NCBI GenBank assembly: GCA_964544545.1
Contig: CAZJCG010000001.1
Coordinates: forward strand, 38,073 to 102,072
Length of the DNA: 64,000 nucleotides
Origin: an uncultured Lentimicrobiaceae bacterium
Lineage (GTDB): Bacteria; Bacteroidota; Bacteroidia; Bacteroidales; UBA4417
Direction of reading: 5' to 3'
The number at the start of each line of letters is the position of its first letter. Within the stretch, counting starts at the first letter, position 1. The position numbers and the translations under genes were made by a program. Shown here one piece after another: positions 1 to 64,000 of this stretch. Below the pieces are notes generated by a model. The model was not told the origin of the DNA. It saw nothing but the letters and a program-made list of their open reading frames with translations, and did no database searches.

Positions 1-236
1 AATCTGGGATGTCGCTTTTAATTATTTACCTGAAAACAAGAAACAAATAGAAAACATCCTGTTACTTGAAGATTAAGCAACGGACATAATAGTATCAGCC
101 CATACCCGGGTTTTCGCTCGTGCTTTTACAAGCTTTTTATAAAATTCCAAGTCTGTGCTTTTCAGGAAACTGAGTAAAAAAAACTTGCAGCAGTCAGTTT
201 GTAAACGTTAGGTGGTATTAAGAGAAACAGCATAAC

Positions 237-1121
237 ATGATATTATTCACAATATTAATTCTGATTATTTTCATTACTGCCATGAAAATTGATTTAGTTT
301 CTGACTGGTATAAGAGGATAATAACTCAACCCTATAATTATTATGTATTATTGGGATTACTGATAATAGGTTTTTTTGCACAATTGGATTATACAGACAG
401 ATGGGGATGCATAATAGGTGGAGAGTCAATTTTTGGTTTTAAGAATATACTTTTTTCAACGATTTCCATATTTCTAATTCTAACTTCATTTTTTCTGAAA
501 CCAAGGAGCTTAAAAATTACTTTGATGCTTACTGAATTAGCATTCTGGATCTTTAAGTTGTTTTATTTTAAAGGTGGCTACGTTGTCTCAGTTATTGCGG
601 CACCAGACCCAATCATTTCGTTTTATGATACAACGACTTTAGCTCTAAGATTTTTTATAATAAACGGATTACTAAGAAATGAAATGAAAACAGTTTATAT
701 CATTATTCTTACCTTGACAATAATGGCAATTAAAGTACTTGGATATCCAACTCAAATTAATATGCTTATCGAGGAGAAGAAAAGCTTACAAAGAGCGTCA
801 ATGACAAAAGATAAACTATATGGAGAATGGATTGGAATATATGAATATGATACTATCCACATGGATCAAACTACTCATATTATTGATCCTGTAAAAATTC
901 GCTTTGACACAAATTTGGTAATACTTTATAATTTTAAAGGTCTTGATAGTACTCTTCTAAAGGCAGAGTTTACCAATGAGTTTGGGGGCTTTTTAAATAC
1001 CGAGTCAAAAGATGATTGGGAAAATTGCTACAACTTCTGGATAAGGAATATCAGTCCTCATTCTTTAGACTTGGCAATACAACAATCTGTGATAAACTAT
1101 GAATTTAAAATGAAAAAATAA
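237..1121 (+). CDS. hypothetical multi-pass membrane protein with a soluble C-terminal domain of about 110 aa
   Basis: 294-aa ORF with an ATG start. The N-terminal two thirds consist of hydrophobic segments (ILFTILILIIFITA, YYVLLGLLIIGFFA, ILFSTISIFLILTSFFL, YIIILTLTIMAI). No family recognised. Much more AT-rich than most of the window. Confidence 0.5.
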   Translation: MILFTILILIIFITAMKIDLVSDWYKRIITQPYNYYVLLGLLIIGFFAQLDYTDRWGCIIGGESIFGFKNILFSTISIFLILTSFFLKPRSLKITLMLTELAFWIFKLFYFKGGYVVSVIAAPDPIISFYDTTTLALRFFIINGLLRNEMKTVYIIILTLTIMAIKVLGYPTQINMLIEEKKSLQRASMTKDKLYGEWIGIYEYDTIHMDQTTHIIDPVKIRFDTNLVILYNFKGLDSTLLKAEFTNEFGGFLNTESKDDWENCYNFWIRNISPHSLDLAIQQSVINYEFKMKK

Positions 1122-1322
1122 ACGACCCCTAATAGCTGGTATAGTGCATGCGAGTTTAGCTTGCTTAACTCCCTTAGGTCGGTTCAGCAGTTTTCGGAGT
1201 TTTGTGGCAGTAAAAACGTTGGAGTACTTGATTGGAAATCACTTTTTAATCCCGTTCTACATCATTCCATTAACCGTCAAACTCGATCGGAAAATCATCT
1301 TCAGTAACATTCAGAAAGAACA

Positions 1323-1364
1323 GGGGCGCAACGGAAGAATCAGGATATTCTTCCGTTTCGCCCC
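1323..1364. terminator. strong hairpin between convergent genes, candidate bidirectional terminator
   Basis: ggggcgcaacggaagaat (1323-1340) pairs with attcttccgtttcgcccc (1347-1364). This gives an 18-bp stem with one mismatch and a 6-nt loop. It lies between the 3' ends of 237-1121 (+) and 1435-1929 (-). Confidence 0.5.
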
Positions 1365-1434
1365 ATGTAACAATCTGTTTAAGTATCTGTTACGTTAGTA
1401 AGCTGAAAACTTCCATCGGAAATCTACCACTCAC

Positions 1435-1929
1435 TTATTTCTTCTTCGATTCGGTTTTGCCGGCAGGCTTTATCACCGGTTTCTTTACGGGAGGAGTTGC
1501 CTTGGTTGCAGGCGTGGCACCGGGTTTAACATCTTTTTTCCCGGCCTGGGGAGGGGTTGTTTTCTTCGGATTTCCCTTTTCATCCAGCCATACAGGCTGA
1601 CCTTTTTTACCGGTCTGCTTAACTGTCCCCTGTTTAGGTGTTTGTGTGGTTTTGCTGACAGCCGTGGTTCCGGGCTTTTTCACGGCAGGAGCAGTGGTCT
1701 TTCCGCCGCTCTTTTTGTAAGCATCGGCCTTTCTTTTTGCTTCTGCCTTTTGTTCCGGAGTCATTGCATCATATTTCTTCTTCATTTCGGCCTGGCGCTT
1801 TTTATTCTTTTCCAGGTTTTCCTGCTTTTGTTTATCGGCAGCCACACCGACATTCTGAGCATTTACTTCCCCAGCCCATAAAACCGAGCTGCAAAGCAGG
1901 GCTGCGGCTAAATAACTGATTGCTTTCAT
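1435..1929 (-). CDS. secreted lysine/proline/threonine-rich low-complexity protein
   Basis: ATG start. Signal peptide MKAISYLAAALLCSSVLWAGEVNA. The remainder is K/P/T/A-rich (KKPGTTAVSKTTQTPKQGTVKQTGKKGQP...) with no recognisable fold. Confidence 0.55.
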   Translation of the reverse strand: MKAISYLAAALLCSSVLWAGEVNAQNVGVAADKQKQENLEKNKKRQAEMKKKYDAMTPEQKAEAKRKADAYKKSGGKTTAPAVKKPGTTAVSKTTQTPKQGTVKQTGKKGQPVWLDEKGNPKKTTPPQAGKKDVKPGATPATKATPPVKKPVIKPAGKTESKKK

Positions 1930-1999
1930 GGTTAGATGTTTTTGGTAAGATTTAAAATGATCGCGGACTACTCAAACTCTGTGCCAACTCAGGAATATT

Positions 2000-3160
2000 C
2001 TATTTAATGTTCTTTTGCCATGCTTCTGTTCCTGATGCATCTGTTTTGTTCAGGAAAATATAACTGCCACCGCTGTTACTCATGCCGGTGAGGCTAAAAC
2101 CGCCATCGCTTTGTTGTACTACCCCAGTGCCCTGGTCTATCTGGTCACCTCCGTAAGTATGGGTCCAGCTTACCGAACCGGTTGCATCAAATTTAGTCAG
2201 GCTGACATTCTGATCTGAACTTCCCGACGCGCTGGTAATTCCTGCAATTGCATAACCACCGTCAGAGGTCTGAATCAGGCCTGTCCCGAAATCATAACCT
2301 TTCCCGCCTGTAGAGTCAGCCCAAATCTTATCCCCATTGAGGGTTGTTTTCATCAGGTAGACATCCTGTGCATTAGAACTGACGGCTCCGCCAATTACCA
2401 GGTTCCCGTCGGATGCTACGATTACCGAATAACCTATGCCCTGGCTGTAGGTCTTTGTCCACAGACTATCGCCTGATGCATTGATTTTCATCAGGAAAAT
2501 ATTGCCACAGCAATTCGACTGACCTGACAAAGAACCGGTGATATAGAAGCTGCTATCGCCGACAGGTGCAATTGAATATGCAGCGTCGTAAGTTGATGCA
2601 GATGAAGAAGAATAAGGAGTTCCGTATCGTTTTTGCCATACAAGTCCGCCTCCTGCCGTAACTTTCACGAGATAAAGATCTCTGTCGGCACCATAATTAT
2701 TCTGGATGAAGCCGCAGGCAATGTACCCTCCGTCGCCGGAAGAGGTAACTGAAAACCCTTGTGCTATGCTGTCGCCGCCGAAGGTGGTGAGCCAGAGTTT
2801 CTCCCCGTTCTCATTTACCTTCAGGATCATAAGATTTGTATAGCTGTCGGAATAGGTTCCGACAAACCCGGTTGCCACATAACCGCCATCGGTCGAAGGT
2901 ATCACCTTATACAGACCGTCGGAGTATATTCCCCCATAAAAGTAGCCCCACTGAACTGCCCCTTCGGGACTTACCTTGGTCAGATACCCATCGTAGTTAC
3001 CGATACCGCCTGTATTGAAGCCTGCAATGATCATGTTTCCGTCGTTTGCAGGTATGATGCAGTTACCACCGCGCAGATAGGCCTCATCAAAGTCGTCTTT
3101 CTGGCAGGAGAATAGTGCGAGGATGGTCAGGAGAAGCAGAGAAGGGAAAAGGAATTTCAT
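2000..3160 (-). CDS. lipoprotein with a repeated beta-propeller-like module
   Basis: Lipobox-like N-terminus (LTILALFSC). About 45-50-aa repeats each centred on [ST]xDGG[YF]xxxG (TDGGYVATGF, GDGGYIACGF, SDGNLVIGGA, SDGGYAIAGI, SDGGFSLTGM). Confidence 0.65.
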   Translation of the reverse strand: MKFLFPSLLLLTILALFSCQKDDFDEAYLRGGNCIIPANDGNMIIAGFNTGGIGNYDGYLTKVSPEGAVQWGYFYGGIYSDGLYKVIPSTDGGYVATGFVGTYSDSYTNLMILKVNENGEKLWLTTFGGDSIAQGFSVTSSGDGGYIACGFIQNNYGADRDLYLVKVTAGGGLVWQKRYGTPYSSSSASTYDAAYSIAPVGDSSFYITGSLSGQSNCCGNIFLMKINASGDSLWTKTYSQGIGYSVIVASDGNLVIGGAVSSNAQDVYLMKTTLNGDKIWADSTGGKGYDFGTGLIQTSDGGYAIAGITSASGSSDQNVSLTKFDATGSVSWTHTYGGDQIDQGTGVVQQSDGGFSLTGMSNSGGSYIFLNKTDASGTEAWQKNIK

Positions 3161-3237
3161 GGTAAAACTTTAGGATTGAATGTAAATTGGAAGCACCTCA
3201 CAAAATTAACGAATGTTGGCGTGATATCCGGGAAACG

Positions 3238-3702
3238 TTACCACGAAGTGAAAGGGAACCGGGCCAGGCTGGTATTGAGATAACGATTGTCGCCGGTAAC
3301 CTCTTCCCCTACCCAGGGAGGCAGTTCAACATGTTCGTTTCTTTCGTCCAGTTCAACTTCCGCCAGCCATAACCCCTGGTTTTCTCCGTGAAATTCATCC
3401 ACTTCCCAGAGATGCCCGCCCCAGACAATCAGCCTTCTGGTCTTATTGATCAATGGCTTCCGGCAGAATTGCTCCAGCATGTATCCGGCGTCGTCGAACG
3501 GTATCTCATACTCAAATTCCACCCGTACTCCGTCGTTATCAGGTCCTTTGATGGTTATGAAAGACTGATGGCCTGAAATCCGTATTCGTATGGAGTTTCC
3601 TTCGTCCGACTGCAGGTATCCCTGCCGGATAGTAGTCCCGTCAAGCCCGGAGGGAAAAAGTTCCGGATGCACCAAGAATTTCCGTTCGATTTCAAGCGGC
3701 AT
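3238..3702 (-). CDS. CYTH domain protein (CyaB/ThTPase-like triphosphate tunnel enzyme)
   Basis: The N-terminal MPLEIERKFLV carries the ExExK signature of CYTH domains. The 154-aa size is typical. Confidence 0.85.
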   Translation of the reverse strand: MPLEIERKFLVHPELFPSGLDGTTIRQGYLQSDEGNSIRIRISGHQSFITIKGPDNDGVRVEFEYEIPFDDAGYMLEQFCRKPLINKTRRLIVWGGHLWEVDEFHGENQGLWLAEVELDERNEHVELPPWVGEEVTGDNRYLNTSLARFPFTSW

Positions 3703-3742
3703 ATAATTGTCGTTGTATCTGATCTGTTTTCTATTCTGCGAA

Positions 3743-5893
3743 TCAGTTCCGGATATCCAGTTCCCTGATCAGATTGGTTGCACCCGCATATTTATCGATG
3801 ATGAACAATACATAGCGGATGTCAACACAAATCGTCCTTTGGAGTGCCGGTTCAAAGGCATAGTTCCCGCTCATTGCCTCCCAGTTACCATCGAACGCGA
3901 GTCCGATCAGTTGTCCGTCTCCATTCAGCACCGGGCTTCCCGAGTTGCCACCCGTGATATCATTATCCGTCAGGAATGCCACGACCATCTTCCCGTCTTT
4001 GCCGTATGGTCCATAATCCTTTGCCTTATAGAGTTCCTTCAGCTTTTCAGGAACGATGAATTCCCAGCTCGTCGGATCTTCTTTCTGCATGATACCGTCG
4101 AGGGTGGTAACATAATCATAGTCGACTGCATCGGCAGGACTGTAATCGAGCACCTTCCCGTAGGTCAAGCGCATGGTACTGTTGGCATCAGGGTAGAATT
4201 TCTGATCCGGAAGCATTTCTCTGAGGCCTTTTACATAAAGCCTGCGCCCGTTCGTCAGCAGTTCCTGTCCGGGCTTCACCAGACTGTCGAGCAACTGGCT
4301 GTTGGCTGTAAATGCTTTCTGCAGTATCCAGGCCGGGTCCTTCTCCAAAGCTTTACGTGAGGGTGCTGTAAGGAAACGGTCAACTTTATCCTGGCTGGCG
4401 AACATCGATTTGGAGAATAGTTTCGCGGCATACAGGTTGAAATCGCCTTTGTATTGTTTCGCAATTTTATTCAGATAGTCAGGTTGCTGGGCCTGCGGGA
4501 CATCCTCGCGGAAGAGTTGCAGCATGGCAGCCAGCATTTTCTGGTCCGTTGGCGCATTGTAATTCTTGAAATACTGAGCAGCAGCATCCTGAGCTTTGTC
4601 GCTAAGACTCTTTATCAATTTGGGATCGGGATTGCTTTTTGCCAGTTCCCTGGAAAGGTTTTCGAACTGGCGGGTAAAAGCGATGATCTCACACCCCCTC
4701 ATGATGGCTTCGGAACTATACCGGATAGCAGTCTCATATTTATTGATGATGTTATAAGCCTTATCGATGTTGAAGAGTGCGTCGCGGTATATGGGAATCC
4801 TGTCACGGTTGGCATTCACCCAATCGGCAAACTGCTTTTCCAGTTCCCGTTTGCGTTCTTCAACATTCAGCCGTTTGAGCCCTTTATTCTGTCCGATATA
4901 GAATTTCCAGTAGTTTGCCGAGCCCGCATACTTGGAAGCGTACTTGATCCTCACTTCAGGGTCGGCATTCATGTCTTCCTTCAGAATAGCCAGTTTCCGC
5001 GTGCGGATCTTGACCACCGCCGGATTGTTATGTTCCAGAGCCCAGTCGATTGTGCCTGATGTTGCATAGCGGTCGGTGGTCCCGGGATAGCCAAGTATCA
5101 TGGCGAAGTCATTTTTCTGAACGCCTTTTAAAGATACCGGCAGAAATTGACGCGGTTTTAAGGGTACATTATTCTTATCGTACTCAGCCGGTTTGTTCTC
5201 CCGGTTGGCATACACCCGGAAGACTGAGAAATCGCCGGTATGCCTGGGCCACATCCAGTTATCGGAATCTGCTCCGAATTTGCCGATAGAAGAAGGCGGC
5301 GCACCAACAAGCCTAACATCTTTAAATACCTCATAAATAAAAAGGTAGTATTCATTCCCATTGAAGAATGAACTCACCCTGGCTTCGTATTGCGTCCCCT
5401 TGGTGGCGTTGGTTTCAAGTTTACGGATGTTCTCCCTGATCTTTGCAGCGCGCTCGGTCTCGTTCATACTCTCCGAAACATCTGCCTGTGCAGCAGCAGT
5501 TACATCCTGCATGCTGACCAGAAAACGGACCGAAAGACCGGGGATGGGCAATTCTTCCTCATAGCGGGCAGCCCAGAATCCATCCGTCAGGTAGTCGTGA
5601 TCGACAGTGCTCTGCGATTGTATTGCGCCATATCCGCAATGATGGTTTGTAAAAAGCAATCCCTGCCCGGAAACGATCTCCCCGGTGCATCCGCCGCCAA
5701 AATGTACAATGGCATCTTTCAGGCTATTGTGATTGATGCTGTAGATTTCTTCAGCAGTAAGGTGAAGGCCTTCTTTCTGCATATCAACATAGTTAAGGCG
5801 TTCGATGAACAGGGGCAGCCACATGCCTTCATCGGCATAAGCCCGCACCATGAATGAACCCAGAACCAGTACGAGGAACAGTATCCTTTTCAT
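3743..5893 (-). CDS. S46 family dipeptidyl-peptidase (DPP7/DPP11-like)
   Basis: Signal peptide followed by ADEGMWLP, HHCGY (catalytic His region) and GGNSGSPV (catalytic Ser). About 716 aa. The ATG at 5893 is preferred over the TTG at 5902 used by the ORF track. Confidence 0.9.
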   Translation of the reverse strand: MKRILFLVLVLGSFMVRAYADEGMWLPLFIERLNYVDMQKEGLHLTAEEIYSINHNSLKDAIVHFGGGCTGEIVSGQGLLFTNHHCGYGAIQSQSTVDHDYLTDGFWAARYEEELPIPGLSVRFLVSMQDVTAAAQADVSESMNETERAAKIRENIRKLETNATKGTQYEARVSSFFNGNEYYLFIYEVFKDVRLVGAPPSSIGKFGADSDNWMWPRHTGDFSVFRVYANRENKPAEYDKNNVPLKPRQFLPVSLKGVQKNDFAMILGYPGTTDRYATSGTIDWALEHNNPAVVKIRTRKLAILKEDMNADPEVRIKYASKYAGSANYWKFYIGQNKGLKRLNVEERKRELEKQFADWVNANRDRIPIYRDALFNIDKAYNIINKYETAIRYSSEAIMRGCEIIAFTRQFENLSRELAKSNPDPKLIKSLSDKAQDAAAQYFKNYNAPTDQKMLAAMLQLFREDVPQAQQPDYLNKIAKQYKGDFNLYAAKLFSKSMFASQDKVDRFLTAPSRKALEKDPAWILQKAFTANSQLLDSLVKPGQELLTNGRRLYVKGLREMLPDQKFYPDANSTMRLTYGKVLDYSPADAVDYDYVTTLDGIMQKEDPTSWEFIVPEKLKELYKAKDYGPYGKDGKMVVAFLTDNDITGGNSGSPVLNGDGQLIGLAFDGNWEAMSGNYAFEPALQRTICVDIRYVLFIIDKYAGATNLIRELDIRN

Positions 5894-5926
5894 ATCTATC
5901 AAAACGTTGAGGTTATTATTGATCCG

Positions 5927-7018
5927 TTAAATGTACCTTTCGCCTTTCTTTTCCCTGACAGCATCGACGTATTCGCGGATATGCTGCTCATCGCTCCTGC
6001 GACAGATGAGGAGGATATCGTTCTCATCCACCACGATATAGTCATCAAGGCCCTGGATCATCGCCACTTTTTCATCGGGCAGGGTTATGATGCAGTTCCG
6101 GGTGCCGGAGGTAATGACCGAGTTGCCAACAATGGCGTTATTATCCTGGTTTTTGGTACGGGCTTCGAATAATGATCCCCAGGTACCCAGGTCCGACCAG
6201 CCAAAATCGGAAGGAATCACATAAACATTGTCGGCTTTTTCCATGACCCCATAGTCGATTGAAATGCTAGTGCAGATAGTATAGGCAGTCTTGATGTAAT
6301 CATTTTCAAGCGGGGTAAAGTAGGCCGATTGGCCGTCGCGGAAAATGGAGTTTACATCGGCAAGGTGGGTGGAGAAGGCATTCAGGATACTCCTGAGGGA
6401 CCAGATGAATATACCGGAGTTCCAAAGGAAGTCACCACTCTGGAGAAAAGATACTGCCAGGTCGTAATGAGGCTTTTCCGTGAATGTCTTTACTTTCCTG
6501 ACAATTCCTTCCGGGCCGAAGGACCGTGAATCATCGAACTGGATATAGCCGTAGCCTGTATCCGGCCGGCTGGGCATGATCCCGAGGGTGATCAGCCAAT
6601 CGTTTGCAGAAGCAGCTTCGAGAGCCTTCCGGAGGGTTTCGGTGAAAACCTCTTCCCGAAGGATAATATGATCGGAAGGAGCGACCACGATATTGGCATC
6701 CGGGTTTAATTTGGCGATTTTATGGCATGCATAAGCTATACAGGGCGCCGTATTGCGCCGCACAGGTTCGCACAGTATGTGGTCCGGTACAATATCAGGC
6801 AACTGTTCCTGCACCAGTTCACAATAAAGATCATGGGTAACAACAAAAATATTCTCCGGCGGACATATCGAAGTAAGTCGCCGGAAAGTCTGCTGGATAA
6901 GGGTTTCGCCAGTTCCAAGGATATCGATGAACTGTTTGGGGCGCATTGTACGGCTCATAGGCCAAAACCGGGCTCCCACTCCACCGGCCATGATGACACA
7001 ATAGTTGTTGTTGCTCAT
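5927..7018 (-). CDS. mannose-1-phosphate guanylyltransferase (nucleotidyltransferase-only form)
   Basis: N-terminal VIMAGGVGARFWPMSR nucleotidyltransferase motif. The 363-aa size indicates no C-terminal isomerase domain. Confidence 0.85.
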   Translation of the reverse strand: MSNNNYCVIMAGGVGARFWPMSRTMRPKQFIDILGTGETLIQQTFRRLTSICPPENIFVVTHDLYCELVQEQLPDIVPDHILCEPVRRNTAPCIAYACHKIAKLNPDANIVVAPSDHIILREEVFTETLRKALEAASANDWLITLGIMPSRPDTGYGYIQFDDSRSFGPEGIVRKVKTFTEKPHYDLAVSFLQSGDFLWNSGIFIWSLRSILNAFSTHLADVNSIFRDGQSAYFTPLENDYIKTAYTICTSISIDYGVMEKADNVYVIPSDFGWSDLGTWGSLFEARTKNQDNNAIVGNSVITSGTRNCIITLPDEKVAMIQGLDDYIVVDENDILLICRRSDEQHIREYVDAVREKKGERYI

Positions 7019-7094
7019 TGATTGTTGGTTAAATATTGAGGGTTATATAACAATACGGTAAGGTGACCTCCCGACAAATGTAATAAAAGGCGTT

Positions 7095-7724
7095 TCAATG
7101 TTTGGTTTCCACCGGAATAATTTGGGCACAGCCCGAAACCAGGTAGTACCGCCGGTTGGCCGGGCAATAGCATTTGTAACGCGTACGCATTTTCTGCAGC
7201 TTAACAAACGTTCTCCCGTCGTGTAAACGGAAAGATTCGTTCAGGTTCAGATCCGCCAGGGTAAACAGAGGTTCCTGCCCGTCGAGGCTTTGGATCAGCT
7301 GCTGGAAGGCAACATCGCGCTGAAAAGAAGCCGGTGTCTTCCTGAAAAAATGAAGTAAACCGTCTTTAAAGGACTCAGGTAGTCTGCTATCCTGAAAAAG
7401 AGGAAGAGCCAATTCCTGAAACAGGGATTTCCATTCGGTGCCATGCGGAGCTGCTCTTCTGCCATGCTTATTCCAGACAGCCAGATGTGCCAGTTCATGC
7501 AGGAACACCAGCAGGAACATGTGAGGTCCCAGGTCGTTGTTGATACTGATCAACGGCAATATACCTCCGGATGAGGCCCGGAAACTGCCCAGTTTTTGTT
7601 TCCTTGGACGGGTTATGTGAAACCGGAAACGGTACCGCTGAAAGTACTCTTTCACCAGCGGACGTGTACTTTCAGGAAAAAAAGCCAGGATTTCAGCAGG
7701 AACTTCAGGCACGGCCGGATACAT
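7095..7724 (-). CDS. SprT-like zinc metalloprotease domain protein
   Basis: HELAH zinc-binding motif within LVFLHELAHLAVW. C-terminal Cys-containing segment (YKCYCPANRRYYLVSGC). Confidence 0.7.
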   Translation of the reverse strand: MYPAVPEVPAEILAFFPESTRPLVKEYFQRYRFRFHITRPRKQKLGSFRASSGGILPLISINNDLGPHMFLLVFLHELAHLAVWNKHGRRAAPHGTEWKSLFQELALPLFQDSRLPESFKDGLLHFFRKTPASFQRDVAFQQLIQSLDGQEPLFTLADLNLNESFRLHDGRTFVKLQKMRTRYKCYCPANRRYYLVSGCAQIIPVETKH

Positions 7725-7908
7725 TCGGTTGGGAAGGGACAGCTTTTACCGGCATCTCAAGGTAACATCCGCATCGGTTCCTGCCCGTACTGGGAGGCGT
7801 CCTGTGCCAGTTGCGGTTCTGGTAAGCCGATGCGCATCCTTCAGTCAGGAACACAATGGCAATAACGGCGAACAGGCATATCAGGCGGGATGAAATCTTG
7901 CGAAGCAT
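7705..7908 (-). CDS. candidate small lipoprotein
   Basis: ATG start. Signal/lipobox-like MLRKISSRLICLFAVIAIVFLTEGC. It overlaps the SprT-like start by 20 nt. No family recognised. Confidence 0.3.
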   Translation of the reverse strand: MLRKISSRLICLFAVIAIVFLTEGCASAYQNRNWHRTPPSTGRNRCGCYLEMPVKAVPSQPNVSGRA

Positions 7909-7990
7909 GGCGGGAATTTCTGGTGCAAAGGAACTAAAACTTCCGTGATAAGCTAAATTTACGCTAATTTAGCAGTACTTATTGTGCCCA

Positions 7991-8731
7991 ATGAAGATTT
8001 TGTATCACTTCGGACGATATCTTAACCTGTTGCTCAAGGTCTTCAAGCAACCGGAAAAAATGGCGGTATACCGCCGGCAGTTCATCGTTGAGGTTGAGAA
8101 CCTGGGTATGGCCTCCGTCTGGATCGTTGCGATCATTTCGGTGTTCATGGGGGCGGTGCTGACCATACAGATGGCGATTAATATCGACTCACCGCTTGTG
8201 CCCATTTATACTATCGGTTTTGCTACGCGTCAGAGCATCGTCCTGGAATTTGCCCCGACCATTATCAGCCTGATCCTCTGCGGCAAGGTCGGTTCGCGCA
8301 TTGCATCCGAGATCGGAACCATGCGGGTTACCGAGCAGATCGACGCGCTGGAGGCAATGGGCATCAACTCAGCGTCCTATCTCATCCTGCCTAAAATCAT
8401 GGCAGCCATGTTCATCTTCCCTTTTCTGATCATGATGAGCATGGTACTGGGAGTGATCGGAGGTTGGGCGGCAGGAACCGCAACCGGATCCATCACCTCC
8501 TATGGCTATATTTATGGCATCCAGTCATTTTTTCACATGTATGATATCTGGTATGCACTCATCAAAACGGTGGTTTTTGCATTCATCATCACTTCCATAT
8601 CCTCGTATCACGGATATTACACGCAGGGCGGAGCGCTGGAAGTAGGCAATGCCAGCACCGACGGGGTCGTATATAGCAGTATAGCGATCATCTTTTCCAA
8701 CCTGATCCTCACCCAACTCCTTCTGGCATGA
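7991..8731 (+). CDS. mlaE: MlaE-family ABC transporter permease
   Basis: Multi-TM protein with the MlaE-type EQIDALE motif (MRVTEQIDALEAMG). ATGA overlap with the downstream ATPase. ATG at 7991 preferred over TTG at 7982. Confidence 0.85.
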   Translation: MKILYHFGRYLNLLLKVFKQPEKMAVYRRQFIVEVENLGMASVWIVAIISVFMGAVLTIQMAINIDSPLVPIYTIGFATRQSIVLEFAPTIISLILCGKVGSRIASEIGTMRVTEQIDALEAMGINSASYLILPKIMAAMFIFPFLIMMSMVLGVIGGWAAGTATGSITSYGYIYGIQSFFHMYDIWYALIKTVVFAFIITSISSYHGYYTQGGALEVGNASTDGVVYSSIAIIFSNLILTQLLLA

Positions 8732-9477
8732 TCGAAGGTCTCCATATCACTAAAAAATACGGCAGCAATACAGTGTTGGAGGATGTTACCGTTCGTTTCG
8801 AACAGGGTAAGACCAACCTTATCATCGGGCAGAGCGGCATGGGAAAAACGGTGCTGCTGAAATGCCTGGTTGGGCTGATCGAGTTTGAGCAGGGCCAGGT
8901 TTTTTATGATAATCGTCCGTTCTCCGAGATGTCCTTCAACGAAAAGAAGACGATCCGGCAGGAAATCGGCATGCTGTTCCAGGGCGGGGCTTTGTTCGAT
9001 TCTCTAACGGCCGAACAAAATGTGATGTTCCCGCTTACCATGTTCACATCGATGACCCTGGCCGAGAAAATTGAGCGGGTTAACTTCTGCCTTGCGCGGG
9101 TAAACCTGGTCAACGCCAACAAGCTTTATCCCTCCGAGTTAAGTGGAGGCATGAAAAAGCGTGTTGCCATTGCCCGTGCCATTTCCTTGAATCCCCGTTA
9201 TCTTTTCTGCGACGAACCGAACTCAGGACTTGATCCGCAGACAGCCAACCTGATCGATGAACTGATCAGCGAGATCACGGTCGAATTCAACATGACAACC
9301 GTCGTAGTAACCCACGATATGAACTCAGTGCTGGAAATCGGGCAGAAAATCTATTTCCTGTATAAGGGGAAACTATGGTGGGAAGGTAATCGCGACAACA
9401 TCCTGCTGACCGACAATACTGAGCTGAAGGCTTTTGTATTCAACTCCGAACTCACCAAAAGGCTAAGGCCTTCCTGA
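8728..9477 (+). CDS. mlaF: ABC transporter ATP-binding protein (MlaF-like)
   Basis: Walker A GQSGMGKT, ABC signature LSGGMKKR, Walker B LFCDEP. Translationally coupled to the MlaE-like gene. Confidence 0.85.
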   Translation: MIEGLHITKKYGSNTVLEDVTVRFEQGKTNLIIGQSGMGKTVLLKCLVGLIEFEQGQVFYDNRPFSEMSFNEKKTIRQEIGMLFQGGALFDSLTAEQNVMFPLTMFTSMTLAEKIERVNFCLARVNLVNANKLYPSELSGGMKKRVAIARAISLNPRYLFCDEPNSGLDPQTANLIDELISEITVEFNMTTVVVTHDMNSVLEIGQKIYFLYKGKLWWEGNRDNILLTDNTELKAFVFNSELTKRLRPS

Positions 9478-9490
9478 AGCGCTCTCCGGT

Positions 9491-10027
9491 ATGAACACCC
9501 TCGACATCATCCTGCTCGTGCCGTTGGCGTATTTTGCTTATAAGGGATTCACCAAGGGATTTGTGATAACCCTAGCCATGTTCGCTGGAATCCTGATCGG
9601 ATTTTATGCTGCGATCCATTTTTCGGAATACGCTGCCGGATTTCTGAAAGAAAAGCTGGACCTGAACAGCGACAACCTGAAGATGATCTCCTATGTCGTC
9701 ACTTTTATTGTAGCACTGGTTCTGGTATTCATGCTGGGGCAGTTCCTTTCGGGAGTTGTCAAGACCACCGGGCTTGGGTTTGTAAACCGCCTGGGAGGAC
9801 TTTTGCTGGGCGTGCTAAAAGGGATGCTGATCATTTCAGCGTTTGTGGTGCTTTTCGGAAAGATCGACCCGAAATCGCATCTTATACCGGCCCATTCAAA
9901 GCAGGAATCAGTATTGTACAAGCCTGTATCAGCCCTGGCACCAAAGATATTTCCGGTACTGAAAAAATATACCGATAAGGTCAAAGACCTGATGTTTGAC
10001 GAAAAACCGGAACAAACCGGCAGCTGA
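9491..10027 (+). CDS. CvpA family membrane protein
   Basis: N-terminus MNTLDIILLVPLAYFAYKGFTKGF and a four-TM layout typical of CvpA/colicin V production proteins. Confidence 0.8.
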   Translation: MNTLDIILLVPLAYFAYKGFTKGFVITLAMFAGILIGFYAAIHFSEYAAGFLKEKLDLNSDNLKMISYVVTFIVALVLVFMLGQFLSGVVKTTGLGFVNRLGGLLLGVLKGMLIISAFVVLFGKIDPKSHLIPAHSKQESVLYKPVSALAPKIFPVLKKYTDKVKDLMFDEKPEQTGS

Positions 10028-10801
10028 TCAATACCTGATCCCCCAGAAAGGAGGCTCTTCCGCAGCACGCCGGTCTTTCACATGATTTTCCAGAACACGG
10101 TAGTAGTCCGCTTCATTAACGTGCTTCCCCTTGATTTTTCTGGGCAGATCCATTTCATTGGTCAGGGGGCGCAGTTCGATCTTATCAGCTGTGATTACCA
10201 TGGCGCCGTCGTTGACATCTACTTCCAGGATCATTCCGGGCAGACCGCAAAACCTCTCGGGACCGGAGCTCAGAGGCATATCCATGGCAAACCAGGCGAT
10301 CACTTTCTGCTGCTTGATGGTATCGGTCCAGGCGGCATCCATGCATATATGACCGGCCACTTCCTTGATATCATTCAGGATCTTCCAGTTTTGAGGCCGG
10401 AGTGAATCCTGTATAATATAAACCTTTCCGAGAAGCTGGATCATATCGAAGATCGTATTGTCGCTGAAGTTGCGCCGTATGGCGTAAACATCCTGCCGCC
10501 ATGAATAGCCCTCATCATCGCGCTCGGCACGTTCTTCCGAATCACGATAGAAGGTTTTACCCGGGGCCATGTATAACTCGGTATACTCCTTCCACTCTGC
10601 ACGATTCCCCCACATATAGGTAATACGTTCACGCTGCTGTTTACTCAAATAATCAACCGCCGCCATCTTCTTTGTCCAGTTGTGGGTAACAAGGTAACGG
10701 ATCTTCCCTTCCAGACTCTGAGCAAAACTTCCTGTGCCGGTAAAAAGCAGGACCAACAGGATAAGCGGGAAAAGAAACGAACTATATTTCCGATGTTTCA
10801 T
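10028..10801 (-). CDS. GLPGLI family protein
   Basis: Signal peptide plus the family-defining CGLPGMILEV motif. Sits downstream of a CarboxypepD_reg-type OM barrel, a common Bacteroidota pairing. Confidence 0.8.
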   Translation of the reverse strand: MKHRKYSSFLFPLILLVLLFTGTGSFAQSLEGKIRYLVTHNWTKKMAAVDYLSKQQRERITYMWGNRAEWKEYTELYMAPGKTFYRDSEERAERDDEGYSWRQDVYAIRRNFSDNTIFDMIQLLGKVYIIQDSLRPQNWKILNDIKEVAGHICMDAAWTDTIKQQKVIAWFAMDMPLSSGPERFCGLPGMILEVDVNDGAMVITADKIELRPLTNEMDLPRKIKGKHVNEADYYRVLENHVKDRRAAEEPPFWGIRY

Positions 10802-10849
10802 AGTTTCAACTTTGAAGGTAATGTCTGTTAAAATGATCTGAACTGCTTT

Positions 10850-13666
10850 CTACCAAAAATTATTCTTTTTCAATTTATCCTCAAAGCCTCTCAGGTTATA
10901 GGAGAGACTCAGCATATAATATCTGGCCAGGGTGGGAGCGTTGGTATAAGAGATATAATTTGCCGATCCGTATTGCGAGACGTAAATCCGTTTGTTGAGA
11001 ATATCGAAGGCTGCCAGCCTTACCTCTATGCGGTTTTGTTTCCCGAACAACCGCCGGATGGAGCCATTCCAGATAGGCATATCCTGATCAAAACCAAGCT
11101 GGTCGTTCCGGAAGATGGAATAATTGAAGTTGCTTTCGAGGAAGAACTTCCCGGCAAACTGCCACTTAACAGAGGCCTGGGTTTGGTAATTCCGGATCTT
11201 CTGGTTTTGTTCCTGATGGATCGAATAGGTGATGTTGTTCATCCCTATACTCTCGGCGGCATAAAGGATAAGCTTGGGCGAAGGTGTCAATGTGATTCCG
11301 ACATCAATATTGAAACCCTTGTTCCGGGTTTCATTTAAAACATCGTTCACATAAGCAGGTGACTCACCGAGATTCACAGATCCGTTCATATCGATGGTCA
11401 GTTTGGTCTTGATAATCGGGAAACTCGACCAGACATACGTATTAAAATCTGTTCCGCCACTGACGTTTCCCGGCTTTGTGGTGGTGACAATTCCGGTACT
11501 GTCAACATAGCTGACCGTCTGGTTGTACACAATATTCCGGTCATAAGCACCGAAATTGCAGCCAATCCCCAGGCTGGCAAAGGATGCCGGATTCCAGTAA
11601 TTGAAAAACATACTGGCAGAATGTCTCAGTTCCGGCTTAAGTTCAGGATTACCCTCACTCCGGTACAGGGGGTTATCTGCATTGGGTACCGACTGCAGGT
11701 CGGAGAGGGATGGCTCATTGACCTGATAGGTATAACTGGCATTCAGCCACATATTATGCGGAAACTCATAGCTGGCTGAGAAGTTTGGGGTCCAGTTGAG
11801 ATAGGTTTTCTTCAACGAATCAGAATATGGCATATTGCGGTCAATGGCATAATTCCCTTCCTGCCGCAGTTGCTGACCAGCCAGGCCAATACTCGCATTA
11901 AGCCCTTTGTTTGAGTACCGGATGCTGCTTCCTATACGGTTGTAAAGCACATCGTTGGTATAATATACGCTCAGGCTGTCGATACGGCTGTTTGCATCGG
12001 CCGGGTTCAGTACCTGACGGTTGACACCGTTGCTGCTAAGGCTGAAATTATAGAAGGATTCCCAGAACCATGTCTTTGCCAGTGGTTCGGTATATAAAAG
12101 ACTGCTTTTTATCTGAGAAGCGTCATTTTCCCTTTCGTTCAGCTTCTGGATCTGTTCTTTGAAGGTATTAGCCTTGAAGAATTCATTGATCGACAGCAGG
12201 TCATCGGAACCGTCGGAATGGTTGATATTATAACCCACACTGGCGGCAAACGTTCTTCCTTTCTTTTTGAAACGATGCCGGTAAATAGCGGCACTGGTTA
12301 CACTCCACGAATCCAGCTCACTGCCGTTTTGCATGGAAAGTATATTATAGGGAGCTTCTTCCGAATTAAAATATGCCTGAGCCTGGTTATCCGTTTTGTC
12401 GGTGGTGGTGAACCTGAAATTGGCCTTCGCGATCAGCACATTGTTAGAGTCTACTTCCTTTTCAAAACGTGTTGCAAGGCTGTGGTTACCTTTGAAACTT
12501 GCCCGGGAAAGTGTATCCCGGTTAAAGAAGGAGCTATCCCCTACAAAGGTTTGTTTCCTTGAATACTGATCCAGTGACAGGCGGGTCTGGTTGTAAAAGT
12601 AACTGGCGTTAAACTTTGTTTTCTTGTTATCATAATTGTAGTTGGTACCAGCCCCGGCATTCTTCGTGAAGCCTCTTCCGTCGAAGTTGTTGCGCGGTGA
12701 ATCATCCGATTCGGAATAATAGGTGAACATACCGCCGGAACTGAATCCAAAATCGCCGTTATCATAATTGTTGAAGGCATTCTGGCCCATAAACTCTCCA
12801 TAATCTTCCCAGTTAACTCCGGTCTGGTTGATATTGTTGGCATAGCCGATGAACGACAGCTGGTTTTTCTCATTGAAACGGTTATAATTACCCCGGGTGG
12901 CCCAACGATCATCCGTGCCTCCTGCAACGGTCATTTTCCCGAATGCCCCTTTTTTATACTCTTCCTTGAGCTCCAGATTCATAGCCTTTTCCTTGGTACC
13001 ATCTTCGATCCCGGTAAGCTTGGCCTGTTCTGATTTTTCATCATAGACCTGTACCTTGGATATGGTTTCGGCTCCCAGGTTTTTGGTAACGCTCTTCGGG
13101 TCATCCCCGAAAAAAGTTTTACCATCAACGAAGACCCGCTTCACGTCTTTCCCCTGTGTTTTGATATTGCCATCAGCATCTACTTCGATCCCGGGAAGTC
13201 GTCGCAGAAGATCTTCCACTGTGGATCCGGGCGGAACCTTGAAAGTGGTGGCATCGTATTCAACCGTATCCCCGCGGATTTTTAACGGTGCTTTTGCGGC
13301 TCGCACAACTACTTCCATCAAAGCCAGCGAAATCGGTTTTACCCGTATTACTCCCAGATCATTGACAGGGGTTGTTGATACCGGTATAAGCTGCTGATGC
13401 GGCAGATAACTGATATGAGAGATCTTGAGCAGATAGGGAATATTCCTCACGTTGTTAAAGCTGAACGCTCCCGTGGCATCACTGGTTGTAAAGTTCACCA
13501 GAGTGCTGTCCTTTGGGGTTAGCAGCATAACGGTAGCAAACGGCACTTCAGCATTTGTGGAATCACGGATGATAGATTTAATAGTGACCTTCCCGGGATT
13601 TTGTGCCTGCATGATTAAAGAAATGCAGACCAACAGGAGTGCCAGGGACTTATTAAGGTAATTCAT
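10850..13666 (-). CDS. outer-membrane beta-barrel / TonB-dependent receptor-like protein with an N-terminal carboxypeptidase-regulatory-like domain
   Basis: Signal peptide. CarboxypepD_reg-like segment (VPFATVMLL...SDATGAFSF). Plug-like segment (TVEDLLRRLPGIEVDADGNIKTQGK.VKRVFVDGK). Long Y/N/S-rich barrel ending in an aromatic residue (NNFW). Confidence 0.8.
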   Translation of the reverse strand: MNYLNKSLALLLVCISLIMQAQNPGKVTIKSIIRDSTNAEVPFATVMLLTPKDSTLVNFTTSDATGAFSFNNVRNIPYLLKISHISYLPHQQLIPVSTTPVNDLGVIRVKPISLALMEVVVRAAKAPLKIRGDTVEYDATTFKVPPGSTVEDLLRRLPGIEVDADGNIKTQGKDVKRVFVDGKTFFGDDPKSVTKNLGAETISKVQVYDEKSEQAKLTGIEDGTKEKAMNLELKEEYKKGAFGKMTVAGGTDDRWATRGNYNRFNEKNQLSFIGYANNINQTGVNWEDYGEFMGQNAFNNYDNGDFGFSSGGMFTYYSESDDSPRNNFDGRGFTKNAGAGTNYNYDNKKTKFNASYFYNQTRLSLDQYSRKQTFVGDSSFFNRDTLSRASFKGNHSLATRFEKEVDSNNVLIAKANFRFTTTDKTDNQAQAYFNSEEAPYNILSMQNGSELDSWSVTSAAIYRHRFKKKGRTFAASVGYNINHSDGSDDLLSINEFFKANTFKEQIQKLNERENDASQIKSSLLYTEPLAKTWFWESFYNFSLSSNGVNRQVLNPADANSRIDSLSVYYTNDVLYNRIGSSIRYSNKGLNASIGLAGQQLRQEGNYAIDRNMPYSDSLKKTYLNWTPNFSASYEFPHNMWLNASYTYQVNEPSLSDLQSVPNADNPLYRSEGNPELKPELRHSASMFFNYWNPASFASLGIGCNFGAYDRNIVYNQTVSYVDSTGIVTTTKPGNVSGGTDFNTYVWSSFPIIKTKLTIDMNGSVNLGESPAYVNDVLNETRNKGFNIDVGITLTPSPKLILYAAESIGMNNITYSIHQEQNQKIRNYQTQASVKWQFAGKFFLESNFNYSIFRNDQLGFDQDMPIWNGSIRRLFGKQNRIEVRLAAFDILNKRIYVSQYGSANYISYTNAPTLARYYMLSLSYNLRGFEDKLKKNNFW

Positions 13667-14045
13667 GGGGGTTAGGGTTATCTTATGAATACAGCAATAA
13701 TGATCTGATTTTCAAAAGTAAAAACGAAAATTTGTATTGCGCTGACAAGTCGATCTTCGTTATCCGTGACTTAATAACTTAAGTTTTACATGAAAATTGT
13801 CAGCATATATACAATTATTTTCAGCATTTCAGAGGATACAAATTTCTGTAAGATGTGCTATAAATTACCAGAGTATCGGATTATTAAGAGAATTTAACAA
13901 ATCGCCGGAGCCAGCAGGGTCCCGGATAGATAAGAATCATTGATAACGTTGCTGTTTCCCATAGAAGAACTCCGGGCCTGCGGTTCCATCCGAAGGAGAC
14001 CTTCAGACCATTGGGCACAGCCGTTGCGATCTTTTGCAAAAGCAA

Positions 14046-14070
14046 AGGGGATGTCACGATGACATCCCCT
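14046..14070 (-). terminator. candidate rho-independent terminator of the tryptophanase gene
   Basis: aggggatgtc (14046-14055) and gacatcccct (14061-14070) form a perfect 10-bp stem with a 5-nt loop. It lies about 50 nt past the stop codon. On the transcribed strand it is followed by TTGCTTTTGC. Confidence 0.5.
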
Positions 14071-14119
14071 CAGGCAACTTTGGTATTTCTGGTGGTTGAG
14101 GTGACAGAGATCAGATATC

Positions 14120-15517
14120 CTACACAGCAGACGCAACAAGCTGTACAGGTTTCAGCCGAACCGTAAAATGCCGGAGGATCGGTGCTTCGTAAGTGATTTC
14201 AAGTCCACTGGCAATTGATTTACGTCGATTGTAAACATTGGCCGTTACTGCAGCGATATACTCCATGTGGTTATTGGTATAGACCCGGCGCGGAATGGCG
14301 AGCCGGACCAGTTCGAGTGCAGGATAACGGTTCTGGCGGGTCAGCGGATCACGGTCGGCCATGATGGCGCCAATCTCAACACCCCTGACGCCTCCTTCGA
14401 GATAGAGTTCAACGGCCAGCGTCTGGGCACGGTAGTATTCCTTTGGAAGATGAGAAAGGATCTTGTTGGCATCAATGAATATGGCATGCCCTCCCGACGG
14501 ACGTTGAACAGGAACGCCGTATTCCGTGAGGAGTTTCCCAAGATAACCCACCTGGCTTACGCGGGCATCGAGGTAATCGTAATCGCAGGCTTCATAAAGG
14601 CCCTGTGCAAGGGCTGCCATGTCGCGACCGGCCAGTCCGCCATAGGTTACGAATCCTTCGAACATGATATTGAAAACCGAAGCCTGGCGCCAGATTTCAG
14701 GATCACGTAATCCGATAAAGCCACCGATATTGACGATCCCGTCCTTTTTGCTGCTCATGGTCATGCCATCAGCCAGGGCGAACATATCGGCTACGATCTC
14801 CCGGATGCTCCTGTTTTGTTGACCAGGTTCACGCTGCTTGATGAAGTATGCATTCTCGGCATAGCGTGCCGAGTCGTATATAAGCATTATCCCGTATTTC
14901 CTTGCCATAGCGCTTACCTGCCTCAGGTTCTCCAGCGAAACCGGCTGACCTCCGGACGAGTTGCAGGTAACAGTGACAATAATAAAAGGTATCTTTTCCT
15001 TGGGGTATTTCTTCAGGACAGCCTCAAGTTTTTCAAGGTCTACATTCCCTTTGAAAGGATGCTCTATTTCGGTGTCGAAGGCTTCATCAATCGTACAGTC
15101 GATGGCTTCAGCCTTACGGAATTCAATATGGCCTTTGGTAGTATCGAAGTGGGAATTTCCGGGCACAACATTGCCCTCTTTCACCAGCACGCTGAATAAT
15201 ACATTCTCGGCAGCCCTGCCCTGGTGTGTCGGAAGGAAATGCTCAAAGCCAAAGATATCCTTAATGGCTGACTTGAGTTTGTAATAGGAGGCTGAACCGG
15301 CATAGGATTCATCGCCCCGCATCATCTCAGCCCACTGTTGGTCGCTCATGGCGCCGGTTCCGGAATCGGTGAGCAGGTCGATGAAAACCTGTTCGGATCG
15401 GAGGTTAAACAAGTTGTAACCGGCTTCTGCAATCCACCGCTCCCGGTCTTTACGGGTGCTCTTGCGGATTGTTTCCACCATCTTTATCTTATAAGGTTCG
15501 GCAAAAGGTAATTCCAT
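14120..15517 (-). CDS. tnaA: tryptophanase (beta-eliminating lyase family; tyrosine phenol-lyase not excluded)
   Basis: Alignable by eye along its full length to TnaA/TPL: MELPFAEPYKIKMVE, DLLTDSGTGAMS, PTHQGRAAE, DSARYAENAYFIKQRE, PLP-lysine region MSSKKDG, RLAIPRRVYT. Confidence 0.8.
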   Translation of the reverse strand: MELPFAEPYKIKMVETIRKSTRKDRERWIAEAGYNLFNLRSEQVFIDLLTDSGTGAMSDQQWAEMMRGDESYAGSASYYKLKSAIKDIFGFEHFLPTHQGRAAENVLFSVLVKEGNVVPGNSHFDTTKGHIEFRKAEAIDCTIDEAFDTEIEHPFKGNVDLEKLEAVLKKYPKEKIPFIIVTVTCNSSGGQPVSLENLRQVSAMARKYGIMLIYDSARYAENAYFIKQREPGQQNRSIREIVADMFALADGMTMSSKKDGIVNIGGFIGLRDPEIWRQASVFNIMFEGFVTYGGLAGRDMAALAQGLYEACDYDYLDARVSQVGYLGKLLTEYGVPVQRPSGGHAIFIDANKILSHLPKEYYRAQTLAVELYLEGGVRGVEIGAIMADRDPLTRQNRYPALELVRLAIPRRVYTNNHMEYIAAVTANVYNRRKSIASGLEITYEAPILRHFTVRLKPVQLVASAV

Positions 15518-15694
15518 TTTATTCTTTCTTAATCAAATTTCTAATACTGTGTTAATTGGGATCAAAACAAGCGCATATGAAAACTATCTCTTTCTTTAAG
15601 AAAGCGGTACAGAGATTTCCTGGTATATAACGGATGTATGCGATTCATCGGTCAGCTTTTGAAGCGCGCCAAATATACATTATTTTGAGAAATC

Positions 15695-15822
15695 AAACTG
15701 AATCTTAACAGGTATGCTCTCCATCGGAGGGACTCTTCGAGTCGAAGCAAAGCTGATTAGATTCAGTAATACTGAGCAAGTTCCGAATAACAAATTTCGC
15801 AAACCTGTTCAGCCGCAGTATA
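15695..15822. mobile_element. MITE/REPIN-like inverted-repeat element, copy 1 (about 128 bp)
   Basis: Left end actgaatcttaacaggtatg. Right end caaacctgttcagccgcagtata (15800-15822). These match the termini of the copy at 52146-52248. Contains an extra inner arm ctctccatcggagggactcttcgagtcg. Lies in the divergent tnaA/hydrolase intergenic region. Confidence 0.6.
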
Positions 15823-15888
15823 CAAAAAATGCAGACTTTTGCAGAGCGTCCGAAACTGTTCACTTCCAGGCTTTCCGGCTTTCAAAAA

Positions 15889-17274
15889 ATGAAAAAAATT
15901 TTACATTATATTTTGTTCCTCGCCTTGCTGCTTATCCTGCTGCCGTCATGCGGAAAAAGCCATTCCGGCAATGGATTAAATCCGGAATTCAAACCGGGAA
16001 CTGTAGTCGGCCGGGTGACTGTTCAGGCTGATACACTGCAAACCTATGCCCTTTTTGTTCCTTCCGGGTATTCCGGTGATACAAAGTGGCCATTGGTGAT
16101 CTGTTTCGACCCTCATGCCGAAGGACTGCTCCCGGTCAACCTGTTCAAAGCACAGGCAGAAAAATACGGGTTCATCCTGGCGGGTTCCAACAACTCAAAG
16201 AACGGCCTGTCGTTGGATGAAACCACCGGCATTTGCCGGAATATGCTGGAGGACCTGAAACAACGCTTTGCCGTTGATGATTCGGTGATCTATCTTGCAG
16301 GATTCTCGGGCGGATCACGGGTGGCAGGCAGCATCGCTCTCACCGAAGGTACCATTGCCGGAGTGATTGGCTGCGGGGCAGGACTTCCCAATCTTAATCA
16401 AAGACCCGTCAGGAAATTCAGTTATCTGGCTGTCGCCGGGACCAAAGATTTCAACTATTCCGAACTCCGGCAACTCGACGATGTGCTCGAATCGGCAGGT
16501 TTCACCCATTATATGCTTGAATTCGACGGCCCCCATGCCTGGCCTCCTGATTCTTTAACAAGTCCCATATTTACCTGGATCCAGTTCGACCGGATGCGCA
16601 ACGGAAGTCTGCCGGCCGACCGGGACGCAATCAACCGTTTCATCGATCAGACATACTCCAATGCAGAGAAAGCAGGGAAAACTGACCTGCTTCGAAAGGT
16701 AAGCATCCTGAAGATGATGAAGCATTACCTGGACGGACTCACCGACATCACTCCCCTGCAGGATGAAATAGACAGGCTTGAGAAAGATCCCTTGGTAATG
16801 AAATTGGAGGAAAACCAGGCACTCCTGTTTGAAAAAGAAAACTACCTGAAGGAAGGGTATGCCCGCCAGTTGCAGACAGAAAGCCTCGGATGGTGGTCGC
16901 AGGAAGCCGCAAAACTCCGGAAAAAGGCAAACGCTCCTTCCAACTCTGCTGAAACAGCCATGTATCAGCGTGTACTTGGTTTCCTGAGTATGAATTCCTA
17001 TTCCTTGTCGAATTCGGCTTTAAAAATGAATGACCTTACCGCTGCGGATCATGCGATCGGATTGTACGAGGCCGTTGATCCGGAGAATCCCGAACACCGG
17101 TACATGGCTGCTACCGTTTCGATAAAAAAAGGTAACAGCAGCCTGGCTATCAACCAACTTTCTTCTGCCATCAAACTGGGGTTCAAGGATTTCACCCGAT
17201 TGAAAAACGACCCGATATTTACCCCTCTACATGGCAATCCTCAGTTTCAAAAGCTATTTCCTACCCATCCTTAA
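15889..17274 (+). CDS. lipoprotein with an N-terminal alpha/beta-hydrolase (esterase-like) domain and a helical C-terminal domain
   Basis: ATG at 15889 gives MKKILHYILFLALLLILLPSCGK (lipobox). GxSxG nucleophile elbow GFSGGS. C-terminal half is helical and TPR-like. Exact family not recognised. Confidence 0.55.
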   Translation: MKKILHYILFLALLLILLPSCGKSHSGNGLNPEFKPGTVVGRVTVQADTLQTYALFVPSGYSGDTKWPLVICFDPHAEGLLPVNLFKAQAEKYGFILAGSNNSKNGLSLDETTGICRNMLEDLKQRFAVDDSVIYLAGFSGGSRVAGSIALTEGTIAGVIGCGAGLPNLNQRPVRKFSYLAVAGTKDFNYSELRQLDDVLESAGFTHYMLEFDGPHAWPPDSLTSPIFTWIQFDRMRNGSLPADRDAINRFIDQTYSNAEKAGKTDLLRKVSILKMMKHYLDGLTDITPLQDEIDRLEKDPLVMKLEENQALLFEKENYLKEGYARQLQTESLGWWSQEAAKLRKKANAPSNSAETAMYQRVLGFLSMNSYSLSNSALKMNDLTAADHAIGLYEAVDPENPEHRYMAATVSIKKGNSSLAINQLSSAIKLGFKDFTRLKNDPIFTPLHGNPQFQKLFPTHP

Positions 17275-17284
17275 AACTACTAAA

Positions 17285-18553
17285 ATGAAGAAATTATTCC
17301 TGCTGGCGTTTTTGTTAACGGTTTTATCAGCAAATGCAGCCTTCGACGACTGGTTCTATCCCAGGACACTGCGGATCGATTACTACCATAGCGGAGATTC
17401 AAAAAGTGAGTCCTATTCCATCGACCGTCTTCTGAGCGAGGAATACTGGGGCGGATCCAGGACCAACCTGCTCGATACCCTCAACATGGGAAAATACTTT
17501 TTTAAAGCCTTTGACGTGGCTACCAACAAGTTGATATACAGTCATGGGTACTGCACGCTGTTCGATGAGTGGCAGTTTACGGAAGAAGCAAAGACAACCC
17601 GTAAAAGTTTCACTGAAACCGTAGTCATGCCTTACCCGAAACAGGATGTGCGGCTGGAATTTTACAGCCGGAACAATAAAGGGCATTTCGACAAGGTCTT
17701 CGAATATGTGGTTGATGTGGACAGCTACTTTATCTCCACCGAACGGCGTTACATTTTCCCGGTTTATGAGGTATTGAAGAGCGGCGATCCTGCAAACACT
17801 ATCGACGTGGTGATCCTGCCTGAAGGTTATACGGATAAAGAGATGGATCTTTTCAAGTCCGATTGCGACAAGTTTGCCAGGGAACTTTTCACCTTTGATC
17901 CGTACTCCAAAAACAAGGATAAGTTCAACATCAGAGGTATCCTGGCCCCGTCAGCCGAAAGCGGCACCGACATCCCGGGTGACCGGATCTGGAAGAACAC
18001 TATCCTGAATTCGCAGTTCTATACCTTCGATTCGGAACGCTACCTCATGACCTTCGACAACAGGAGTGTACGCGATGTAGCATCCAATGCTCCCTATGAC
18101 ATCATTTATATACTGGTGAACAGTACCAAGTACGGAGGCGGTGCCATCTATAATCATTACAACACCTCGGTGAACAGCAATGTTTCCTCTGCCAAGATCT
18201 TCGTCCACGAACTGGGCCATGGATTTGCCGGTCTGGGGGATGAATACGACGACGGCTCTACTGCATTCAATGACATGTATCCACTGGATATCGAACCCTG
18301 GGAGCCTAACCTGACGACCCTGGCAGACTTCAGCCGAAAATGGAAGGATATGCTGCCTGCCGGAACACTTATCCCTACCCCGCTGAACCCAGAGGATCCT
18401 CTGAAACTGGGTGTTTATGAAGGTGGAGGTTACGTAACCAAAGGCATTTACCGTCCGGTGACCGACTGCCTGATGCGCACCTTTAAAGGGAATGAATTCT
18501 GCCCGGTATGCAAACGTGCTATCCAGCAGATGATTGATGTTTATACGAAGTAA
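17285..18553 (+). CDS. M64 family (IgA peptidase-like) metallopeptidase
   Basis: HELGHGFAGLGDEY (HExxH plus GLxDEY), typical of peptidase M64. ATG at 17285 gives the signal peptide MKKLFLLAFLLTVLSANA and removes overlap with the upstream gene. Confidence 0.85.
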   Translation: MKKLFLLAFLLTVLSANAAFDDWFYPRTLRIDYYHSGDSKSESYSIDRLLSEEYWGGSRTNLLDTLNMGKYFFKAFDVATNKLIYSHGYCTLFDEWQFTEEAKTTRKSFTETVVMPYPKQDVRLEFYSRNNKGHFDKVFEYVVDVDSYFISTERRYIFPVYEVLKSGDPANTIDVVILPEGYTDKEMDLFKSDCDKFARELFTFDPYSKNKDKFNIRGILAPSAESGTDIPGDRIWKNTILNSQFYTFDSERYLMTFDNRSVRDVASNAPYDIIYILVNSTKYGGGAIYNHYNTSVNSNVSSAKIFVHELGHGFAGLGDEYDDGSTAFNDMYPLDIEPWEPNLTTLADFSRKWKDMLPAGTLIPTPLNPEDPLKLGVYEGGGYVTKGIYRPVTDCLMRTFKGNEFCPVCKRAIQQMIDVYTK

Positions 18554-18554
18554 A

Positions 18555-19440
18555 GGGAAGAAAAGATAAAAGATAAAAGTAAAAAGATAAAAGATACAAT
18601 TTGAGAATGTAAAAATGTATGAATTTGAGAATTAGTTAATTAGCTGATTTGATGATTCGACGATTCGGTGATTGAATTTCAATTGTAATCATCCTTTTAG
18701 CCCTTTGCCCTAAGCTCTTTGCTGATTAAAGACAAAAGATAAAAGGAAAAAGATAAAAGACTTACGATGAATGGCTACGAATGACTATGAATGACCATGA
18801 ATGACAGCTCACAAATGCTCTGCACCTAGCCCTAAGCTCTTTGCTGATTAAAGATAAAAGACAAAAGGCAAAAGATAAAAGATACAATTTAAGAATGTAG
18901 GAATGTAGAAATTTGAGAATTAGTTAATTAGCTAATTCGGTGATTCGATGATTCGATGATTGAAATTCAATTGTACCTCAGCTCTTTGCCCTCTGCTACA
19001 TTATGATAAAAGCCTTCAATAAATGACGATGAATGGCTACGAATTACTATGAATGACCATGAATGACCATGAATGACAGCTCACAAATGATCTGCACCTA
19101 GCCCTAAGCTCTTTGCTGATTAAAGATAAAAGACAAAAGACAAAAGACAAAAGATAAAAGATACAATTTGAGAATGTAGGAATGTAGGAGTTTGAGAATT
19201 AGTTAATTAGCTGATTCGGTGATTCGACGATTCGGTGATTGAATTTCAATTGTACTTCATCCTCTTAGCCCTTTGCCCTAAGCTCTTTGCTGATTAAAGA
19301 CAAAAGATAAAAGGAAAAAGATAAAAGACTTACGATGAATGGCTACGAATGACTATGAATGACAACGAATGATCCGCCAGCCGGCGGAAGTGACAACTTA
19401 CTCCCTGCTCTCTGCTCTCAGCCCTTTGCCATTTGCACCT
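18555..19440. repeat. composite higher-order tandem repeat (about 280-290 bp period, 3 copies) built from nested 7-10-nt micro-repeats
   Basis: The marker gatacaattt recurs at 18593, 18881 and 19160. The junction taagctctttgctgattaaaga recurs at 18711, 18833, 19105 and 19279. Sub-modules: (aaaga[tc]aaaag)n, gaatgtag doublets, gaattagttaattagctgatt, (tgattcgn)n, (atgaatgac[ct])n. No ORF of 60 aa or more. Confidence 0.9.
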
Positions 19441-19445
19441 GCCTG

Positions 19446-19453
19446 TAGTTTTG
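19446..19453 (+). promoter_or_regulatory. candidate Bacteroidota -7 promoter element for mtnA
   Basis: tagttttg matches the TAnnTTTG consensus 71 nt upstream of the ATG. No convincing -33 TTTG at canonical spacing. Confidence 0.25.
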
Positions 19454-19523
19454 TAGTCAGAGCCGAAGGATTTTTCAGGGTCTTGCTAAATGTTGCCAAT
19501 AATTACCGCACGCACATCAGCCT

Positions 19524-20672
19524 ATGAAAGTAAATAACCATGCTTACCGAACGATATGGATGGAAGGCTCATCGGTCTTTATGATCGATCAGAATGTCCT
19601 GCCGTTCGGGTTCCGTATTTATGAAGCGAAAACCTGCAGTGATACCTGTGTGGCGATCAGGACGATGATCACAAGAGGTGCGGGGGCAATCGGTGCTGCT
19701 GCAGGATTTGCGATGGCCCAGGCCTGCCTGGAAGCAAACCTTGCTGTAAAGGGGACGGTTGAGAGTAGTAGCCTTACCGGACAAAAGAGTAATATACCAT
19801 CGGAAAAACGAAATCCTGAGTCTGGTAACGCTCCCGACAATCAGTATAGCCGATTCATTCAGAATGCCCGTGAAGAGATTGAGGCTACCCGCCCGACTGC
19901 AAGAAATCTCTTTTATGCCGTAGAAAAAGTATTTGAAGCAGGCATGCAATCAGCCTCAGCCGCGGTTACCGAAGCACAGCTGCTCGCAGAAGAGAACCTC
20001 GCTGACGCAATGAAAATTGCAGAAGCCGGTAATGCCATTATCAGGGATGGATTCAGGATACTTACTCACTGCAATGCCGGCTGGCTGGGATTTGTAGACT
20101 GGGGAAGTGCCTTAGCGCCGATATACCGGGCCCACCGGGAAGGCAAGGACATCTTTGTGTACGCCGATGAAACAAGACCCCGGGGACAGGGAGCCCGGCT
20201 GACAGCCTGGGAACTGGAAAATGAGGGAGTACCTCATACCATCGTTCCGGATAATGCCGGAGCTTATCTTATGTCGAAAGGATTGATTGATATGGTGATC
20301 GTCGGGGCCGACCGGATCGCAGCCAACGGCGATACAGCCAACAAGATAGGGACTTTTGAAAAAGCAATTATAGCCAAAGAATTCGGGATTCCTTTTTACG
20401 TTGCGGCGCCTTTGTCGACATTCGACTTCACGATTTCAAACGGCAGTATGATACCGATTGAAGAGCGAAGTCCTGATGAACTTCTGTACCAGTCGGGGCC
20501 GGATGAAACCGGTCATATTCGTCGTATCCGGGTTGCATCGCCGGGCTCCGGTGCGATCAATCCTGCCTTCGACGTCACTCCGGTGAGTTATATCAAAGCA
20601 TTCATCACCGAAAAAGGAATTATCGGTACATCCCGGGAGGCCCTTTCTTCCGTGGCAACCAGCCATTATTAG
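19524..20672 (+). CDS. mtnA: S-methyl-5-thioribose-1-phosphate isomerase / eIF-2B-related isomerase
   Basis: Alignable by eye to MtnA: RGAGAIGAAAGF, TRPTARNL, HCNAG, ETRP..QGARLTAWEL, GADRIAANGDTANKIGT, FYVAAPLSTFD, NPAFDVTP. Contains a low-complexity insertion of about 30 aa. Confidence 0.8.
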   Translation: MKVNNHAYRTIWMEGSSVFMIDQNVLPFGFRIYEAKTCSDTCVAIRTMITRGAGAIGAAAGFAMAQACLEANLAVKGTVESSSLTGQKSNIPSEKRNPESGNAPDNQYSRFIQNAREEIEATRPTARNLFYAVEKVFEAGMQSASAAVTEAQLLAEENLADAMKIAEAGNAIIRDGFRILTHCNAGWLGFVDWGSALAPIYRAHREGKDIFVYADETRPRGQGARLTAWELENEGVPHTIVPDNAGAYLMSKGLIDMVIVGADRIAANGDTANKIGTFEKAIIAKEFGIPFYVAAPLSTFDFTISNGSMIPIEERSPDELLYQSGPDETGHIRRIRVASPGSGAINPAFDVTPVSYIKAFITEKGIIGTSREALSSVATSHY

Positions 20673-20716
20673 TGTTAATCATTTGTTATTAAAAACCTGA
20701 TTTAGCTCATAGTGTG

Positions 20717-20724
20717 TACTTTTG
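20717..20724 (+). promoter_or_regulatory. candidate -7 promoter element for the RND efflux operon
   Basis: tacttttg matches TAnnTTTG 22 nt upstream of the ATG at 20746. The nearest upstream TTTG (20682-20685) is farther away than the canonical spacing. Confidence 0.3.
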
Positions 20725-20745
20725 TTCCCCATTGAATCCAGCTCT

Positions 20746-21834
20746 ATGAAGTATACTGCTCATATCCTTGCATTCACTCTTACTGCAGCTCTCCTTTACC
20801 TGCTGCCGGGCTGTTCATCACGTCAGGACGGAAAAAAGGAAGGGGGAAAAAGAGGGGATCAAAAACCGGTTGTAGCGGATGCGATCGTCATCGCTCCCGG
20901 TAAACTCGACAATATCATTGAAACCAATGGCACCTTGCGGCCTGGCGAAGAAGTGGAACTGCGCAGCGAAGTTCCCGGACGCATTGTCAGCATTAACTTC
21001 AGGGAAGGCTCTCATGTAAACAGGGGCGACCTGCTGGTCAAGATTGATGACCGTGAACTGCAGGCGCAGCTCAAAAAGCTGCAGCTTGATGAAAAGCTGG
21101 CAGCCGACGATGTAAGCAGGAAAGAAAAGTTGCTGGCTATCAATGCCGTCAGCCGGGAAGAATATGATAAGGCTGTTAACCAGCTGGAGATCATCAGGGC
21201 GAACATGGACCTCAGCAAGACCCAGATCACAAAAACGGAGATCAGGGCTCCTTTCAGCGGGATTGTTGGCCTGCGCCAGGTAAGCGAAGGCGGCTATGTT
21301 TCTTCCTCAACGCTGGTTTCAAAACTGCAACAGGTCGATCCCATGAAACTTGACTTCTCCGTACCCGAAAAGTACCGTAACATGCTGAAATCGGGCACCC
21401 TGGTCAATTTCACCGTCGAAGGTTCCGAGAAAACCTTCTCAGCCAGGGTTTATGCCATAGAGCCATCGGTAGATCCGACCACGCATACTATCCTGCTTCG
21501 GGCTCTCTGTTCAAACCCCGGGAATACGCTAATGCCCGGCGCATTTGCCCGAATCCGGATACTTCTGGAAACCATAAACCAGGCTATCACCGTGCCGTCA
21601 GAAGCTGTTATACCTGTTATCGACGGCCAGAAAGTCATGATCTGCCGCAACGGGAAAGTGGCTTCGCAAAAAGTAGTGACAGGCATCCGGAACGAACAGA
21701 TGATACAGATCATCAACGGTCTGCAGGAAGGTGATACTGTCTTCGTGAGCGGACTGTTGGTGATGAAAGATGAAATGAAAGCGAACCCGAAAGTCATAAC
21801 CTATTCGTTTACCGGTACCGGCGGGGCTCAGTAA
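20746..21834 (+). CDS. efflux RND transporter periplasmic adaptor subunit (lipoprotein)
   Basis: ATG at 20746 gives MKYTAHILAFTLTAALLYLLPGCSS (lipobox). Coiled-coil hairpin segment and beta-barrel segments typical of HlyD/MFP adaptors. Located upstream of the RND pump. Confidence 0.85.
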   Translation: MKYTAHILAFTLTAALLYLLPGCSSRQDGKKEGGKRGDQKPVVADAIVIAPGKLDNIIETNGTLRPGEEVELRSEVPGRIVSINFREGSHVNRGDLLVKIDDRELQAQLKKLQLDEKLAADDVSRKEKLLAINAVSREEYDKAVNQLEIIRANMDLSKTQITKTEIRAPFSGIVGLRQVSEGGYVSSSTLVSKLQQVDPMKLDFSVPEKYRNMLKSGTLVNFTVEGSEKTFSARVYAIEPSVDPTTHTILLRALCSNPGNTLMPGAFARIRILLETINQAITVPSEAVIPVIDGQKVMICRNGKVASQKVVTGIRNEQMIQIINGLQEGDTVFVSGLLVMKDEMKANPKVITYSFTGTGGAQ

Positions 21835-21855
21835 CCAGAAGATGCCATCAGAATC

Positions 21856-22047
21856 ATGAACATTAATTCCATGAAGCCGGTTCGAGTCCTCGGTTACCTT
21901 TTCGGTATCACCGGATTGATATTGCTGATCAGTAATGCTGTGACCTATTGGGGGAATCAGAAGTATGAAAAGATCTCCATCGTTGCCGGACTGCTTTTCT
22001 GTATGATCGGAGCGGCCCTGATCAGGAAAAGAAAGAAATCCGCTTAA
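21856..22047 (+). CDS. small two-TM membrane protein encoded inside the RND operon
   Basis: ATG start, 63 aa. Two hydrophobic helices (VLGYLFGITGLILLISNAV, IVAGLLFCMIGAALI) and a basic tail RKRKKSA. Fills the adaptor-pump intergenic gap on the same strand. Confidence 0.45.
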   Translation: MNINSMKPVRVLGYLFGITGLILLISNAVTYWGNQKYEKISIVAGLLFCMIGAALIRKRKKSA

Positions 22048-22093
22048 TCCCCGCCGCGATCCATCCAACCCTTTCAATTGTCGATCTTACTAA

Positions 22094-25000
22094 ATGAATA
22101 TATCCTCACTAAGCATAAACAGACCAGTTCTGGCAACCGTCATCTCGCTGCTCATCGTTCTTTTGGGCGGGATAGGTTTCCTGTTCCTCGGAGTGCGCGA
22201 ATACCCGAGTGTAGATCCTCCTGTGGTGTCGGTCAGCACCACCTACACAGGTGCCAATGCGGATGTGATCGAATCTCAGATCACCGAACCGCTGGAAGAA
22301 TCAATTAACGGGATCTCCGGTATCCGCTCGCTCACCTCTTCGAGCAGCGACGGCCGCAGCAATATTACTGTTGAGTTTGAACTTGGCGTCGATATGGAAG
22401 CAGCCGCCAACGACGTCCGCGACCGGGTTTCGCGTGTCACGCGCAGCCTTCCTGCCGATGTTATCCCTCCTGTGGTTTCAAAATCAGATGCCGATGCAAA
22501 CCCGATCCTGATCTATACGATTCAGAGTGACTCCCGCGATTTGATGAACCTGTCGGAAGTCGCCAATAATATGTTCAAGGAACGGTTGCAGACCGTTACC
22601 GGCGTTAGTGAGATCAGGATTTACGGTGAAAAGAAGTATGCTATCAAGATCCTGCTTGATCCTGCCAAACTGGCGGCATATAAACTGGCGCCATCCGACA
22701 TCCGGAACGCTGTAACCCGGGAGAACGTAGAACTACCCACCGGTCGCATTGAAGGATACAATACGGAACTGACTATACGGACTCAGGGCAGGCTCACCAC
22801 ACCGGAACAATTCAACAACCTGATCATCAAGGAAGAGAATGGCTCTGTGATCCGCCTGAGCGAGATCGGGGAAGCCAAATTGCTTCCCGAAAATGAGCGC
22901 ACCGTGATGCGTGGCAACAAAGGCCTTCCGATGGTAGCCGTGGCTATCACACCGCAGCCGGGAGCTAACCAGATCGAAATAGCCGATGATGTCTATAAAA
23001 AGATGGAGCAGATCCAAATTGACCTGCCTTCCGATATCAAGGTCGGCCTCATGATGGATACCACGCAGACCATCCGGAAAGCCATCACCGAAGTGGAAGA
23101 GACCATTCTGTTTGCCTTCCTGCTGGTATTGCTTGTTATCTTCCTGTTCCTGCGAAGCTGGCGTACTACCCTCATTCCCATTATTGCCATTCCTATTTCG
23201 CTGGTGAGCGGCTTCTTCATCATGTACATCGCCGGCTTTTCGATCAATATCCTAACCCTGCTGGCCATTGTGCTGGCAACCGGACTGGTGGTGGATGATG
23301 CCATCGTGGTGATGGAAAACATCTGGCACAAGATCGAACGGGGCATGAATCCCATTGAGGCGGGCCATAAGGGATCGAAAGAGATCATCTTTGCTATCTT
23401 ATCAACCACCATCACGCTGGCAGCAGTATTCCTTCCGATCATATTTCTACAGGGCCTAACCGGCAGGCTTTTCAGGGAATTCGCCGTAGTAGTGGCCGGG
23501 ACAGTGATTGTCTCCGCTTTGGTTTCGCTGACGCTCACACCAATGATGAGCTCCCACCTGCTAAGGAAAGTTGAAAAGCACAATAAGCTTTTCCGGATGA
23601 GCGAGCGGTTCCTGGATAATCTGACTGACAACTACAATCGTTCACTTACCCGTTTCATCTCTCACCGGTGGTGGGCTTTCGTGATCGTTGCCGTGTCGCT
23701 GGGAATGATCCTGTTCTTCGGAATGAAGATACCGTCGGAACTTGCACCCATGGAAGATAAAAGCCGGCTCTCCATCCAGGCAACTGCACCCGAGGGGACT
23801 TCCTTCGAAAAGATGGATGAATATATGCGCCAGATGATCGCCGTGGTAGATACCATACCGGAAAAGGTCGCCATGAACGCGCTCACCTCTCCCGGTTGGG
23901 GATCAGCGACCAACAGCGGATTTATCCGCCTGTCGCTCACGCCTCCATCTGAACGCCAACGCAGCCAGCAGGATATTGCCGATGAACTTACCGCTGTTTC
24001 ACGGAAATTCAATTTTGCCAAAGCATTCGTCGTTCAGGAACAAACCATCGGCGGAGGACGTGGCGGGGGGATGCCGGTTCAGTTTGTTATCCAGGCGCCG
24101 GACTTTGAGAAACTGAAGAAGGTAGTGCCTGCCTTCATGGAAAAAGCCCAGGCAAGCCCGGTATTTCAAAATGTGGACCTGAACCTGAAATTCAATAAAC
24201 CTGAGCTATCGGTTTCGATCGACCGGGAACGTGCCAGGGCTCTCGGAGTAAATGTCAGGGACATTGCAGAAACCCTTCAGTTGCTGATGAGCGGTCAGCG
24301 TTACGACTACTTCATCATGAACTCCAAGCAATACCAGATCATCGGGCAGGCAAACAGGGCCAACCGCGATCAGCCACTCGACCTGAGTTCGATCTTCGTG
24401 AGAAATAATGCAGGTGAGCTCATCCAGCTGGATAATCTTATCCATACCAGCGAACAAAGCAATCCTCCGCAATTATACCGCTATAACCGTTATGTTTCGG
24501 CTACGGTATCGGCCCAGCCAAACAAGGGCTTAACCCTTGGGCAGGGCATCGATGAAATGAAACGGATTGCCTCCGAAACACTGGATCCAACCTTCTCCAC
24601 CGACCTGGCAGGCGCATCCAAGGAATATGCCGACAGCACCGGAAACATAGCATTTGCCATGGTACTGGCCCTCATCCTGATCTACCTGATCCTGGCCGCC
24701 CAGTTCGAAAGCTACCGCGATCCGCTGACCATCATGTTCACTGTCCCGCTGGCGCTGGCCGGAGCCTTGCTGTCGCTTACCCTCTTCGGCCAGACCCTGA
24801 ATATCTTCAGCGAGATCGGCGTTATCGTATTGATCGGTATCGTGACCAAAAACGGTATCCTGATCGTTGAATTTGCCAACCAGCGGAAACTGGCCGGATT
24901 ACCGCTCAGGCAAGCTGTTATAGATGCAGCTACCCGGCGTCTGAGGCCCATCCTGATGACCAGTCTGGCGACGGCATTGGGAGCATTGCCCATTGCACTG

Positions 25001-25168
25001 GCGCTGGGAGCATCTTCCCAAAGCCGCATCCCCATGGGGATAACCATTATCGGCGGACTTATCTTTTCCCTTATCCTGACGCTCTACGTGATTCCCGCAT
25101 TGTACACCTTCCTCTCCCGCAACCTCAAAGCAACTGAAATCAAAACTGTCACGGAGTATGAAAACTAG
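22094..25168 (+). CDS. efflux RND transporter permease (AcrB/HAE1-like)
   Basis: 1024 aa. N-terminal SINRPVLATVISLLIVLLG. Twelve-TM, two-large-loop architecture. Conserved VVDDAIVVMENI segment. Confidence 0.9.
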   Translation: MNISSLSINRPVLATVISLLIVLLGGIGFLFLGVREYPSVDPPVVSVSTTYTGANADVIESQITEPLEESINGISGIRSLTSSSSDGRSNITVEFELGVDMEAAANDVRDRVSRVTRSLPADVIPPVVSKSDADANPILIYTIQSDSRDLMNLSEVANNMFKERLQTVTGVSEIRIYGEKKYAIKILLDPAKLAAYKLAPSDIRNAVTRENVELPTGRIEGYNTELTIRTQGRLTTPEQFNNLIIKEENGSVIRLSEIGEAKLLPENERTVMRGNKGLPMVAVAITPQPGANQIEIADDVYKKMEQIQIDLPSDIKVGLMMDTTQTIRKAITEVEETILFAFLLVLLVIFLFLRSWRTTLIPIIAIPISLVSGFFIMYIAGFSINILTLLAIVLATGLVVDDAIVVMENIWHKIERGMNPIEAGHKGSKEIIFAILSTTITLAAVFLPIIFLQGLTGRLFREFAVVVAGTVIVSALVSLTLTPMMSSHLLRKVEKHNKLFRMSERFLDNLTDNYNRSLTRFISHRWWAFVIVAVSLGMILFFGMKIPSELAPMEDKSRLSIQATAPEGTSFEKMDEYMRQMIAVVDTIPEKVAMNALTSPGWGSATNSGFIRLSLTPPSERQRSQQDIADELTAVSRKFNFAKAFVVQEQTIGGGRGGGMPVQFVIQAPDFEKLKKVVPAFMEKAQASPVFQNVDLNLKFNKPELSVSIDRERARALGVNVRDIAETLQLLMSGQRYDYFIMNSKQYQIIGQANRANRDQPLDLSSIFVRNNAGELIQLDNLIHTSEQSNPPQLYRYNRYVSATVSAQPNKGLTLGQGIDEMKRIASETLDPTFSTDLAGASKEYADSTGNIAFAMVLALILIYLILAAQFESYRDPLTIMFTVPLALAGALLSLTLFGQTLNIFSEIGVIVLIGIVTKNGILIVEFANQRKLAGLPLRQAVIDAATRRLRPILMTSLATALGALPIALALGASSQSRIPMGITIIGGLIFSLILTLYVIPALYTFLSRNLKATEIKTVTEYEN

Positions 25169-26462
25169 GTTGATCATCGTGCTCGCCTTTCTCGCAGGCA
25201 GTGCTGCCGCCCAGGAGATACTTACCCTTCCGGCGGCAGTAGAATGGAGCCTGAAAAATAACTTTTCCATCATCCTGCAAAGCAATGCAGCTGCCATAGC
25301 CAAAAACAACAACACTGCCGGGAATGCCGGCATGCTTCCCTCTCTTGGCTGGACGGGAACTCAGAATAACACAGTTTACACAACCCATCAACGTGCTTTC
25401 TCCGGAACGGAAAAGAATGTGACCAATGCACTGAACACCTCCGTTAACACGGGATTACAACTTAACTGGACCCTCTTTGACGGCATGAACATGTTCGCCG
25501 GCAAACAGATGCTGGGATCGTTGCAGGAACTGGGTGAGAACACATCCCGTGCTGTGCTGGAAAACACCGTTGCCGATGTTGCACTCGCATACTACAATAT
25601 CGTTCAGCTTAAACAGGTGGTTAAAGTGAACGAAGAAGCTGTGCGGCTGTCGCATGAAAGGCTGAAAATAGCCGAGGCCCGTTTCTCACTGGGATCCGGA
25701 TCGCAACTGGCCGTTCTTCAATCCACTGTCGACCTGAATACCGACAGTACCAGCCTGCTGAACCAGCTTACATTGCTCGACAATGCCAGGGCTGACATGA
25801 ATTTTCTCCTTGCCCGGGATGCCAATACGCCTTTCGACATCTATGATTCTATACAGCTCATTACCATCGGAAGCTACGAAGATCTGGCGGGAAAGGCTAT
25901 GCAACAGAATACCGAACTGCTCGCAGCCCGGATGGATGAGCGGATCGCGGAACTTGACCTCCGGATCGCACAATCAGCACGCTATCCGAAAGTTGCTTTC
26001 CAATCGGGATATAATTTCATCCGGCAGAAATCGCAGACCGGCTTCGCCGAATACAATCAAAGCTACGGGCCCTACTTCGGATTAACTGCTTCATATACGC
26101 TTTTCAACGGATTCAATACAAGCAGGAACATCCGGAACGCCCGGGTCATGCTAAATTCCGGAGAGGTCACAGTCCAGCAAACCGGCTTCGATATCCGTAC
26201 CCGGATCCTTAAACTATACAATTCATACAAGACGGCACTGGGAATTGCGGGTCTACAGCAGGCGAATGTGGCAGTAGCCCGGACGAATGAATATGTGGCA
26301 TTTGAAAAGTATATGCTGGGGAGCCTGTCAGATATTGAGTTGCGGGAAGCCCAGAAAAAACTAATCGATTCGCAGTACCAATTGCTGGAAGCCCAGTTTC
26401 AGGCCAAGCAGGCCGAAATCGAGATCATGAGGCTTAGCGGGGATCTGATGGGATTGTTCTGA
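25158..26462 (+). CDS. TolC-family outer membrane efflux protein
   Basis: Signal peptide and duplicated coiled-coil/beta repeat organisation. Overlaps the 3' end of the RND pump gene by 11 nt. Confidence 0.85.
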   Translation: MKTRLIIVLAFLAGSAAAQEILTLPAAVEWSLKNNFSIILQSNAAAIAKNNNTAGNAGMLPSLGWTGTQNNTVYTTHQRAFSGTEKNVTNALNTSVNTGLQLNWTLFDGMNMFAGKQMLGSLQELGENTSRAVLENTVADVALAYYNIVQLKQVVKVNEEAVRLSHERLKIAEARFSLGSGSQLAVLQSTVDLNTDSTSLLNQLTLLDNARADMNFLLARDANTPFDIYDSIQLITIGSYEDLAGKAMQQNTELLAARMDERIAELDLRIAQSARYPKVAFQSGYNFIRQKSQTGFAEYNQSYGPYFGLTASYTLFNGFNTSRNIRNARVMLNSGEVTVQQTGFDIRTRILKLYNSYKTALGIAGLQQANVAVARTNEYVAFEKYMLGSLSDIELREAQKKLIDSQYQLLEAQFQAKQAEIEIMRLSGDLMGLF

Positions 26463-26695
26463 GTAAAAACCTGAGAACATTTCGGATGCTATGCCATGTT
26501 CAGGCCCATGAGCATCCGGATCAGCCTGGATAGTATGAAAAATGTCCGGCTATAGGTCTTGAATTCTGCTCCATTAAAGATGCTTCCGGTATGAATTGAG
26601 GAACAGCCTGGAAGGCCTGTTTAGCTGAAGAAGAATCTGGCAGTCATAAAATCCGTATTTTTATATTCAGTTTTACTATTCAATTTTCGTTTATC

Positions 26696-27337
26696 ATGAT
26701 TTTACTTGAGCCTGGTAAGTTTTACCACATTTACAACAGGGGTATTAATGGCTGCAAACTGTTTTATACGACAGAAAACCATCGACATTTTCTCCGTTTG
26801 TACCAGAGGTACATTGATCCCATAGCCGAGACATTCGCCTGGGTCCTGTTAAAGAATCATTTTCATCTGCTGGTTAGAATCAGGATAGAAAGTGAAATTG
26901 ACCTAAACTCGATTCCATTGCCCAAGTATAAAGATTTGGAGAATTATCAGGTGAAACTGCGTCAGCCGCATCTATATTTCTCTGACTTATTCAATGCTTA
27001 TTCCAAAGCTATCAACAAACAGCAGAACCGGACCGGGTCGCTTTTTGAACGGCCATTCCGGAGGATACAGGTTGATCGACCAGATTACTTCAGGAATGTC
27101 ATCATATACATCCACAGGAATCCGGAACATCATGGATTTACTGACAATTTCAGGGATTATCCCTGGTCGTCCTATGGAACAATCCTTAGCATTCAGCCCA
27201 CATCACTAAACCGGTCGAAGGTTATCGGGTGGTTTAATGATGTTGCCGAGTTTAAAAGTGAGCATGAAAAAATCCAGGCTGCTGACATATACGGCAGCTA
27301 TTTCATTGAATCAGATGACGGCAAGTACATTCTCTAA
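26696..27337 (+). CDS. RAYT-like / IS200-like Y1 (HUH) transposase family protein
   Basis: HUH motif in NHFHLLVRI and a catalytic-Tyr region IIYIHRNPEHHG. The 213-aa size fits REP-associated tyrosine transposase-like proteins (COG1943 type). Confidence 0.75.
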   Translation: MILLEPGKFYHIYNRGINGCKLFYTTENHRHFLRLYQRYIDPIAETFAWVLLKNHFHLLVRIRIESEIDLNSIPLPKYKDLENYQVKLRQPHLYFSDLFNAYSKAINKQQNRTGSLFERPFRRIQVDRPDYFRNVIIYIHRNPEHHGFTDNFRDYPWSSYGTILSIQPTSLNRSKVIGWFNDVAEFKSEHEKIQAADIYGSYFIESDDGKYIL

Positions 27338-27343
27338 TGAGTA

Positions 27344-27380
27344 TTCAACCTGACAGGTTTTATAAACCCGTCAGGTTGAA
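27344..27380. repeat. near-perfect 37-nt palindrome just 3' of the RAYT-like gene (REP-like hairpin and/or terminator)
   Basis: ttcaacctgacaggttt (27344-27360), loop tat, aaacccgtcaggttgaa (27364-27380). This is a 17-bp stem with one mismatch, starting 6 nt after the stop codon. Confidence 0.55.
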
Positions 27381-27467
27381 ATTACCCCCGAACCTGGCAG
27401 AAGACCATTTACATTTCATCAGGAACACTTAAATGCCCTATCTTCGGACAAAAAACAGATCCGCTTT

Positions 27468-28151
27468 ATGGCTTCTACCAAAAGAACCGTGAATTCCCGC
27501 ACCGTTAAAGAAAAATCCCCCACAGTTAAATCATCCTCCGACAGGTCGCCTCAGACTTCCGCCAAACCAGGCCCCGGACGTCCGGATACCTGTCCCTGGC
27601 CTTCCAACGATTCCCTCATGACCGAATACCATGATACCGAATGGGGAGTGCCGCTGCACGACGACCGCAAATTGTTCGAGTTCATGGTACTGGATGCATT
27701 CCAGGCCGGATTGAGCTGGCGGACGATCCTGCATAAGCGCGAGAACTTCCGGAAAGCCTTTGATAACTTTGAACCGGAAGTCATAGCCAACTACTCCGAA
27801 GGGAAAATCCAGCTTCTGCTCCAGGATGCCGGCATCATCCGCAACAAAGCCAAAGTAAGGGGAACTGTCGACAATGCCAGAGCGTTTCTGAAGATCCGGG
27901 AAGAGTATGGATCATTCGACCGTTATATCTGGCAGTTCACCGGCGGTAAAACCCTTGACAACAAACCGGTTGCTCTGTCGCAAATACCTGTATCCTCCCG
28001 CGAGTCCGACGCCATGAGCGCCGATCTGAAAAAACGGGGCTTTAAATTTGTCGGAACAACCATCTGTTACGCCTTCATGCAGGCTGCCGGAATGGTGAAT
28101 GACCACCTGGTGAATTGCTTCTGCCGCGATGATCACACCATCAAGAGATGA
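27468..28151 (+). CDS. tag: DNA-3-methyladenine glycosylase I with an N-terminal basic low-complexity extension
   Basis: Alignable by eye to E. coli Tag: YHDTEWGVP, FEFMVLDAFQAGLSW, ILHKRENFR, DAGIIRN..K, KKRGFKFVGTTICYAFMQA.GMVNDH. Preceded by about 45 S/T/K/P-rich residues. Confidence 0.9.
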   Translation: MASTKRTVNSRTVKEKSPTVKSSSDRSPQTSAKPGPGRPDTCPWPSNDSLMTEYHDTEWGVPLHDDRKLFEFMVLDAFQAGLSWRTILHKRENFRKAFDNFEPEVIANYSEGKIQLLLQDAGIIRNKAKVRGTVDNARAFLKIREEYGSFDRYIWQFTGGKTLDNKPVALSQIPVSSRESDAMSADLKKRGFKFVGTTICYAFMQAAGMVNDHLVNCFCRDDHTIKR

Positions 28152-28201
28152 CCATAGAACACCTTAGCATTGGATGCCGGATTACATACTCCTGCACTGC
28201 A

Positions 28202-29245
28202 TCAACTTTCTTCTTTGAAAAACAGCTGGTAATAATGCATGCCTGATTCCTCATCGTAGCCTTTCACGATCTTTTGATGATCACCATGCACGTAAATATG
28301 AAAATTTTTATCCAGCTTGATCACACTCTTGAAAACCCTGGACTGCTTCTTCACTGCAGCGTCCGAGATGGAGAAACTATCATTCAGCTCAATGTCCCTT
28401 TCCTGCTCAAACTGTGACTTATAGGTCCTGAAACTATCGATCACTTCCGGTTCGGACAGCACTTCACTTGCAAACTCCTCCATCTCAAAGGTTTCCTTCT
28501 CCTTGAAAAACTTCACCGACCTGTTCAGTATATCCACCTGGTCGGCTTTGGTAACGTCAAATTGGCCGGGCAGCGTTTCAAGCACAAAACTCTTTGCCAG
28601 GCTGAGGACATTTTTAGTTTGAAAAAAACCGTCATTCCTGGGACGAACATGCAGGAAATGATCCATCCAATACTGTGCTTCGCTGCCTTTGCTTACATTA
28701 TCGATAACACTGACAAGAAATCCGTTTTCTTTGCCGGTGTTGAAAATCAGGCAACCTTTGTCGAGTTTGTTGATGTTGATACCGGTTTCCGGATCAATTG
28801 CAAAACCATCGCCTTCCTGCCTGACTTTAAGGAACGTTTCTTTGTTTTCCGACTTGAATAAGCCTACTACATCAACAGTCTCATTTTCAACGACGCAATC
28901 GGTAAAATAAACCACATAAAACTCACCTCCTTTTACTTTAGGATGAACGGATTGCTCGTATAAATGCCTGGCAATGTTAACCGATTGTTCTTTCAGGCAT
29001 TCCGGATCCTCAAAAACCGCGCTCACATAAGTGAACACCTCATTCAACTGAATATCCGATTCATGAAAGAAGTTGAAATATTCTTCCCCTTTAAAGGGTT
29101 GAAAGAAATAGGTCAGCAGGAGATCATGGATCGTTTCATCTATCCTGAGAGCAGATTTTGAGAAAACGATGCCTTCATCGGCGGATTTGTTTCCGACTTT
29201 ATGGACCAGGACTGATCCGATCCTGAGGTAATCGGTTTGAATCAT
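28202..29245 (-). CDS. nucleoid-associated protein (NdpA/YejK-like family)
   Basis: N-terminal LVHKVGNKSADEGIVFSKS pattern and about 347-aa size, typical of the 37-kDa nucleoid-associated protein family as found in Bacteroidota. Confidence 0.7.
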   Translation of the reverse strand: MIQTDYLRIGSVLVHKVGNKSADEGIVFSKSALRIDETIHDLLLTYFFQPFKGEEYFNFFHESDIQLNEVFTYVSAVFEDPECLKEQSVNIARHLYEQSVHPKVKGGEFYVVYFTDCVVENETVDVVGLFKSENKETFLKVRQEGDGFAIDPETGININKLDKGCLIFNTGKENGFLVSVIDNVSKGSEAQYWMDHFLHVRPRNDGFFQTKNVLSLAKSFVLETLPGQFDVTKADQVDILNRSVKFFKEKETFEMEEFASEVLSEPEVIDSFRTYKSQFEQERDIELNDSFSISDAAVKKQSRVFKSVIKLDKNFHIYVHGDHQKIVKGYDEESGMHYYQLFFKEES

Positions 29246-29433
29246 TTTGGATTTCAGTTTACTGATAAACGGGTACCTGAATTGTCAGGAGAGCTGCAAA
29301 GAAAAGAAATTGTATGTTTCTTCTGATGGCTGGAACGGGGAATCATGCAAACCGGTTCCGGGATTAATTGCAGATCTCCTGTCGGCAGAATGTACCTTTC
29401 AGATAAAGGACACTGTGCTTGCCTGATTTGGCC

Positions 29434-29441
29434 TATCTTTG
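29434..29441 (+). promoter_or_regulatory. candidate -7 promoter element for ygiQ
   Basis: tatctttg matches TAnnTTTG. It overlaps the TTG used by the ORF track at 29439, which argues for the downstream GTG (29472) as the true start. Confidence 0.3.
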
Positions 29442-29471
29442 CATCCCTACCTTAAACTCATCTCCCGAATT

Positions 29472-31331
29472 GTGAATGAATATCCGCTTTCTGCCTGGCT
29501 GCCCATCACCCGTGACGAAATGCTGAAACGCGGCTGGGAAGAAGTGGACGTTGTCCTTATTTCCGGGGATGCCTATGTAGATCATCCCGCCTTCGGCAGC
29601 GCGCTGATAGCCAGAGTGATTGAATCCGCGGGTTACAGGGTGGCCTTAGTGCCTCAGCCCAACTGGCAGGATGACCTGCGCGATTTCCGGAAGTTCGGCC
29701 GGCCACGTATCTGCTTTGCAGTCTCCGCAGGCAATATGGATTCGATGGTGAACCATTATACAGCCAACAAACGTCTCCGGAGCGACGACGCCTACACGCC
29801 CGGCGGAAAGTCAGGCTTTCGTCCCGATTACGCCACACGCGTTTATACACAGTCGCTGAAGAAGATCTATCCTGACGTTCCGGTCATTATCGGCGGTATC
29901 GAGGCTTCCATGCGCCGCCTCGCGCATTACGACTACTGGAGCGACAGCCTGATGCCTTCAATCCTTGCCGACAGCGGAGCTGACCTCCTCATCTACGGCA
30001 TGGCAGAGAAAGCGATCGTGGAAACCCTGAAACGTCTTGAAAAGCAACATGATGTCGCCTGGCTGACAGACATCCCGCAAACGGCCTTCGTCGTGGATTC
30101 ATCCCTGGCCGCTGTTATGGCGAAAGAGATGCCCTCGATCGAATTACCTTCCTTTACCGAATGCCTGAATGATAAAAAAGCTTTTGCACGGGCATTCCGG
30201 GAGATCGAGAACGAATCTAACAAGATGTCGGCTAAAAGGCTGATCCAGCCAACCGGAAATGTGGCTGTGATCGTAAATCCTCCCTACCCTACCATGACGA
30301 CAGCCGAAGTGGATGCTGCATACGATCTTCCTTACACCCGGCTGCCTCATCCCAAGTACAACAAGCGGGGCGTCATCCCGGCCTACGAGATGATCCGCCA
30401 TTCGGTGAACATTCACCGCGGATGTTTCGGAGGCTGTTCGTTCTGCACCCTGGCCATGCACCAGGGCAAATTCATCGCCAGCCGTTCGGAGGAATCCATC
30501 ATGAAAGAAGTGGAGGCTGTCACCAGAATGCCCGATTTCAAAGGCTATGTCACTGACCTCGGGGCTCCATCGGCCAATATGTACCGTATGCAGGGCTTTG
30601 ATCTTTCTATCTGTGCCAAATGCAACCGCCCATCCTGCATCTTCCCGAATATCTGCAGGAACCTCAACACCGACCACATTCCCCTCACTGAGCTTTACCG
30701 GAAAGCAGCTACAGTGAAAGGCGTAAAGAAGGTAACCATCGGAAGCGGGGTCCGGTACGATATGCTCGTTGGCAGGACTGCTGATGAAGACAAACGTTTC
30801 GGACTGACAGTCTATACCAATCAGCTGATCAGGAACCATGTTTCCGGCCGCCTGAAAGTAGCACCTGAGCATACCAGCGATTCCGTCCTCAAAATCATGC
30901 GAAAACCGTCGTTCAGGCTTTTTCATGACTTCCGGAAAGTATTCGATGCCATCAACCGGGAAGCAGGATTGAAGCAACAACTCATTCCTTATTTCATCTC
31001 CAGTCATCCGGGAAGCCGCCTGCAGGACATGGCCCGGCTGGCACTCGAAACCAGGGATCTGGGATTCCAGTTGGAACAGGTACAGGACTTTACCCCTACG
31101 CCAATGACGCTTTCAAGTGTTATCTATTGGTCAGGTATCCACCCCTTTACAGGTGAAACAGTCTATACTCCCAGATCGAAACAGGATAAGCTCGACCAAC
31201 GTCAGTTCTTTTTCTGGTATAAACCTGAAAACAAGGATGCTATCCGCAGAACCCTTGTGAAAATCGGCGAGAATAAACTTGCTGATGCATTGTTGGGTAA
31301 GGGGAAGAGGAAAGAAAATGGCAGAATTTAG
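29472..31331 (+). CDS. ygiQ: YgiQ family (UPF0313) radical SAM protein
   Basis: Alignable by eye to E. coli YgiQ: GDAYVDHPAFG, GNMDSMVNHYTA, GGIEASMRRLAHYDYWSD, IPAYEMIRHSVNIHRGCFGGCSFC, KVAPEHT, LIPYFISSHPG. Start uncertain (GTG 29472 or TTG 29439). Confidence 0.85.
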   Translation: MNEYPLSAWLPITRDEMLKRGWEEVDVVLISGDAYVDHPAFGSALIARVIESAGYRVALVPQPNWQDDLRDFRKFGRPRICFAVSAGNMDSMVNHYTANKRLRSDDAYTPGGKSGFRPDYATRVYTQSLKKIYPDVPVIIGGIEASMRRLAHYDYWSDSLMPSILADSGADLLIYGMAEKAIVETLKRLEKQHDVAWLTDIPQTAFVVDSSLAAVMAKEMPSIELPSFTECLNDKKAFARAFREIENESNKMSAKRLIQPTGNVAVIVNPPYPTMTTAEVDAAYDLPYTRLPHPKYNKRGVIPAYEMIRHSVNIHRGCFGGCSFCTLAMHQGKFIASRSEESIMKEVEAVTRMPDFKGYVTDLGAPSANMYRMQGFDLSICAKCNRPSCIFPNICRNLNTDHIPLTELYRKAATVKGVKKVTIGSGVRYDMLVGRTADEDKRFGLTVYTNQLIRNHVSGRLKVAPEHTSDSVLKIMRKPSFRLFHDFRKVFDAINREAGLKQQLIPYFISSHPGSRLQDMARLALETRDLGFQLEQVQDFTPTPMTLSSVIYWSGIHPFTGETVYTPRSKQDKLDQRQFFFWYKPENKDAIRRTLVKIGENKLADALLGKGKRKENGRI

Positions 31332-31735
31332 AAATTTGAGAATGTGGGAATTAGTTAATTAGCTGATTAGCAAATTAGCTGATTAGCTGATGCGGGAAAT
31401 TGGGGAATTTAGAAATGAAGAAATTTAGGAATATATGAATTTGATAATTAGTTGATTCGGTGAATAGCTGATTAGCTGATGCGGGAAATTGGGAAATTTA
31501 GAAATGAATGAATTTAGGAATGTAAGAATTTGAAAATTAGCTGATTCGGTGATTAGCTGATTAGCTGATGCGGAAATTCAGAAATGAAAGAATTTAAGAA
31601 TTTAGAAATGTGATAATGTGATAATGTGATAATTAGCTGATTCGGTGATGAAATTTGGGAATGTGAAAATTTGGGAATTTAAAAATGTAAAAATTTGAAA
31701 ATTAGGCTATTCGACAATTTATACTATCTACTAAT
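31332..31735. repeat. tandem repeat array (89-bp period x3 plus degenerate tail), related to the 18.6-19.4 kb array
   Basis: gattagctgatgcgg recurs at 31381, 31470 and 31559. It shares the 21-mer gaattagttaattagctgatt (31348-31368) and ctgattcggtgat with the first array. The tail contains (gtgataat)3. It begins at the ygiQ stop codon. No ORF of 60 aa or more. Confidence 0.9.
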
Positions 31736-31954
31736 TATTACTATCGTTGATCATTAGACAATATGAGCAGTGTTTACCAGAAATGGGGTGACACTTCTTA
31801 AGATCATTTCGGATTTAATTCGTGCCTTCGTGGCAAATTTTGTTCTCCTGGTGTTCGCAACCAGTTAGGGATATGCGATGATCAGCGATTTTTTTCTGCG
31901 GGATCGGTTGGAAATAATCCCGGAAAAAGCATGTCTGCTTCAGTATGTGTTACC

Positions 31955-32389
31955 CTATCGTTCCGGCACCACAAGCACCGGGCATGGACTTGTTTTGAGA
32001 ACACCCGTACTGATGCTCCCGATGAATGCCCTGTAGAGGAATCCGTGGTTGTGGGCACCCATAATGATCATATCGGAATTGAACTCCTTTGCCTTTTGAA
32101 TGATGGTATCAATGATGGAACCTTGCAGATACTCATATCTTGCGTTTACACCGCGTTGCCTTAAAAAGTGAGTCATCGCTTTCAGATCTTCATGGATCTG
32201 GGCAATTTCTTCCGTATGCTGCTCCGGCACCACAGGAGGGCTCAGTTCATTTCCGATGAATGCCGGAGAAGGTGGCTCAACGTGTACAATCAATACTTCG
32301 CAACCAAAAGCCTTAGCCTGCATGGCTGCGTGGTCGATCACCTGTGTGGCCAGATCAGAAAAATCAATGGCAACCAATATCTTCTCCAT
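31955..32389 (-). CDS. universal stress protein (UspA family)
   Basis: MEKILVAIDFSD N-terminus and C-terminal MGAHNHG...GS....VL....CPVLVVP ATP-binding motif region. Confidence 0.85.
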   Translation of the reverse strand: MEKILVAIDFSDLATQVIDHAAMQAKAFGCEVLIVHVEPPSPAFIGNELSPPVVPEQHTEEIAQIHEDLKAMTHFLRQRGVNARYEYLQGSIIDTIIQKAKEFNSDMIIMGAHNHGFLYRAFIGSISTGVLKTSPCPVLVVPER

Positions 32390-32455
32390 ACGAAAAACGA
32401 TAGAATGAACAAATATAATGAATTATATAGCCGAAGGCAAGAAAAAAGTGCAATG

Positions 32456-33811
32456 TCAGAAATCGTATTTGATACCGGATCGGAAACCGAGAGAGAATGA
32501 ATCGGTGGGGAAGCCGTTCTTTTCGAGGACGGGTTTGATATAAATGCGCGAGGTAGGTGCTAAAGAAACACTCAGCCGCTTCAAAACACGATAGTTGATA
32601 TCAAGCCCTGTCACCAGGCTGAAATTCATTCCGTTATAATCAGGGATTTCCAGGTCCATCTGGTTCACCTGCGAGTTATTGTGTGAACTGATCGTTTTTA
32701 TCGTCTCTTCACGAAGGCTGGAATTATCGAGCCGCACTGCAAAACCGGCGCCGGTATTGAGCCAGGTGGTTATCCGTCCTTTACTGAACAGCCTTTTCCC
32801 AATACCCATGTCATAGGTAATGTATTGATGCCGTTCGGTACCCTCCAGTTGCGAAGCACCGCTGGCCTCTACAATAGCCGTACTATCCACTCCGCTGCCA
32901 GGATTGGGAACCGTTATGGCGATGAACTGCGTATAGTTTACATCATAAACACGGTGCTCGGAATTGTAGACCATCCCGATGCTCGAATTAAAACGGGTTT
33001 TTTCATTACCTACGCTGGCCATCAGTCCGAAATTGTGGAAAAGCGATGTACCAGTCCCGTTCTCCAGCGACTCAGGCAGGTAGTTGGCGGCCAGACTGAA
33101 CCTGCTATCCTTTTTCTTCATCGGGTCGTAGGGATCGGGAGAATAATACCGCACCGGCTCCTGAAGGGCATAAACCGGTAAAGGAACAACGGCTGTTTTT
33201 CCCGGGGATTGGATCAATCCACGCTTCGCGACGGGCAGATCGTACCGGCCGGTGGCATATTCAAAAACCTGAATGAGCGGTGCTGCAAGTCTGAACTCAA
33301 TAGTATTTTCAGTTTGATTAACGGAGAGGTAGGTTTCAGATCGGTTATCCGAAGGATGACGGCCAGGAGAAGTATGATTGGCAGGTATCGATGCAAGGCT
33401 TCCCGGACTTGTTATCTTTTCTGTCAGATTCCCTGCCGGATGTTGTGATGTTGCCGATGGTTCTATCGTCTTATTGAGCTGTTGGGAAAGCGTAGCCGTT
33501 GCCGGTTCTTTCCCTGTGGGTTCCGTTGTCCTGAATATCGTGAACAACAAAGCCAGCGAGGCAGCAGCGGCTAACGAAGCATAAGTGCCGATCCTGAATG
33601 CTTTGGCGCGCTGCATCCGTTGCAGAATTAACGCCCAGGTGCCGGAATCCGGGCGGTGTACAGGCAGTCCGGCCAGCTTTTCCTCATAAGCCTGCCGGGC
33701 ATCCAGTTGATCAAGACCGGAAGCAATACGATCCCACATTCCCTCATCCGGCGAATGCACCGGAAGTCGGTCAGAAAAGGAGGAATCATGTATGTTCCTG
33801 TTGATCTTCAT
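32456..33811 (-). CDS. putative anti-sigma factor-like membrane protein with a C-terminal beta-barrel-like domain
   Basis: Starts 1 nt after the stop of the ECF sigma gene. Single TM (YASLAAAASLALLFTIF) after a cytoplasmic segment of about 75 aa. The C-terminal 220 aa or so have an alternating beta-strand pattern ending in GIKYDF. Confidence 0.5.
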   Translation of the reverse strand: MKINRNIHDSSFSDRLPVHSPDEGMWDRIASGLDQLDARQAYEEKLAGLPVHRPDSGTWALILQRMQRAKAFRIGTYASLAAAASLALLFTIFRTTEPTGKEPATATLSQQLNKTIEPSATSQHPAGNLTEKITSPGSLASIPANHTSPGRHPSDNRSETYLSVNQTENTIEFRLAAPLIQVFEYATGRYDLPVAKRGLIQSPGKTAVVPLPVYALQEPVRYYSPDPYDPMKKKDSRFSLAANYLPESLENGTGTSLFHNFGLMASVGNEKTRFNSSIGMVYNSEHRVYDVNYTQFIAITVPNPGSGVDSTAIVEASGASQLEGTERHQYITYDMGIGKRLFSKGRITTWLNTGAGFAVRLDNSSLREETIKTISSHNNSQVNQMDLEIPDYNGMNFSLVTGLDINYRVLKRLSVSLAPTSRIYIKPVLEKNGFPTDSFSLGFRSGIKYDF

Positions 33812-33812
33812 A

Positions 33813-34373
33813 TCAGTCCAGCATTGAGGCTAATTTTCTTTTTAACAGGTTTTTGGCATGATGCAACTGGGATTTGGAGGTCCCGATGCTGATGCCAAGT
33901 ATATTGGCTGTTTCTTCATGCGTATATCCCTCGACTTCCGTCAGCAGGAAAACTGTTCTGTATCCGTCAGGCAGCGCAAGGATCACTTTTTCCAGGTATT
34001 CACTGCTCAGTGTATCCGGGATCAACACCGACCCTTCCGATTTCACATCCTCCATGTCGCTAAATTCCATCCTTCTGTTCCTGTAAAGTTGCCGGAGGGA
34101 TGTCCTGATTACTATGGTCTTGATCCAGGAGCCAAGCGATGACTCGAATCTGTATTGTTTCATGTCGCGAAACACCTGGATGAACGAATCCTGAAGCACA
34201 TCGTGGGCGTCATCGCGGTTGTTCATGATCCGGTACGCCGTTGTGAACATTGCATCGCAGTATCGGTAGTAGAGGTCGCGCTGGGCAATACGGTCATTCC
34301 GGATGCACCTTTCTACAAGGTCCCGTTCCAGTTCCGACTTGTTGCCGGCAAAGAGCCTTACTACTTCTCTCAA
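33813..34373 (-). CDS. RNA polymerase ECF-type sigma-70 factor
   Basis: Region 2 (DAHDVLQDSFIQVF) and region 4 HTH (YTHEETANILGISIGTSKSQLHHAK). Only a TTG start is available. Confidence 0.85.
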   Translation of the reverse strand: MREVVRLFAGNKSELERDLVERCIRNDRIAQRDLYYRYCDAMFTTAYRIMNNRDDAHDVLQDSFIQVFRDMKQYRFESSLGSWIKTIVIRTSLRQLYRNRRMEFSDMEDVKSEGSVLIPDTLSSEYLEKVILALPDGYRTVFLLTEVEGYTHEETANILGISIGTSKSQLHHAKNLLKRKLASMLD

Positions 34374-34522
34374 TGGGTAGTTCTCTTAACTTGTTATCAC
34401 CTACAAAGATAACGTTAAGAATCGTGTTAGCGTATAGTTCTTCCAAATGATCACTGTTGGTTAGTACCCGAACGTCTATTAGGGATTATGCCCCATTTAA
34501 AGGTTGCATCATCCGGAAACTT

Positions 34523-35770
34523 TCATGAATCCTGGTTGGGATTGTTCAAAACTCCTGCGAATAATATGGCACCGGTCGTCTTTTCACTGATCACAAACAG
34601 AAAGGGTCTGTCAACAATGAAACTGACGGGCTGAGGGTCATTCCCGATGGTCGTTACCGCAACTCCTACAGAAGTAACTGCGGCAGCTTCCGTTCCTTCT
34701 TCGTTGTTTTCGATGAAAGTCTTATGCCTGACCTCGGAGATATACAATCCGCCGTTGCGGTTGATTCGTGTAAAGTCAGCATAATCGGGGTCAAACGCTA
34801 CTCCCATCCCTAAGGAAGCCAGCACAGGGGTCATTTTCTTTTCCTCATAAGGGAATTTAAATTTGGGTAGCTGCAACCGGATATCGGTGAGCGCCATTTG
34901 GTTCTGCCAGGCAGCCCAGTTTTCCGGTGTGAACTGGTCAATCAGCGCCTCAAGCGTATTCCCAGCATCCGGCAGCATCACCGTCATCAGAAAATTCCCC
35001 TGGTTATACGGCAACTCCACTGCCCCGAATCCATCTCCTTTATAATAATTCAGTCCGGCTTCCTGCAGCATGCCGGGAGCCTGGACGGTGGTTCCGTCGG
35101 CAAGGGTAAAGGCCCTGTCTTCTGTTTTGCTTTTATCGAACTGGTATTTCCACTGCCCTTTGAAATATACTGCGTTGATCAGATACATGACCATCTCTGC
35201 AGGGACCTCATTGATGATCCTGGGGATCAGCTGGTTCGTCTTATCCGACACCCAGTCGTTGATAAGTCCGACGGTACCCGGATCATCAAAATCAACTGCA
35301 TTCACCTCCGCCCCGAAATAATTGAGGTTCACATCGATGAATGACTGTTCGACAGTGAATGTATTCCTGTACCAGATTGAATTGGCTACATTGATCTTTA
35401 CATTGGGATCCAAACCGGAAAAGGTTTCCAGCAGATATTTGTAAGATTCGTTCACTTCCGTATCTGTCATTCCACCGAAGCCCAGAACAGTATTCATGGC
35501 ATCCAGCGTCGTGCCGGCAGCGCCATTTCGTGTCATCCCCAACGCCATCGACACACTCAGGGGCGAAACCATCAGGTTCTTACCCGGTTCCGACACCTCA
35601 TATACTTTCCTGAACAAATCAAATCCGAATGAATTACTATGGTTAACTACCTGTTGTTGTTTTTCGGTAAGTTGGACAGGTTTTACATCTGCCGGCTGGC
35701 TTTCTTCCTTCTGACAGGAAACCGACACGACCGCCAGCGAAAGGACCAGAATAGCAATAATCGTTTTCAT
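34523..35770 (-). CDS. serpin family lipoprotein (inhibitory-type hinge)
   Basis: ATG at 35770 gives MKTIIAILVLSLAVVSVSC (lipobox). Serpin hinge EEGTEAAAVT followed by a reactive-centre loop and the FIVDRPFLFVI signature. Confidence 0.85.
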   Translation of the reverse strand: MKTIIAILVLSLAVVSVSCQKEESQPADVKPVQLTEKQQQVVNHSNSFGFDLFRKVYEVSEPGKNLMVSPLSVSMALGMTRNGAAGTTLDAMNTVLGFGGMTDTEVNESYKYLLETFSGLDPNVKINVANSIWYRNTFTVEQSFIDVNLNYFGAEVNAVDFDDPGTVGLINDWVSDKTNQLIPRIINEVPAEMVMYLINAVYFKGQWKYQFDKSKTEDRAFTLADGTTVQAPGMLQEAGLNYYKGDGFGAVELPYNQGNFLMTVMLPDAGNTLEALIDQFTPENWAAWQNQMALTDIRLQLPKFKFPYEEKKMTPVLASLGMGVAFDPDYADFTRINRNGGLYISEVRHKTFIENNEEGTEAAAVTSVGVAVTTIGNDPQPVSFIVDRPFLFVISEKTTGAILFAGVLNNPNQDS

Positions 35771-36195
35771 GGGTCGACGGATTAAAAACATTTCAATAGG
35801 GTGATGCAAGGGTAAAACGGTTGTATCCGGTGGTGTAGCTTTGTTCGGCCAGGCCTTGTTGCCTACCCTGGCAATGAATTTACAGATCAAACCTGCCGGA
35901 TGACCGAAAAGGATTTGCCCATGATGATAGCTTTACGATCTTTGGGCATGCTTACTTTTCCCGGTTATGCAAATTCTCTGCACAAAATCAGGATATTTGT
36001 CCGGGCCTTCTCTCTTTTCAAGCAGCCTCTTAGTTGAAAACATTGAACTGAACCATCGGCATGACAGAAATCCCGTTAACTTTTGTAAACCTCAAACGGA
36101 TACCGGCGTTCTGTTAACTTTAAGGCATACTTTTCTTCCACATTGACCCATGATCCAAACCAATCCCTGAAATCCAAACAAAGCAATAAAACCCT

Positions 36196-39100
36196 ATGAA
36201 ACGTCATTCCCTAGTCAATTCCCTGTTGATCATCACAATGATCCTGGCAACCTCGTTCTTCATGGAAAGCAGGGCAACCCTTACCCACTTCCGGCCAACA
36301 ACGGGCAAGGTAACATCCGGAGATAAAACAACCGCAAAAGTGCAGGAGAAAAAAGGAAAATCCGGGACCAGAAAAAATGAAACTGCATCGGATACACTCA
36401 AATCTGCGACATTCGGCGGCCTCAAATGGAGAAGCATCGGGCCCGCCCTTACCTCCGGCCGCATTTCCGATTTTGCCGTGAACCCTGCCAACAAGAGCGA
36501 GTGGTATGTTGCGGTGGCTTCAGGGCATGTATGGAAAACCGTGAATAATGGCACCACTTTCGAACCCATTTTCGACAACTACGGGGTCTATTCGATCGGT
36601 TGCGTCACCATCGACCCGAACAATGCCAATGTTGTATGGGTTGGATCGGGCGAGAACAATCACCAGCGTGCGCTGGGATATGGCAATGGTGTCTATAAAA
36701 GTACCGATGGCGGTAAGAGTTTTTCCAACATGGGATTGAAAGAATCCAGGCAAATCGGGGCGGTGCTGATCGACCCGCGGAATTCAGACATCGTATTTGT
36801 AGCCGCCGAAGGTTCTGTCTGGGGCCCTGGCGGTGACCGCGGCCTGTATAAGACCAACGACGGAGGCAAAACATGGAAAAAGGTCCTCGGGATCAGCGAA
36901 AACACCGGCGTCAACAACGTACTGCTTGATCCCAGAAATCCCGATATTATGTATGCCTCTTCCGAACAGCGACGTCGCCATGTGTTCACCAAGATTGGTG
37001 GTGGCCCGGAAACGGCCGTTTACAAATCGGTGAATGGAGGTGAAAGCTGGGATAAACTCACCAACGGCTTGCCTTCAGTCGACATGGGCGGAATGGGACT
37101 TGCCATTTCACCTGTGAATCCCGATGTGATCTATGCCATTATCGAGGCTGCCGACGATGCAGGCGGATTTTACAGAAGCAGCGACCGGGGAGCCTCCTGG
37201 CAGAAAATGAGCAGCCATACGGCACAGGGACAATACTACAATGAAATATATTGCGATCCGAAGAATGTAGATAAGGTTTATTCCATGGAAACGGTTTCGC
37301 AGGTAACCGAAGACGGTGGCAAAACCTGGCGCGCCATCGGGAATAACAAGCGCCATGTGGACGATCACGCTTTCTGGGTCGACAAGGATGATACACGCCA
37401 TTTTATGATTGGAAGCGACGGGGGGATCTATGAGTCGTTCGACGGTGGCTCCAACTTCGTTTTCAAGTCCAACCTGCCTGTCACCCAGTTCTACAGGGTC
37501 CAGGTCGATAATTCCACTCCGTTCTATTACGTTTACGGTGGTACCCAGGATAACAACAGTCTTGGCGGACCATCGCGGAACACATCATACAGCGGGGTTG
37601 CCAATGATGAATGGTTCATCACCAATGGCGGCGACGGTTTCTGGTCGCAGATCGACCCGGAAGATCCAAACATCGTTTACGCTGAATCGCAGTATGGCGG
37701 AATGGTACGTTACGACCGTAAAAGTCAGGAAGCTATCGACATCCGCCCTGAACCGCGAAAAGGGGAAAACAGCTATCAATGGAACTGGAATACTCCCCTG
37801 TTGCTAAGCAGCCATTCACATACAAGGCTCTATTGCGCCGCTAATAAGGTATTTCGCAGCGACGACCGCGGTAACACCTGGCAGGTCATCAGCGACGACC
37901 TGACCGCCGGCATCGACCGGAATACCTGGCCTGTTATGGGAAAATACTGGCCCAGCGATGCCGTAGCCAAGGATATTTCTACTTCACTGTTCGGTACCAT
38001 CGTTTCACTGGAAGAATCTCCGCTCAGCGAAAACCTTTTGTATGCCGGGACCGACGATGGCCTCATCCGCGTCACTGACGACGGCGGCAAGAACTGGACG
38101 AAAGTGTCATCTTTCCCGGGTGTGCCTGAAAACACCTATGTCAGCGACATCCTGGCTTCGAAGTTCGATGCGGATGTCGTCTATGCCTCCTTCGATAACA
38201 TCCTCCGCGATGATTTCAAACCTTACCTTATGAAGTCGACGGACAAAGGCAAAACCTGGACTTCCATTTCGGGTAATCTGCCGGCAAACGGGACCGTACA
38301 CAGCATCCAGCAGGACTTCATCAATCCCGACCTGCTGTTTGCCGGAACCGAGTTCGGATTCTTTTTCAGCCTTGATGGCGGAAAGATCTGGGTGCAACTG
38401 AAATCGGGAATGCCGCCGATAGCCGTGCGTGATATTGCCATTCAGAAACGGGAAAGCGACCTCGTGGTTGGCACCTTCGGGCGTGGCATCTATATCCTCG
38501 ACGATTATTCACCGCTCAGGACCTTTAAAAAAGAGATCCTGGAAAAAGACGGTTACATCTTCCCGGTTAAGGATGCGCTCATGTATCTGCCTTCCGACAG
38601 CCGTTACGGTCAGGGATCCACCTATTACCAGGCTAAAAATCCCGAATTTGGCGCAGTCTTTACCTATTGCTCCAAAGAGGCGCCGAAGTCGCTGAAAGAT
38701 ATCCGCAAGGAAAAAGAGGCAGAACTGTTCAAGAAGGGTGAACCCATCCCGCAACCTACCGAGGAGGAACTGCGTGCCGAAAAGAATGAAACGGCACCTT
38801 ATCTGACCTTTCTGGTGACTGATGAATCGGGCAACAAGGTGAGGATGATCCGGAAAAATCTTTCGGCCGGAATTAACCGGGTGAACTGGGATCTCCGTTA
38901 CCAGAGCAACCATTCTGTTGAAGCCGGCGAATCGCCTGATCCGCTCAACGATCCGGGAAGCCAGGTACTGGCAATGCCGGGTAAATACAACGTCACAATC
39001 CTCCTGACCTCAAAAGGCGAAACCAGCCAGGTGGCCGGTCCTGTATCATTCAATTGTACCGTGCTCAACAACCTTAGCCTTCCGGCAACTGACCGTGCCG

Positions 39101-39573
39101 CCATGACTGCTTTCCACCGGAAAGTTTCGGATGTTACCCGTGCCGTGCAAGGAACGGAACAGTATGCTCAGGGTCTATGGAAAAGATCGAAAGACATCAT
39201 TCAGGCATTGGATGCATCTCCCGCTGCAACACCCGAATTGCTGAAAAAAGCTCAGGATATAAACATGCAACTCGACAGCCTTCTTAACCGGAAATTCAAC
39301 CGGCGATCAGAAAGACCCAGCGATGAAGAAAATCCTCCTGCTCCTGTTCCCCTTAATAACCGGTTATACAAGGTCTCCTGGGCTTGCTGGGCTTCAACGG
39401 CTACTCCGACGCAAACGCAACAGGATGCCCTGGCAATCCTCATGGAAGAATTCCCGCCCGTGTACCAGCTGATCAAACAAATAGGCGAAGTGGATATCCC
39501 TAACCTTGAAAAGGAACTGGAAAAGATCGGAGCACCTGTCACACCGGGCCGGTTGCCACAATGGAAGTTCTAG
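36196..39573 (+). CDS. sortilin/VPS10-like BNR (Asp-box) repeat beta-propeller protein
   Basis: 1125 aa with a signal peptide. At least 10 Asp-box motifs SxDxGxTW (STDGGKSF, TNDGGKTW, SVNGGESW, SSDRGASW, TEDGGKTW, SDDRGNTW, TDDGGKNW, STDKGKTW, SLDGGKIW). Confidence 0.75.
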   Translation: MKRHSLVNSLLIITMILATSFFMESRATLTHFRPTTGKVTSGDKTTAKVQEKKGKSGTRKNETASDTLKSATFGGLKWRSIGPALTSGRISDFAVNPANKSEWYVAVASGHVWKTVNNGTTFEPIFDNYGVYSIGCVTIDPNNANVVWVGSGENNHQRALGYGNGVYKSTDGGKSFSNMGLKESRQIGAVLIDPRNSDIVFVAAEGSVWGPGGDRGLYKTNDGGKTWKKVLGISENTGVNNVLLDPRNPDIMYASSEQRRRHVFTKIGGGPETAVYKSVNGGESWDKLTNGLPSVDMGGMGLAISPVNPDVIYAIIEAADDAGGFYRSSDRGASWQKMSSHTAQGQYYNEIYCDPKNVDKVYSMETVSQVTEDGGKTWRAIGNNKRHVDDHAFWVDKDDTRHFMIGSDGGIYESFDGGSNFVFKSNLPVTQFYRVQVDNSTPFYYVYGGTQDNNSLGGPSRNTSYSGVANDEWFITNGGDGFWSQIDPEDPNIVYAESQYGGMVRYDRKSQEAIDIRPEPRKGENSYQWNWNTPLLLSSHSHTRLYCAANKVFRSDDRGNTWQVISDDLTAGIDRNTWPVMGKYWPSDAVAKDISTSLFGTIVSLEESPLSENLLYAGTDDGLIRVTDDGGKNWTKVSSFPGVPENTYVSDILASKFDADVVYASFDNILRDDFKPYLMKSTDKGKTWTSISGNLPANGTVHSIQQDFINPDLLFAGTEFGFFFSLDGGKIWVQLKSGMPPIAVRDIAIQKRESDLVVGTFGRGIYILDDYSPLRTFKKEILEKDGYIFPVKDALMYLPSDSRYGQGSTYYQAKNPEFGAVFTYCSKEAPKSLKDIRKEKEAELFKKGEPIPQPTEEELRAEKNETAPYLTFLVTDESGNKVRMIRKNLSAGINRVNWDLRYQSNHSVEAGESPDPLNDPGSQVLAMPGKYNVTILLTSKGETSQVAGPVSFNCTVLNNLSLPATDRAAMTAFHRKVSDVTRAVQGTEQYAQGLWKRSKDIIQALDASPAATPELLKKAQDINMQLDSLLNRKFNRRSERPSDEENPPAPVPLNNRLYKVSWACWASTATPTQTQQDALAILMEEFPPVYQLIKQIGEVDIPNLEKELEKIGAPVTPGRLPQWKF

Positions 39574-39577
39574 ACAG

Positions 39578-40477
39578 CTATTCCATCCTGGCTCCGCATG
39601 AGATGCAGAATTTGGCATCCTCAACGACAGGAGCACCGCATTCGCCGCAGAATTTTGGCTTAGCCTGAGGTCCCTGGACTTCAGGCTTCCTTTCTGCAAC
39701 AGGCTGTTGGAAGGTATTTCTCTCCCTTTCAGGGATCACTGGTGCCGGCGCTGGTTTTACCCTGGCGGGAACTGTCCTGCGACTTTTCTTTCTCCTGAAA
39801 AACCATAATACGATCAGCAGAAGGAAGACGGCCAAAACGCCTCCTGCGATCACCAACGTATTGAGCCTGAACTGGCCTTTTGCGGCCCCGCCCGTGCCGT
39901 TGAATGCATTCATGCGCTCCTGCTCGTCAAAACCCACTACCGAGCCGAATCCGACATCAGTAGCCTTCAGAGCCTGGCCCGGCTCCAGCACAATAGTCTT
40001 TCCAATCTTGTCGCCTACCTTCAGCTGACCGCTGATCAGATGAGTGACAGAATTTTGCTGATCCGCCTGGATAAGAAATTCAGCCCCCCTGGCAAGACAG
40101 ACAATATCGGAAGTTATAACCTGAAAATTCGTCTCTTTGTTGATATTCAGCCAAAGCTCCCCCTTCCGGATCAATATCCCGGATTTTAAAAGCGTAATAT
40201 CCGTTGAAGGATTCAGCTTGATGATGCTTCCATCAGGAAAATTAACCTGAGCCTGGCTGTTCTCTTCCACCATGATCTGGTTATTCCTCGCAACGGCGAC
40301 ATCTTCATTGACTTTTGGAGATGCCAGCTCCTTCCCCAGCCCGTCGCGGACTGAAAGTTGGCCCTTGAGCAGGGTAACGGTGGCAACTTGTCCGGAGGCT
40401 TCCCCGCTGATGTATTGCTGCGCTGGTAATGCCCACACCAGGCCAAGAGTGAAGAGTGTGATGATCAGCCTTTTCAT
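39578..40477 (-). CDS. FecR-like domain protein with one TM helix and a C-terminal zinc ribbon
   Basis: Signal peptide MKRLIITLFTLGLVWALPAQ. FecR-like beta-rich ectodomain. TM LVIAGGVLAVFLLLIVLWFF followed by RRKKSRR. Pro-rich linker. C-terminal KFCGECGAPVVEDAKFCISCG (CxxC...CxxC). Confidence 0.65.
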   Translation of the reverse strand: MKRLIITLFTLGLVWALPAQQYISGEASGQVATVTLLKGQLSVRDGLGKELASPKVNEDVAVARNNQIMVEENSQAQVNFPDGSIIKLNPSTDITLLKSGILIRKGELWLNINKETNFQVITSDIVCLARGAEFLIQADQQNSVTHLISGQLKVGDKIGKTIVLEPGQALKATDVGFGSVVGFDEQERMNAFNGTGGAAKGQFRLNTLVIAGGVLAVFLLLIVLWFFRRKKSRRTVPARVKPAPAPVIPERERNTFQQPVAERKPEVQGPQAKPKFCGECGAPVVEDAKFCISCGARME

Positions 40478-40601
40478 ATTTTTTCCTGAAATGGCCCGGT
40501 GGTTCTGGCCATTTTCAGTCCAAATGTAGAAAGGAAAAGTGCATGATCACATCATGAGAATTGAATTTAAGTCCGCCCTATTCATAGGAACCGGCAACGG
40601 C

Positions 40602-41915
40602 CTAGCGGATAAACAGCTTTTCTTTCAGCGTTCTCTGGTCATTGGATACTGTAAGCATATAGATGCCGGATCTCAGTGAAAGATTCAGTATGGTGGGCTG
40701 GTTTCCTGGAACTTGTTTCAGGCAGACCGGTTTACCGGAGGCATCAACGATCTGCATTGTCACAATTCCTGTGCCCAGGCCCGGTTCAAGGGTAAAATGA
40801 CCGGAAGAGGGATTCGGATAGATGATAAGCGTATTTTTTGCAACGGGATCGCCTGTACCGGTTGTATTGATAACATTGGTCTGCTTTACCGTCGACCACT
40901 CACCATCGCCACAGGCATTGATGGCTTTTACACTTACACCGGCAATCCCTGAGAACAGCGGATTCCAGTTCACCGTTGCATTCATCCCATCGGGATTTAA
41001 AATGCCGGCATCAACAGGAGTGAGCTCCCACAGGTAGGAATCTGCATTTGTTGAACCGGAAGTACTGTATATGCTGAAGTTTTCTTCAGCCAGGTCAACA
41101 ATGGAAGGGCCTGCAGGCTCAGGCAGCTGCGCCGGAACAGATCCCACTGCAACAGCCAGATGGCTGGGTGCTCCGTTACCGGCCTGATTCGATCCAAAAA
41201 CGCTTACATTACCCGATGAAGCGTTTGAGCCAAAGCTGACGGAAACATTGGTTGTGCCCTGGCCTGACAGTATGGAAGCTCCCGCTGGTACTGTCCAGTT
41301 ATAACCGGTGGCTCCGGATATCGGGCCAACCGAATAGGAATAACTGTTCCCGGCACAGACTTCCGCGGGTCCTGAGATCGGTCCGGCGGCGCCCGGCAGG
41401 GATACCGTCTGTTCATTTACTACCAGCGTGCTTAACCTGACCGGTCCCGGCTTATTCCTTGCAAAGGCTCCGTAAAATGTTACCTGACCTGTTCCGGCCG
41501 GTGGGGCTGTCCAGGTAAACGTCCAGGAACTCACCGAGGTATTGGCGCTAACATGGGTCACATACTTGTTGTTCCCCACCAGTTGATTGTTGGCACCTGC
41601 CGTAAGGGTACCCAGAAGATCTCCTGCCACATTCTGCGGAGATACCTCAAATCCAAACTTCCCGGACCCTGTGATCTGGTTTGTCGCTGTAATCTGGTAC
41701 GATTGCCCCGGCGTGTAACCCGATGCCGGGATGTTGGAAGTAATCCATCCGGTAACGGAAGTGGGCGTACCTCCATGGCATTCGGTACAATTGCTCCCGT
41801 CACCGGGAGAACCTGTCTTGGCAGGTGGTGCGCCGGTAGGATAAAATGCGATAAAACTGCTCAGTACGAGCAGCGAGGAGATGCTGATTATCAAGGGTAA
41901 ACGTCGGACTTTCAT
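40602..41915 (-). CDS. T9SS C-terminal-sorting-domain protein with an N-terminal CxxCH-containing domain and PKD-like repeats
   Basis: ATG at 41915 gives the signal-anchor MKVRRLPLIISISSLLVLSSFIAF. GSPGDGSNCTECHGG motif. Two repeats of the type CAGNSYSYSV..ISGATGYNWTVP. C-terminal IYPNPSSGHFTLE...LFIR, typical of type A T9SS sorting domains. Confidence 0.7.
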   Translation of the reverse strand: MKVRRLPLIISISSLLVLSSFIAFYPTGAPPAKTGSPGDGSNCTECHGGTPTSVTGWITSNIPASGYTPGQSYQITATNQITGSGKFGFEVSPQNVAGDLLGTLTAGANNQLVGNNKYVTHVSANTSVSSWTFTWTAPPAGTGQVTFYGAFARNKPGPVRLSTLVVNEQTVSLPGAAGPISGPAEVCAGNSYSYSVGPISGATGYNWTVPAGASILSGQGTTNVSVSFGSNASSGNVSVFGSNQAGNGAPSHLAVAVGSVPAQLPEPAGPSIVDLAEENFSIYSTSGSTNADSYLWELTPVDAGILNPDGMNATVNWNPLFSGIAGVSVKAINACGDGEWSTVKQTNVINTTGTGDPVAKNTLIIYPNPSSGHFTLEPGLGTGIVTMQIVDASGKPVCLKQVPGNQPTILNLSLRSGIYMLTVSNDQRTLKEKLFIR

Positions 41916-42237
41916 AGGATTGGGTTTAAGGTCCAAAAGGTTAATATGGACTAAACAATTGAAGTTGGGCATCTGTTCATCAGTCGGTCAGAGCGCCTGA
42001 ATGCAGCAGAAAACTCCGGGAATTCCATAACTGCATAAGCCGGCGGAACACTATTGGGAATTTATCCTTTACCCCGCCAGGCGCCATTCGCAATCCATGT
42101 CCGGCTCTTTCGCATCCTGAATCCGTATTCCCCGGACATTTCATCCGTAGTTGCAACAGACTGTAAGGATAATGGATGATGATTGTCGGCCGCATATCAG
42201 GTTTCCGGTCCCGTAACCTTAGCAACCCTCTTTTTCC

Positions 42238-42245
42238 CTATTTTT
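42238..42245 (+). promoter_or_regulatory. candidate -7 promoter element for the sulfotransferase-flippase module
   Basis: tatttttg matches TAnnTTTG 48 nt upstream of the ATG at 42293. No clear -33 element. Confidence 0.3.
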
Positions 42246-42292
42246 GCCTGACCCTGCACACACCGTACAGGGAGTATATCCATTCATTCCCT

Positions 42293-43354
42293 ATGCCCGC
42301 CCAAACCGTCAGTCAGCAGGTAGCCAACATTCCCGTATTCTTCATCCTCGGTCGCCCGCGTTCAGGAACCACCCTGTTGCGAACCCTGTTCGACGCCCAC
42401 CCGAACGTTGCCACCCCGGTGGAATGTGCCTTTATCATCAACATGAGGCAGAAATATGCCGGTATCACACACTGGTCCAAAGAACTGCTGCTCGAGTTCC
42501 ATGAGGATGTACAGAAGCATATCAAGTTCGATACCTGGAACATTGACCTCGACAGGATGAAGGCCGATTTGCAGGATTGCGCAGGAGAGAACACTTTCCA
42601 GAACATCTGCAAGGTGGTGTATTTCGATTACATCTCCCTCTTCCCGAAAGAGGAGATCAAGTGGATCGGGGATAAGAATCCGGTATATGCCACCTATACC
42701 CCCGAACTGTTGAAGCTCTTCCCCGATTCCAAATTCATACATCTCGTCAGGGATCCAAGGGATAATATCATATCGCTCAAGAACGTCGACTTTGAGGGAC
42801 CGTTTACCGCATTGCTGGCCTATCGCTGGGTTCATTCCGCACGAAAGCTCTTCCACATCAAGAAAAAGTATCCGGGAAAGTTCTATACGATCCGTTATGA
42901 GGATCTGGTTACGGAGCCTCAGCGCTATTATCGTGAAATGTGCGATTTTCTCTCGATCCCTTACAACGATATCGTTTTCGATTTTTATAAGAAGCAGGGT
43001 GAGGCAATGCAGAAATTCAACATCGAAAAGATGATGAAGTATCACAAAAGCCTGTTCTCACCTATCAATAACTCGAAAGTAAATCTCTGGAAAACGCAGC
43101 TCCCTGACCGGGATATCAGGATCACCGAATTTGTTGCCGGCAAATGGACCCGCAAGTACGGATACGAGCGGAAATACCGTCATGCCGGATTGAAAGCTGT
43201 CGTTGTTTCAATTCCCTGGCTCATCTATGGCCGTTCCCTGTACCTTCTGCGCGATTTCATCGACCTTTTCCCGTTTAAACTGAAGATCGCCATCAAGAAC
43301 AGGGGTCCAGTCCTGGCCCGCACTTTTGTGAAACTAAGGAATCCCGACTCCTGA
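42293..43354 (+). CDS. sulfotransferase family protein (paralog 1) with a hydrophobic C-terminal tail
   Basis: PAPS 5'-phosphosulfate loop GRPRSGTT and 3'-phosphate motif HLVRDPRDNIIS. ATG at 42293 preferred over the extended ORF. C-terminal LKAVVVSIPWLIYGRSLYLL segment. Confidence 0.8.
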   Translation: MPAQTVSQQVANIPVFFILGRPRSGTTLLRTLFDAHPNVATPVECAFIINMRQKYAGITHWSKELLLEFHEDVQKHIKFDTWNIDLDRMKADLQDCAGENTFQNICKVVYFDYISLFPKEEIKWIGDKNPVYATYTPELLKLFPDSKFIHLVRDPRDNIISLKNVDFEGPFTALLAYRWVHSARKLFHIKKKYPGKFYTIRYEDLVTEPQRYYREMCDFLSIPYNDIVFDFYKKQGEAMQKFNIEKMMKYHKSLFSPINNSKVNLWKTQLPDRDIRITEFVAGKWTRKYGYERKYRHAGLKAVVVSIPWLIYGRSLYLLRDFIDLFPFKLKIAIKNRGPVLARTFVKLRNPDS

Positions 43355-43366
43355 TCATTCGAAACC

Positions 43367-44671
43367 ATGGCGCCGCGGAGTTTTCTGAAGGATATCAGCA
43401 GTGTGTTCGGCAGCAATCTGCTGGCTCTCACCAATGCTTTTCTGGTGGATGTAATCCTTTCGCGGCAACTGGGGCCTGAAGGACGCGGGTTATATATGTC
43501 CATCCTTGTGGTTCCGCTCATCGTGGTGAGTTTCGCCCTGCTAGGAATACGCCGTTCAGCCGTTTTCCATCTGGGGAAAAAGACATTCGACGAAAACAGG
43601 ACCGTTTCAGGGGTTCTCATCCTGCTGATCATCACCAGCGCACTGGCCGTTATCATCAGCGGGATTGCCCTGCTCATCACTAAACCCGAAGGCCTCACGG
43701 CACCCATGGCGATCCTTGCATTGCTCACCATCCCGGTAAAGCTGATCCTGGTTTACTCCGGAGGCATCTATATCGGGAAGGAAGAGTTCCGGCGGTCGAA
43801 CCTGCAGGTGTGGGTTCCGCAGTTCCTCAACCTCATTGGTATCATAGCCTTTGTTTGGATAGTTCGCTGGTATGTCCCCGGGGCTCTGCTGGCATTGTTA
43901 CTGGCTAACCTTGCTGTAGCCATCATATCACTGAATTACCTCAGCCGGAATTATACCATCCGGATCCGGCTCGACAGCGAAGTGATCGGAAGCCTGGCGC
44001 GTATGGGGATTGTTTACGCCCTGGCGGTCGTCATCATGCAACTGAATTACCGGGTTGATATCCTCCTGCTGCAGAAACTATCAACGCTCAAAGAAGTCGG
44101 GTACTATTCGCTGGGAGTGGCCATCAGCGATAAACTCTGGCAACTGCCATCCGCAATCGGACTGGTGGTAATGAGCCGCAGCGCCAACACCAACGACGAA
44201 TACCGGCTGAACAGGGATGTGGCCCGGCTGCTGAGATTATCATTCCTTCTGGTGCTGGCCGTCGCTGTGATCCTCTGGCTGATAATCCCATGGCTGCTGC
44301 CTCTCATTTTCGGCAGCCGTTTTACCCCCAGTGTTGCCATCGTGCAGTGGATGTTGCCGGGTATCCTGATGTTCGTGATCGTTCGCATACTCAGCGGAAG
44401 ATTTGCAGGACAGGGACAACCTTTGACACTCATCTCCATCTTCGTTCCTGCCCTGATCCTGAACATCCTCCTCAATTTCCTCTGGATCCCCTCACATGGT
44501 GGCATTGGCGCCGCCTGGGCCAGTAACGTGAGTTATACGGCAGGCGCCCTAGCCCTGCTCCTGGTCTACTCCGTCAAAATGCAAATCCCGATGTACGAGA
44601 TTGTCCGTTATCGTAAAAGCGATTTCGACTTCATCGCCAACTTCCTTAAGCGCAGGAGGAAACAGTCATGA
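43367..44671 (+). CDS. Wzx-like oligosaccharide/polysaccharide flippase (MOP superfamily)
   Basis: 434 aa and polytopic (12 or more hydrophobic segments). The N-terminal region SSVFGSNLLALTNAFLVDVILSRQLGPEGRGLY is typical of polysaccharide biosynthesis flippases. ATGA overlap with the next gene. Confidence 0.8.
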   Translation: MAPRSFLKDISSVFGSNLLALTNAFLVDVILSRQLGPEGRGLYMSILVVPLIVVSFALLGIRRSAVFHLGKKTFDENRTVSGVLILLIITSALAVIISGIALLITKPEGLTAPMAILALLTIPVKLILVYSGGIYIGKEEFRRSNLQVWVPQFLNLIGIIAFVWIVRWYVPGALLALLLANLAVAIISLNYLSRNYTIRIRLDSEVIGSLARMGIVYALAVVIMQLNYRVDILLLQKLSTLKEVGYYSLGVAISDKLWQLPSAIGLVVMSRSANTNDEYRLNRDVARLLRLSFLLVLAVAVILWLIIPWLLPLIFGSRFTPSVAIVQWMLPGILMFVIVRILSGRFAGQGQPLTLISIFVPALILNILLNFLWIPSHGGIGAAWASNVSYTAGALALLLVYSVKMQIPMYEIVRYRKSDFDFIANFLKRRRKQS

Positions 44672-45735
44672 CAGGAGAGGAGTTAAAAAGGATTGAACAA
44701 ACTCCGATGTTCTTCATCGTCGGAAGGCCCCGCACAGGCTCAACCCTTCTGCGAATGCTGTTCGATGCGCATCCCAACGTGGTCATTCCACAGGAGTGGC
44801 CGATGCTGATGGCCCTGTACCACCAGTTTGGGAATGTGAAAAAATGGGACGCCCCGACGCTCAACCGCTTCTATGATGCACTATTCCAAAAACTACGCAT
44901 CTCCTACTGGGAAATTCAAAACTGGCCGGAATTTGATGCCCGACGGCTGAAAGAATCGATCCTGGCATGCGAAGGGGAACATACCTTCGAAACGCTCTTC
45001 AAGGTAGTTTACAGCAGCTACCATTCTTATTTCGATAAAAAAGAGATCCTCCTGTTCGGAGATAAAAATCCGGTGTATTCCAATCAGGCAGATCAGCTTG
45101 CGAAGCTTTTCCCTACTGCAAAATTCATCCACCTGATCCGCGATTACCGCGACAACATTGTTTCGATGCTGGACGTGGATTTTGAAATGCCCAACACTAC
45201 ACTGCTGGCCTATCGGTGGAAGTATTCGATCGATACGATCAACCGGACGGCTGCCAGTTTCCCTGAGCGTTTTGTTACTCTCCGGTATGAAGACCTGGTT
45301 GCCGACCCTCAATCCCGCTTCGCCGAACTTTGTCATTTCCTTGAAATCCCGGAAGCCCCGTCGATTTTTGAATTTCAAGCCCGGAAAGAGGAATTGGAAG
45401 CTCATGTGCCGAAAGAACTGATAGATCGCTACTTTAAGAACCTGTTTAAACCGATCGACGCTTCCCGCGTAGGACTCTATAAAAACCGACTGAGCAGCAG
45501 GCAGATCCGCATAGCAGAACTTGTCGCCGGCAAAACTGGCAAAAATGCAGGCTATATTACGGCAAACACGCAATTCAGTCCGTTGCTGCGCCTCTGGACG
45601 TTCCCGGCAATTATATATGCAAAGTGGCTGTATTCCGTGGGTTGGCTGGTCTCCCTACTGCCTTACAGATGGATGATGTGGCTGTTGAATAAGCCTTCAG
45701 TGCTGGTGAAGATGTATACGAAACTGAAGAGGTAA
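44668..45735 (+). CDS. sulfotransferase family protein (paralog 2) with a hydrophobic C-terminal tail
   Basis: GRPRTGST and HLIRDYRDNIVS motifs. Alignable to paralog 1 through FFI[LV]GRPR, GDKNPVY, KFIHL, LLAYRW and RYEDLV. C-terminal LWTFPAIIYAKWLYSVGWLVSLL. Confidence 0.8.
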   Translation: MTGEELKRIEQTPMFFIVGRPRTGSTLLRMLFDAHPNVVIPQEWPMLMALYHQFGNVKKWDAPTLNRFYDALFQKLRISYWEIQNWPEFDARRLKESILACEGEHTFETLFKVVYSSYHSYFDKKEILLFGDKNPVYSNQADQLAKLFPTAKFIHLIRDYRDNIVSMLDVDFEMPNTTLLAYRWKYSIDTINRTAASFPERFVTLRYEDLVADPQSRFAELCHFLEIPEAPSIFEFQARKEELEAHVPKELIDRYFKNLFKPIDASRVGLYKNRLSSRQIRIAELVAGKTGKNAGYITANTQFSPLLRLWTFPAIIYAKWLYSVGWLVSLLPYRWMMWLLNKPSVLVKMYTKLKR

Positions 45736-45875
45736 AAATTCCTGACCGTTCTGTGAGTAAATCCCAATCAATTCCCGGTCACTAAACGGATTCGCATTCG
45801 TATACGTGCCAAACAGAAAAGCACTCCTGCTATGCTGCGCAGCAGTAAATACCGGTAATGCAATAAGTGTAGGAT

Positions 45876-46310
45876 TTACCTCAGGATTGTGAAACTCGTC
45901 TCAACAACCGTGTTGCCTTTGATCATGGCCCAAACGGGACAGTACTTATCTTCTGCAAGGGCGATAACCTTCCGGACATCTTCATCCGAAGCATCCTGTG
46001 ATGTGAGGCTTATGTCAAGATGAATGGATTCAAATCCGGTCGGGTGTTCTTCTTTTCTGAATCCTTTAGCCTGAATCTCAAAATGGGTGATCGTTTTGTT
46101 CATTCTCCGGAGAAATGTCAGCATTGCGCTGCCCAGACAGGAGGATAGGCTCAGAAGCAGCAATTCAAGGGAAGTATATCCCTGATCGTCGCCAAGCGGG
46201 GCAATGTAATCGATTGAAACAGGCTCATTATTGTCGACGGAGCCAATGAAATGGAGTTTATCGTTAACCAGCTTAAGGGAAGCGTGTAACTCTTTCGACT
46301 TGTCAATCAT
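45876..46310 (-). CDS. OsmC family peroxiredoxin-like protein
   Basis: 144 aa, with the two conserved Cys regions (LSSCLGS and KYCPVWA) typical of OsmC/Ohr. Confidence 0.85.
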   Translation of the reverse strand: MIDKSKELHASLKLVNDKLHFIGSVDNNEPVSIDYIAPLGDDQGYTSLELLLLSLSSCLGSAMLTFLRRMNKTITHFEIQAKGFRKEEHPTGFESIHLDISLTSQDASDEDVRKVIALAEDKYCPVWAMIKGNTVVETSFTILR

Positions 46311-46481
46311 AATCTGGAAATTAAGAGGTTAGAGAAATTCTTATACTGACTTGATTATTTTGTTACGCCGCAAGACTTTGATCAGATGGCATGAGTTTTC
46401 TGTTCACGACAATCTTTCCGGTACAAATCTACCGGTAATAATGGTTACAACGATTACTATCCGACACGTTCCGATTTACAA

Positions 46482-47366
46482 TTAATTATTCCGGATGACC
46501 GCCTTATCTGAATAGATGGTCTTATTCTCCTTTGACAATGCTACCATGGTATCGAACAATTCCTGAGAGTGTGCAACAAAGAAACGATTCCCTCTGATTC
46601 TGAAGTTTTCACAAACAGACTTGTTCACATATTTATTCATGAAAGCTGTTATGTCATTATTCTTTATCTGCGGATGCGCTACCAGCGTTTTGACAATTTT
46701 TACGGAACCGTCCGGCATTTTCACTTTTGCATCATATACCTTATCTAACCTCGTTTTTATCGGGAACTTGCTTTTCAGGACATCTTCCGGGCAATGAACA
46801 AAAGAAATGAAGTTGGTATCTACGCCAATCCCGATTATTATTCCCTTATACTTCATTATTTTATAATAGGGACTTGATTCATCGCAGGGATATATGGATT
46901 CCCCGTGCCCGCCGACAATATCACCGGCATTTCGTCCGATGGCCACAATCGAATTGATCGGATGTATACTTCTTACTGCAGTGGGATATCTTCTGGCAAT
47001 TTCTGAAAGCAGGCCTAACACCGAAGGTGATCGCTTTACATCAAAAACAAGGTCTTTCGCAAGATAATCCTCTGCCCTGGATGTGATATGCCAGGCAGGA
47101 AACACCAATGTACCGCTATCTCCGACACTTTCGAGCAGGATTTCGAACAACCGGTAAACAGAAAACTGAATGTTTAAAGCATCTATGGAGCTATGAATAA
47201 ATAATACAGATCCTTCGCGAACCCCTATCCGGTCGTGGAGAATGTCCCTGAAATCCTGTTCTGATAATGGCTTGTATATCTTTTTTAAAATCCGCCTGTA
47301 CACTGTTCTTAATGAAATGAAAACGTCGACAGGCAGAATCTGGAAGATTAATTTTTTTATCCCCAT
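46482..47366 (-). CDS. AAC(3)-family N-acyltransferase-like protein
   Basis: SVLFIHSSIDAL....LLESVGDSGTLVFPAW matches the N-terminal signature of aminoglycoside 3-N-acetyltransferase-fold proteins. Last gene of a tightly packed five-gene operon. Confidence 0.6.
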   Translation of the reverse strand: MGIKKLIFQILPVDVFISLRTVYRRILKKIYKPLSEQDFRDILHDRIGVREGSVLFIHSSIDALNIQFSVYRLFEILLESVGDSGTLVFPAWHITSRAEDYLAKDLVFDVKRSPSVLGLLSEIARRYPTAVRSIHPINSIVAIGRNAGDIVGGHGESIYPCDESSPYYKIMKYKGIIIGIGVDTNFISFVHCPEDVLKSKFPIKTRLDKVYDAKVKMPDGSVKIVKTLVAHPQIKNNDITAFMNKYVNKSVCENFRIRGNRFFVAHSQELFDTMVALSKENKTIYSDKAVIRNN

Positions 47367-47367
47367 A

Positions 47368-48417
47368 TCACTCTATTTGCATTTCCTGAGCTAGTTTACT
47401 GAAGGTAGTGAATTCAGCTTCCGGATATTTTTGACGAACTCTTTTCACAAACGACTCCATCAAGCTGAATGAATAATCACCCATACTTTTGGGATGCCCG
47501 CTTATGCTGAATATGGCTGTTTCCTGGTTTATGTACTTCCTGACATTATAGTCCAGGTTCTTCATCAGATAATCTATTGAAAGCGTATAGTTATCAAATG
47601 ATAGCATGCGGGACGAAAACATCATTTTAATTTTGGATTTCAGATCTGTCGGATTGCCTTCGTGAATCTGATATCCGTGATCCCTGGGGCCTTGTGCCGC
47701 CAGTTTCTTTAATTTAAACCGCGTCGGGACTTCAAACGGTGTTTTGGGAATACTTGCAATGGGCACCTCAAGGATTCCCTTCTCTGCTTCTTTTCGGATA
47801 TCTCCGTCCGGACCAATAAACCAGTTTGGCTTTGGCGGCATGTTGAGACAATTAATTTCCGAAAGCCCCGAACGGAAATAATATCCTTTAATGATCGAGC
47901 TGTCAAAACGGATCCCATACCTGTAAAGCGAGGAGAATATTGCTTCAGCGGCATCTTCAATATTATATCCTCCGGCACGGAATGCCAGGCACCGGTAATT
48001 ATGATCTGCAACAGCACAGACTTCATACAAAAAATCGACTCCGGCCTTGATTATTCCATCGATCGTAAAAGGCTTCCCGGTTGAAAAATCCGCCAGACGA
48101 TAATCCTTTGAAGGAACAAAGGTGCTGTCGTTGTAAGAGGATGTCAGCCAATGGGGATGTAAATGCAACTGTACGTCATGATGGCTTCCGGCAGCATCCT
48201 GTAATTGCCTGACATAGGGTTCATAAAATGAACTTTTATCCCATTCTTTAAAACGGATGCCACAGAGCACATCCGTAAATAATACTACAGGCAATTCAAG
48301 TTTTTCAGCCAGATCCAACAATCTGTATGTCGGATCAAACATGGCCTCCTGATACGAAGTCCGGACACCACCTAAAGGCAGTTCATGATCAAATGTCAGT
48401 AATATTTTAAGCTTCAT
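47368..48417 (-). CDS. polysaccharide deacetylase-like / hypothetical hydrolase
   Basis: N-terminal KILLTFDHE plus later His-rich motifs (HHDVQLHLHPHW) resemble metal-dependent carbohydrate esterase/deacetylase-superfamily proteins. The assignment is tentative. Confidence 0.4.
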   Translation of the reverse strand: MKLKILLTFDHELPLGGVRTSYQEAMFDPTYRLLDLAEKLELPVVLFTDVLCGIRFKEWDKSSFYEPYVRQLQDAAGSHHDVQLHLHPHWLTSSYNDSTFVPSKDYRLADFSTGKPFTIDGIIKAGVDFLYEVCAVADHNYRCLAFRAGGYNIEDAAEAIFSSLYRYGIRFDSSIIKGYYFRSGLSEINCLNMPPKPNWFIGPDGDIRKEAEKGILEVPIASIPKTPFEVPTRFKLKKLAAQGPRDHGYQIHEGNPTDLKSKIKMMFSSRMLSFDNYTLSIDYLMKNLDYNVRKYINQETAIFSISGHPKSMGDYSFSLMESFVKRVRQKYPEAEFTTFSKLAQEMQIE

Positions 48418-48665
48418 TACAGAGTGGTGTCGTTGGTTTTCTTTTCAACCAGGCTGATCATATCGCCCACCGTAGCAATGCCTGCAAGATCTTTAAATCC
48501 AAATTCAATTGAAAAATGGCTTTCAATGGCGGCGATCAGCCTGACATGATTTAATGAATCCCATCCTTCTACTGTCAGGGGAGAATCAGAGGACTTAAGT
48601 TTAAGATTAGGTCGTTCAAGAGTATCAGCAAAAATTCTGTTTATCTCAGATAAAATATTTTCCAT
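48417..48665 (-). CDS. acyl/aminoacyl carrier protein
   Basis: About 82 aa with the phosphopantetheine attachment motif GWDSLNHVRLI. ATG at 48665 preferred over TTG at 48671. Confidence 0.8.
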   Translation of the reverse strand: MENILSEINRIFADTLERPNLKLKSSDSPLTVEGWDSLNHVRLIAAIESHFSIEFGFKDLAGIATVGDMISLVEKKTNDTTL

Positions 48666-48667
48666 GT

Positions 48668-49333
48668 TCAAGCTATTGATTTCTGCATTTTGATCCGGGT
48701 TAAGCCCGGCAGGTATTTCAGAACTTCAGTGTTTTCAGTGGACCTTTCCTCAACAATTGTAAATCCGAGTTTTGTCTGACTTAAAACAGCAGCCTGATTT
48801 TGTTTAAAAAGCTGCACCTGAGCTTTGCTGATGGCCGGATATTTCATTTTTGCCGAGCTGATAAGGGCATCCGTTAATAAACCCACAATACCTCTCCCCC
48901 TGTATCCTTCCCTTACATAGGTGGTTTCCAGTTGAAGGGTCATGTGGTCCCTTTTTATGCCGACTTCATCCACTACCGAAGCTATCGAGTGATAATGTTC
49001 AATTTGCCTTTTGTCAAGGAATGCCTTGAAGGCACTCATTTTTAACAACCCCGACGGCATACCTCCGATTCCTTCAATCCACCCGGTATATGCAGCAACA
49101 GGATTTCCGCCAAGTTCGGCAATTTTAAAATTTCTAAAACTAAACTCAAAATCAGGAATATCTTCTTTGAATATTTTTCTCATCAGCGAAGCAAACTCAT
49201 TTTCCGTGATGTCAAATATGGCGCAATAGCTTACAATATTCCCATTCCCCTTTTCAGCATTTATGATTGCTTCAATAAGGAAATCTGAATCCTTTACGGT
49301 TGCATCCCTGATTACAAATTCACTGGTCATCAT
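48668..49333 (-). CDS. GNAT family acyltransferase
   Basis: Acyl-CoA-binding-type motif REGYRGRGIVGLL. About 221 aa. ATG at 49333. Confidence 0.7.
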   Translation of the reverse strand: MMTSEFVIRDATVKDSDFLIEAIINAEKGNGNIVSYCAIFDITENEFASLMRKIFKEDIPDFEFSFRNFKIAELGGNPVAAYTGWIEGIGGMPSGLLKMSAFKAFLDKRQIEHYHSIASVVDEVGIKRDHMTLQLETTYVREGYRGRGIVGLLTDALISSAKMKYPAISKAQVQLFKQNQAAVLSQTKLGFTIVEERSTENTEVLKYLPGLTRIKMQKSIA

Positions 49334-49339
49334 TTTCAA

Positions 49340-50857
49340 CTAAAGCATTTGCTTATCCATAGCCAACAAGGCCTTCCTGTCAATTTTCCCGTTGAGATTG
49401 TACGGCAGGCTATCTATAAAAATAAATCGTTTCGGAAGCATATATTCAGGAATTCTGGCCCTGAGCAGTTCTGTGATAACAGGTCCCTCATAATGAACTT
49501 CTGCAACCAGAAACAACAGTATCTGCAGCTCTTCTGATTCCCCGGTTGCAACGGCAACAGCATCTTTGATCCCGGCAATCCGGTTGGCAGCATCTTCTAT
49601 TTCGCCGAGTTCAATTCGGTAGCCACTGATTTTAACCTGTGTATCATTTCTCCCTAAATAGAAATAGTCGCGCTCCTGATCGACCAAACAGATATCGCCG
49701 GTACGGTAAAAAGTTGATTTGTTGTAATTGATGAATGATTGCTTATTCCGGTTCTCATCATTCAGGTAACCCGAAGTCAACTGCCTGCCCTGAATGCAAA
49801 GCTCTCCTTCCGGATTATTGTCGATGGTTAACTTATCATCACGCATCAATGCAAAGCCGGTCCCAAGGAAGGGTTTCCCTATACAAACCACTCCGTTAAC
49901 ATCTTTAATATCACTTTTCGGACAACGGTAATATGAACAGAAGATCGTTGCTTCGGTTGGTCCGTAAACGTTAAGTATGTCAGCATTTGGCACACATTGC
50001 TGCCAGTTGCTCACCAGTTTGGTCCGTAAGGCTTCACCACAAAACAACCAGTACCGCACATCGGGGAGCCGGATCTTTTTAAAATAAGGTTCCAGATAAC
50101 TGACAAAAGAGGGAACGGTGAGTGTATGCGTTATGGCCTTCTCTTCAATTACGCTTATGGCAGCTGTAAATTTAAACGGGACCCGTGGTAAGGTGTAAAC
50201 ACATGCACCTTTCAGCAACGGGATAAGATAGGAAAATACCGAAAGATCGAAAGTGAGATCGAATACCTGGAGGAACCGGTCTTCCTGATCAATCCTGATA
50301 CCCATCCGATCGATATTCTGGACAAACGCCTGCAGATTCTCTGTAGTGATAGGCACACCCTTAGGAACCCCGGTTGTGCCTGAGGTAAATAGAATATATG
50401 CCGGATTATCGGTTAATCCGACAACAGCATCTGTTGTTAACTCCTTTTCAACCGGATCGGCAAGTAGCTTGTCACCATGTTTCTCTAAAAATTCCCGGTG
50501 CAGCATACCGGCATCCGAACAATAGATTGAACCTAAGCTTAATGCATTGATAATATGACTGTTCCGTTCGTCCGGGTGGGATGGCTCAATAGGAATGTAA
50601 GTGATACCGCTAAGTAAACAGGCAACAATAGCTGAATATGTATCAAAATCGTTGTTGGCAATTATTCCCAATGATTCAATCCTGGTGTTTTGATTCCGGA
50701 ATAAGGACTGGAACAGGGCCACCCGCTTAAGCAGCTGATCATAGGTAAAGCAGGCATCATTAATACAGAATGCATTCCTGTGAGCATGGGTTTTTAAGGA
50801 ATTAAGTAAATCCTGCTGTAATACTCCTTTCCCCTCAGAAATGCTTTTACTGACCAT
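49340..50857 (-). CDS. DltA-like stand-alone adenylation enzyme (ANL superfamily)
   Basis: Adenylation core motifs FTSGTTGVPKG, FDLSV, NVYGPTEAT, YRTGD, GRNDTQVKISGYRIELGEIE, NGKIDRK. The 505-aa size and motif spacing match D-alanine-carrier-protein-ligase-type enzymes. Confidence 0.85.
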   Translation of the reverse strand: MVSKSISEGKGVLQQDLLNSLKTHAHRNAFCINDACFTYDQLLKRVALFQSLFRNQNTRIESLGIIANNDFDTYSAIVACLLSGITYIPIEPSHPDERNSHIINALSLGSIYCSDAGMLHREFLEKHGDKLLADPVEKELTTDAVVGLTDNPAYILFTSGTTGVPKGVPITTENLQAFVQNIDRMGIRIDQEDRFLQVFDLTFDLSVFSYLIPLLKGACVYTLPRVPFKFTAAISVIEEKAITHTLTVPSFVSYLEPYFKKIRLPDVRYWLFCGEALRTKLVSNWQQCVPNADILNVYGPTEATIFCSYYRCPKSDIKDVNGVVCIGKPFLGTGFALMRDDKLTIDNNPEGELCIQGRQLTSGYLNDENRNKQSFINYNKSTFYRTGDICLVDQERDYFYLGRNDTQVKISGYRIELGEIEDAANRIAGIKDAVAVATGESEELQILLFLVAEVHYEGPVITELLRARIPEYMLPKRFIFIDSLPYNLNGKIDRKALLAMDKQML

Positions 50858-51211
50858 CTATAACTAATGGATAAAAATGCCTTTGGGATTGACCCGGGCG
50901 TTTAAATATTGACATTGTAAAATTAAGACAATTTATACAGCATCTTCATGATACTGCACCAAAGGACTGAAGGCATTAAGTACAGCTTCGGAAGGAGCCG
51001 TTGGTCCGGAGCGCCTTCGTTCATTTAAATGTTGTTGCCTTATATTTCCTCCGGGTCTCAATTGTTTGATATTTATAAATCACTGTGAAAAGGCACGTAT
51101 GCCATCAGGCAGGGCTTCACAAAGAAACCAACAGGATCAAAGAAGAAAGGTATTGAACCAGCTTATGAAAGCCTCTGAATATTGGACGCAATGTGATTGT
51201 AGCATATCTGA

Positions 51212-51919
51212 CTACTTTCCCATGGCTTTCTTTTTCAGATCGCCCGGCATCTTTTCGATTGCGTACCGCAATGCCGTCCGTGGCATGATGGATTTATGCT
51301 GCATTACATATTCAAATATCCTTTCTTGGTTCGCTTCAGCGGCAGCCTTTAACATCCATCCGTATCCTTTTTGCACAAGATCATCTTTGTCCAACAGTAA
51401 GATATCAGTAATTTCTAAAATGTCATCCAGGAATTTGCCTTTCCGCGCCGGTATGATCAACGTAACGGCAGATGCCCTGCGAACCCATCTGTTTTCCGAT
51501 GTTGCGAAGGCTTTCAGTTTTGAAACAGCATCGGGATACATCTCGATAAACGTCCCTACTGAATGGTTGCACAGCGTATCACACGATGCCCAGTTGTTCA
51601 CATAACTGTTGATCCATTTTTCAAACAACAGAAAATCACCGGGTTCATACTGCTGATGTATGGCATAGGACCAGTTGCAGGCAATAAACGACTCCTCCAG
51701 GTATCCGGACTGCCATAGCGTTTCACATAAGTCAAATACTTCTGTTCTGGATTTAAAATCAATACGACTAAAAATATCTTTACCGATCCTGTTTACTGTC
51801 GGAACTTTAACGCCATAGAATCTGATCTTCTCTTTGAAAAAATGCTGACTGGTCTGCAGAGTCTTTTCATCAATGTTGTTACTGAGTTCATTTCTGACTT
51901 GTTCGATGATATTCTTCAT
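51212..51919 (-). CDS. DNA alkylation repair protein (AlkD-like HEAT-repeat family)
   Basis: 235 aa, all-helical. The N-terminal pattern (KTLQTSQHFFKEKIRFYGVKVPTVNRIGKD) and WVRRASAV segment are typical of the DNA alkylation repair enzyme family. Confidence 0.75.
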   Translation of the reverse strand: MKNIIEQVRNELSNNIDEKTLQTSQHFFKEKIRFYGVKVPTVNRIGKDIFSRIDFKSRTEVFDLCETLWQSGYLEESFIACNWSYAIHQQYEPGDFLLFEKWINSYVNNWASCDTLCNHSVGTFIEMYPDAVSKLKAFATSENRWVRRASAVTLIIPARKGKFLDDILEITDILLLDKDDLVQKGYGWMLKAAAEANQERIFEYVMQHKSIMPRTALRYAIEKMPGDLKKKAMGK

Positions 51920-52145
51920 GATTAGTTCGGTTTTTTTTGACGGCTTGTATGCCTGAGTGAACGGTCCCTGCCTTGGTGCCGGAACAAAGCCCTGGCAGCT
52001 AAGCCCATCTTATGTCCGATGGATACTACTTTGTCTTTTAAAAGTGTTGATTATTAGATATTAATCTTGCGCAATTATTGACAGTTAATATGTCAATCCT
52101 GAATTCATCAAAAATCAAATAAACTATTCTATAATTTCCCCGTAC

Positions 52146-52248
52146 TATACTGAATCTTAACAGGTTTGCGAAGCAGAGCTGTTTAGATTCAGTTATGCTG
52201 AGCATGTCCCCCAAATAAATTTATGCAAACCTGTTCAGCCGCAGTATA
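52146..52248. mobile_element. MITE/REPIN-like inverted-repeat element, copy 2 (103 bp)
   Basis: Terminal inverted repeats tatactgaatcttaacaggtttg (52146-52168) and caaacctgttcagccgcagtata (52226-52248) match at 19 of 23 positions. Its right end supplies the last 4 codons and the stop of the truncated toxin ORF. Confidence 0.65.
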
Positions 52249-52438
52249 ATTGTCTTATTTTCTGATTGTTGAATTCAGGAACAATAGATCCGGATTGGGG
52301 GAATTCCTCCAAAATATCAACTGATTCAAATAGTTCGGTAACAGTAATTTCAGCATATCTGATCGAATCTTTAGCAATGTATTCACCTATTGCATCAAGA
52401 TCAAGAATTGCAGAATCAGTCCAGACTACTTTAACCAT
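52235..52438 (-). pseudogene. 3'-truncated RelE/ParE-family toxin gene
   Basis: MVKVVWTDSAILDLDAIGEYIAKDS...FPQSGSIVPEFNNQKIRQ matches the N-terminal two thirds of ParE/RelE toxins. The reading frame then runs into the repeat element (LYCG-stop). The C-terminal beta-strands of about 30 aa are missing. Confidence 0.65.
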
Positions 52439-52608
52439 TTGTTGAGCTTTTGTCTTGCTTCTACTTTTGAGTTTATTCTTCCTTCAGCAGAATCAACCAA
52501 ACCTTTTTGAACTTTCTCAACAAATATTAAGTGATCAATTACCTGATCAATAGTCAGATTTTCTGGTAATTTATTCAGAGTATCAATTAGTTGTGTCTTA
52601 GTGATCAT
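52426..52608 (-). CDS. putative antitoxin of the ParE/RelE pair
   Basis: 60 aa, ATG start. Overlaps the toxin start by 13 nt. The C-terminal EKVQKGLVDSAEGRINSKVEARQKLNKW resembles antitoxins paired with this toxin family. Confidence 0.6.
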   Translation of the reverse strand: MITKTQLIDTLNKLPENLTIDQVIDHLIFVEKVQKGLVDSAEGRINSKVEARQKLNKWLK

Positions 52609-52666
52609 TACAAATGTATTTTGATAAAGTTACAAAATAATAGCTCATCATTCAAGTATGGAATAT

Positions 52667-52747
52667 TATACTGAGCAAGTCCCGAAAAACAAATTTCGAC
52701 CCGAAGGGTCCCTCCGAAGGAGAGCAAACCTGTTCAGCCGGAGTATT
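52667..52747. mobile_element. MITE/REPIN-like element, partial copy 3 (right half)
   Basis: tatactgagcaagtcccgaaaaacaaatttcg matches the interior of copy 1. cgacccgaagggtccctccgaaggagag is the inverted counterpart of the copy-1 inner arm. Ends with caaacctgttcagccggagtat. Confidence 0.5.
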
Positions 52748-52891
52748 ACCTTCTTACCTCCATCGGGTATAACGGTTCGCACCTAGGCGCCGGGGCTTGC
52801 ATTGTTGGCCCGTGCATGGGGGGCATACTTTGGAGCTTATGCGCCGTTGGCAACAGGGCGTTGTTCTTTGTTCGGTGCTTATTTGATTGCT

Positions 52892-54223
52892 TTACTCCTT
52901 GATTATTTTATTAATGAATACATGCCCTGAGGAGTCTACTATTTTCAGTAAATAGATCCCAGGATTTATCAATGGTGTTAAAATAATATTATTTAATCCA
53001 ATACTTATATTTTCTTTATAATTATAGCATACAGTCCCATCCATAGTCATAATATTAATTAAAACATCCTGAGAGTTTGAACTATTCAATGAAAACCTGA
53101 ATTGATCTTTAAATGGATTTGGTGTGACTTTAATCTGATTTATTGTTTGATTAAAGTCGATTAAGGAGGTATTCGGAAAGTTAGAAATTTTCAGAATAAA
53201 GCTGTAAGCGAACGCATAACCTGTTGAATCGAAAAATTGGAAATCATGAATCCAATCGGTTAGGTCATCTGTTGCATAAGAAGAATCATAATTAATGAAA
53301 GTAGCTCCTCCATCAACACTTTTATAGATATTGGCAGGCCATCCACTTAACCATATAGTGGAATCATTCTCATAATAGATAGCGTCAGGTAGTAGTTCCC
53401 ATTTATTTTTATAAAAGTGAGAAATTGTGTCGAAATTATTTTCTGTTAACATTACTATGGCATAGTGCCAGTCTCCACCAGTAGTACCACCATGTAAACT
53501 GTCGGCAAAATGTATGTTGTATAAATCTCCTGTCAGCGGTTTACATTCAATCCAATGAGCTCCACCGTCTATTGTTTTTAAAACAAATCCTTGATCCAGG
53601 GACATCGAGCAAGTTGCCCAGCCATATTGTTCATTTATAAATATAATCTTGTTTGGTTTATAATTATTTGATGATGCTGAATCGATGAATTCAGGTGTCA
53701 GTGTTTTTACCCAACTAATACCTCCATCCTCTGTTTTGAATATTGATTTGAACCCGCCACAAAAACCGACATCTTTATTGAAAAAGTAAAAACCTGAACT
53801 GCCATAGAAGGGCCCTCCGGGGGTGAACATTACAGAATCAGTCAGATCAACCCAATTATGACCACCATCATTTGTTGACCAAAAATAAAGATCAGAATTT
53901 GTATAATTTTCAATCAATGCAAAGCCGTTCAACGAATCAACCAGTTGTATATTATCAGCACGATACCCAAGAGGGAAATCATAAACTTTATTGAATGAGA
54001 TAGCTCCATCCGTCGTCTGAATCAAATCATATTGGATGTCTGGCCAAATTCCTGAACGAGAACAGATCCAACCTTCCTTATCATTAATAAAGGAAGCCGA
54101 TATAAAATAATCGTATCCTGCTGGATTGACCTTTTCCCATGTTTGTGCTCTTGTCAACTTTGGAGAGCATATAAAAAGTAAACTCAGTAGGGTAAATTCC
54201 AATATGAAAATTTGTCTATTCAT
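52892..54223 (-). CDS. T9SS C-terminal-sorting-domain protein with a BNR/Asp-box beta-propeller
   Basis: Signal peptide. Asp-box motifs TNDGGHNW, TEDGGISW, TIDGGAHW, SVDGGATF. C-terminal VTPNPFKDQFRFSL...LLKIVDSSGHVFINKIIKE sorting domain. Very AT-rich. Confidence 0.7.
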   Translation of the reverse strand: MNRQIFILEFTLLSLLFICSPKLTRAQTWEKVNPAGYDYFISASFINDKEGWICSRSGIWPDIQYDLIQTTDGAISFNKVYDFPLGYRADNIQLVDSLNGFALIENYTNSDLYFWSTNDGGHNWVDLTDSVMFTPGGPFYGSSGFYFFNKDVGFCGGFKSIFKTEDGGISWVKTLTPEFIDSASSNNYKPNKIIFINEQYGWATCSMSLDQGFVLKTIDGGAHWIECKPLTGDLYNIHFADSLHGGTTGGDWHYAIVMLTENNFDTISHFYKNKWELLPDAIYYENDSTIWLSGWPANIYKSVDGGATFINYDSSYATDDLTDWIHDFQFFDSTGYAFAYSFILKISNFPNTSLIDFNQTINQIKVTPNPFKDQFRFSLNSSNSQDVLINIMTMDGTVCYNYKENISIGLNNIILTPLINPGIYLLKIVDSSGHVFINKIIKE

Positions 54224-54334
54224 TATATTGCCATTGAAAGTACTATTGTATTCTTAGCCTTGTTGCTAACTTGGAAATATGTGCAATCCATCATGAATGT
54301 CCTGCGACATCTGCATCCGGGCAACAGGACAATG

Positions 54335-55012
54335 CTACCGGTACAACCGCTTCCCCTCTTCGGTCATCACGGAGTTCATGATGATCCCTGCCGACTGAAA
54401 GTAGGCTTCGATCTGCTGTGCCAATCCGCTCTCGTAATCCGCCGGCTCCAGTATCAGATAGCCCTCGCCCGACTCCTGGTCATGGAACGTCCTGGCCGCC
54501 CTCCTTATGTTTTTACTCTTCTTTTCGAAGTTATCCCGTGTGAGAAAATAAAGCTGGTTTTCCTCTTCATCCTGCCCGTCGCATAATTCATATCCGATCT
54601 GCTGCGCATAACCTATCGCCGCAAAATTGTCGCGCATTACATGAATGTAGGAAATATGCCAGTCGAGATAGTAGAAACCCACCTCCAGCAATACCAGCGA
54701 AGTTAAAATCGGAATAAAAGTACTGATATAGTCCTGGTCCCAGAAAAACAATCCCGACTCACTGGTCCGGGCCTTCCAGTCCATATTCTTATCGTTGATA
54801 AGTGCGACTTTTTTACCCTGATACTCAACTATATAATAGAAGTTCTCAAAATTATCGATACGCTCGAACCATTTCACCTGCATCCCGGGGGTGATCTCTT
54901 CCCGGAAATTCATCACCCGCCGGATCTCTTCCGAGTTCCTTTTCTGACGCACCAGCTCAATATCGTCCCTCGTCAGACGCCTCAAGGTCAGCCCGTATTT
55001 TCGAACAATCAT
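54335..55012 (-). CDS. GNAT-like N-acyltransferase
   Basis: 225 aa. N-terminal LRRLTRDDIELVRQKRN and overall layout resemble GNAT acetyltransferases found in glycan loci. ATGA overlap with the upstream GT2 gene. Confidence 0.55.
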   Translation of the reverse strand: MIVRKYGLTLRRLTRDDIELVRQKRNSEEIRRVMNFREEITPGMQVKWFERIDNFENFYYIVEYQGKKVALINDKNMDWKARTSESGLFFWDQDYISTFIPILTSLVLLEVGFYYLDWHISYIHVMRDNFAAIGYAQQIGYELCDGQDEEENQLYFLTRDNFEKKSKNIRRAARTFHDQESGEGYLILEPADYESGLAQQIEAYFQSAGIIMNSVMTEEGKRLYR

Positions 55013-55932
55013 TTAAGAATCTTTTTTATGGAATAAGGAGGCTTCTTGTTCTGGACCTTGTAAATCCTGGTAAGGTATTCACCGATCATGCCCAGGCATA
55101 ACATGATGATGCTGGTGGAAAACAGTATGGCAACGATCAGCGAGGTATACCCAAGGGGAACATCATGGATGAGCTTGTTGATGATGAACCGGATCGCAAG
55201 GATGAAGCTGAGCACCGACAGGATAAAACCGCCATAGGTCATGATGCGCAGCGGGACTGCCGTATAGAAGACCACAATATTGAACGACATCTTCATCAGT
55301 TTCCAGGTGGAATACCCCGAATGACTGACGCTCCGTTTATGATGCGTCACCTCCACAAACGAGATATTACCTGTGTACCATAACAGCAGTTCATCAATGT
55401 ACATGAAATGCTGAGTGTGTTTGAGAATACTTTTTGCCAGTTCGCGGGTCATCAGTCTGAAAGAGGAACCCTGTCCGGGGGATTGCAATAGCAGGCGGGA
55501 TGATTTTTTTATAAAGAAACTGCCAAAATTCCGGATCCAGGAATGTTGCTTCTTACCGTAGTAGCCATATACGAGATCGGCATCCGTTGTGTTGAAGGAG
55601 TCGATGAGTTTCGTGATTTCTTCCGGCAGAACCTGGAGATCATCATCGATGGTGATAATGGTTTCTCCCTGTGAATGTTCCAGTCCGCAAAATACGGCAT
55701 TATGCTGACCGAAATTCTTCGAAAGCTTGATAGCAACGACCTCTTCGGGATTTAGTTCCTTAAGGTGAATCAGAATCTCCCAGCTCTTATCCCTGCTGAA
55801 ATCATCCACAAAAACCATCTCGAACGTTTTTCCCAGCGAGGCGAAAACAGCCTTTGTCCTGGAAAAAAGTTCTTCCAGCGTTCCCTCGCTGTTGTAAACA
55901 GGAACAACAATGCTGTAATCAGGTGAAGTCAA
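55009..55932 (-). CDS. family 2 glycosyltransferase, polyprenyl-phosphate glycosyltransferase type (ArnC/GtrB-like)
   Basis: YSIVVPVYN, VFVDDFSRD and TIDDDLQ (DxD) motifs, plus two C-terminal TM helices. 307 aa. Only a TTG start is available. Confidence 0.85.
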   Translation of the reverse strand: MTSPDYSIVVPVYNSEGTLEELFSRTKAVFASLGKTFEMVFVDDFSRDKSWEILIHLKELNPEEVVAIKLSKNFGQHNAVFCGLEHSQGETIITIDDDLQVLPEEITKLIDSFNTTDADLVYGYYGKKQHSWIRNFGSFFIKKSSRLLLQSPGQGSSFRLMTRELAKSILKHTQHFMYIDELLLWYTGNISFVEVTHHKRSVSHSGYSTWKLMKMSFNIVVFYTAVPLRIMTYGGFILSVLSFILAIRFIINKLIHDVPLGYTSLIVAILFSTSIIMLCLGMIGEYLTRIYKVQNKKPPYSIKKILK

Positions 55933-56232
55933 TTTCTCTGTGTTTAATAATTAGTTTACTAACTCTTAATGAGGGAAAACGATACTACAAAGGTTGAAAT
56001 TGCAGGGGGATAAATCAAGTCCTCCAGTTGAAAAGCCGTTGAAATTGTCCGAATGCTTACTGCCATCATTGAGAATTTTTAGGCATTCCGAACCGGCCGG
56101 AAATTTTTCCCTGATCTCTTCTTCTTTCCGGCGAGTTTCCAACCCGTCAGCATCCAAATCCCGAATCCTGTTTCTGAGATCCGGCAGGTAATTTACGGGG
56201 ATTCTCTGTTGTCAAAGGATCGTAGATTATAC

Positions 56233-56967
56233 TTATCCTCCTCCCAGTTGCAGGTTTGTGCCTGTGATCCACTTTGCTGCGTCCGACAAGAGGTAAACTA
56301 TTGCGTTAGCCACATCGTCCGGTTCCCCGAAACCCAGCGGCATCATCTTTTCAAATTTTTCAAGCACCTCATTCGAAATGGTCTCGGCGGCGCCTTCCAC
56401 CATCGGGGTCTTCACAAACGAGGGTGACACGCAGTTCGACCGGATGCCCTTTGGAGCCAGTTCCAGGGCCAGCACCTTGGAATATGCCTCTATAGCCGCT
56501 TTCGTGCTGCAATACAAGGCTCCTCCGAAATAGGGATAGCGGGTGGCAATCGACGACAGGAACACTACCGAAGCGTGGCTCTTTAGTTTTTTCTTTTTCA
56601 GGATGGCTGCCGTTGTGAGAACAGGTGCAGTGTAATTCGTTGCGAAGAAAGGAACAATATCATCCTCCCGTAGGAATTTTACAGGCAGGTGCCCGGTGAT
56701 CCCGGCAGAATGAACGATACCATCCAGACCGGGGAGCAATTCGACGAGGCGGTCACGGTCTTCCTGAAGTGTAAGATCGGCGGGAATCATTATATGTCCC
56801 AGCTGATCGAGTGATTCAAGGGTTTGCTGTAAACGTTGTTCGTTGCGCCCGGTAATGACCAGGGTGCCTCCGGCCTTGCTTACAGCAATAGCGGTTTGTT
56901 TTCCGATTCCGGAAGAAGCTCCTGTCACCAGGATCGTCTTGCCATGCAACAGAAAAGTACTTTCCAC
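56233..56967 (-). CDS. short-chain dehydrogenase/reductase (FabG-like ketoreductase)
   Basis: TGASSGIG cofactor motif and the YCSTK catalytic YxxxK. GTG start. Confidence 0.85.
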   Translation of the reverse strand: MESTFLLHGKTILVTGASSGIGKQTAIAVSKAGGTLVITGRNEQRLQQTLESLDQLGHIMIPADLTLQEDRDRLVELLPGLDGIVHSAGITGHLPVKFLREDDIVPFFATNYTAPVLTTAAILKKKKLKSHASVVFLSSIATRYPYFGGALYCSTKAAIEAYSKVLALELAPKGIRSNCVSPSFVKTPMVEGAAETISNEVLEKFEKMMPLGFGEPDDVANAIVYLLSDAAKWITGTNLQLGGG

Positions 56968-56988
56968 GGAAGAAATTTTAGAAATGGA

Positions 56989-58044
56989 TTAATAGTCGAC
57001 CAAAGGCGGGCAAACCACCCTGTCGACCTCCATGGCGACGCTGCCCCACGACAATCCGACTCCGAATCCGCAGGTCAGCAGCTTTACCTTTTCCCTGCTG
57101 ATCCGTTCCCCGAGTTCCGTTACAATGGTCAGCGGAATGGAGGCAGAACTGGTATTGCCGAACTTATGAATGGAATAGGGAACTTTTTCCTTATCCAGCT
57201 TGAGCATCTTACGAATGGTCTCGTTCATCAGCAGGTTAGCCTGATGAAATACGAAATGGTCGAAATCGGCGGTCGTCACCGACAATTCCCCCATCAGTTT
57301 TTTAATGTTCGGCACCACCTCACGCAGGGCGAAGTTGAACACCTCTATGCCGTTCAGGGCTATCTGCAGGCGGTTCCGGTAGATGCCATCGCCGTATTTC
57401 CGGGTGTCGAACGACTTTTTGCTGATGAAGTTCCGCATGCCGCCATCCGGTATGATGATCGCATCGTAGCCGGCGCCGTCCGATTCAAGGTTAAAATGGA
57501 TGGGACTGGCAGATTCATCCAGCTCGAAGGCAGTGGCGGTCGCGGCATCTCCGAATAGCGGAAAAGTGCTTTTATCGCGATAGGAGGCCGTAAGGGTCGA
57601 AATATCTCCCACCAGCAACAGTCCTTTCCTGATCTTGCCTGCATACATCATGCTGGCAATAGCCGAAATGCCGTACACCCATCCCGAACAACCCAGACCG
57701 ATATCATAGGCTACACAACTGTGCGGCAGCCCCAGCCGGTCCTGGATAATACCCGAGGTGGAAGGTATGATGTAATCGCGCGACTGGCTGATAAAGATCA
57801 GCAACTGAATCTCATTCTTATCCCATCCCAGTTCCCGGATAAGTCTTTCGGCAGCAGCAACGCAGAGGTCTGAGGTGGCGGTACCGGGTTCGGCAACCCT
57901 GCGTTTCTCAACTCCCACAGTCTTGACGAGCATTTCCCGATCTTTCCTGGAAATCCACTTGTAATCGAGATTGGAGTACTCTTTCCTGGGGGCGGCAGCG
58001 GCAATGCCGGCCATCCGGACGTGGGGAACGGAGAAAACAGCCAT
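56989..58044 (-). CDS. ketoacyl-ACP synthase III (FabH-like)
   Basis: Cys-His-Asn triad contexts GLGCSGWVYG, FVFHQAN and FGNTSSASIP. 351 aa. Starts 4 nt after the ACP gene. Confidence 0.85.
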   Translation of the reverse strand: MAVFSVPHVRMAGIAAAAPRKEYSNLDYKWISRKDREMLVKTVGVEKRRVAEPGTATSDLCVAAAERLIRELGWDKNEIQLLIFISQSRDYIIPSTSGIIQDRLGLPHSCVAYDIGLGCSGWVYGISAIASMMYAGKIRKGLLLVGDISTLTASYRDKSTFPLFGDAATATAFELDESASPIHFNLESDGAGYDAIIIPDGGMRNFISKKSFDTRKYGDGIYRNRLQIALNGIEVFNFALREVVPNIKKLMGELSVTTADFDHFVFHQANLLMNETIRKMLKLDKEKVPYSIHKFGNTSSASIPLTIVTELGERISREKVKLLTCGFGVGLSWGSVAMEVDRVVCPPLVDY

Positions 58045-58048
58045 GGGC

Positions 58049-58279
58049 TTACACCTTTGATTTGACTATTTCAAACAGGTCGGTAACAGTCTTTGATTTC
58101 TGTATGTCTTCAGCATTGATGGCGGCACCGTATTCGGTCTTAACCATTGCAATAAGGATCAGGGCATTGATACTATTCCAATCGAATACTTCACGAAAAT
58201 TGGTTTCAGGTTTCAGTTTCCCGGGTTCAATGTCATCAAATTCAGTCTCGATATTCTTGATGAAATCTTCAAGTGTCAT
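58049..58279 (-). CDS. acyl carrier protein (variant attachment motif)
   Basis: About 76 aa from the ATG at 58279 (MTLEDFIKNIE...). Four-helix ACP-like layout. The attachment site reads FDWNSINALI (Ser retained, Asp replaced by Asn). Confidence 0.7.
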   Translation of the reverse strand: MTLEDFIKNIETEFDDIEPGKLKPETNFREVFDWNSINALILIAMVKTEYGAAINAEDIQKSKTVTDLFEIVKSKV

Positions 58280-58311
58280 GGTAACCAGTTTATTAGTACA
58301 AGGAAGAATCG

Positions 58312-58319
58312 CAAATGTA
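58312..58319 (-). promoter_or_regulatory. candidate -7 promoter element for the ACP-KASIII-SDR operon
   Basis: The minus strand reads tacatttg (TAnnTTTG) 33 nt upstream of the ATG at 58279. A TTTG lies at 58344-58347 (minus strand), 24 nt further upstream. Confidence 0.3.
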
Positions 58320-58416
58320 AACAAATTTGGTAGAATGACTTTTCAAAATGAGAATAATCCTGAGGCAACCTCCTCGATTCATTTTTCTATCTTTAGCGGC
58401 TGGAAAGGAAAGGATC

Positions 58417-59796
58417 ATGCCTGAACGAAAAAGAAAACTGTTGCTGATCAACCCGATAAGTCCGGAGAACCGCGGATTTGTCATCAACCAGGGTCAGCGT
58501 TATCCCCCACTCGGGCTTGGGATCGTTGCAGCGCTTACCCCGGATCACTGGGAGGTTGAACTTATCGATGAAGTATTCACCCCTTACCAGTACCGGGATA
58601 ATCTCATTGAAGCGGATCTGGTTGGCTTCGGAGCATTCACCTTTTCGGTAAACAGGGCCTATGAAATAGCGGCAGCCTACCGGAAAAGGGGCATACCTAC
58701 CGTGTTGGGCGGCATTCATGCCAGTATGGTCCCGGAAGAAGCCGGACAATACGTGGATACCATCGTGGTAGGTGAGGCAGAAACCGTCTGGCCAAAACTG
58801 ATCGCCGACTTTGAGGCAGGCCGGATGAACGACCTGTATGAGGGAGGATTGGCAGACCCCGCAACCATACCTCAACCCCGCTTCGACCTCTTTCATCCGG
58901 GTTACTGGTTTGCCTCCATCCAGACTACCCGCGGTTGTCCAATGAACTGCACCTTCTGCTCCGTAACCACATTCAACGGAAAACAACACCGGCTGAGACC
59001 GGTGAACGATGTGCTGGATGAAATCGAGAAGTGCGGAAGGAAGATGATCTTCTTTGTCGATGATAACATCATCGGCTACGGCAGGGAAGCCCGCGACCAT
59101 GCACTGGCCATCTTCCGTGGCATGAAAGAGCGGAAACTGAACAAGGTATGGTTCTCGCAGGCTTCACTCAATTTCGCCGATGATCCGGAAATACTGAAAG
59201 CAGCCAGCGATGCCGGATGCAGACTGATCCTCCTCGGGATCGAGTCGGAGCATGCCGAACAACTGAAACTGGCCAATAAAAAGCTGAACCTGAAGAAGCT
59301 GGACAGTTATAAGGACATATACCGTAAAATCCACAGGCACAGCATTTCGGTACTGGGAACTTTCATCTTCGGACTTGAAGGCGACACTCCGCAGAATATC
59401 ACTGAACGGGCTGCCTATATGGTGCACTCGGGCGTTGATGCGTACCAGGCATCCATCCTCACTCCGTTACCAGGAACATCATTATATGATTCGTTCATGG
59501 CATCCGGAAGGATAACAGACCGTAACTATCCGCAGGATTGGGACAAGTACCAGTTTACCAGAGTAGTCTTTCATCCGGGATCCATGCGGCACGACGAACT
59601 TACCGAAGAGGTCAGGCGGGCATGGCACAATATTTATCAACAACATACGATGTACCGGAAGGCTATCAGGACCTTCTGGGCATTGCGAAGATGGAACCTC
59701 CGCCAGTGGTTCACACGGGGCGTGGAGGCAACCATGTTCGCCTATTATACCAACTGGCACTATAAGAATGTCGTGATCGGAAAGAAAGAGAAATAG
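58417..59796 (+). CDS. B12-binding-domain radical SAM protein (class B), paralog 1
   Basis: ATG at 58417 gives MPERKRKLLLINP. N-terminal Rossmann-like cobalamin-domain pattern (YPPLGLGIVAALTP...ADLVGFGAFT). CxxxCxxC cluster TTRGCPMNCTFC. Confidence 0.85.
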   Translation: MPERKRKLLLINPISPENRGFVINQGQRYPPLGLGIVAALTPDHWEVELIDEVFTPYQYRDNLIEADLVGFGAFTFSVNRAYEIAAAYRKRGIPTVLGGIHASMVPEEAGQYVDTIVVGEAETVWPKLIADFEAGRMNDLYEGGLADPATIPQPRFDLFHPGYWFASIQTTRGCPMNCTFCSVTTFNGKQHRLRPVNDVLDEIEKCGRKMIFFVDDNIIGYGREARDHALAIFRGMKERKLNKVWFSQASLNFADDPEILKAASDAGCRLILLGIESEHAEQLKLANKKLNLKKLDSYKDIYRKIHRHSISVLGTFIFGLEGDTPQNITERAAYMVHSGVDAYQASILTPLPGTSLYDSFMASGRITDRNYPQDWDKYQFTRVVFHPGSMRHDELTEEVRRAWHNIYQQHTMYRKAIRTFWALRRWNLRQWFTRGVEATMFAYYTNWHYKNVVIGKKEK

Positions 59797-59822
59797 CGCC
59801 TGAGACCTGAAAATTATTGTCG

Positions 59823-61208
59823 ATGAACCGAAAGCCAAAGCTGTTGTTGGTCAATCCTGCCAGAGATGAACGAAGAGGATTCCTGATGAACCCTTTCTCC
59901 AAAATCCCTCCGATCAACCTGGCCATCATCGCAGCGTTGACACCTGAACACTGGGATATTAGGATAGCAGATGAGAATTTTGCGCATCACTGCGCAGAGG
60001 AAGCAGACCTGGTCGGGCTGACGGCGTATACATCAAACGCTCCCAGGGCTTACAGGATCGCACAGGAATACCGTGAACGCGGCATACGGACGGTAATGGG
60101 CGGTATCCATGCTTCCATGATGCCGGACGAAGCATCGAAATATGTAGATTCGGTTGTGATCGGCGAAGCTGAAAGCCTCTGGCAGCAAGTGATCAGTGAC
60201 TTTGAGAATAACAGGTTGCAGCCGTTGTACCATGCGCCCAGGGATAAGGTGGTCCGGCAGCCGATGCCCCGTTACGATCTTCTCCATCCCGGATACCTGT
60301 TCGGTTCGGTCCAGACCAGCCGGGGATGCCCCTTTGACTGCAACTTCTGTACGGTAACATCCTTTAATGGCCGGCAGTTCCGTATGCGCCCGGTGGAAGA
60401 TGTCCTCGAAGAGATCGCTGCCATCGACAAACGCTTTCTCCTGTTCGTGGATGATAACCTGGTTGGCTACAGCAAGGAGAGTTACGAACGAGCCATCGAA
60501 CTCTTCAGCAAAATGGCCGAGCGGGGCATCCGTAAGGACTGGATGGGGCAGGTTTCGATGAATGTTGCCGATGATCCGCGCGTATTGAAAGCAGCAGCAA
60601 AAAGCGGATGCAGGAATTTCTTCATCGGCTTCGAAACCGATGATGATGTCCAGCTTCAGCAAATGGACAAGAAATTGAACTTTAAAAGGGGCGTAAATAA
60701 ATACGAAGAACTCATCCGGAAAATCCACCGCCACGGGATCAGCGTTCTTGGTGCCTTTATGTTCGGAAATGAGAACGATACCAGGGAAAGCATGCTGCGG
60801 CGGGTAAACTACATAGTGAATTCAGGGATTGATATTTGCCAGATGACTATCCTGACGCCAATGCCGGGAACACGCCTGTATGATAAATGGTTTGCCGAAG
60901 GAAGGATTGAAAAAGCAAATTACCCGGAGGACTGGAAACATTACGATGCCCTGAGTCCCGTGGTTAAGTATCCCGGAATGAGCAGCTCTGAGATGAAAAC
61001 AACCATGGAGGAGATGTTTGTCCGCATGTATAACCGGAAGACCATCCGTAAAATGTTCATCCGATCCCTGTTCAATACCCGTAGCCTGACAACAGCCTAC
61101 TGGGCGTATGTGTCCAACTATAACTATTACCGGATGGTACTGGAGGACAGGATCATGGCCGGTGATCCGGATTACATTTTCTGGAAAAAGAACTGCAGGA
61201 CCTTTTAA
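59823..61208 (+). CDS. B12-binding-domain radical SAM protein (class B), paralog 2
   Basis: ATG at 59823 gives MNRKPKLLLVNP. IPPINLAIIAALTP...ADLVGLTAYT. TSRGCPFDCNFC. Collinear with paralog 1 along its whole length. Confidence 0.85.
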   Translation: MNRKPKLLLVNPARDERRGFLMNPFSKIPPINLAIIAALTPEHWDIRIADENFAHHCAEEADLVGLTAYTSNAPRAYRIAQEYRERGIRTVMGGIHASMMPDEASKYVDSVVIGEAESLWQQVISDFENNRLQPLYHAPRDKVVRQPMPRYDLLHPGYLFGSVQTSRGCPFDCNFCTVTSFNGRQFRMRPVEDVLEEIAAIDKRFLLFVDDNLVGYSKESYERAIELFSKMAERGIRKDWMGQVSMNVADDPRVLKAAAKSGCRNFFIGFETDDDVQLQQMDKKLNFKRGVNKYEELIRKIHRHGISVLGAFMFGNENDTRESMLRRVNYIVNSGIDICQMTILTPMPGTRLYDKWFAEGRIEKANYPEDWKHYDALSPVVKYPGMSSSEMKTTMEEMFVRMYNRKTIRKMFIRSLFNTRSLTTAYWAYVSNYNYYRMVLEDRIMAGDPDYIFWKKNCRTF

Positions 61209-61265
61209 TTCCGTTGAGAACCTTTTGTCTGTTTTCCGTATTTTCGTCCGCCAACAAGCACTTCA

Positions 61266-62393
61266 ATGAAAGGCAGAATCCTGTATCTCGATAACATTCG
61301 CATCTTCCTGATCTCTTACGTGATCGCCGGGCATGTATCGGTCGCCTACGGAGCGCTGGGAGGCGGCAACTGGTATTACATCGAACCGGCACAGGGCTTT
61401 GCAACCAAGGCAGCCTTCTACCTGTTCGACATGCTGGCCTATTCGTTCCTGATGGCCATGTTCATCTTCATTTCGGGTTATTTTACCCCGGCATCCCTGG
61501 AACGCAAAGGGAGCCTGGGATTCCTGAAAGACCGCATCTTCAGGCTGTTCATCCCCTTTGTATTGTATTATTTTCTTCTGGGACCGGTTACCCGCTATAT
61601 CAGCATGCTGGCCAAAGGCTACGAAGGCAGCATTTTCGAATTCTGGAAAGGGATGTATCAATCGGGTATTTACGGCTATACGGGGGTGATGTGGTTCGTA
61701 GAACTGATCCTTGCCTTTTCATTCCTTTATGCCGCTTTCAGGTACGTTTTCCCCGGAGGATTATGGAAGAGAACCGATGATCGTTTCCCTTCAAATCTTT
61801 CGATCGCCGTTTTCATCCTGATGGTAGGATTTGCAGGATTTATAGCCCGGCTTGCCTTCCCCATGGGAGGAGGATACCTGGGAGCAAGGCCCCTGGCATC
61901 CCTGGTACTCTTTGGAACAGCCTTTTTCCTGGGAACAACTGCCTGGCGTTATCAATGGCTGGATAAACTCAGCGACAAGACAGCATGGCAATGGTTTTGG
62001 GTGGCATTGGTCGTGATGGTGGCCCCTCTGGTGATCTTCCTGTTGTTCCGGAAAAGCATCAGCATCGCCGGGATCAAAGGATCAGGCACTGCAGGTTCTT
62101 TAATCTACTCCTACTGGGAAGTGATCAAATGTGTCGGCACCGGAATGCTGTCGATCGTGATCTTCCGCCGCTATTTCGACAGGCAGGGCAAAATGGCCGC
62201 AGCCATGGGAAGAAGCGCCTTTGCCGCCTATGTGCTTCATCCGATGATCTGCGTGACATTCATGTACCTGCTTTCGGGAGTACAATTGCATGGTCTGATA
62301 AAGTTCGCTCTGGTGGCGCCATTATCCATTGTCTGCACATTCGCAGTCTCCTGGCTTTTTGTGAAGATACCGGGAGTAAATAAAATATTCTGA
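61266..62393 (+). CDS. acyltransferase family 3 (OafA/OatA-like) integral membrane O-acyltransferase
   Basis: N-terminal ILYLDNIRIFLISYVIAGHV motif and about 10 hydrophobic segments. 375 aa. Confidence 0.85.
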   Translation: MKGRILYLDNIRIFLISYVIAGHVSVAYGALGGGNWYYIEPAQGFATKAAFYLFDMLAYSFLMAMFIFISGYFTPASLERKGSLGFLKDRIFRLFIPFVLYYFLLGPVTRYISMLAKGYEGSIFEFWKGMYQSGIYGYTGVMWFVELILAFSFLYAAFRYVFPGGLWKRTDDRFPSNLSIAVFILMVGFAGFIARLAFPMGGGYLGARPLASLVLFGTAFFLGTTAWRYQWLDKLSDKTAWQWFWVALVVMVAPLVIFLLFRKSISIAGIKGSGTAGSLIYSYWEVIKCVGTGMLSIVIFRRYFDRQGKMAAAMGRSAFAAYVLHPMICVTFMYLLSGVQLHGLIKFALVAPLSIVCTFAVSWLFVKIPGVNKIF

Positions 62394-62423
62394 AAATGAG
62401 ATGCGGTCAGGCTGCCTGGCCTC

Positions 62424-64000
62424 TCAGAGCACTACGTTCACAATTTTCTTCGGCACCACTATCACCTTCTTCGGATTGTTCCCCTGAAGCCATTTCTGGG
62501 CCTCGGGAGCGGCAAGCACGGCAGCTTCTACCTGAGCAGGGACCATGTCGGCAGGCAGCTCCAGCATGAAGCGGGTCTTGCCGTTGAATGAAACCGGGTA
62601 GGTAAAGGTATTGTCAACTGTATATTCCACCTTGAACTCAGGGAAGGTCGCGTCGCACACACTGCCTTCATTTCCGAGCAGATGCCAGAGCTCTTCAGCG
62701 ATATGCGGCGCATAGGAAGAGATCAGGATCACCAGTTCCCGGAGTATTTCCCTCTTGTTGCATTTCAGGTCGGCGAGTTCATTTGTGCAGATCATAAAAG
62801 AACTTACCACCGTGTTGAACGAGAAACGTTCTATATCTTCCTGAATCTTCCGGATTGTCTTATGAAGAACCTTAAGCTCTGCAGGGGTGGCCGGCTCATC
62901 CGATACCCTGAAATTCAACTGTTCGTCATGGAACAACTTCCAGAATTTCCGGATGAAACGCGAAACGCCTTCGATCCCGTTGGTATCCCATGGCTTCGAC
63001 TGTTCCAGCGGGCCCAGGAACATTTCATACAACCGCAGCGTGTCGGCACCGTATTTATCAATCAGGTCATCAGGATTCTGTACGTTGTGCTTCGATTTCG
63101 ACATTTTCTCCACTTCCCATCCGCATACATACTTACCATCCTCCAGGATGAACTCGGCATCTGAATACTGAGGCTGCCATTTCCTGAAGGCATCTACATC
63201 CAGGATATCGTTGTGCACCAGGGAGATGTCCACATGCAGGGGCTGCACTTCGTAGTTTGCTTTCAATCCTGCAGAAACATAAGTATTTGAACCTTGCATT
63301 CTGTAAACGAAACTGGAACGTCCCTGTATCATTCCCTGGTTGATCAGCTTTTTGAATGGTTCTTCCACCACTGAGTAGCCCAGGTCGAACAGGAATTTAT
63401 TCCAGAAACGTGAGTAAAGCAGGTGTCCGGTTGCATGCTCCGAGCCACCGATATACAGGTCAACGTCTTTCCAGTAAGCGACTGCTTCGGGCGAAAAGAT
63501 AGCCTCACTGTTGCGGGGATCCATGTAGCGCAGATAATAGGCGCTGGAACCCGCAAAACCGGGCATGGTGTTGGTTTCCAGCGGGTAACCTTCTTTTGTC
63601 ACCCAGTTCTTGGCCCTGGCCAGAGGAGGTTCGCCCTTTTCGGTAGGCAGGTAGGCATCAATTTCAGGAAGTGCCAGAGGCAGTTCTTCCTCCGGAAGAG
63701 TATAAGGCATGCCGTTCCTGTAATACACCGGGAAGGGTTCTCCCCAGTATCGCTGCCGGCTGAAGATGGCATCGCGCAGACGGAAATTCACCTTGCCGAA
63801 ACCAAGTCCCATTTCCTCCACCTTGCTGATGGTTGCCTTTATTGCCTGTTTTACCTCCATTCCATTGATAAAACCGCTCTGGATCATGGTGCCTTCCTTG
63901 GCATCGTGTGATTCTTCCCAGGTTGAAGGATCGGAAGGGCTTTCGCCATGCGGGCATACAACCTGAAGGATAGGGAGCTTATAATGACGGGCAAAGGCAA
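62424..64000 (-). CDS. leuS: leucine--tRNA ligase, C-terminal part (gene continues past the window end)
   Basis: [20 protein letters not shown], the KMSKS motif (EKMSKSKHN) and the C-terminal anticodon-binding region. The frame stays open from 63888 to 64000 (…[13 protein letters not shown]…). Confidence 0.9.

Follow-up and report, generated by a model that had tools for sequence, protein, structure and literature searches.

A compound higher-order tandem repeat in the spacer between M64 peptidase and mtnA genes of an uncultured Bacteroidales lineage

The STRR heptamers of Cyanobacteria form intergenic tandem arrays in which small dispersed repeats are nested, and the alpha satellite of eukaryotes is a higher-order satellite repeat. 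In Bacteroidetes, long intergenic assemblages of several heptamer direct repeats are known from Gramella forsetii, Aequorivita sublithincola, and Elizabethkingia anophelis; they are missing in close relatives with the same gene neighborhood, and contigs break at these positions (MacGregor, 2015; PMC4679880). TAACTGA repeats occur in Beggiatoaceae and Cyanobacteria, and S1, Csp, or CsrA-like proteins were proposed to bind these heptamers (MacGregor, 2015; PMC4679880). Long simple sequence repeats with units of 5–11 nt form a class that PMC4679880 credits to Mrazek et al. (2007). A minisatellite is described inside a MITE of Porphyromonas gingivalis (PMC4596501), and the tandem repeats of archaeal Borgs are described as near-perfect and recently formed (PMC9879509).

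The window analyzed here was a 64-kb stretch of DNA from an uncultured Bacteroidales lineage. The spacer between the stop codon of a Peptidase_M64 gene (18553) and the start of mtnA (19524), which encodes an IF-2B/MtnA-family protein, was 970 nt long. It contained array 1, which spanned 18554–19372 (~0.8 kb) and, as assembled, comprised 2.8 copies of a 279–288-nt unit (Table 1). The GC content of array 1 was 33%, compared with ~50% in the flanks. TRF reported a single array at 18562–19372 (period 288, 2.8 copies, matches 80%, score 986), in agreement with the nested repeat of ~280–290 bp that the first-pass annotation had described as filling almost all of this gap.

Each unit was composed of a 7-mer run (K-run), an 8-mer block and a C-rich tail, followed by a K-run, a 10-mer block and a C-rich tail. 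The nested arrays reported by TRF had periods of 7 (AAAGATA/AAAGACA), 8 (GAATGTAG, TGATTCGN), and 10/20 (ATGAATGACY) with 2.2–6.6 copies each, and the autocorrelation within array 1 peaked at lag 7 (0.76), lag 8 (0.61–0.66), and lag 10 (0.77–0.79). The spacer as a whole held these three word families plus C-rich 7-mers. The short periodic words listed at first were real; their units were 7, 8, and 10 nt, and each higher-order unit was made of two sub-units. The conclusion that this was not a simple satellite was right. In each 8-mer block, 11 8-mers kept one register and their RAT core was conserved. The marker GATACAATTT lay at 18593, 18881, and 19160, exactly as first read, whereas the chance expectation was 0.32 copies and none of 100 shuffles reached three. 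An exact 21-mer, which reads as three consecutive 8-mer words, was found at 18629 and 19196, and its version in unit 2 differed by one base. The tail GCCCTAAGCTCTTTGCTGATT was present four times. The units were 80–84% identical, with a mean column identity of 84%. A 99-bp exact repeat was common to units 1 and 3 (18697 and 19265); of the 2.8 copies, initially counted as three, units 1 and 3 were near-identical and unit 2 was diverged.

Table 1. Positions of the features of array 1, its flanks and array 2 in the window.
Feature	Position	Strand	Remark
TAA that ends the M64 peptidase gene (17231-18553)	18551-18553	+	array 1 begins 1 base further on
Unit 1	18554-18849	+	two sub-units
Unit 1, purine 7-mer run (AAAGAYA)n	18556-18592	+	
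Unit 1, 8-mer word block, GATACAATTT to CAATTGTA	18593-18687	+	21-mer inside at 18629
Unit 1, first C-rich tail	18688-18727	+	
Unit 1, second 7-mer run	18728-18759	+	
Unit 1, 10-mer block (ATGAATGRCY)n	18767-18805	+	
Unit 1, second C-rich tail	18806-18849	+	
Unit 2	18850-19121	+	diverged copy
Unit 2, 7-mer run	18850-18880	+	
Unit 2, 8-mer block	18881-18975	+	
Unit 2, degenerate tail	18976-19014	+	second 7-mer run mostly absent
Unit 2, 10-mer block	19022-19077	+	
Unit 2, C-rich tail	19078-19121	+	
Unit 3	19122-19373	+	last sub-unit truncated
Unit 3, 7-mer run	19122-19159	+	
Unit 3, 8-mer block	19160-19254	+	21-mer inside at 19196
Unit 3, C-rich tail	19255-19295	+	
Unit 3, second 7-mer run	19296-19327	+	
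Unit 3, 10-mer block	19335-19373	+	
GC hairpin CCGCC-AGCC-GGCGG	19374-19387	+	right edge of array 1; without U-run, hence not scored as intrinsic terminator
Degenerate C-rich 7-mer run (CTCCCTG CTCTCTG CTCTCAG CCCTTTG CCATTTG ...)	19397-19445	+	homologous to the unit tails
Putative Bacteroidota-type mtnA promoter, TTTG-N17-TAGTTTTG (-33/-7 pattern)	19425-19453	+	
mtnA, S-methyl-5-thioribose-1-phosphate isomerase, IF-2B family	19524-20672	+	N-terminus aligns from residue 1 with homologue P0141
Array 2, ~48 in-phase 8-mer words, 89-nt higher-order unit, 3.3 copies	31323-31710	+	starts on the ygiQ TAG stop (31329-31331)

Array 1 is not unique in the window, where a homologous second array was located 12 kb away in the same orientation, in the spacer on which ygiQ and usp converge. 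The exact 21-mer of array 1 was also present in array 2 (at 31348), and the 89-nt unit could be aligned to the array 1 8-mer block over 86 nt with 76–78% identity and the word order kept. The sense RNA of array 2 folded with z = -4.6 (-83.4 kcal/mol) and the antisense RNA with z = -1.5 (-24.5 kcal/mol). No gene lay downstream in the orientation of array 2.

The spacer between ygiQ and usp was 624 nt here, compared with 12 and 9 nt in relatives in which YgiQ was 80–82% identical and synteny was conserved. In one relative, mtnA was located 6 nt after an M20 peptidase gene and array 1 was absent. Downstream of the M64 gene, four relatives carried pta-ackA or FG-GAP genes, and the spacers of 50–285 nt in between contained no array. 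By this comparison, array 1 is an apparent lineage-specific gain at a synteny breakpoint. The array 2 length differences found in strain L019 (1.46% diverged) were +16, +88, and +8 nt; each corresponded to whole words or units, the +88 nt to one unit, and the copies of the 89-nt unit numbered 3.3 and 4.1 in the two strains. Base substitutions in array 2 run at the neutral rate: between the window and strain L019, the pair used for this comparison, they numbered 13 in 379 positions (3.43%) and 106 in 2949 four-fold sites (3.59%; Fisher p = 1.0). In strain L018, the last 70 nt of array 1 and its edge were compared, and the 0 differences in 70 nt were not significant at a background divergence of 1.7%. 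The arrays persisted in at least three strains that were ~3.6% apart at four-fold sites, and they are ready-made VNTR markers for strain typing in this lineage.

Compared with the assemblages of MacGregor, array 1 was similar in having tandem 7–11-nt words of several kinds in one unusually long intergenic region, stop codons in the words, short and repeat-free spacers in relatives, rearranged neighborhoods, and contigs that stopped inside the repeats. It differed in its words (AAAGAYA, GAATGTAG/TGATTCGN, and ATGAATGACY, with TAACTGA absent), in the organization of its modules into a 279–288-nt higher-order unit repeated 2.8 times, and in adjoining the upstream stop codon. The features of long-SSR clusters were also found in array 1, that is, tandem 5–11-nt units in longer runs than expected by chance, intergenic clustering of multiple types, and absence in relatives. 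The initial statement that this was not a described element was too strong, since compound heptamer assemblages were already known in Bacteroidetes (PMC4679880). For this under-studied phenomenon, the arrays provide quantitative evidence: substitutions at the neutral rate, indels of whole units, and no counterpart in relatives.

Head-to-tail units of at least 10 nt, as in minisatellites, were present in both array 1 (288/279) and array 2 (89). The arrays resembled bacterial minisatellites or VNTRs in that non-coding units, tens to hundreds of nt long, were repeated head to tail and, for array 2, in the copy-number differences between strains. Unlike the P. gingivalis minisatellite (PMC4596501), they had no MITE framework, with neither consistent terminal inverted repeats nor target duplications, and their units were built from micro-repeats. 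Array 1 shared nested periodicities and fast lineage-specific evolution with the Borg repeats (PMC9879509), but its units were 80–84% identical and not near-perfect. The likeness to the alpha satellite lies in nested periodicities from local duplication and divergence and in rapid lineage-specific evolution; array 1, by contrast, is only 0.8 kb long, is located on a bacterial chromosome, and has no centromere-like or protein-coding role. The cyanobacterial STRR are similar with respect to intergenic heptamer/octamer arrays, lineage-typical words, and exact elements of ~21 nt recurring across arrays, but they belong to another phylum and consist of other words.

Array 1 looks like a rapidly evolving minisatellite rather than a new machine. 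On balance, it is probably a slippage-driven, lineage-specific compound minisatellite, which would act at most as a passive untranslatable spacer or insulator and may be neutral. Stop-codon-rich words of 7, 8, and 10 nt would have been amplified locally by slipped-strand mispairing, and their copies would then have diverged by point mutation while the register was kept. The blocks and a portion of the C-rich sequence near the promoter may have been duplicated again by unequal recombination, which would have resulted in the ~120-nt sub-units, the 279–288-nt unit, and a latest duplication ~568 nt apart. The array lies at a synteny breakpoint, right after the M64 stop codon and upstream of the predicted promoter of mtnA itself. 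Its physical effect would be ~0.8 kb of untranslatable RNA or DNA that separates M64 from mtnA, for which no particular sequence is needed. We infer from these patterns the slippage and unequal-crossover origin, the read-through transcription of array 1 from M64, and the absence of a sequence-specific function. It would be a case in which a bacterium built a 0.8-kb higher-order repeat from 7–10-nt words within genus-level divergence time.

Some observations ran against this minisatellite reading. The arrays persisted in three strains despite their deletion-prone long direct repeats, which hinted at some benefit or at a balance of expansion and contraction. The strand and position of the words were non-random, the sense RNA of array 2 folded strongly (z = -4.6), and the 21-mer occurred in other Bacteroidota lineages.

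Array 1 carried no signal of an RNA family, of RNA structure, of a terminator, or of curvature. At gathering thresholds, no Rfam family matched in the whole 64-kb window, and the permissive search of 18400–19650 gave only chance-level matches (E ≥ 0.5). Folding compared with shuffles showed no excess in array 1 (z = -0.29 for unit 1 on the + strand, +0.12 for unit 1 on the - strand, and -0.29 for unit 3). The terminator scan detected no intrinsic terminator in 18300–19700, and the promoter scan found no excess of sigma-70-type promoter-like sites in array 1. Two units queried by BLAST had no match in the plasmid and phage record collections, and a scan of viral contigs for the C-rich tail and a 19-mer gave none either. 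In the wedge model, the predicted curvature was 11.2 in array 1, compared with a mean of 8.8 in the window and 35 in a phased A-tract control. The maximum in array 1 (23.1) was near the 99th percentile of the window (22.7) and outside its 12 highest peaks.

The stop-codon density suggested by the first-pass annotation held in part: stops occurred in all + frames, but their number (87, compared with 76.3 ± 4.4 in dinucleotide shuffles, z = 2.4) was just modestly above that expected from composition. The longest stop-free runs in the spacer were 31 codons on the + strand, a length that was matched or undercut in 2.7% of dinucleotide shuffles, and 53 codons on the - strand. The longest ORFs were 52 aa (plus strand) and 41 aa (minus strand), consistent with the earlier report of no ORF of 60 aa or more. 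Coding potential was rejected for array 1, in which nothing exceeded 52 aa and the mini-ORFs MNGYE* and MNGYELL* were not conserved between units; these mini-ORFs came after A-rich runs. An exaggerated 3′-flank composition was also rejected, because the gene 3′ flanks of this lineage showed no shortage of C (G > C in 19 of 51).

Several known element types were compared with array 1. A short exact 21-mer that returned at roughly regular spacing resembled CRISPR. However, the whole interval between the 21-mers repeated, without unique spacers, the spacing of 279–288 nt was far too long, and no Cas domain was found in the seven neighboring proteins scanned, which included a peptidase, MtnA, an RND efflux system, and a lyase. 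A MITE was rejected because no consistent terminal inverted repeats bounded array 1 and no flanking duplication was visible. The exclusion of CRISPR and MITE at first sight was in line with these results. A 13-nt inverted pair (85%) surrounded the 8-mer block in unit 2 only. An iteron array or origin was not supported, as there was no replication gene among the seven neighbors, the cumulative GC skew had no turning point at 18.5 kb, and the spacing was not phased. A Rho loading site was not convincing, with C/G in the sub-unit tails of just 1.1–1.7 and G > C over the sense strand as a whole.

The putative promoter of mtnA was located downstream of array 1, ~70 nt upstream of the ATG, and was conserved in strain L018. 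The pattern TTTG-N17-TAGTTTTG, assigned by the -33/-7 consensus of Bacteroides promoters, matched in full at just one other position on the + strand of the 64-kb window. The C-rich run at the right edge carried the -33 TTTG of this predicted promoter. In strain L018, one 7-mer of this run was lost and one was gained, and the distance from -33 to -7 was unaltered.

Among the roles proposed beforehand, a translation and transcription insulator was still compatible with the data, although as a selected function we consider it unlikely. The M64 transcript would continue into the untranslatable ~0.8 kb, ribosomes would be released in every frame and a termination factor such as Rho would act, using the C > G tails of the sub-units, and the mtnA-RND operon would be driven only from its own promoter. 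The lack of an intrinsic terminator from the M64 stop to mtnA, the closure of all + frames, the C/G of 1.1–1.7 in the stretch that ends every sub-unit, and the predicted promoter directly after array 1 are consistent with this function. In addition, the position of mtnA 6 nt from its upstream gene in the relative suggested that a rearrangement created the need for a new boundary here. However, array 2 was located between convergent genes, where 9–12 nt suffice in relatives, and it evolved at the neutral rate; the overall G > C of the sense strand ran counter to the composition of classical Rho loading sites. Moreover, viral contig L028 contained similar 8-mer arrays between successive co-directional genes, which spoke against strong termination. 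Array 1 might instead be a 3′UTR or intercistronic element at the RNA level, in which the periodic words (A-rich 7-mers, AUGAAUGAC 10-mers, and RAU at 8-nt intervals) would be bound multivalently by an RNA-binding protein such as S1, a cold-shock, or an RRM protein, and which would serve as sponge, stabilizer, or localization signal; this also seems improbable. The pronounced bias of the words in strand and in position with respect to the preceding stop codon argued for it, as did the word UUAGCUGA, which is self-complementary only via G-U pairs, the stronger folding of the sense RNA of array 2, and the word arrays of relatives, which paired with inverted copies into long 3′ hairpins (z = -2.7 and -5.4). 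The binders proposed for the TAACTGA heptamers were of the same kind (MacGregor, 2015; PMC4679880). On the other hand, array 1 had no folding excess or Rfam match, so that the structured or processed ncRNA array suggested earlier was not supported by these predictions; the words drifted at the neutral rate, whole units were gained and lost, the arrays were missing at the same sites in relatives, and no candidate binding protein was encoded beside either array.

An array of protein-binding sites at the DNA level (iteron-like, or a platform for nucleoid proteins or regulators) or bent DNA, which would regulate mtnA or organize the chromosome locally, is very unlikely. The recurrence of the exact 21-mers and 8-mer words, the low GC content, and the near-helical period of the 10-mer block, where predicted curvature was mildly raised (15–17), would fit such an array. 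However, the 7- and 8-nt periods were out of helical phase, and the curvature prediction, which the first-pass annotation had recommended, appeared unremarkable with a maximum of 23.1 compared with 35 in the control. No adjacent replication or DNA-binding gene and no skew switch were found, the strict orientation to the upstream gene was not expected of a DNA-level site, and array 2 had no downstream gene to regulate. For a contingency (phase-variation) locus in which the unit number switches or tunes mtnA, the changes of unit number between strains in array 2 and at the 3′ edge of array 1 could be put forward. The earlier suggestion of such a spacer was nevertheless weak and is highly improbable: the predicted promoter and 5′UTR were wholly downstream, spacing and reading frame were unaltered by the unit number, and the 7-mer turnover in strain L018 kept the -33 to -7 distance. 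In addition, mtnA is a housekeeping salvage gene, no ORF spanned array 1, and no gene lay downstream of array 2 in its orientation. It is also extremely unlikely that array 1 is a mis-joined, collapsed, or expanded repeat produced by assembly. The 99-bp exact repeat of units 1 and 3 would allow this, and the Logan contigs of two samples stopped within array 1 at 19334, with two Logan assemblies ending at both arrays. Such breaks are expected wherever an assembly cannot span real repeats, and arrays of this kind break short-read assemblies and mark synteny breakpoints. Independent assemblies of two JGI samples yielded an identical 7,149-bp locus with the entire array 1, and the contig of strain L019, from a third JGI assembly, is estimated to reach ~719 nt upstream of mtnA, into array 1. 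With units 80–84% identical, most of array 1 is resolvable, and its copy number of 2.8 is the assembled value.

Words of the same type were found elsewhere with a fixed orientation. In the window, 12 of 12 TAATTAGCTGA-like matches were on the + strand. Eleven arrays from several Bacteroidota and one viral contig were examined, and in ten of them (9 of 10 independent loci) the words started -13 to +15 nt from the stop codon of an ORF on the same strand. The stop-codon-rich words of the TAATTAGCTGA type, which contain TAA, TAG, and TGA, each in a different frame, were also located directly at stop codons in the viral contig and other Bacteroidota, and (TGATTAGY)n was another example. The sites of such arrays included this genome, other Bacteroidota orders, an rRNA-operon spacer, and the intervals between genes of the viral contig. 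This asymmetry of strand and position suggests a constraint at the transcript or translation level. It is rather unlikely, but conceivable from the word patterns, that the strand-specific arrays abutting stop codons represent a functional class of post-stop or intercistronic element, of which array 1 would be the expanded higher-order member. Elements of this class might release ribosomes in every frame, or they might offer a platform to an RNA-binding protein in a phylum without Shine-Dalgarno-based initiation. The word orientation and its association with stop codons across Bacteroidota are the one feature that could indicate a real function.

A literature search by exact words matched only unrelated microRNA papers. 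The metagenome pattern scan with AATTAGCTRATTCGGTGAT returned two loci only, one of them a coincidence in a hemE-like coding sequence, and the source contigs were not among them. The exact 21-mer was found in three Bacteroidota MAGs of other lineages, assigned to Chitinophagales, "Bacteroidetes bacterium," and Alkalitalea.

The interval between the M64 peptidase gene and mtnA was occupied, as the first-pass annotation had described it, by a nested tandem repeat (array 1). Tandem Repeats Finder returned a single array with a period of 288 nt, 2.8 copies, 80% matches and a score of 986, within which arrays of period 7, 8 and 10/20 were nested. The marker GATACAATTT was confirmed at 18593, 18881 and 19160 and occurred only there (0.32 expected; three or more in 0/100 shuffles). 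The downstream neighbor was an IF-2B-family protein, and its alignment with annotated S-methyl-5-thioribose-1-phosphate isomerases begins at residue 1. The longest ORFs in the 970-nt gap were 41 and 52 aa, which agreed with the reported absence of any ORF of at least 60 aa.

Mean column identity among the three successive units was 84%, and their alignment together with the repeat families resolved two sub-units per unit. The 8-mers kept a single register, and a RAT core was conserved at their positions 4-6 (gagAATgt aggAATgt ... gctGATtc ggtGATtc), as would be expected if tandem duplicates had later diverged. Units 1 and 3, 568 nt apart, shared a 99-bp exact repeat and unit 2 had diverged, indicating that the latest duplication covered two units. 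The GC content of array 1 was 33%; its + strand was richer in G than in C and in A than in T, and it carried 87 stop codons where dinucleotide shuffles gave 76.3 ± 4.4 (z = 2.4). Most of the stop-codon density claimed earlier therefore followed from a C-poor, A-rich strand and periodic words, the short 7-, 8- and 10-nt motifs that compose the arrays.

Positions and composition of the repeat arrays and adjacent features
Feature	Position	Strand or orientation	Description
M64 peptidase gene	17231-18553		upstream neighbor of array 1
Array 1	18562-19372		between M64 peptidase gene and mtnA
Sub-unit A of array 1			purine 7-mer run (AAAGAYA)n, 95-nt in-phase 8-mer block, C-rich tail ending in GCCCTAAGCTCTTTGCTGATT
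Sub-unit B of array 1			7-mer run, ACTTACG, (ATGAATGRCY)n, C-rich tail
Short GC hairpin	19374-19387		end of array 1
Predicted promoter	19425-19453	+	TTTG-N17-TAGTTTTG
Array 2	31323-31710	as array 1	~48 8-mer words, in phase; 89-nt higher-order unit, 3.3 copies
8-mer arrays and word runs, viral contig L028	624-755, 2496-2596, 3119-3154, 3237-3393, 3758-3834
Post-stop word array, family-level relative L009	241-357
Post-stop word arrays, family-level relative L013	247-336, 7716-7860

Array 1 was also closed by a C-rich 7-mer run, degenerate and sharing homology with the unit tails; the -33 TTTG of the predicted promoter fell within this run. The promoter follows a Bacteroidota-type consensus, whose full pattern was matched at only two places on the + strand of the window, this one included. 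The mtnA promoter is thus predicted to lie downstream of array 1. Strain L018 carried an identical copy of the final 70 nt of array 1 and a conserved promoter; in the adjacent 7-mer run one unit had been lost there and a different one gained. Just 3' of the conserved promoter boxes, window 19460-19535 (mtnA 5'UTR and first codons) differed from L018 at 14 of 76 nt; the average over the 5.9-kb locus was 1.7%.

A related array (array 2) lay elsewhere in the window and shared the exact 21-mer GAATTAGTTAATTAGCTGATT with array 1. Over 86 nt its unit and the array 1 8-mer block were 76-78% identical, and the word order was kept. It started at the TAG stop codon of ygiQ and was flanked by the convergent genes ygiQ and usp (144 aa), so there was no downstream gene to regulate. 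Its RNA had a predicted folding energy of -83.4 kcal/mol in sense vs. -24.5 kcal/mol in antisense (z = -4.6 vs. -1.5), because UUAGCUGA is self-complementary via G-U pairs. Strain L019 (1.46% diverged) differed in array 2 by +16 nt (a 16-mer), +88 nt (a whole 89-nt unit) and +8 nt (an 8-mer). Substitutions in array 2 (13/379, 3.43%) were indistinguishable from those at four-fold degenerate sites (106/2949, 3.59%). The single-copy DNA separating array 2 from the usp stop codon (31711-31954) differed from L019 at 11.9% of sites vs. 3.6% at four-fold sites (p = 1.5e-7), which could reflect fast evolution or a recombination patch.

The closest named relatives of this uncultured Bacteroidales bacterium were Bacteroidales and Lentimicrobiaceae MAGs at ~70% identity. 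Relatives with YgiQ 80-82% identical kept the gene order RND-OEP...ygiQ / usp-...-sigma70, with ygiQ-usp spacers of 12 and 9 nt vs. 624 nt here. One of these had an M20 peptidase, 6 nt and then mtnA. In four relatives M64 was followed by pta-ackA or FG-GAP genes across array-free spacers of 50-285 nt. This indicated that both arrays were gained in this lineage and that array 1 lies at a synteny breakpoint.

Three further MAGs of Bacteroidota (Chitinophagales, "Bacteroidetes bacterium" and Alkalitalea) also contained the exact 21-mer, in each case within word-rich intergenic DNA. A related 19-mer occurred in a Bacteroidota-like rRNA-operon spacer (metagenome contig Ga0265313_10009333, 2600-3030), where AATTAGCTGATT-type words followed tRNA-Ile and tRNA-Ala and inverted copies downstream (AATCAGCTAATT) gave long potential stems; the other metagenome match of the 19-mer was a coding coincidence. 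Viral contig L028 (IMG/VR 3300000234_000505) carried (TGATTAGY)n arrays of up to 19.6 copies. The two compared with ORFs (2542-2596 and 3237-3393) started on the stop codons of co-directional genes that follow one another; G-poor word runs (2496-2542 and 3119-3154) led up to the next gene's ATG. Family-level relatives had smaller arrays directly after stop codons, such as (ACGATTT)17, (TTTACGAATGACGA)n and (GTTAATGGAAAAT)n, which with inverted copies downstream formed long predicted hairpins (z = -2.7 and -5.4). Words and period (7 vs. 14) differed between two species at orthologous sites. On the 149-kb viral contig IMG/VR 3300032236_001417 (8540-8590), the 21-mer directly followed a long ORF's stop codon, which may be chance.

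Intergenic repeats of this kind have been described. Direct repeats of TAACTGA and other heptamers were found in Beggiatoaceae, Cyanobacteria and five Bacteroidetes, with several kinds within long intergenic regions; the closest relatives had the same neighborhoods without repeats, contigs ended inside repeats, and a tie to gene rearrangement was suggested (MacGregor, 2015; PMC4679880). Polymerase slippage was proposed as the origin of long simple sequence repeats built of 5-11-nt units (Mrazek et al., 2007, as summarized in PMC4679880). Array 1, which the first-pass annotation did not recognize as a described element, fits this class but differs in its words, higher-order organization and position on a stop codon. 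It is real and unusual in form, and its class is already described though poorly understood.

We lean towards regarding array 1 as a compound minisatellite specific to this lineage, one that arose through slippage and unequal recombination, needs no particular sequence and is at most an untranslatable spacer separating M64 from the mtnA promoter. The main evidence against a purely neutral vocabulary is its strand, stop-codon and folding asymmetry. In 10/11 arrays (9/10 independent loci), sense-orientation words started -13 to +15 nt from the stop codon that ends a long ORF on the same strand. The core word TAATTAGCTGA contains TAA, TAG and TGA, each in its own frame, and, allowing up to one mismatch, occurred 12 times in the window vs. 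0.92 expected, all on the + strand and within the two arrays. We consider a selected insulator or termination zone unlikely. Array 1 had no intrinsic terminators, and its C/G ratio peaked at just 1.1-1.7, in unit tails. An RNA-level protein-binding element, to which the sense folding of array 2 might point, is about as doubtful. The structured ncRNA array suggested earlier had no Rfam match, and array 1 folded like its shuffles (z = -0.29, +0.12, -0.29).

A DNA-level binding or bending element is less probable still. Predicted curvature under a wedge model averaged an unremarkable 11.2 in array 1 vs. 8.8 in the window and 35 in a phased A-tract control, and the iteron reading failed a defining feature. 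The same was true of the contingency locus: array length does vary between strains at array 2, and a switch for mtnA is nevertheless very improbable. The CRISPR and MITE readings, already dismissed in the first-pass annotation, also each failed a defining feature, and plasmid and phage records held no sequence resembling array 1. An assembly artefact is scarcely credible. An identical 7,149-bp locus with the entire array 1 was assembled from two JGI samples, and a third JGI assembly, to judge from the length of its contig, extends ~719 nt 5' of mtnA. Logan contigs from two further samples ended at 19334 within array 1 and 39 nt inside array 2, as expected of real repeats in an assembly unable to span them. 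The copy number of array 1 given here is that of the assembly and is provisional.

In the flanking genes, comparison with a homologue 69% identical showed that MtnA carries a low-complexity insertion of 34 residues (residues 72-105; window 19737-19838). The longest M64 ORF overlapped an upstream 481-aa ORF by 44 nt (17231-17274); the gene call of another assembly started 18 codons later (422 aa), which is the length of M64 homologues.

Follow-up and report, generated by a model that had tools for sequence, protein, structure and literature searches.

A sulfotransferase-flippase cassette of uncultured Bacteroidales and its candidate role in the sulfation of a polyprenyl-phosphate-linked sugar

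What do two paralogous sulfotransferases (STs) modify when their genes bracket that of a Wzx-type flippase, and does the flippase have any part in it? We have studied this in a window of 64 kb (the whole stretch of DNA analysed) from an uncultured Lentimicrobiaceae bacterium. A preliminary description of the sequence had proposed that a lipid-linked oligosaccharide is sulfated at two positions on the cytoplasmic face of the membrane and then flipped. Our preferred reading, to which we give a probability of roughly 0.55, is that ST1-Wzx-ST2 forms the core of a conserved pathway for an envelope glycoconjugate in Lentimicrobiaceae-like Bacteroidales, and that in this pathway a polyprenyl-phosphate-linked sugar would be sulfated and then exported. 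If this is true, the product is a sulfated, lipid-carried envelope sugar of a type new to the phylum Bacteroidota, where to our knowledge nothing of the kind has yet been described.

Results

Organization of the cassette

The three genes form one unit on the + strand. Direct reading of the sequence and its open reading frames bore out the gene order, coordinates, 12-nt gap and ATGA overlap of the preliminary description.

42239..42246, + strand: predicted Bacteroidota-type -7 promoter element, TATTTTTG (TAnnTTTG), 47 nt upstream of the ST1 start
42293..43354, + strand: ST1, PAPS-type sulfotransferase, 353 aa (Pfam Sulfotransfer_3, 4e-35)
43367..44671, + strand: Wzx-type flippase (PST family, MOP superfamily), 434 aa (Pfam Polysacc_synt_3, 6e-12)
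44668..45735, + strand: ST2, paralogous PAPS-type sulfotransferase, 355 aa, with the same type of tail (Pfam Sulfotransfer_3, 2e-32)

Between the stop codon of ST1 and the flippase ATG at 43367 there are 12 nt, whereas the ATGA at 44668-44671 contains both the flippase stop and the ST2 start. Translational coupling, which had been claimed for the whole module, is thus suggested for the flippase and ST2, but not for ST1 and the flippase, which do not overlap. A longer reading frame beginning at 42176 was rejected as the ST1 gene because it is the ATG at 42293 that matches the start codons of the closest relatives in alignment; the conserved -7 element upstream of 42293 also disfavours it. We take TAnnTTTG to be the Bacteroidota -7 consensus. 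The block CCCTATTTTTGC is also found upstream of ST1 in two related loci, L005 and L006.

ST1 and ST2 are PAPS-type sulfotransferases

The Pfam search proposed at the outset places both proteins in Sulfotransfer_3 (122.5 and 113.8 bits; cutoff 27), and both also pass the cutoff for Sulfotransfer_1. They are paralogues that align over 348 residues, including the tails, at 40% identity (E = 4e-92), and both carry the expected PAPS loops (GRPRSGTT / GRPRTGST and RDPRDNIIS / RDYRDNIVS). The catalytic core of ST1 extends over approximately residues 1-292, followed by a C-terminal extension (approximately 293-353). Residues R23, E44, K128, R153 and S161 of ST1 are invariant in 59 family members, and align with the 5'-PSB arginine, the catalytic Glu, the Lys, and the 3'-PB Arg and Ser of the tyrosylprotein sulfotransferases (TPSTs). 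The cofactor-binding and catalytic residues are intact, and the assignment of both enzymes to the PAPS type stands. Neither has a signal peptide; they must therefore act in the cytoplasm, ahead of flipping, as had been suggested.

The AF2 model of ST1 (pLDDT 89.9, pTM 0.88) has the sulfotransferase fold. Among solved structures, TPST1/2 and the CurM ST come nearest in sequence (E about 1e-17), and they are also the top Foldseek matches of the model; the CurM and olefin-synthase STs match with 6.7e-17 and 2.7e-13. All of these share with the cassette enzymes a Sulfotransfer_3-type fold, 5'-PSB and 3'-PB loops, and catalytic Glu and Lys. Their acceptors are peptide tyrosine for TPST and beta-hydroxyacyl-ACP for the CurM and olefin-synthase STs, neither of which is established for ST1 and ST2, and the identity to TPST and the CurM ST, at only about 20-23%, is by sequence comparison uninformative on the substrate.

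The prominence of the tyrosylprotein sulfotransferases, which come top by both sequence and fold, raises the possibility that ST1 and ST2 are TPST/RaxST-like enzymes acting on tyrosines of a secreted peptide or protein, the adjacency of Wzx being incidental to the substrate. We regard this as very improbable. The residues held in common are the generic PAPS and catalytic set; there is no precursor peptide, peptidase-containing ABC exporter or other RaxST-type partner; and the conserved, overlapping coupling to a lipid-linked-glycan flippase and to sugar-pathway genes (see below) favours a glycolipid substrate.

The PAPS-synthesis genes are absent from the 64-kb window, as originally stated. 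In relatives, an APS kinase gene (PF01583, 1.5e-62) lies between the STs in locus L058, and another directly follows Wzx-ST in L066. Gene content in these two operons supports a probable link to PAPS supply.

The ST-Wzx pairing is conserved

A relative is encoded in 293 species-level genomes. We compared the best 80 related loci, with flanks within 10 kb. A Wzx homologue is present on the same strand in 67 of the 80, and in 54 of these 67 an ST lies directly beside it on that strand. The flippase stop overlaps the start of the downstream ST in 36 of 46 cases. Members of a clade of 12 that includes the ST2 of the window are always immediately downstream of Wzx, and one contig carries an in-frame Wzx-ST fusion. 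Wzx is found in 88% of the loci that span 17 kb or more, and one or more of the aminotransferase, GNAT and GT2 genes discussed below likewise in 88%. Modules contain from one to four STs.

Evidently the pairing of ST and Wzx is not chance. The view that three genes without a functional link are merely neighbours, the tails being irrelevant, can be taken as effectively refuted by these comparative data, given that the arrangement persists across a family reaching down to about 41% identity. On the same sequence comparisons, the cassette is conserved across dozens of uncultured Bacteroidales genomes.

The C-terminal extension of the sulfotransferases

The C-terminal segment noted previously is real and conserved, but is about 55-60 aa long rather than 40. 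It lies beyond the region that aligns with solved sulfotransferases, which stops at residue 292. In the family the extension is about 62 aa, basic and aromatic, with a median net charge of +10; P327 is invariant, and Y312, Y317 and D324 are conserved at 90% or more. TPST and the CurM ST lack such an extension, and TPST is anchored by an N-terminal transmembrane segment.

The term tail-anchored cannot be sustained. Both tails in the window (KD19 1.2-1.3) and 100 of 129 tails in the family fall under the usual transmembrane threshold, and a crude insertion-energy sum predicted membrane insertion for none of the 129. Tails that are basic and aromatic but not hydrophobic enough to span the membrane would fit anchoring at its interface; AF2 predicts three helices in them. 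Helix 300-323 of the ST1 model has a high pLDDT (about 90) and pTM, so that the tail may instead pack on the catalytic domain.

The flippase and its cargo

The flippase has at least 10 hydrophobic segments (ten by KD), and also passes the Pfam cutoffs for Polysacc_synt (2e-11) and MurJ (3e-8). Its only relative in both the PDB and NCBIfam is WzxE, to which it gives weak full-length matches (9g95, E = 0.013, and 6e-5, respectively). Since Und-PP-oligosaccharides are the normal cargo of Wzx-type flippases, these matches are consistent with a classical Wzx/Wzy pathway, in which an Und-PP-oligosaccharide made by glycosyltransferases (GTs) elsewhere in the genome would be sulfated by ST1 and ST2, flipped, and polymerised to capsule, EPS or O-antigen. 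STs are known inside Wzx/Wzy clusters, as in that for synechan (two STs with Wzx, Wzy and PCP; PMC8205485) and a cluster of Actinoplanes, and a putative O-antigen cluster of Vibrio, itself lacking Wzy, has an ST close to wzx.

The neighbourhood makes this unlikely. Within 10 kb of the cassette, the 80 loci show no recurrent Wzy, PCP/Wzz chain-length regulator, Wza, initiating phosphoglycosyltransferase or GT array, nor is there a recurrent Wzy, phosphoglycosyltransferase or GT family among the 127 other neighbours. The flanks are housekeeping genes (Suf, UvrC, ThiL, peptidases), and the locus is conserved like a core-genome trait, not variable like capsule loci. The only GT that recurs near the cassette is a GtrB/ArnC-like polyprenyl-phosphate monosaccharide synthase. 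The cassette is thus not part of a Wzy-type polysaccharide locus, and the oligosaccharide of the preliminary description is not supported.

Partner genes

The remaining features of the window that bear on the pathway are as follows.

45736..54334, no strand: lower-GC insert of about 8.6 kb (GC 0.35-0.43 against about 0.50), outside the conserved system
54335..55012, - strand: GNAT N-acyltransferase (cluster c5), weakly PseH-like (Acetyltransf_3 1e-5; NCBIfam PseH 8e-10, below cutoff)
55009..55932, - strand: GtrB/ArnC-type polyprenyl-phosphate glycosyltransferase (GT2, cluster c7) with two C-terminal TM helices (228-256 and 258-287)
56233..56967, - strand: SDR / FabG-like ketoreductase (cluster c6; adh_short_C2 2e-46), in 33/80 loci
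56989..58044, - strand: KASIII (FabH-like) condensing enzyme (cluster c4; Pfam ACP_syn_III and ACP_syn_III_C), in 32/80 loci
58348..61208, + strand: two B12-binding radical-SAM enzymes (cluster c2; 58348-59796 and 59817-61208; Pfam B12-binding and Radical_SAM)
61266..62393, + strand: Acyl_transf_3 integral-membrane O-acyltransferase (cluster c58; Pfam 1.4e-27; eight KD segments)

The insert, which carries genes for OsmC, an AAC(3)-like acyltransferase, an ACP, a GNAT-like protein, a DltA-like adenylation enzyme, DNA-alkylation repair, a ParE-like toxin and a T9SS cargo protein, parts the cassette from its usual partners. The GNAT has homologues in 33 of the 80 loci and directly follows the cassette in close relatives; in L005 and L006 it comes straight after ST2, and the Acyl_transf_3 gene is at the same position as in the window. 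The GT2 gives full-length matches to GtrB sll0501 (5EKP, 3e-47) and ArnC (9hwj, 1e-41), and NCBIfam matches to ArnC (7e-50) and PgfS (9e-35) that are both below the equivalog cutoffs. A WecE equivalog (543.9 bits against a cutoff of 375) occurs in 47 of the 80 loci; a WecE-type aminotransferase was not found in the 64 kb of the window. The KASIII matches NCBIfam beta-ketoacyl-ACP synthase III (3.5e-67), and the radical-SAM cluster comprises 49 genes across 26 loci, with HpnJ and BchE as its best NCBIfam matches, far below cutoffs. MBOAT/DltB-like and FAAL-ACP genes also recur beside the cassette in relatives. No GT-C transferase was identified near it, and a TM+TPR protein (cluster c19) is present in 7 loci only and matches TPR repeats alone.

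This wealth of lipid enzymes (KASIII, SDR, FAAL-ACP, DltB-like MBOAT, Acyl_transf_3, and radical-SAM enzymes with weak lipid/hopanoid matches) might point to a sulfolipid. The STs would then act on a non-sugar hydroxyl, such as that of a 3-hydroxyacyl chain from KASIII and SDR, or on the sugar head-group of an acylated glycolipid, and the MOP protein would export the amphiphile. The CurM and olefin-synthase STs, with their beta-hydroxyacyl-ACP substrates, match as well as TPST does. By analogy, the logic would be that of mycobacterial sulfolipid-1 or of beta-hydroxyacyl sulfation by the CurM ST. The sulfolipid-1 locus (Stf0, FadD23/Pks2, PapA1/2, MmpL8), whose product is a sulfated glycolipid of the envelope, likewise brings an ST together with acyltransferases, a fatty acyl-AMP ligase and a dedicated membrane exporter; the ST family, the transporter (RND/MmpL) and the sugar (trehalose) are different, and there is no polyprenyl carrier. 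We consider a sulfolipid quite unlikely: a nucleotide-sugar aminotransferase (the WecE equivalog), a GNAT resembling sugar N-acyltransferases and the polyprenyl-phosphate GT recur alongside the cassette, the transporter is of PST/Wzx and not MmpL or ABC type, and partners for olefin formation, such as a PKS or a thioesterase, are lacking.

Discussion

A proposed pathway around the cassette

In the pathway that we favour, a polyprenyl-phosphate-linked sugar would be built at the inner face of the cytoplasmic membrane, probably by the GT2 of GtrB/ArnC type that accompanies the cassette. This sugar is probably a 4-amino-4,6-dideoxyhexose, N-acylated by the GNAT with an acyl unit from KASIII and SDR. 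ST1 and ST2 would sulfate the lipid-linked intermediate at different hydroxyls in PAPS-dependent reactions, held at the membrane surface by their basic, aromatic extensions, and the dedicated, co-translated MOP/Wzx flippase would export the product for transfer to an envelope acceptor. We infer the identity of the acceptor, the regiochemistry, the membrane association of the tails and the destination of the product. Two positions of sulfation are plausible. Relatives carry one to four STs, and a single 4-acylamido-6-deoxyhexose does not easily accommodate three or four. The sugar pathway as proposed draws largely on the relatives, because in the window the GT2 block is 8.6 kb away on the other strand, behind the insert, and WecE is absent.

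Comparison with known systems

The series aminotransferase, N-acyltransferase, GtrB/ArnC-type GT and flippase is found in GtrA/B/C, in ArnB-ArnA-ArnC-ArnE/F-ArnT and in the undP-pentofuranose system. We know of no three-component glycosylation system that sulfates its lipid-linked donor. Such systems include a GT-C transferase, the expected third component that is missing near the cassette, and have a flippase of GtrA/SMR or MATE type rather than PST/Wzx type; indeed the Und-P-monosaccharide flippases known so far are mostly small GtrA/SMR proteins. Both differences count against the three-component logic proposed here. In the undP-pentofuranose system a MOP-superfamily (MATE-family) flippase exports the polyprenyl-P-monosaccharide donor (PMC11127046), which is a precedent for the export step proposed here.

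Bacterial carbohydrate sulfation had been described as confined to rhizobia, mycobacteria and cyanobacteria. That list is outdated, with reports of Vibrio and Cobetia capsules, Pontiella exopolymers, the Actinoplanes cluster and, in an archaeon, a Halobacterium N-glycan. In the synechan cluster xss of Synechocystis PCC 6803 the PAPS-type STs xssA and xssE are encoded with Wzx (PMC8205485), and in this and other clusters for sulfated EPS/CPS the lipid-linked unit is presumed to be sulfated in the cytoplasm (PMC8205485, PMC11641403, PMC13390465). Those clusters add either an ABC/Kps exporter or Wzy, PCP and as many as eight GTs, whereas the cassette has nothing of this nearby except a GtrB/ArnC-like GT; the xss STs are from other ST subfamilies and are not reported to have a conserved tail.

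Halobacterium salinarum provides a precedent, in which two STs and a dedicated flippase act on a glycan carried by polyprenyl(dolichyl)-phosphate. VNG1056C and VNG1057C sulfate the DolP-linked glycan at different positions before it is flipped by Agl29, and one of the two STs is membrane-associated (PMC11980604). Unlike the cassette, this system is archaeal, its tetrasaccharide is made by four GTs, and the glycan becomes N-linked to protein via AglB. The membrane-associated ST has an N-terminal TM segment in place of a basic C-terminal extension, and the ST genes do not overlap that of the flippase.

Gene Organization of the Cassette

The window lies within a metagenome contig of 302 kb. The cassette consists of three ORFs on the forward strand:

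42293-43354, + strand, sulfotransferase ST1
43367-44671, + strand, Wzx-type flippase
44668-45735, + strand, sulfotransferase ST2

A gap of 12 nt separates the ST1 stop codon from the ATG of the flippase, and the flippase stop codon overlaps the ST2 start as ATGA. Reading the ORFs of the window therefore bears out the order and coordinates proposed in the preliminary description. A mechanically longer ORF beginning at 42176 was set aside, and we take the ATG at 42293 as the real start of ST1 because the two closest relatives (loci L005 and L006) have their start codons at the same aligned position. The block TATTTTTG is located at 42239-42246, 47 nt 5′ of the ST1 start and inside the longer ORF, and is kept in both L005 and L006; we take it to fit the Bacteroidota -7 promoter consensus TAnnTTTG. 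A scan for sigma-70 promoters and terminators gave counts that did not differ from those of shuffled sequence.

The Sulfotransferase Enzymes

The Pfam search suggested in the preliminary description gave scores for Sulfotransfer_3 (PF13469) of 122.5 bits for ST1 and 113.8 bits for ST2 (cutoff 27), and both proteins likewise exceed the Sulfotransfer_1 cutoff. The PAPS-binding loops noted earlier are found in the two proteins (GRPRSGTT and RDPRDNIIS in ST1, GRPRTGST and RDYRDNIVS in ST2), and their proposed paralogy is confirmed by 40% identity over 348 residues, C-terminal segments included (E = 4e-92).

The solved structures nearest to ST1 are the tyrosylprotein sulfotransferases (TPST) and the sulfotransferase domains of CurM and olefin synthase, with E values of ∼1e-17 to 1e-13. 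Residues R23, E44, K128, R153 and S161 of ST1 do not vary in two alignments of the family, one with 18 and one with 59 members, and in a phmmer alignment E44 and K128 coincide with the Glu of the TPST GEE motif and the Lys of the NKDP motif. We take R23 to be equivalent to the 5′-PSB Arg of TPST, E44 and K128 to be the catalytic Glu and Lys, and R153 and S161 to be the 3′-PB Arg and Ser. An AlphaFold2 model of ST1 calculated from the 59-sequence alignment (pLDDT 89.9, pTM 0.88) has the sulfotransferase α/β fold, and the best Foldseek matches to it are TPST1/2, the CurM sulfotransferase and mycobacterial Stf9, with a probability of 1.00. Since the P-loop begins at residue 20 there is no signal peptide, and the proteins are therefore cytoplasmic. 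Judged by sequence, ST1 and ST2 are cytoplasmic PAPS-type sulfotransferases.

The matches to TPST and CurM were dropped as a clue to the substrate, as identity of ∼20% reflects the shared cofactor-binding core alone. Identity to any characterized enzyme is ∼20%, too low for homology to reveal the acceptor. Sulfation of tyrosine is very improbable, being effectively ruled out by the genomic context.

The C-Terminal Extensions

The alignment of ST1 with solved sulfotransferases stops at residue 292, and the remaining ∼60 residues form an extension specific to the family. Within this tail P327 is invariant, and Y312, Y317 and D324 are conserved at 90% or more; helices are predicted at 300-323, 328-337 and 340-349 in the AlphaFold2 model. 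Across 129 family members the tail has a median length of 62 aa, a median net charge of +10 (minimum +5) and an aromatic content of 16%, the tails encoded in the window carrying net charges of +8 to +10.

The preliminary description called the two enzymes tail-anchored, tethered by a hydrophobic or amphipathic C-terminal segment of about 40 aa. A true tail anchor would be a single hydrophobic transmembrane helix at the very C terminus. We examined this using the maximum Kyte-Doolittle hydropathy over 19 residues, for which the usual transmembrane threshold is 1.6. The values are 1.22 for ST1 and 1.28 for ST2, with a family median of 1.28, and only 29 of the 129 tails reach the threshold. An insertion-energy sum, which is crude, gave minima of +7.3 and +5.5 kcal/mol for the ST1 and ST2 tails, and none of the 129 fell below 0; the same sum gave −3.9 kcal/mol for the best segment of the flippase and −3.1 kcal/mol for that of GT2, a glycosyltransferase encoded nearby. 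Because hydropathy and insertion energy are outside the transmembrane range, the enzymes are not strictly tail-anchored, and the strongly basic character of the tail also speaks against the earlier proposal. As modeled, a basic, aromatic and helical tail punctuated by proline would fit interfacial or monotopic binding to an anionic membrane. Given the high confidence with which helix 300-323 is modeled, this helix may rest against the catalytic domain and not the membrane.

The Flippase

The central protein of the cassette matches three Pfam families above cutoff: Polysacc_synt_3 (45.8 bits, cutoff 23), Polysacc_synt (44.4, cutoff 28.2) and MurJ (33.3, cutoff 27.4). The assignment as a Wzx-like MOP flippase is upheld by these PST-family matches. 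At least ten Kyte-Doolittle hydrophobic segments are present, some long enough for two helices, consistent with ∼12 transmembrane helices. Similarity to characterized proteins is limited to WzxE, with a match that is weak but full length (NCBIfam E = 6e-5, 22.5 bits against a cutoff of 325; PDB 9g95, E = 0.013). The flippase is of the PST/Wzx type and not of the GtrA/SMR type.

Conservation of the Sulfotransferase-Flippase Pairing

When one genome per species was scanned by pattern, 293 genomes proved to encode relatives of the sulfotransferases, and the best 80 loci were taken for analysis of their neighborhoods. Nearly all of these 80 come from uncultured Bacteroidales, Lentimicrobiaceae or Lentimicrobium MAGs, with identities from 83% down to ∼41%; the isolate labels of many point to wastewater, digester or sediment samples. 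In a wider search against 1.8 billion cluster representatives the sulfotransferase profile matched 1,511 at E ≤ 1e-30, with most top matches spanning the tail. The cassette is evidently not a one-off.

The ORFs of the 80 loci were scored with HMMs of the sulfotransferase family and the window flippase. A flippase homolog is encoded on the same strand in 67, and in 54 a sulfotransferase is directly adjacent to it. The layouts include ST-Wzx-ST, ST-x-x-Wzx-ST, ST...ST...Wzx, three or four tandem sulfotransferases followed by Wzx, and Wzx-ST. The flippase stop overlaps the next sulfotransferase start in 36 of 46 cases (by 4 nt in 17, 13 nt in 11, 16 nt in 5 and other lengths in 3). A clade of 12 members that includes the ST2 of the window is invariably found directly 3′ of Wzx. 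That ST1, the flippase and ST2 lie together by chance has a virtually negligible probability, this genomic context effectively ruling it out.

One of the profile matches (P0199, 770 aa) is an in-frame fusion of a Wzx homolog, 37% identical to the window flippase, to a tailed sulfotransferase. We had considered this as Rosetta-stone evidence of the association, and downgraded it as a singleton that may arise from a frameshift at the usual overlap; it counts as weak support because it is one sequence on one contig. Other fusions join sulfotransferases to each other: two proteins of ∼700 aa (P0121 and P0271) contain two tailed sulfotransferases, and a protein of 1,298 aa from a different, high-GC lineage (P0122) is a four-fold tandem of tail-less ones.

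Supply of PAPS

No gene for ATP sulfurylase, APS kinase or PAP phosphatase was found within the 64-kb window, in agreement with the earlier remark that PAPS-synthesis genes are absent from it. In two relatives, an APS kinase (PF01583, E = 1.5e-62) is encoded inside the sulfotransferase-flippase operon. The order is ST-ST-CysC-ST-Wzx in locus L058 (CysC at 2156-2761) and Wzx-ST-CysC in locus L066 (CysC at 2814-3218). These genes lend indirect support to what would be PAPS use by the family, and are the most direct genomic evidence for it. The L066 CysC appears to be truncated or frameshifted, at 134 aa with a 61-aa ORF just 5′ of it.

Recurrent Partner Genes

Clustering all neighbors across the 80 loci revealed a set of recurrent partners. 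A WecE-type dTDP-4-amino-4,6-dideoxyhexose transaminase, exceeding the NCBIfam equivalog cutoff, is present in 47 of the 80, the closest ones included, as a divergent gene 5′ of ST1. The others are a GNAT that is weakly PseH-like, the glycosyltransferase GT2, an SDR, a KASIII, one to three B12-radical-SAM enzymes, a DltB-like MBOAT with an unannotated partner, and a fatty-acyl-AMP ligase fused to a carrier domain. GT2 (55009-55932, − strand) has full-length matches to the polyprenyl-phosphate glucosyltransferase GtrB (5EKP, 3e-47) and to ArnC (1e-41), and like these has two C-terminal transmembrane helices. In 42 cases the locus is 17 kb or longer; of these, 88% have Wzx, 88% have one or more of the aminotransferase, GNAT and GT2, and 52% have a GT2 homolog.

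Several of these genes are displaced or absent in the window, where the features that surround the cassette are:

36196-39573, Sortilin/BNR-repeat protein (1,125 aa), directly upstream of the cassette
40602-41972, PKD/Reeler-domain T9SS cargo protein, directly upstream of the cassette
45736-54334, insert of ∼8.6 kb with GC 0.35-0.43 against ∼0.50, absent from L005 and L006
46482-47366, AAC(3)-like N-acyltransferase, in the insert
48417-48671, ACP, in the insert
49340-50857, DltA-like amino-acid adenylation enzyme, in the insert
58348-62393, two HpnJ/BchE-like B12-binding radical-SAM genes and an Acyl_transf_3 membrane O-acyltransferase, part of the conserved neighborhood

The aminotransferase would be expected at 41972-42293, where the upstream T9SS gene and ST1 are just 320 nt apart. 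By tblastn, neither it nor the MBOAT, its unannotated partner (cluster c8) or a protein with transmembrane and TPR segments (cluster c19) had a match in the 64 kb; the fatty-acyl-AMP ligase query weakly resembles the adenylation enzyme of the insert. The insert parts ST2 from a GNAT-GT2-SDR-KASIII block that abuts ST2 in the closest relatives, placing GT2 8.6 kb from ST2 in the window compared with ∼1 kb or less in L005 and L006. It also encodes a GNAT-like protein, an unannotated 349-aa protein, OsmC, a DNA-alkylation repair protein, a ParE-like toxin pair and a T9SS cargo. From their sequences, the DltA-like, ACP, GNAT-like, 349-aa and AAC(3)-like genes could constitute a module of their own that decorates an amino-sugar with aminoacyl or acyl groups.

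Some further features are seen among the relatives. The Sortilin-like protein seen in the window (cluster c15) is also found 5′ of the cassette in several, and loci L069 and L079 have up to three radical-SAM paralogs directly 5′ of Wzx-ST. In many, e.g., L019 and L021-L024, a trio of clusters (c8, c9 and c10) that has no counterpart in the window lies beside or between the sulfotransferases and Wzx; it comprises the DltB-like MBOAT, its 325-aa partner with one N-terminal hydrophobic segment, and the ligase-carrier fusion. By analogy, this trio resembles a Dlt system in which a fatty acyl group, and not D-alanine, would be carried across the membrane.

What Might the Cassette Export?

The partners run from aminotransferase through N-acyltransferase and polyprenyl-phosphate glycosyltransferase to flippase, and for this reason we read the locus as Arn/Gtr-like. 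We propose that the cassette carries out sulfation on the carrier lipid, followed by export of a polyprenyl-phosphate-linked sugar, and assign this a probability of about 0.55. The sugar, which is probably an N-acylated 4-amino-4,6-dideoxyhexose, would be formed in its polyprenyl-phosphate-linked state on the inner leaflet. The sulfotransferases at the membrane surface would then sulfate the lipid-linked sugar at distinct hydroxyls, and the dedicated flippase, co-expressed by virtue of the overlapping genes, would export the product. In this scheme the acceptor, the regiochemistry, what the tail does and where the product ends up are inferred, and the loci with three or four sulfotransferases are awkward for a monosaccharide substrate.

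If the neighborhood is instead that of a sulfolipid pathway, the sulfotransferases would have a 3-hydroxyacyl group or the head-group of a glycolipid as their target. The wealth of lipid enzymes nearby and the likeness to the CurM sulfotransferase would be explained, but nucleotide-sugar and polyprenyl-phosphate enzymes recur in the same loci, and we regard this pathway as quite improbable.

The type of the flippase would also suit a classical Wzx/Wzy pathway for a sulfated polysaccharide, and clusters of the synechan type are known. Its assembly genes would have to lie elsewhere in the genome: the 64-kb window has no Wzy, PCP/Wzz, initiating PGT or cluster of several glycosyltransferases, and around the 80 loci we found no recurrent Wzy, chain-length regulator, export protein, initiating phosphoglycosyltransferase or further glycosyltransferase family, although singleton glycosyltransferases may occur in individual loci. 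This comes from the annotated clusters together with a bulk Pfam scan of the 127 other neighbors, which are housekeeping genes. We therefore consider a Wzx/Wzy pathway unlikely.

The export of a sulfated lipid-linked sugar might be one part of a new three-component decoration of the envelope, in which an N-acylated 4-amino-4,6-dideoxyhexose donor made by the WecE, GNAT and ArnC homologs would be sulfated on polyprenyl-phosphate, exported by Wzx and transferred in the periplasm. The periplasmic acceptor would be LPS or lipid A, a glycoprotein glycan or a glycolipid. We advance this fuller scheme only tentatively. It calls for a GT-C transferase using the flipped donor, and none was found in the window, where unannotated ORFs have at most three transmembrane segments, or in c19. 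The latter occurs in only 7 loci and matches solved structures through its TPR segments alone, with none to GT-C, and c8 has no match; neither could be assigned as GT-C or DltD-like. The GT-C transferase could be encoded elsewhere in the genome. If the three-component scheme is correct, the modification would be an anionic sulfate counterpart of the cationic Ara4N (Arn) modification, and a core trait of Lentimicrobiaceae-like Bacteroidales.

Relation to Known Systems

The individual steps have precedents. In Halobacterium salinarum two sulfotransferases sulfate a dolichol-phosphate-linked glycan prior to flipping (PMC11980604), and in a pentofuranose system a MOP-superfamily (MATE) flippase exports a polyprenyl-phosphate-monosaccharide (Kelly et al., PMC11127046). 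The cassette shares with the synechan type its sulfotransferase genes beside wzx, but lacks the Wzy, PCP/Wzz, initiating PGT and several glycosyltransferases that the latter has in its cluster. With the Arn/Gtr three-component systems it shares a GtrB/ArnC-type GT2 with two C-terminal transmembrane helices; those systems mostly use a GtrA/SMR flippase, with the MATE flippase as a MOP-superfamily precedent, and a GT-C transferase. Here the flippase is of PST/Wzx type and no GT-C candidate was found in the window or in c19.

The preliminary description had bacterial carbohydrate sulfation confined to a few systems. That list was incomplete, since sulfotransferases tied to Wzx pathways have been described or predicted in Vibrio, Cobetia, Actinoplanes and Pontiella as well as in cyanobacteria, and for the same reason the general idea of a sulfotransferase with Wzx is not new. 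What is new, as judged by the literature searched, is a large Bacteroidales subfamily of sulfotransferases with a conserved basic and aromatic C-terminal extension; its tight coupling, often through overlapping genes, to a single Wzx family, each module having one to four sulfotransferase paralogs; and a locus of Arn/Gtr and not of Wzy type. The same search yielded no paper on sulfotransferases in Lentimicrobium, and none placing GtrB/ArnC-type enzymes and sulfation in one bacterial pathway.

Bacterial surface glycans rarely carry sulfate esters, and none are described for Bacteroidota in the literature searched. Were the product confirmed, an abundant anaerobic lineage would have a sulfated envelope component among its core features, and this could be the first case in bacteria of a polyprenyl-phosphate sugar donor being sulfated. 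The enzymes would form a new carbohydrate or lipid sulfotransferase subfamily with a distinctive membrane-surface extension, of a type wanted for sulfated-glycan synthesis. The cassette yields predictions that can be tested in a cultured relative such as Lentimicrobium saccharophilum, if it bears the cassette.

Other Genes in the Window

A full-length bacterial serpin (34523-35890, Pfam Serpin 1e-111) adjoins an ECF sigma factor and putative anti-sigma pair at 32456-34373. Elsewhere the window contains an RND efflux operon at 20722-26462 (HlyD-like, AcrB-like and OEP) and an MlaE/MlaF-like ABC pair at 7982-9477, both of ordinary appearance.

Follow-up and report, generated by a model that had tools for sequence, protein, structure and literature searches.

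What is an enzyme of the AAC(3) "aminoglycoside-resistance" fold doing in one operon with a DltA-like adenylase and a carrier protein? The question is raised by positions 46482–50857 of the window, by which we mean the whole 64,000-nucleotide stretch of Lentimicrobiaceae DNA that was analysed. An earlier sequence-only reading had proposed a cytoplasmic acylation route for a surface glycan and not a resistance gene; the present analysis supports this proposal and sharpens it, in that the AAC(3)-like enzyme becomes the putative transferase and the GNAT probably adds a cap.

Organization and base composition of the operon

ORF calls confirmed five tightly packed genes, all on the minus strand and in the order previously read.

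49340..50857, minus strand: adenylation enzyme, 505 aa, stand-alone amino-acid adenylation enzyme
48668..49339, minus strand: GNAT, single-domain, 223 aa from a TTG start (221 aa from an ATG two codons in)
48417..48671, minus strand: carrier protein, 84 aa from TTG (82 aa from the ATG at 48665)
47368..48417, minus strand: X349, 349 aa, CE4-like barrel
46482..47366, minus strand: AAC(3)-fold (Antibiotic_NAT) N-acyltransferase, 294 aa
50858..51211, minus strand: upstream intergenic region, 354 nt, presumed operon promoter region

In operon order the junctions are 0 nt, a 4-nt overlap between GNAT and carrier protein, a 1-nt overlap and a 1-nt gap. Use of the ATG start turns the 4-nt overlap into a 2-nt gap. 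The only sizeable gap upstream of the operon is 50858..51211, where sigma-70-type sites were no commoner than expected by chance in a scan that does not cover Bacteroidota promoters.

The GC content of the operon is 42.3%, compared with 47.4% for the whole window; segments of the same length have a standard deviation of 3.1%, and 9% of them lie at or below the operon value. Values of 49–54% hold for the sulfotransferase, Wzx and rSAM genes that flank the operon, and low GC runs on past it to approximately 56 kb, taking in AlkD (42%) and a T9SS-tail gene (34%). The dip is real but modest and is not operon-specific: the direction of the earlier estimate (roughly 40% against 55%) was correct, while the contrast is about half the size claimed.

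Adenylation enzyme and carrier protein

The adenylase matches PF00501 (AMP-binding; E=2.7e-56) together with AMP-binding_C, and scores 302.5 bits against the amino-acid adenylation model TIGR01733; the DltA models give 285 and 267 bits, which is below their cut-offs. The ANL core motifs are all legible, as had been noted (TSGTTGVPKG, NVYGPTE, YRTGD, GRNDTQVKISGYRIELGEIE and NGKIDRK), and in the PDB the enzyme comes closest to NRPS A domains and DltA. The pocket code, which the earlier reading had suggested as a check, is DLFLLCVIF+K. It is the same in all orthologues from type-A loci, that is, those with the donor genes found in the window, and retains the α-amino anchor D235 and the carboxylate anchor K517. 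D235, L236, L299 and C301 are held in common with the solved DltA 3dhv, and D235, L236 and C301 with 3e7w, although agreement with DltA extends to only 5 of 10 positions. C301, which we take to be the position tied to D-selectivity in the DltA literature, also occurs in both racemase-linked A domains, and is replaced by Ala in a Marinifilum homologue that has no racemase. The amino-acid adenylation match, the D235/K517 anchors and the DltA-like pocket rule out a fatty-acyl-AMP ligase, a finding that would have spoken against the earlier proposal. The predicted substrate of the enzyme is D-alanine, or else another small amino acid, with the carrier protein as the recipient.

The carrier protein, recognized earlier as an 82-aa protein with the motif GWDSLNH, matches PP-binding PF00550 (E=4.9e-8), the phosphopantetheine serine lying within this motif. 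DltC models do not match it, the only hits being generic ACP models; identity across type-A loci is 50–53%.

GNAT, X349 and the AAC(3)-like enzyme

Pfam matches of the GNAT are weak at 17–18 bits (17.7 against a cut-off of 20.7), and the original assignment is confirmed by the fold of an AlphaFold model (pLDDT 82). Foldseek ranks RimI, phosphinothricin, arylalkylamine and N-terminal acetyltransferases highest (E down to 6e-10), and the protein looks like an acetyl-CoA α-amine N-acetyltransferase.

Sequence searches of Pfam, NCBIfam and PDB with X349 returned no matches. The earlier label "deacetylase-like" agrees with the AlphaFold model (pLDDT 92), which is a (β/α)7 barrel of the polysaccharide-deacetylase (CE4) type. 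Foldseek retrieved the peptidoglycan deacetylase HP0310 (E=1.6e-8), an M. smegmatis deacetylase, ArnD and PuuE, with TM-scores that are moderate (0.5–0.6) and come from a predicted structure. No sequence-level tie to CE4 or VimE-like proteins was found (hhalign probability 1%). Residues D10-H11-E12, D81, H85, H87, H89, R147 and H308 are invariant; the family comprises 1,275 clusters at 50% identity (E<=1e-10). A signal peptide is absent, as the N-terminus itself forms barrel strand 1. From the model we infer that X349 represents an unannotated family of divergent CE4-fold metal hydrolases, and that it may act as a cytoplasmic de-N-acetylase exposing the acceptor amine.

The assignment of the last protein to the AAC(3) fold is borne out by Antibiotic_NAT PF02522 (E=8e-31). 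Its motif SFVHCPE agrees with the family's catalytic pattern Tx(phi)H(phi)AE (PMC8956665), and the His/Glu dyad (H191, E194) is conserved at 95% or more in 66 homologues. The family match and the intact dyad are what one would expect of an aminoglycoside resistance gene that happens to lie beside unrelated genes, yet this explanation is scarcely credible. The protein scores at most 57 bits against AAC(3) resistance equivalogs with cut-offs of 270–675 (56.7 against 270 in one case), is at most 28–30% identical to solved family members over partial alignments, and is strictly syntenic with X349 and carrier-protein modules across phyla. Moreover, the Antibiotic_NAT members FrbF, YokD and BA2930 are inactive on aminoglycosides (PMC8956665).

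Related loci: a constant pair and exchangeable donor modules

We compiled 81 X349-related loci, 66 with and 15 without an AAC(3)-like gene; where the gene is present it adjoins X349. The pair occurs in Bacteroidales, Paludibacter, Tannerella, Lentimicrobium, Chitinophagaceae and Saprospiraceae, and in Pseudoalteromonas sp. THAF3 it lies inside a vps-like exopolysaccharide cluster. The whole five-gene order recurs in at least eight distinct loci at 45–65% protein identity; this conserved synteny, the lack of which would have spoken against the earlier proposal, indicates that the arrangement is not due to chance.

Next to the pair we find FkbH/CP/VOC (17 loci), CP/SDR/acyl ligase (10), KASIII/ACP (4), A-domain/GNAT/CP (type A, as in the window; 8) or A-domain/CP/GNAT/VimE-like deacetylase (8), CP denoting the carrier protein. 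In loci of types B, C and E the AAC(3)-like gene is accompanied by a carrier protein, with neither a GNAT nor an amine to acetylate. In type-D loci a VimE-like gene joins X349 as a second deacetylase-like gene. The GNATs, which belong to two different families (c9 and c13), are restricted to modules with an amino-acid adenylation domain. Of the 66 pair loci, 46 have a carrier protein at a distance of no more than 6 kb, as against none of the 15 X349 loci without an AAC(3)-like gene (Fisher p=4e-7, uncorrected for phylogeny, the loci not being phylogenetically independent). The other 20 pair loci, some but not all of which are short contigs, show none at this distance and count against the proposal made below. 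In a tree of X349 the window clusters with loci of types B and C, apart from the other type-A loci of the GTDB scan, which argues for exchange of donor modules. X349 and the AAC(3)-like gene are the constant core, and there are five or more exchangeable donor modules, the adenylase/GNAT/carrier-protein trio among them. As a cassette the five genes are portable and do not belong to a fixed glycan locus.

Segatella copri DSM 18205 and metagenomic relatives have a different combination in their capsule loci, namely A-domain/CP/AAC(3)-like/alanine racemase without GNAT or X349. The adjacent racemase implies D-Ala as the substrate.

Proposed route and its alternatives

Gene content, folds, motif conservation, synteny and co-occurrence statistics were computed; the substrates, the sequence of the reactions and the glycan concerned are all deduced. 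On balance, we think it somewhat more probable than not that the operon is a self-contained cytoplasmic cassette that swaps the N-acyl group on an amino sugar of a surface glycan, the acetyl most likely being replaced by a carrier-bound, probably N-acetylated, D-alanine. X349 would take the N-acetyl group off a nucleotide- or lipid-linked N-acetyl amino sugar. A small amino acid, for which D-alanine of the peptidoglycan pool is the likeliest candidate, would be activated by the adenylase and loaded onto the dedicated carrier protein. The AAC(3)-fold enzyme, accepting a phosphopantetheinyl thioester instead of acetyl-CoA, would then use its His/Glu dyad to move the aminoacyl group to the freed sugar amine. 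The alanyl α-amine is probably capped with acetyl by the GNAT, while still on the carrier protein or once transferred, and the end product would be an N-(N-acetyl-D-alanyl) amino sugar.

We know of no AAC(3)-fold enzyme with an acyl-carrier-protein donor, which counts against the transferase role. All characterised Antibiotic_NAT enzymes use acetyl-CoA (PMC8956665), and GNAT folds can take acyl-ACP or aminoacyl-tRNA, as in N-acyl amino acid synthases, the Fem family and VimA (PMC7468200). The two roles might thus be swapped: the GNAT would move alanine off the carrier protein onto the deacetylated sugar, and the alanyl α-amine would be acetylated with acetyl-CoA by the AAC(3)-like enzyme, whose dyad is intact. 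We consider this unlikely. The AAC(3)-like enzyme is the sole candidate common to all donor types, including the three that offer neither GNAT nor amine, and the sole candidate in the S. copri set; furthermore, the GNAT consists of one small domain, and the structures closest to it are those of acetyl-CoA N-acetyltransferases and not of the Fem type. On comparative grounds, the carrier-protein-dependent transferase of an acyl or aminoacyl group to the sugar amine is more likely the AAC(3)-like enzyme than the GNAT. Dlt-like O-esterification, in which a capsular or teichoic-acid-like polymer receives D-alanine on its hydroxyls and the AAC(3)-like protein replaces DltB and DltD, would suit the DltA-like pocket and the S. 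copri and L088 loci, where the A-domain/CP/AAC(3)-like triad accompanies glycerophosphotransferase genes and alanine racemase. It is nevertheless very improbable. As the sequence-only reading had remarked, MBOAT and DltD domains are absent from the approximately 49 window ORFs scanned, every large non-overlapping ORF included; the lack of signal peptides in all operon proteins places the reaction in the cytoplasm; N-acylation is the chemistry of the AAC(3) family (PMC8956665); and obligatory pairing with a de-N-acetylase-fold protein argues for an amine acceptor.

Two further alternatives were weighed. Butirosin biosynthesis transiently protects a carrier-bound amino acid. On this model the GNAT would protect alanyl-S-CP, the AAC(3)-like enzyme would transfer N-acetyl-alanyl to a pre-existing sugar amine, and X349 would deacetylate the product to a free N-alanyl sugar, which could be the linking sugar of type IX secretion. 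T9SS cargo genes (PF18962) are present in the window, type-D loci have their two deacetylase-like genes, and the linking sugar of Prevotella intermedia, a species without VimA and VimE, is an N-alanyl deoxyhexose (PMC11969387). We judge this improbable, because X349 pairs equally with amine-free, GNAT-free donors (FkbH, SDR/ligase, KASIII), so its role must be donor-independent, and because X349 without an AAC(3)-like gene or carrier protein adjoins GT4 and WecB in Planctomycetota, Eremiobacterota and Nitrospinota. A non-glycan acceptor (a lipid head group, polyamine or small diffusible metabolite), making the operon a minimal NRPS-like natural-product cluster, carries a similarly low probability. 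OsmC and AlkD directly flank the operon, and a number of type-A loci are isolated, the nearest 10 kb being free of glycan genes, such as L001, flanked by arginine decarboxylase, agmatinase, C25 peptidase and YitT. Against this, the X349 fold matches sugar de-N-acetylases, polysaccharide loci contain the pair or triad in Pseudoalteromonas, S. copri, Marinifilum, Paludibacter and others, GT4, GT2, Wzx, WecB, TviC-like and DegT genes are frequent neighbours over many loci, and GT2, Wzx, sulfotransferase and acyltransferase genes lie 1–10 kb from the operon in the window.

Comparison with known systems

Under the preferred N-acyl exchange, the AAC(3) fold would serve here as a surface-glycan tailoring device and not as a resistance determinant. 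The proposed end product has counterparts in O-antigens, which contain N-acetyl-D-alanyl amino sugars (PMC3210612), and the chemical precedent for the route is the Wbp/Vim pathway of Bacteroidota, in which deacetylation is likewise followed by aminoacylation (PMC7468200).

Operon layout and base composition

Five ORFs lie on the minus strand between 46482 and 50857:

46482-47366, minus strand, AAC(3)-like protein (294 aa)
47368-48417, minus strand, X349 (349 aa)
48417-48671, minus strand, carrier protein (CP)
48668-49339, minus strand, GNAT
49340-50857, minus strand, adenylase

From the adenylase onwards, the junctions are 0 nt, a 4-nt overlap (a 2-nt gap if the ATG at 48665 is the start), a 1-nt overlap and a 1-nt gap, and the operon is bounded by gaps of 354 nt upstream and 171 nt downstream. 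Scanning for promoter-like sites gave 18 against 15.7 expected, and for terminator-like sites 10 against 5.4, none of the latter at the 3′ end of the operon; both scans are uninformative for Bacteroidota.

The GC content of the operon is 42.3% compared with 47.4% for the window, 1.7 standard deviations under windows of the same length. The sequence-only reading had described a lower-GC block; the direction of the difference stands, while its size was overstated, since the flanking glycan genes have 49-54% GC. The low-GC stretch extends past the operon to approximately 56 kb. Deducing horizontal transfer from GC alone was rejected, a dip of this depth that reaches beyond the operon being poor evidence when taken alone. 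The gene with the lowest GC of the window (34%) falls within the same stretch:

52892-54223, minus strand, BNR/Sortilin-like protein with a T9SS C-terminal sorting domain

Adenylation enzyme, carrier protein and GNAT

The 505-aa AMP-binding protein scores 302.5 bits with the amino-acid adenylation model TIGR01733, slightly below the cut-off of 317.4. Core motifs A3, A5, A7, A8 and A10 are read in the translation, as is the carboxylate anchor K517 within the motif NGKIDRK; the α-amino anchor D235 is found by alignment with solved DltA. The presence of both anchors points to an α-amino acid as the substrate. These features, together with a pocket that is partly DltA-like, mark the protein, described from the sequence alone as a DltA-like adenylase, as an amino-acid adenylation domain. 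It is not at the level of the DltA equivalogs (TIGR01734, 266.9 bits against a cut-off of 559.85; NF003417, 285.2 against 476).

Pocket positions were aligned to DltA sequences taken from PDB entries 3e7w and 3dhv, the latter from B. cereus. Five of ten positions (D235, L236, L299, C301 and K517) are common to the window enzyme and 3dhv.

Table. Pocket codes of the compared adenylation enzymes (type A: A-domain, GNAT and CP; type D: A-domain, CP, GNAT and VimE-like protein)
Window enzyme and all type-A orthologues: DLFLLCVIF (+K517)
DltA 3e7w: DLMTMCTVA
DltA 3dhv: DLMTLCTVA
Type-D enzymes: DLQLMCLVA, DLHFLCIIG
Two racemase-linked enzymes: DFSQICMVF
Marinifilum enzyme, without racemase: DIFPIAMVY

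In the compared enzymes Cys301, which we take from the DltA structural literature to be the residue that excludes L-alanine, goes along with racemase linkage. Because of D235 and K517, Cys301, and a bulky hydrophobic pocket lining that would suit a very small side chain, we predict with moderate confidence that the substrate is D-alanine, glycine and L-alanine being possible alternatives. A glycine-type A domain had been a candidate, as the best PDB match is linear gramicidin synthetase (321 bits). This was rejected: two A-domain matches (126 and 193 bits) add up to this score, and the single-domain score equals those of DltA among the PDB sequence matches.

The carrier protein (82-84 aa) belongs to PF00550 (PP-binding) and carries the serine motif GWDSLNH. 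No DltC model was among its matches, which were to generic ACP models only and all under the cut-offs. The GNAT (223 aa) is weak by sequence (17.7 bits against a gathering score of 20.7). Its AlphaFold model (pLDDT 82) matches many GNAT acetyltransferases with a Foldseek probability of 1.00, and the protein contains a conserved R147-x-x-G150 stretch. The nearest structures are RimI, phosphinothricin N-acetyltransferases and Naa60, enzymes that acetylate α-amines, either of amino acids or at the N-termini of proteins.

The AAC(3)-like protein and X349

The 294-aa protein is a member of the Antibiotic_NAT family (PF02522; E = 8e-31; 107.8 bits against a cut-off of 25). The catalytic motif of that family is Tx(phi)H(phi)AE (PMC8956665); the corresponding motif here is SFVHCPE, in which H191 and E194 reach 95% conservation or more across 66 homologues. 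All AAC(3) resistance equivalogs score below their cut-offs, the best reaching 56.7 bits against 270 (NF033082), with the other cut-offs at 420-675. The sequence-only reading had held that this is not a resistance gene, and these scores agree with it, as does the position of the gene, which directly adjoins that of X349 in 66 of 81 analysed loci. Campylobacter Cj1298 was considered as a possible precedent, an AAC(3)-like N-acetyltransferase for sugars with FkbH/ACP genes next to it, and was dismissed: it is LegH in the literature (PMC3438082) and is not among the PDB sequences matched by the AAC(3)-like protein.

The X349 sequence has no Pfam or NCBIfam match at E ≤ 0.01 and no PDB sequence match, so that by sequence it does not fall within PF01522/CE4. 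Its AlphaFold model (pLDDT 92) is a (β/α)7 polysaccharide-deacetylase barrel, for which Foldseek returned, each at probability 1.00, HP0310 (3qbu; E = 1.6e-8, TM 0.50/0.59), a mycobacterial deacetylase (3rxz), ArnD (8t0j) and PuuE (3cl6). Since the N-terminus forms the first strand of the barrel, the protein has no signal peptide. Invariant residues are D10-H11-E12 (TFDHE), D81, H85/H87/H89 (HLHPHW), R147 and H308, a pattern that resembles CE4 motifs 1, 2, 3 and 5 and makes these residues plausible candidates for the Asp/His/His metal site and the catalytic Asp and His. The family is large, with more than 1,000 matches in a 90%-identity collection, 1,275 clusters at 50% identity (E ≤ 1e-10) and 551 or more locations in the species genomes of GTDB. 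Homology to VimE was considered and rejected: the VimE model NF053580 does not match X349, and hhalign against VimE-like proteins gave a probability of 1%.

Synteny and exchangeable donor modules

The 81 loci are 80 distinct retrieved ones plus the window. A search for the five-gene synteny had been proposed from the sequence; the full order of the window occurs in 8 of the 81 loci, the window and seven others, and in further metagenomic contigs. Elsewhere the pair of X349 and AAC(3)-like genes is accompanied by different sets of genes for producing an acyl group bound to a carrier protein, types B, C and E being modules without a GNAT.

Table. Donor modules found with the pair
FkbH domain protein (TIGR01686, 296 bits), CP and VOC/epimerase-like protein: 17 loci
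CP, FabG-like SDR and acyl-CoA-ligase-like ANL protein: 10 loci
A-domain, GNAT and CP (type A, window type): 8 loci
A-domain, CP, a different GNAT and VimE-like deacetylase (type D): 8 loci
KASIII, ACP and SDR: 4 loci

Of the 66 loci with the pair, 46 have a carrier protein gene within 6 kb; none of the 15 loci that have X349 but lack an AAC(3)-like gene does (Fisher p = 4e-7, uncorrected for phylogeny). Among these 15 are loci of Planctomycetota, Eremiobacterota, Nitrospinota, Nitrospirota and Alphaproteobacteria, along with several short contigs of Bacteroidota; in those with flanking DNA, the neighbours of X349 are mostly GT4, WecB and DegT genes. Two unrelated GNAT families occur among the analysed loci, only in amino-acid donor modules. 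On a neighbor-joining tree of X349 the window protein clusters with type-B and type-C loci, apart from the remaining type-A loci of the GTDB scan, which have a clade to themselves; this indicates that donor modules have been exchanged against the core pair. Such incongruence between donor module and core pair is a better argument for mobility than the GC dip.

In type-D loci (L017, L021, L023 and L032) there is a DUF7033 protein that matches NF053580 (E = 1.6e-46), for example:

L023, 11083-12390, minus strand, DUF7033 VimE-like protein

That model describes UDP-2,3-diacetamido-2,3-dideoxyglucuronate deacetylase. The gene (our cluster c17) is in one operon with those of the A-domain, CP, GNAT and AAC(3)-like proteins, X349 being adjacent and divergent. 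FemAB-like and GT4 genes, reminiscent of vimA and vimF, adjoin the pair in three Paludibacter loci (L033, L038 and L039).

Relatives in annotated genomes

In Pseudoalteromonas sp. THAF3 (L083; NZ_CP045419.1, 116-122 kb) a vps-like exopolysaccharide cluster contains a gene of the AAC(3) family together with one for an X349 homologue (29% identity). Next after the pair come genes for a PaaK/F390-synthetase-like ligase, a GT4 and an aspartate-semialdehyde-dehydrogenase-like protein, and the lack of an annotated carrier protein suggests a further donor chemistry.

A capsule locus of Segatella copri DSM 18205 has glycosyltransferase genes followed by those of an A-domain protein sharing 37.6% identity with the window adenylase, an ACP, a member of the AAC(3) family and an alanine racemase. 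Gut metagenome contigs also hold this racemase-containing set, beside 6-deoxyhexosamine-type genes, and Marinifilum flexuosum has the A-domain, CP and AAC(3)-like genes without the racemase. As the S. copri-type loci possess neither GNAT nor X349, the AAC(3)-like protein is the sole candidate there for unloading the carrier protein, and the presence of a racemase suggests D-alanine. A tblastn search of a plasmid collection for Prevotella intermedia counterparts of the S. copri AAC(3)-like protein matched only the query itself. A full-text literature search, in which subscription journals were partly covered, found no description of AAC(3)/Antibiotic_NAT proteins arranged with acyl carrier proteins, adenylation enzymes and polysaccharide clusters.

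Segatella-type loci carry an unannotated protein 3′ of the AAC(3)-like gene (356-361 aa; no Pfam match), which in S. copri has 276 aa and directly follows the racemase gene:

L084, 16081-16911, unannotated protein
L088, 7968-9038, unannotated protein
L090, 7969-9054, unannotated protein
L091, 7952-9028, unannotated protein

It may be the counterpart partner in this cassette type. We discarded the idea that it has diverged from X349: no HMM match was obtained for the versions of 356-361 aa (L088, L090 and L091), and no BLASTP match to X349 for the 276-aa S. copri protein. All of these belong to a separate unannotated family.

Other genes of the window

A second carrier-protein module lies in the window at 54335-58324 (minus strand):

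54335-55012, minus strand, PseH-like GNAT
55009-55932, minus strand, ArnC/PgfS-like GT2 polyprenyl-phosphate glycosyltransferase
56233-56967, minus strand, FabG-like SDR
56989-58044, minus strand, KASIII/FabH
58049-58324, minus strand, ACP (PF00550, E = 2e-5)

KASIII/ACP/KASIII/SDR genes directly follow the X349/AAC(3)-like pair in two of the related loci (L039 and L041), an arrangement that makes the window module a possible additional donor for this pair. Further genes are:

34523-35890, minus strand, full-length serpin (PF00079, E = 1e-111) beside an ECF sigma factor
42176-45735, plus strand, sulfotransferase, Wzx-like flippase and second sulfotransferase (PF13469, PF13440)
58348-62393, plus strand, two adjacent B12-binding radical SAM genes, then an Acyl_transf_3 membrane acyltransferase, divergent from the ACP/FabH module

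The genes at 42176-45735 suggest that a sulfated surface glycan is made nearby. Serpins are uncommon among bacteria. T9SS sorting domains are present in the window and, together with all of the nearest relatives, assign the organism to the Bacteroidota, order Bacteroidales.

Proposed pathway

From the gene content, folds, motifs, synteny and co-occurrence observed here we infer a pathway in which all substrates, the order of the steps and the identity of the glycan are predictions. X349 would take the N-acetyl group off a cytoplasmic nucleotide- or lipid-linked amino sugar, and the adenylase would charge the carrier protein with D-alanine. The AAC(3)-fold enzyme would then move D-alanine from the carrier protein onto the freed amine, and the GNAT would cap the alanyl amine with acetyl, the end product being an N-(N-acetyl-D-alanyl) amino sugar. 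N-acetyl-D-alanyl-type substituents are known in O-antigens (PMC3210612).

The same proteins could be ordered differently. If the roles of the GNAT and the AAC(3)-like protein were swapped, the former would be the transferase, and in a protect-transfer-deprotect scheme the product would be a free alanyl sugar; the synteny with variable donors speaks against both. Three further alternatives are an acceptor other than a glycan, an O-ester of the teichoic-acid kind, and a gene that simply confers resistance; the fold and the genomic contexts speak against all three. We also hold a broader proposal tentatively, at somewhat below an even chance: the AAC(3)-fold proteins of this clade may be CP-dependent N-acyltransferases that form, with the CE4-like X349, a universal plug-and-play 'N-acyl swap' cassette. 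Its donor modules, exchangeable for one another (D-alanyl; glyceroyl through FkbH; hydroxyacyl through ligase/SDR or KASIII), would provide many of the exotic N-acyl groups of bacterial surface glycans.

Significance

Bacterial O-antigens, capsules and protein-linked glycans bear many unusual N-acyl groups (N-acetyl-alanyl, alanyl, glyceroyl, hydroxybutyryl), and few of the enzymes responsible for them are known; a conserved deacetylase-fold and AAC(3)-fold pair with modular CP donors offers concrete candidates. The route that transfers alanine to the deoxyhexose linking sugar in Prevotella intermedia 'is unknown' (PMC11969387), and the gene for the N-glyceroyl group of pseudaminic acid in Tannerella forsythia 'remains elusive' (PMC6120980). 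We hypothesize that the A-domain and FkbH versions of the cassette are natural candidates for these genes. If so, missing enzymes would be named for N-alanyl sugars, such as the P. intermedia T9SS linking sugar, for the N-acetyl-D-alanyl sugars of O-antigens and possibly for the N-glyceroyl group of T. forsythia pseudaminic acid.

Use of a carrier protein as donor would extend the Antibiotic_NAT fold to a new activity and would hint at the origin of the clinical AAC(3) resistance enzymes, suggesting their descent from amino-sugar N-acyltransferases of glycan biosynthesis. The pipeline label 'AAC(3) family N-acetyltransferase, response to antibiotic' on these genes inflates resistome counts, and X349 accounts for approximately 1,300 protein clusters without a family assignment.

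Comparison with known systems

The closest functional parallel is the Wbp/Vim pathway of Porphyromonas gingivalis and T. forsythia, in which the VimE deacetylase, the VimA aminoacyl transferase and the GT4 VimF produce the T9SS linking sugar: the CE4-type VimE deacetylates a nucleotide amino sugar, to which VimA then amide-links Ser or Gly (PMC7468200). The phylum is the same, as is the logic of deacetylation followed by aminoacylation, and some loci have VimE-like and FemAB-like/GT4 genes beside the pair. X349, however, is not detectably related to VimE. The amino acid here would come from an adenylase and carrier protein, whereas VimA is of the FemAB family and its amino-acid donor is not established; the transferase fold is AAC(3) rather than FemAB/GNAT, and the extra GNAT probably caps the amine.

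The Dlt system of Firmicutes shares the stand-alone adenylase, the small dedicated carrier protein and part of the DltA pocket. Neither a DltB (MBOAT) nor a DltD domain was matched in approximately 49 ORFs, including every large non-overlapping ORF of the window, as the sequence-only reading had anticipated, and no MBOAT protein is among the annotated recurrent neighbour clusters of the 81 loci. The operon is not a Dlt system: it has neither protein, its DltA scores are sub-threshold, its carrier protein is unlike DltC, and transfer is predicted to be cytoplasmic and made to an amine, not a hydroxyl, by an AAC(3)-fold enzyme. AAC(3) and FrbF (PF02522) share the fold family, the catalytic His/Glu motif and an acceptor amine on a sugar-like molecule. 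The protein described here scores far under the resistance cut-offs and is encoded in glycan/carrier-protein operons, and the donor would be an acyl or aminoacyl carrier protein, not the acetyl-CoA of AAC(3) and FrbF.

In the synthesis of Nod factor (NodB/NodA/NodF) and lipid A (LpxC/LpxD) an amino sugar loses its N-acetyl group and then receives a new N-acyl group from an acyl carrier protein; NodB is a CE4 deacetylase and NodF a dedicated ACP. The acyltransferase folds are unlike (NodA; the left-handed β-helix of LpxD), and the donors there are fatty acyl groups, compared with an amino acid or short hydroxy acid from swappable modules here. Butirosin biosynthesis (BtrI/BtrJ/BtrH/BtrG) likewise passes a CP-tethered amino acid, its amino group modified on the carrier, to the amine of an amino sugar-type acceptor. 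There the loading enzyme BtrJ is an ATP-grasp protein, the product is a secondary metabolite rather than a cell-surface glycan, and BtrH is of a different family (Pfam BtrH_N matched none of the five operon proteins). Mycothiol synthesis (MshB/MshC/MshD) has the same three kinds of step, namely GlcNAc deacetylation, ligation of an amino acid to the amine and N-acetylation by a GNAT, but all protein families differ (LmbE-type deacetylase, Cys-tRNA-synthetase-like ligase), there is no carrier protein, and the product is a soluble thiol.

Taken against these systems, the operon works most like the Bacteroidota Wbp/Vim pathway and also resembles NodB/NodA/NodF, without being a member of those families; we rate X349 as a new deacetylase-fold family, and the donor type is possibly new for the Antibiotic_NAT fold.
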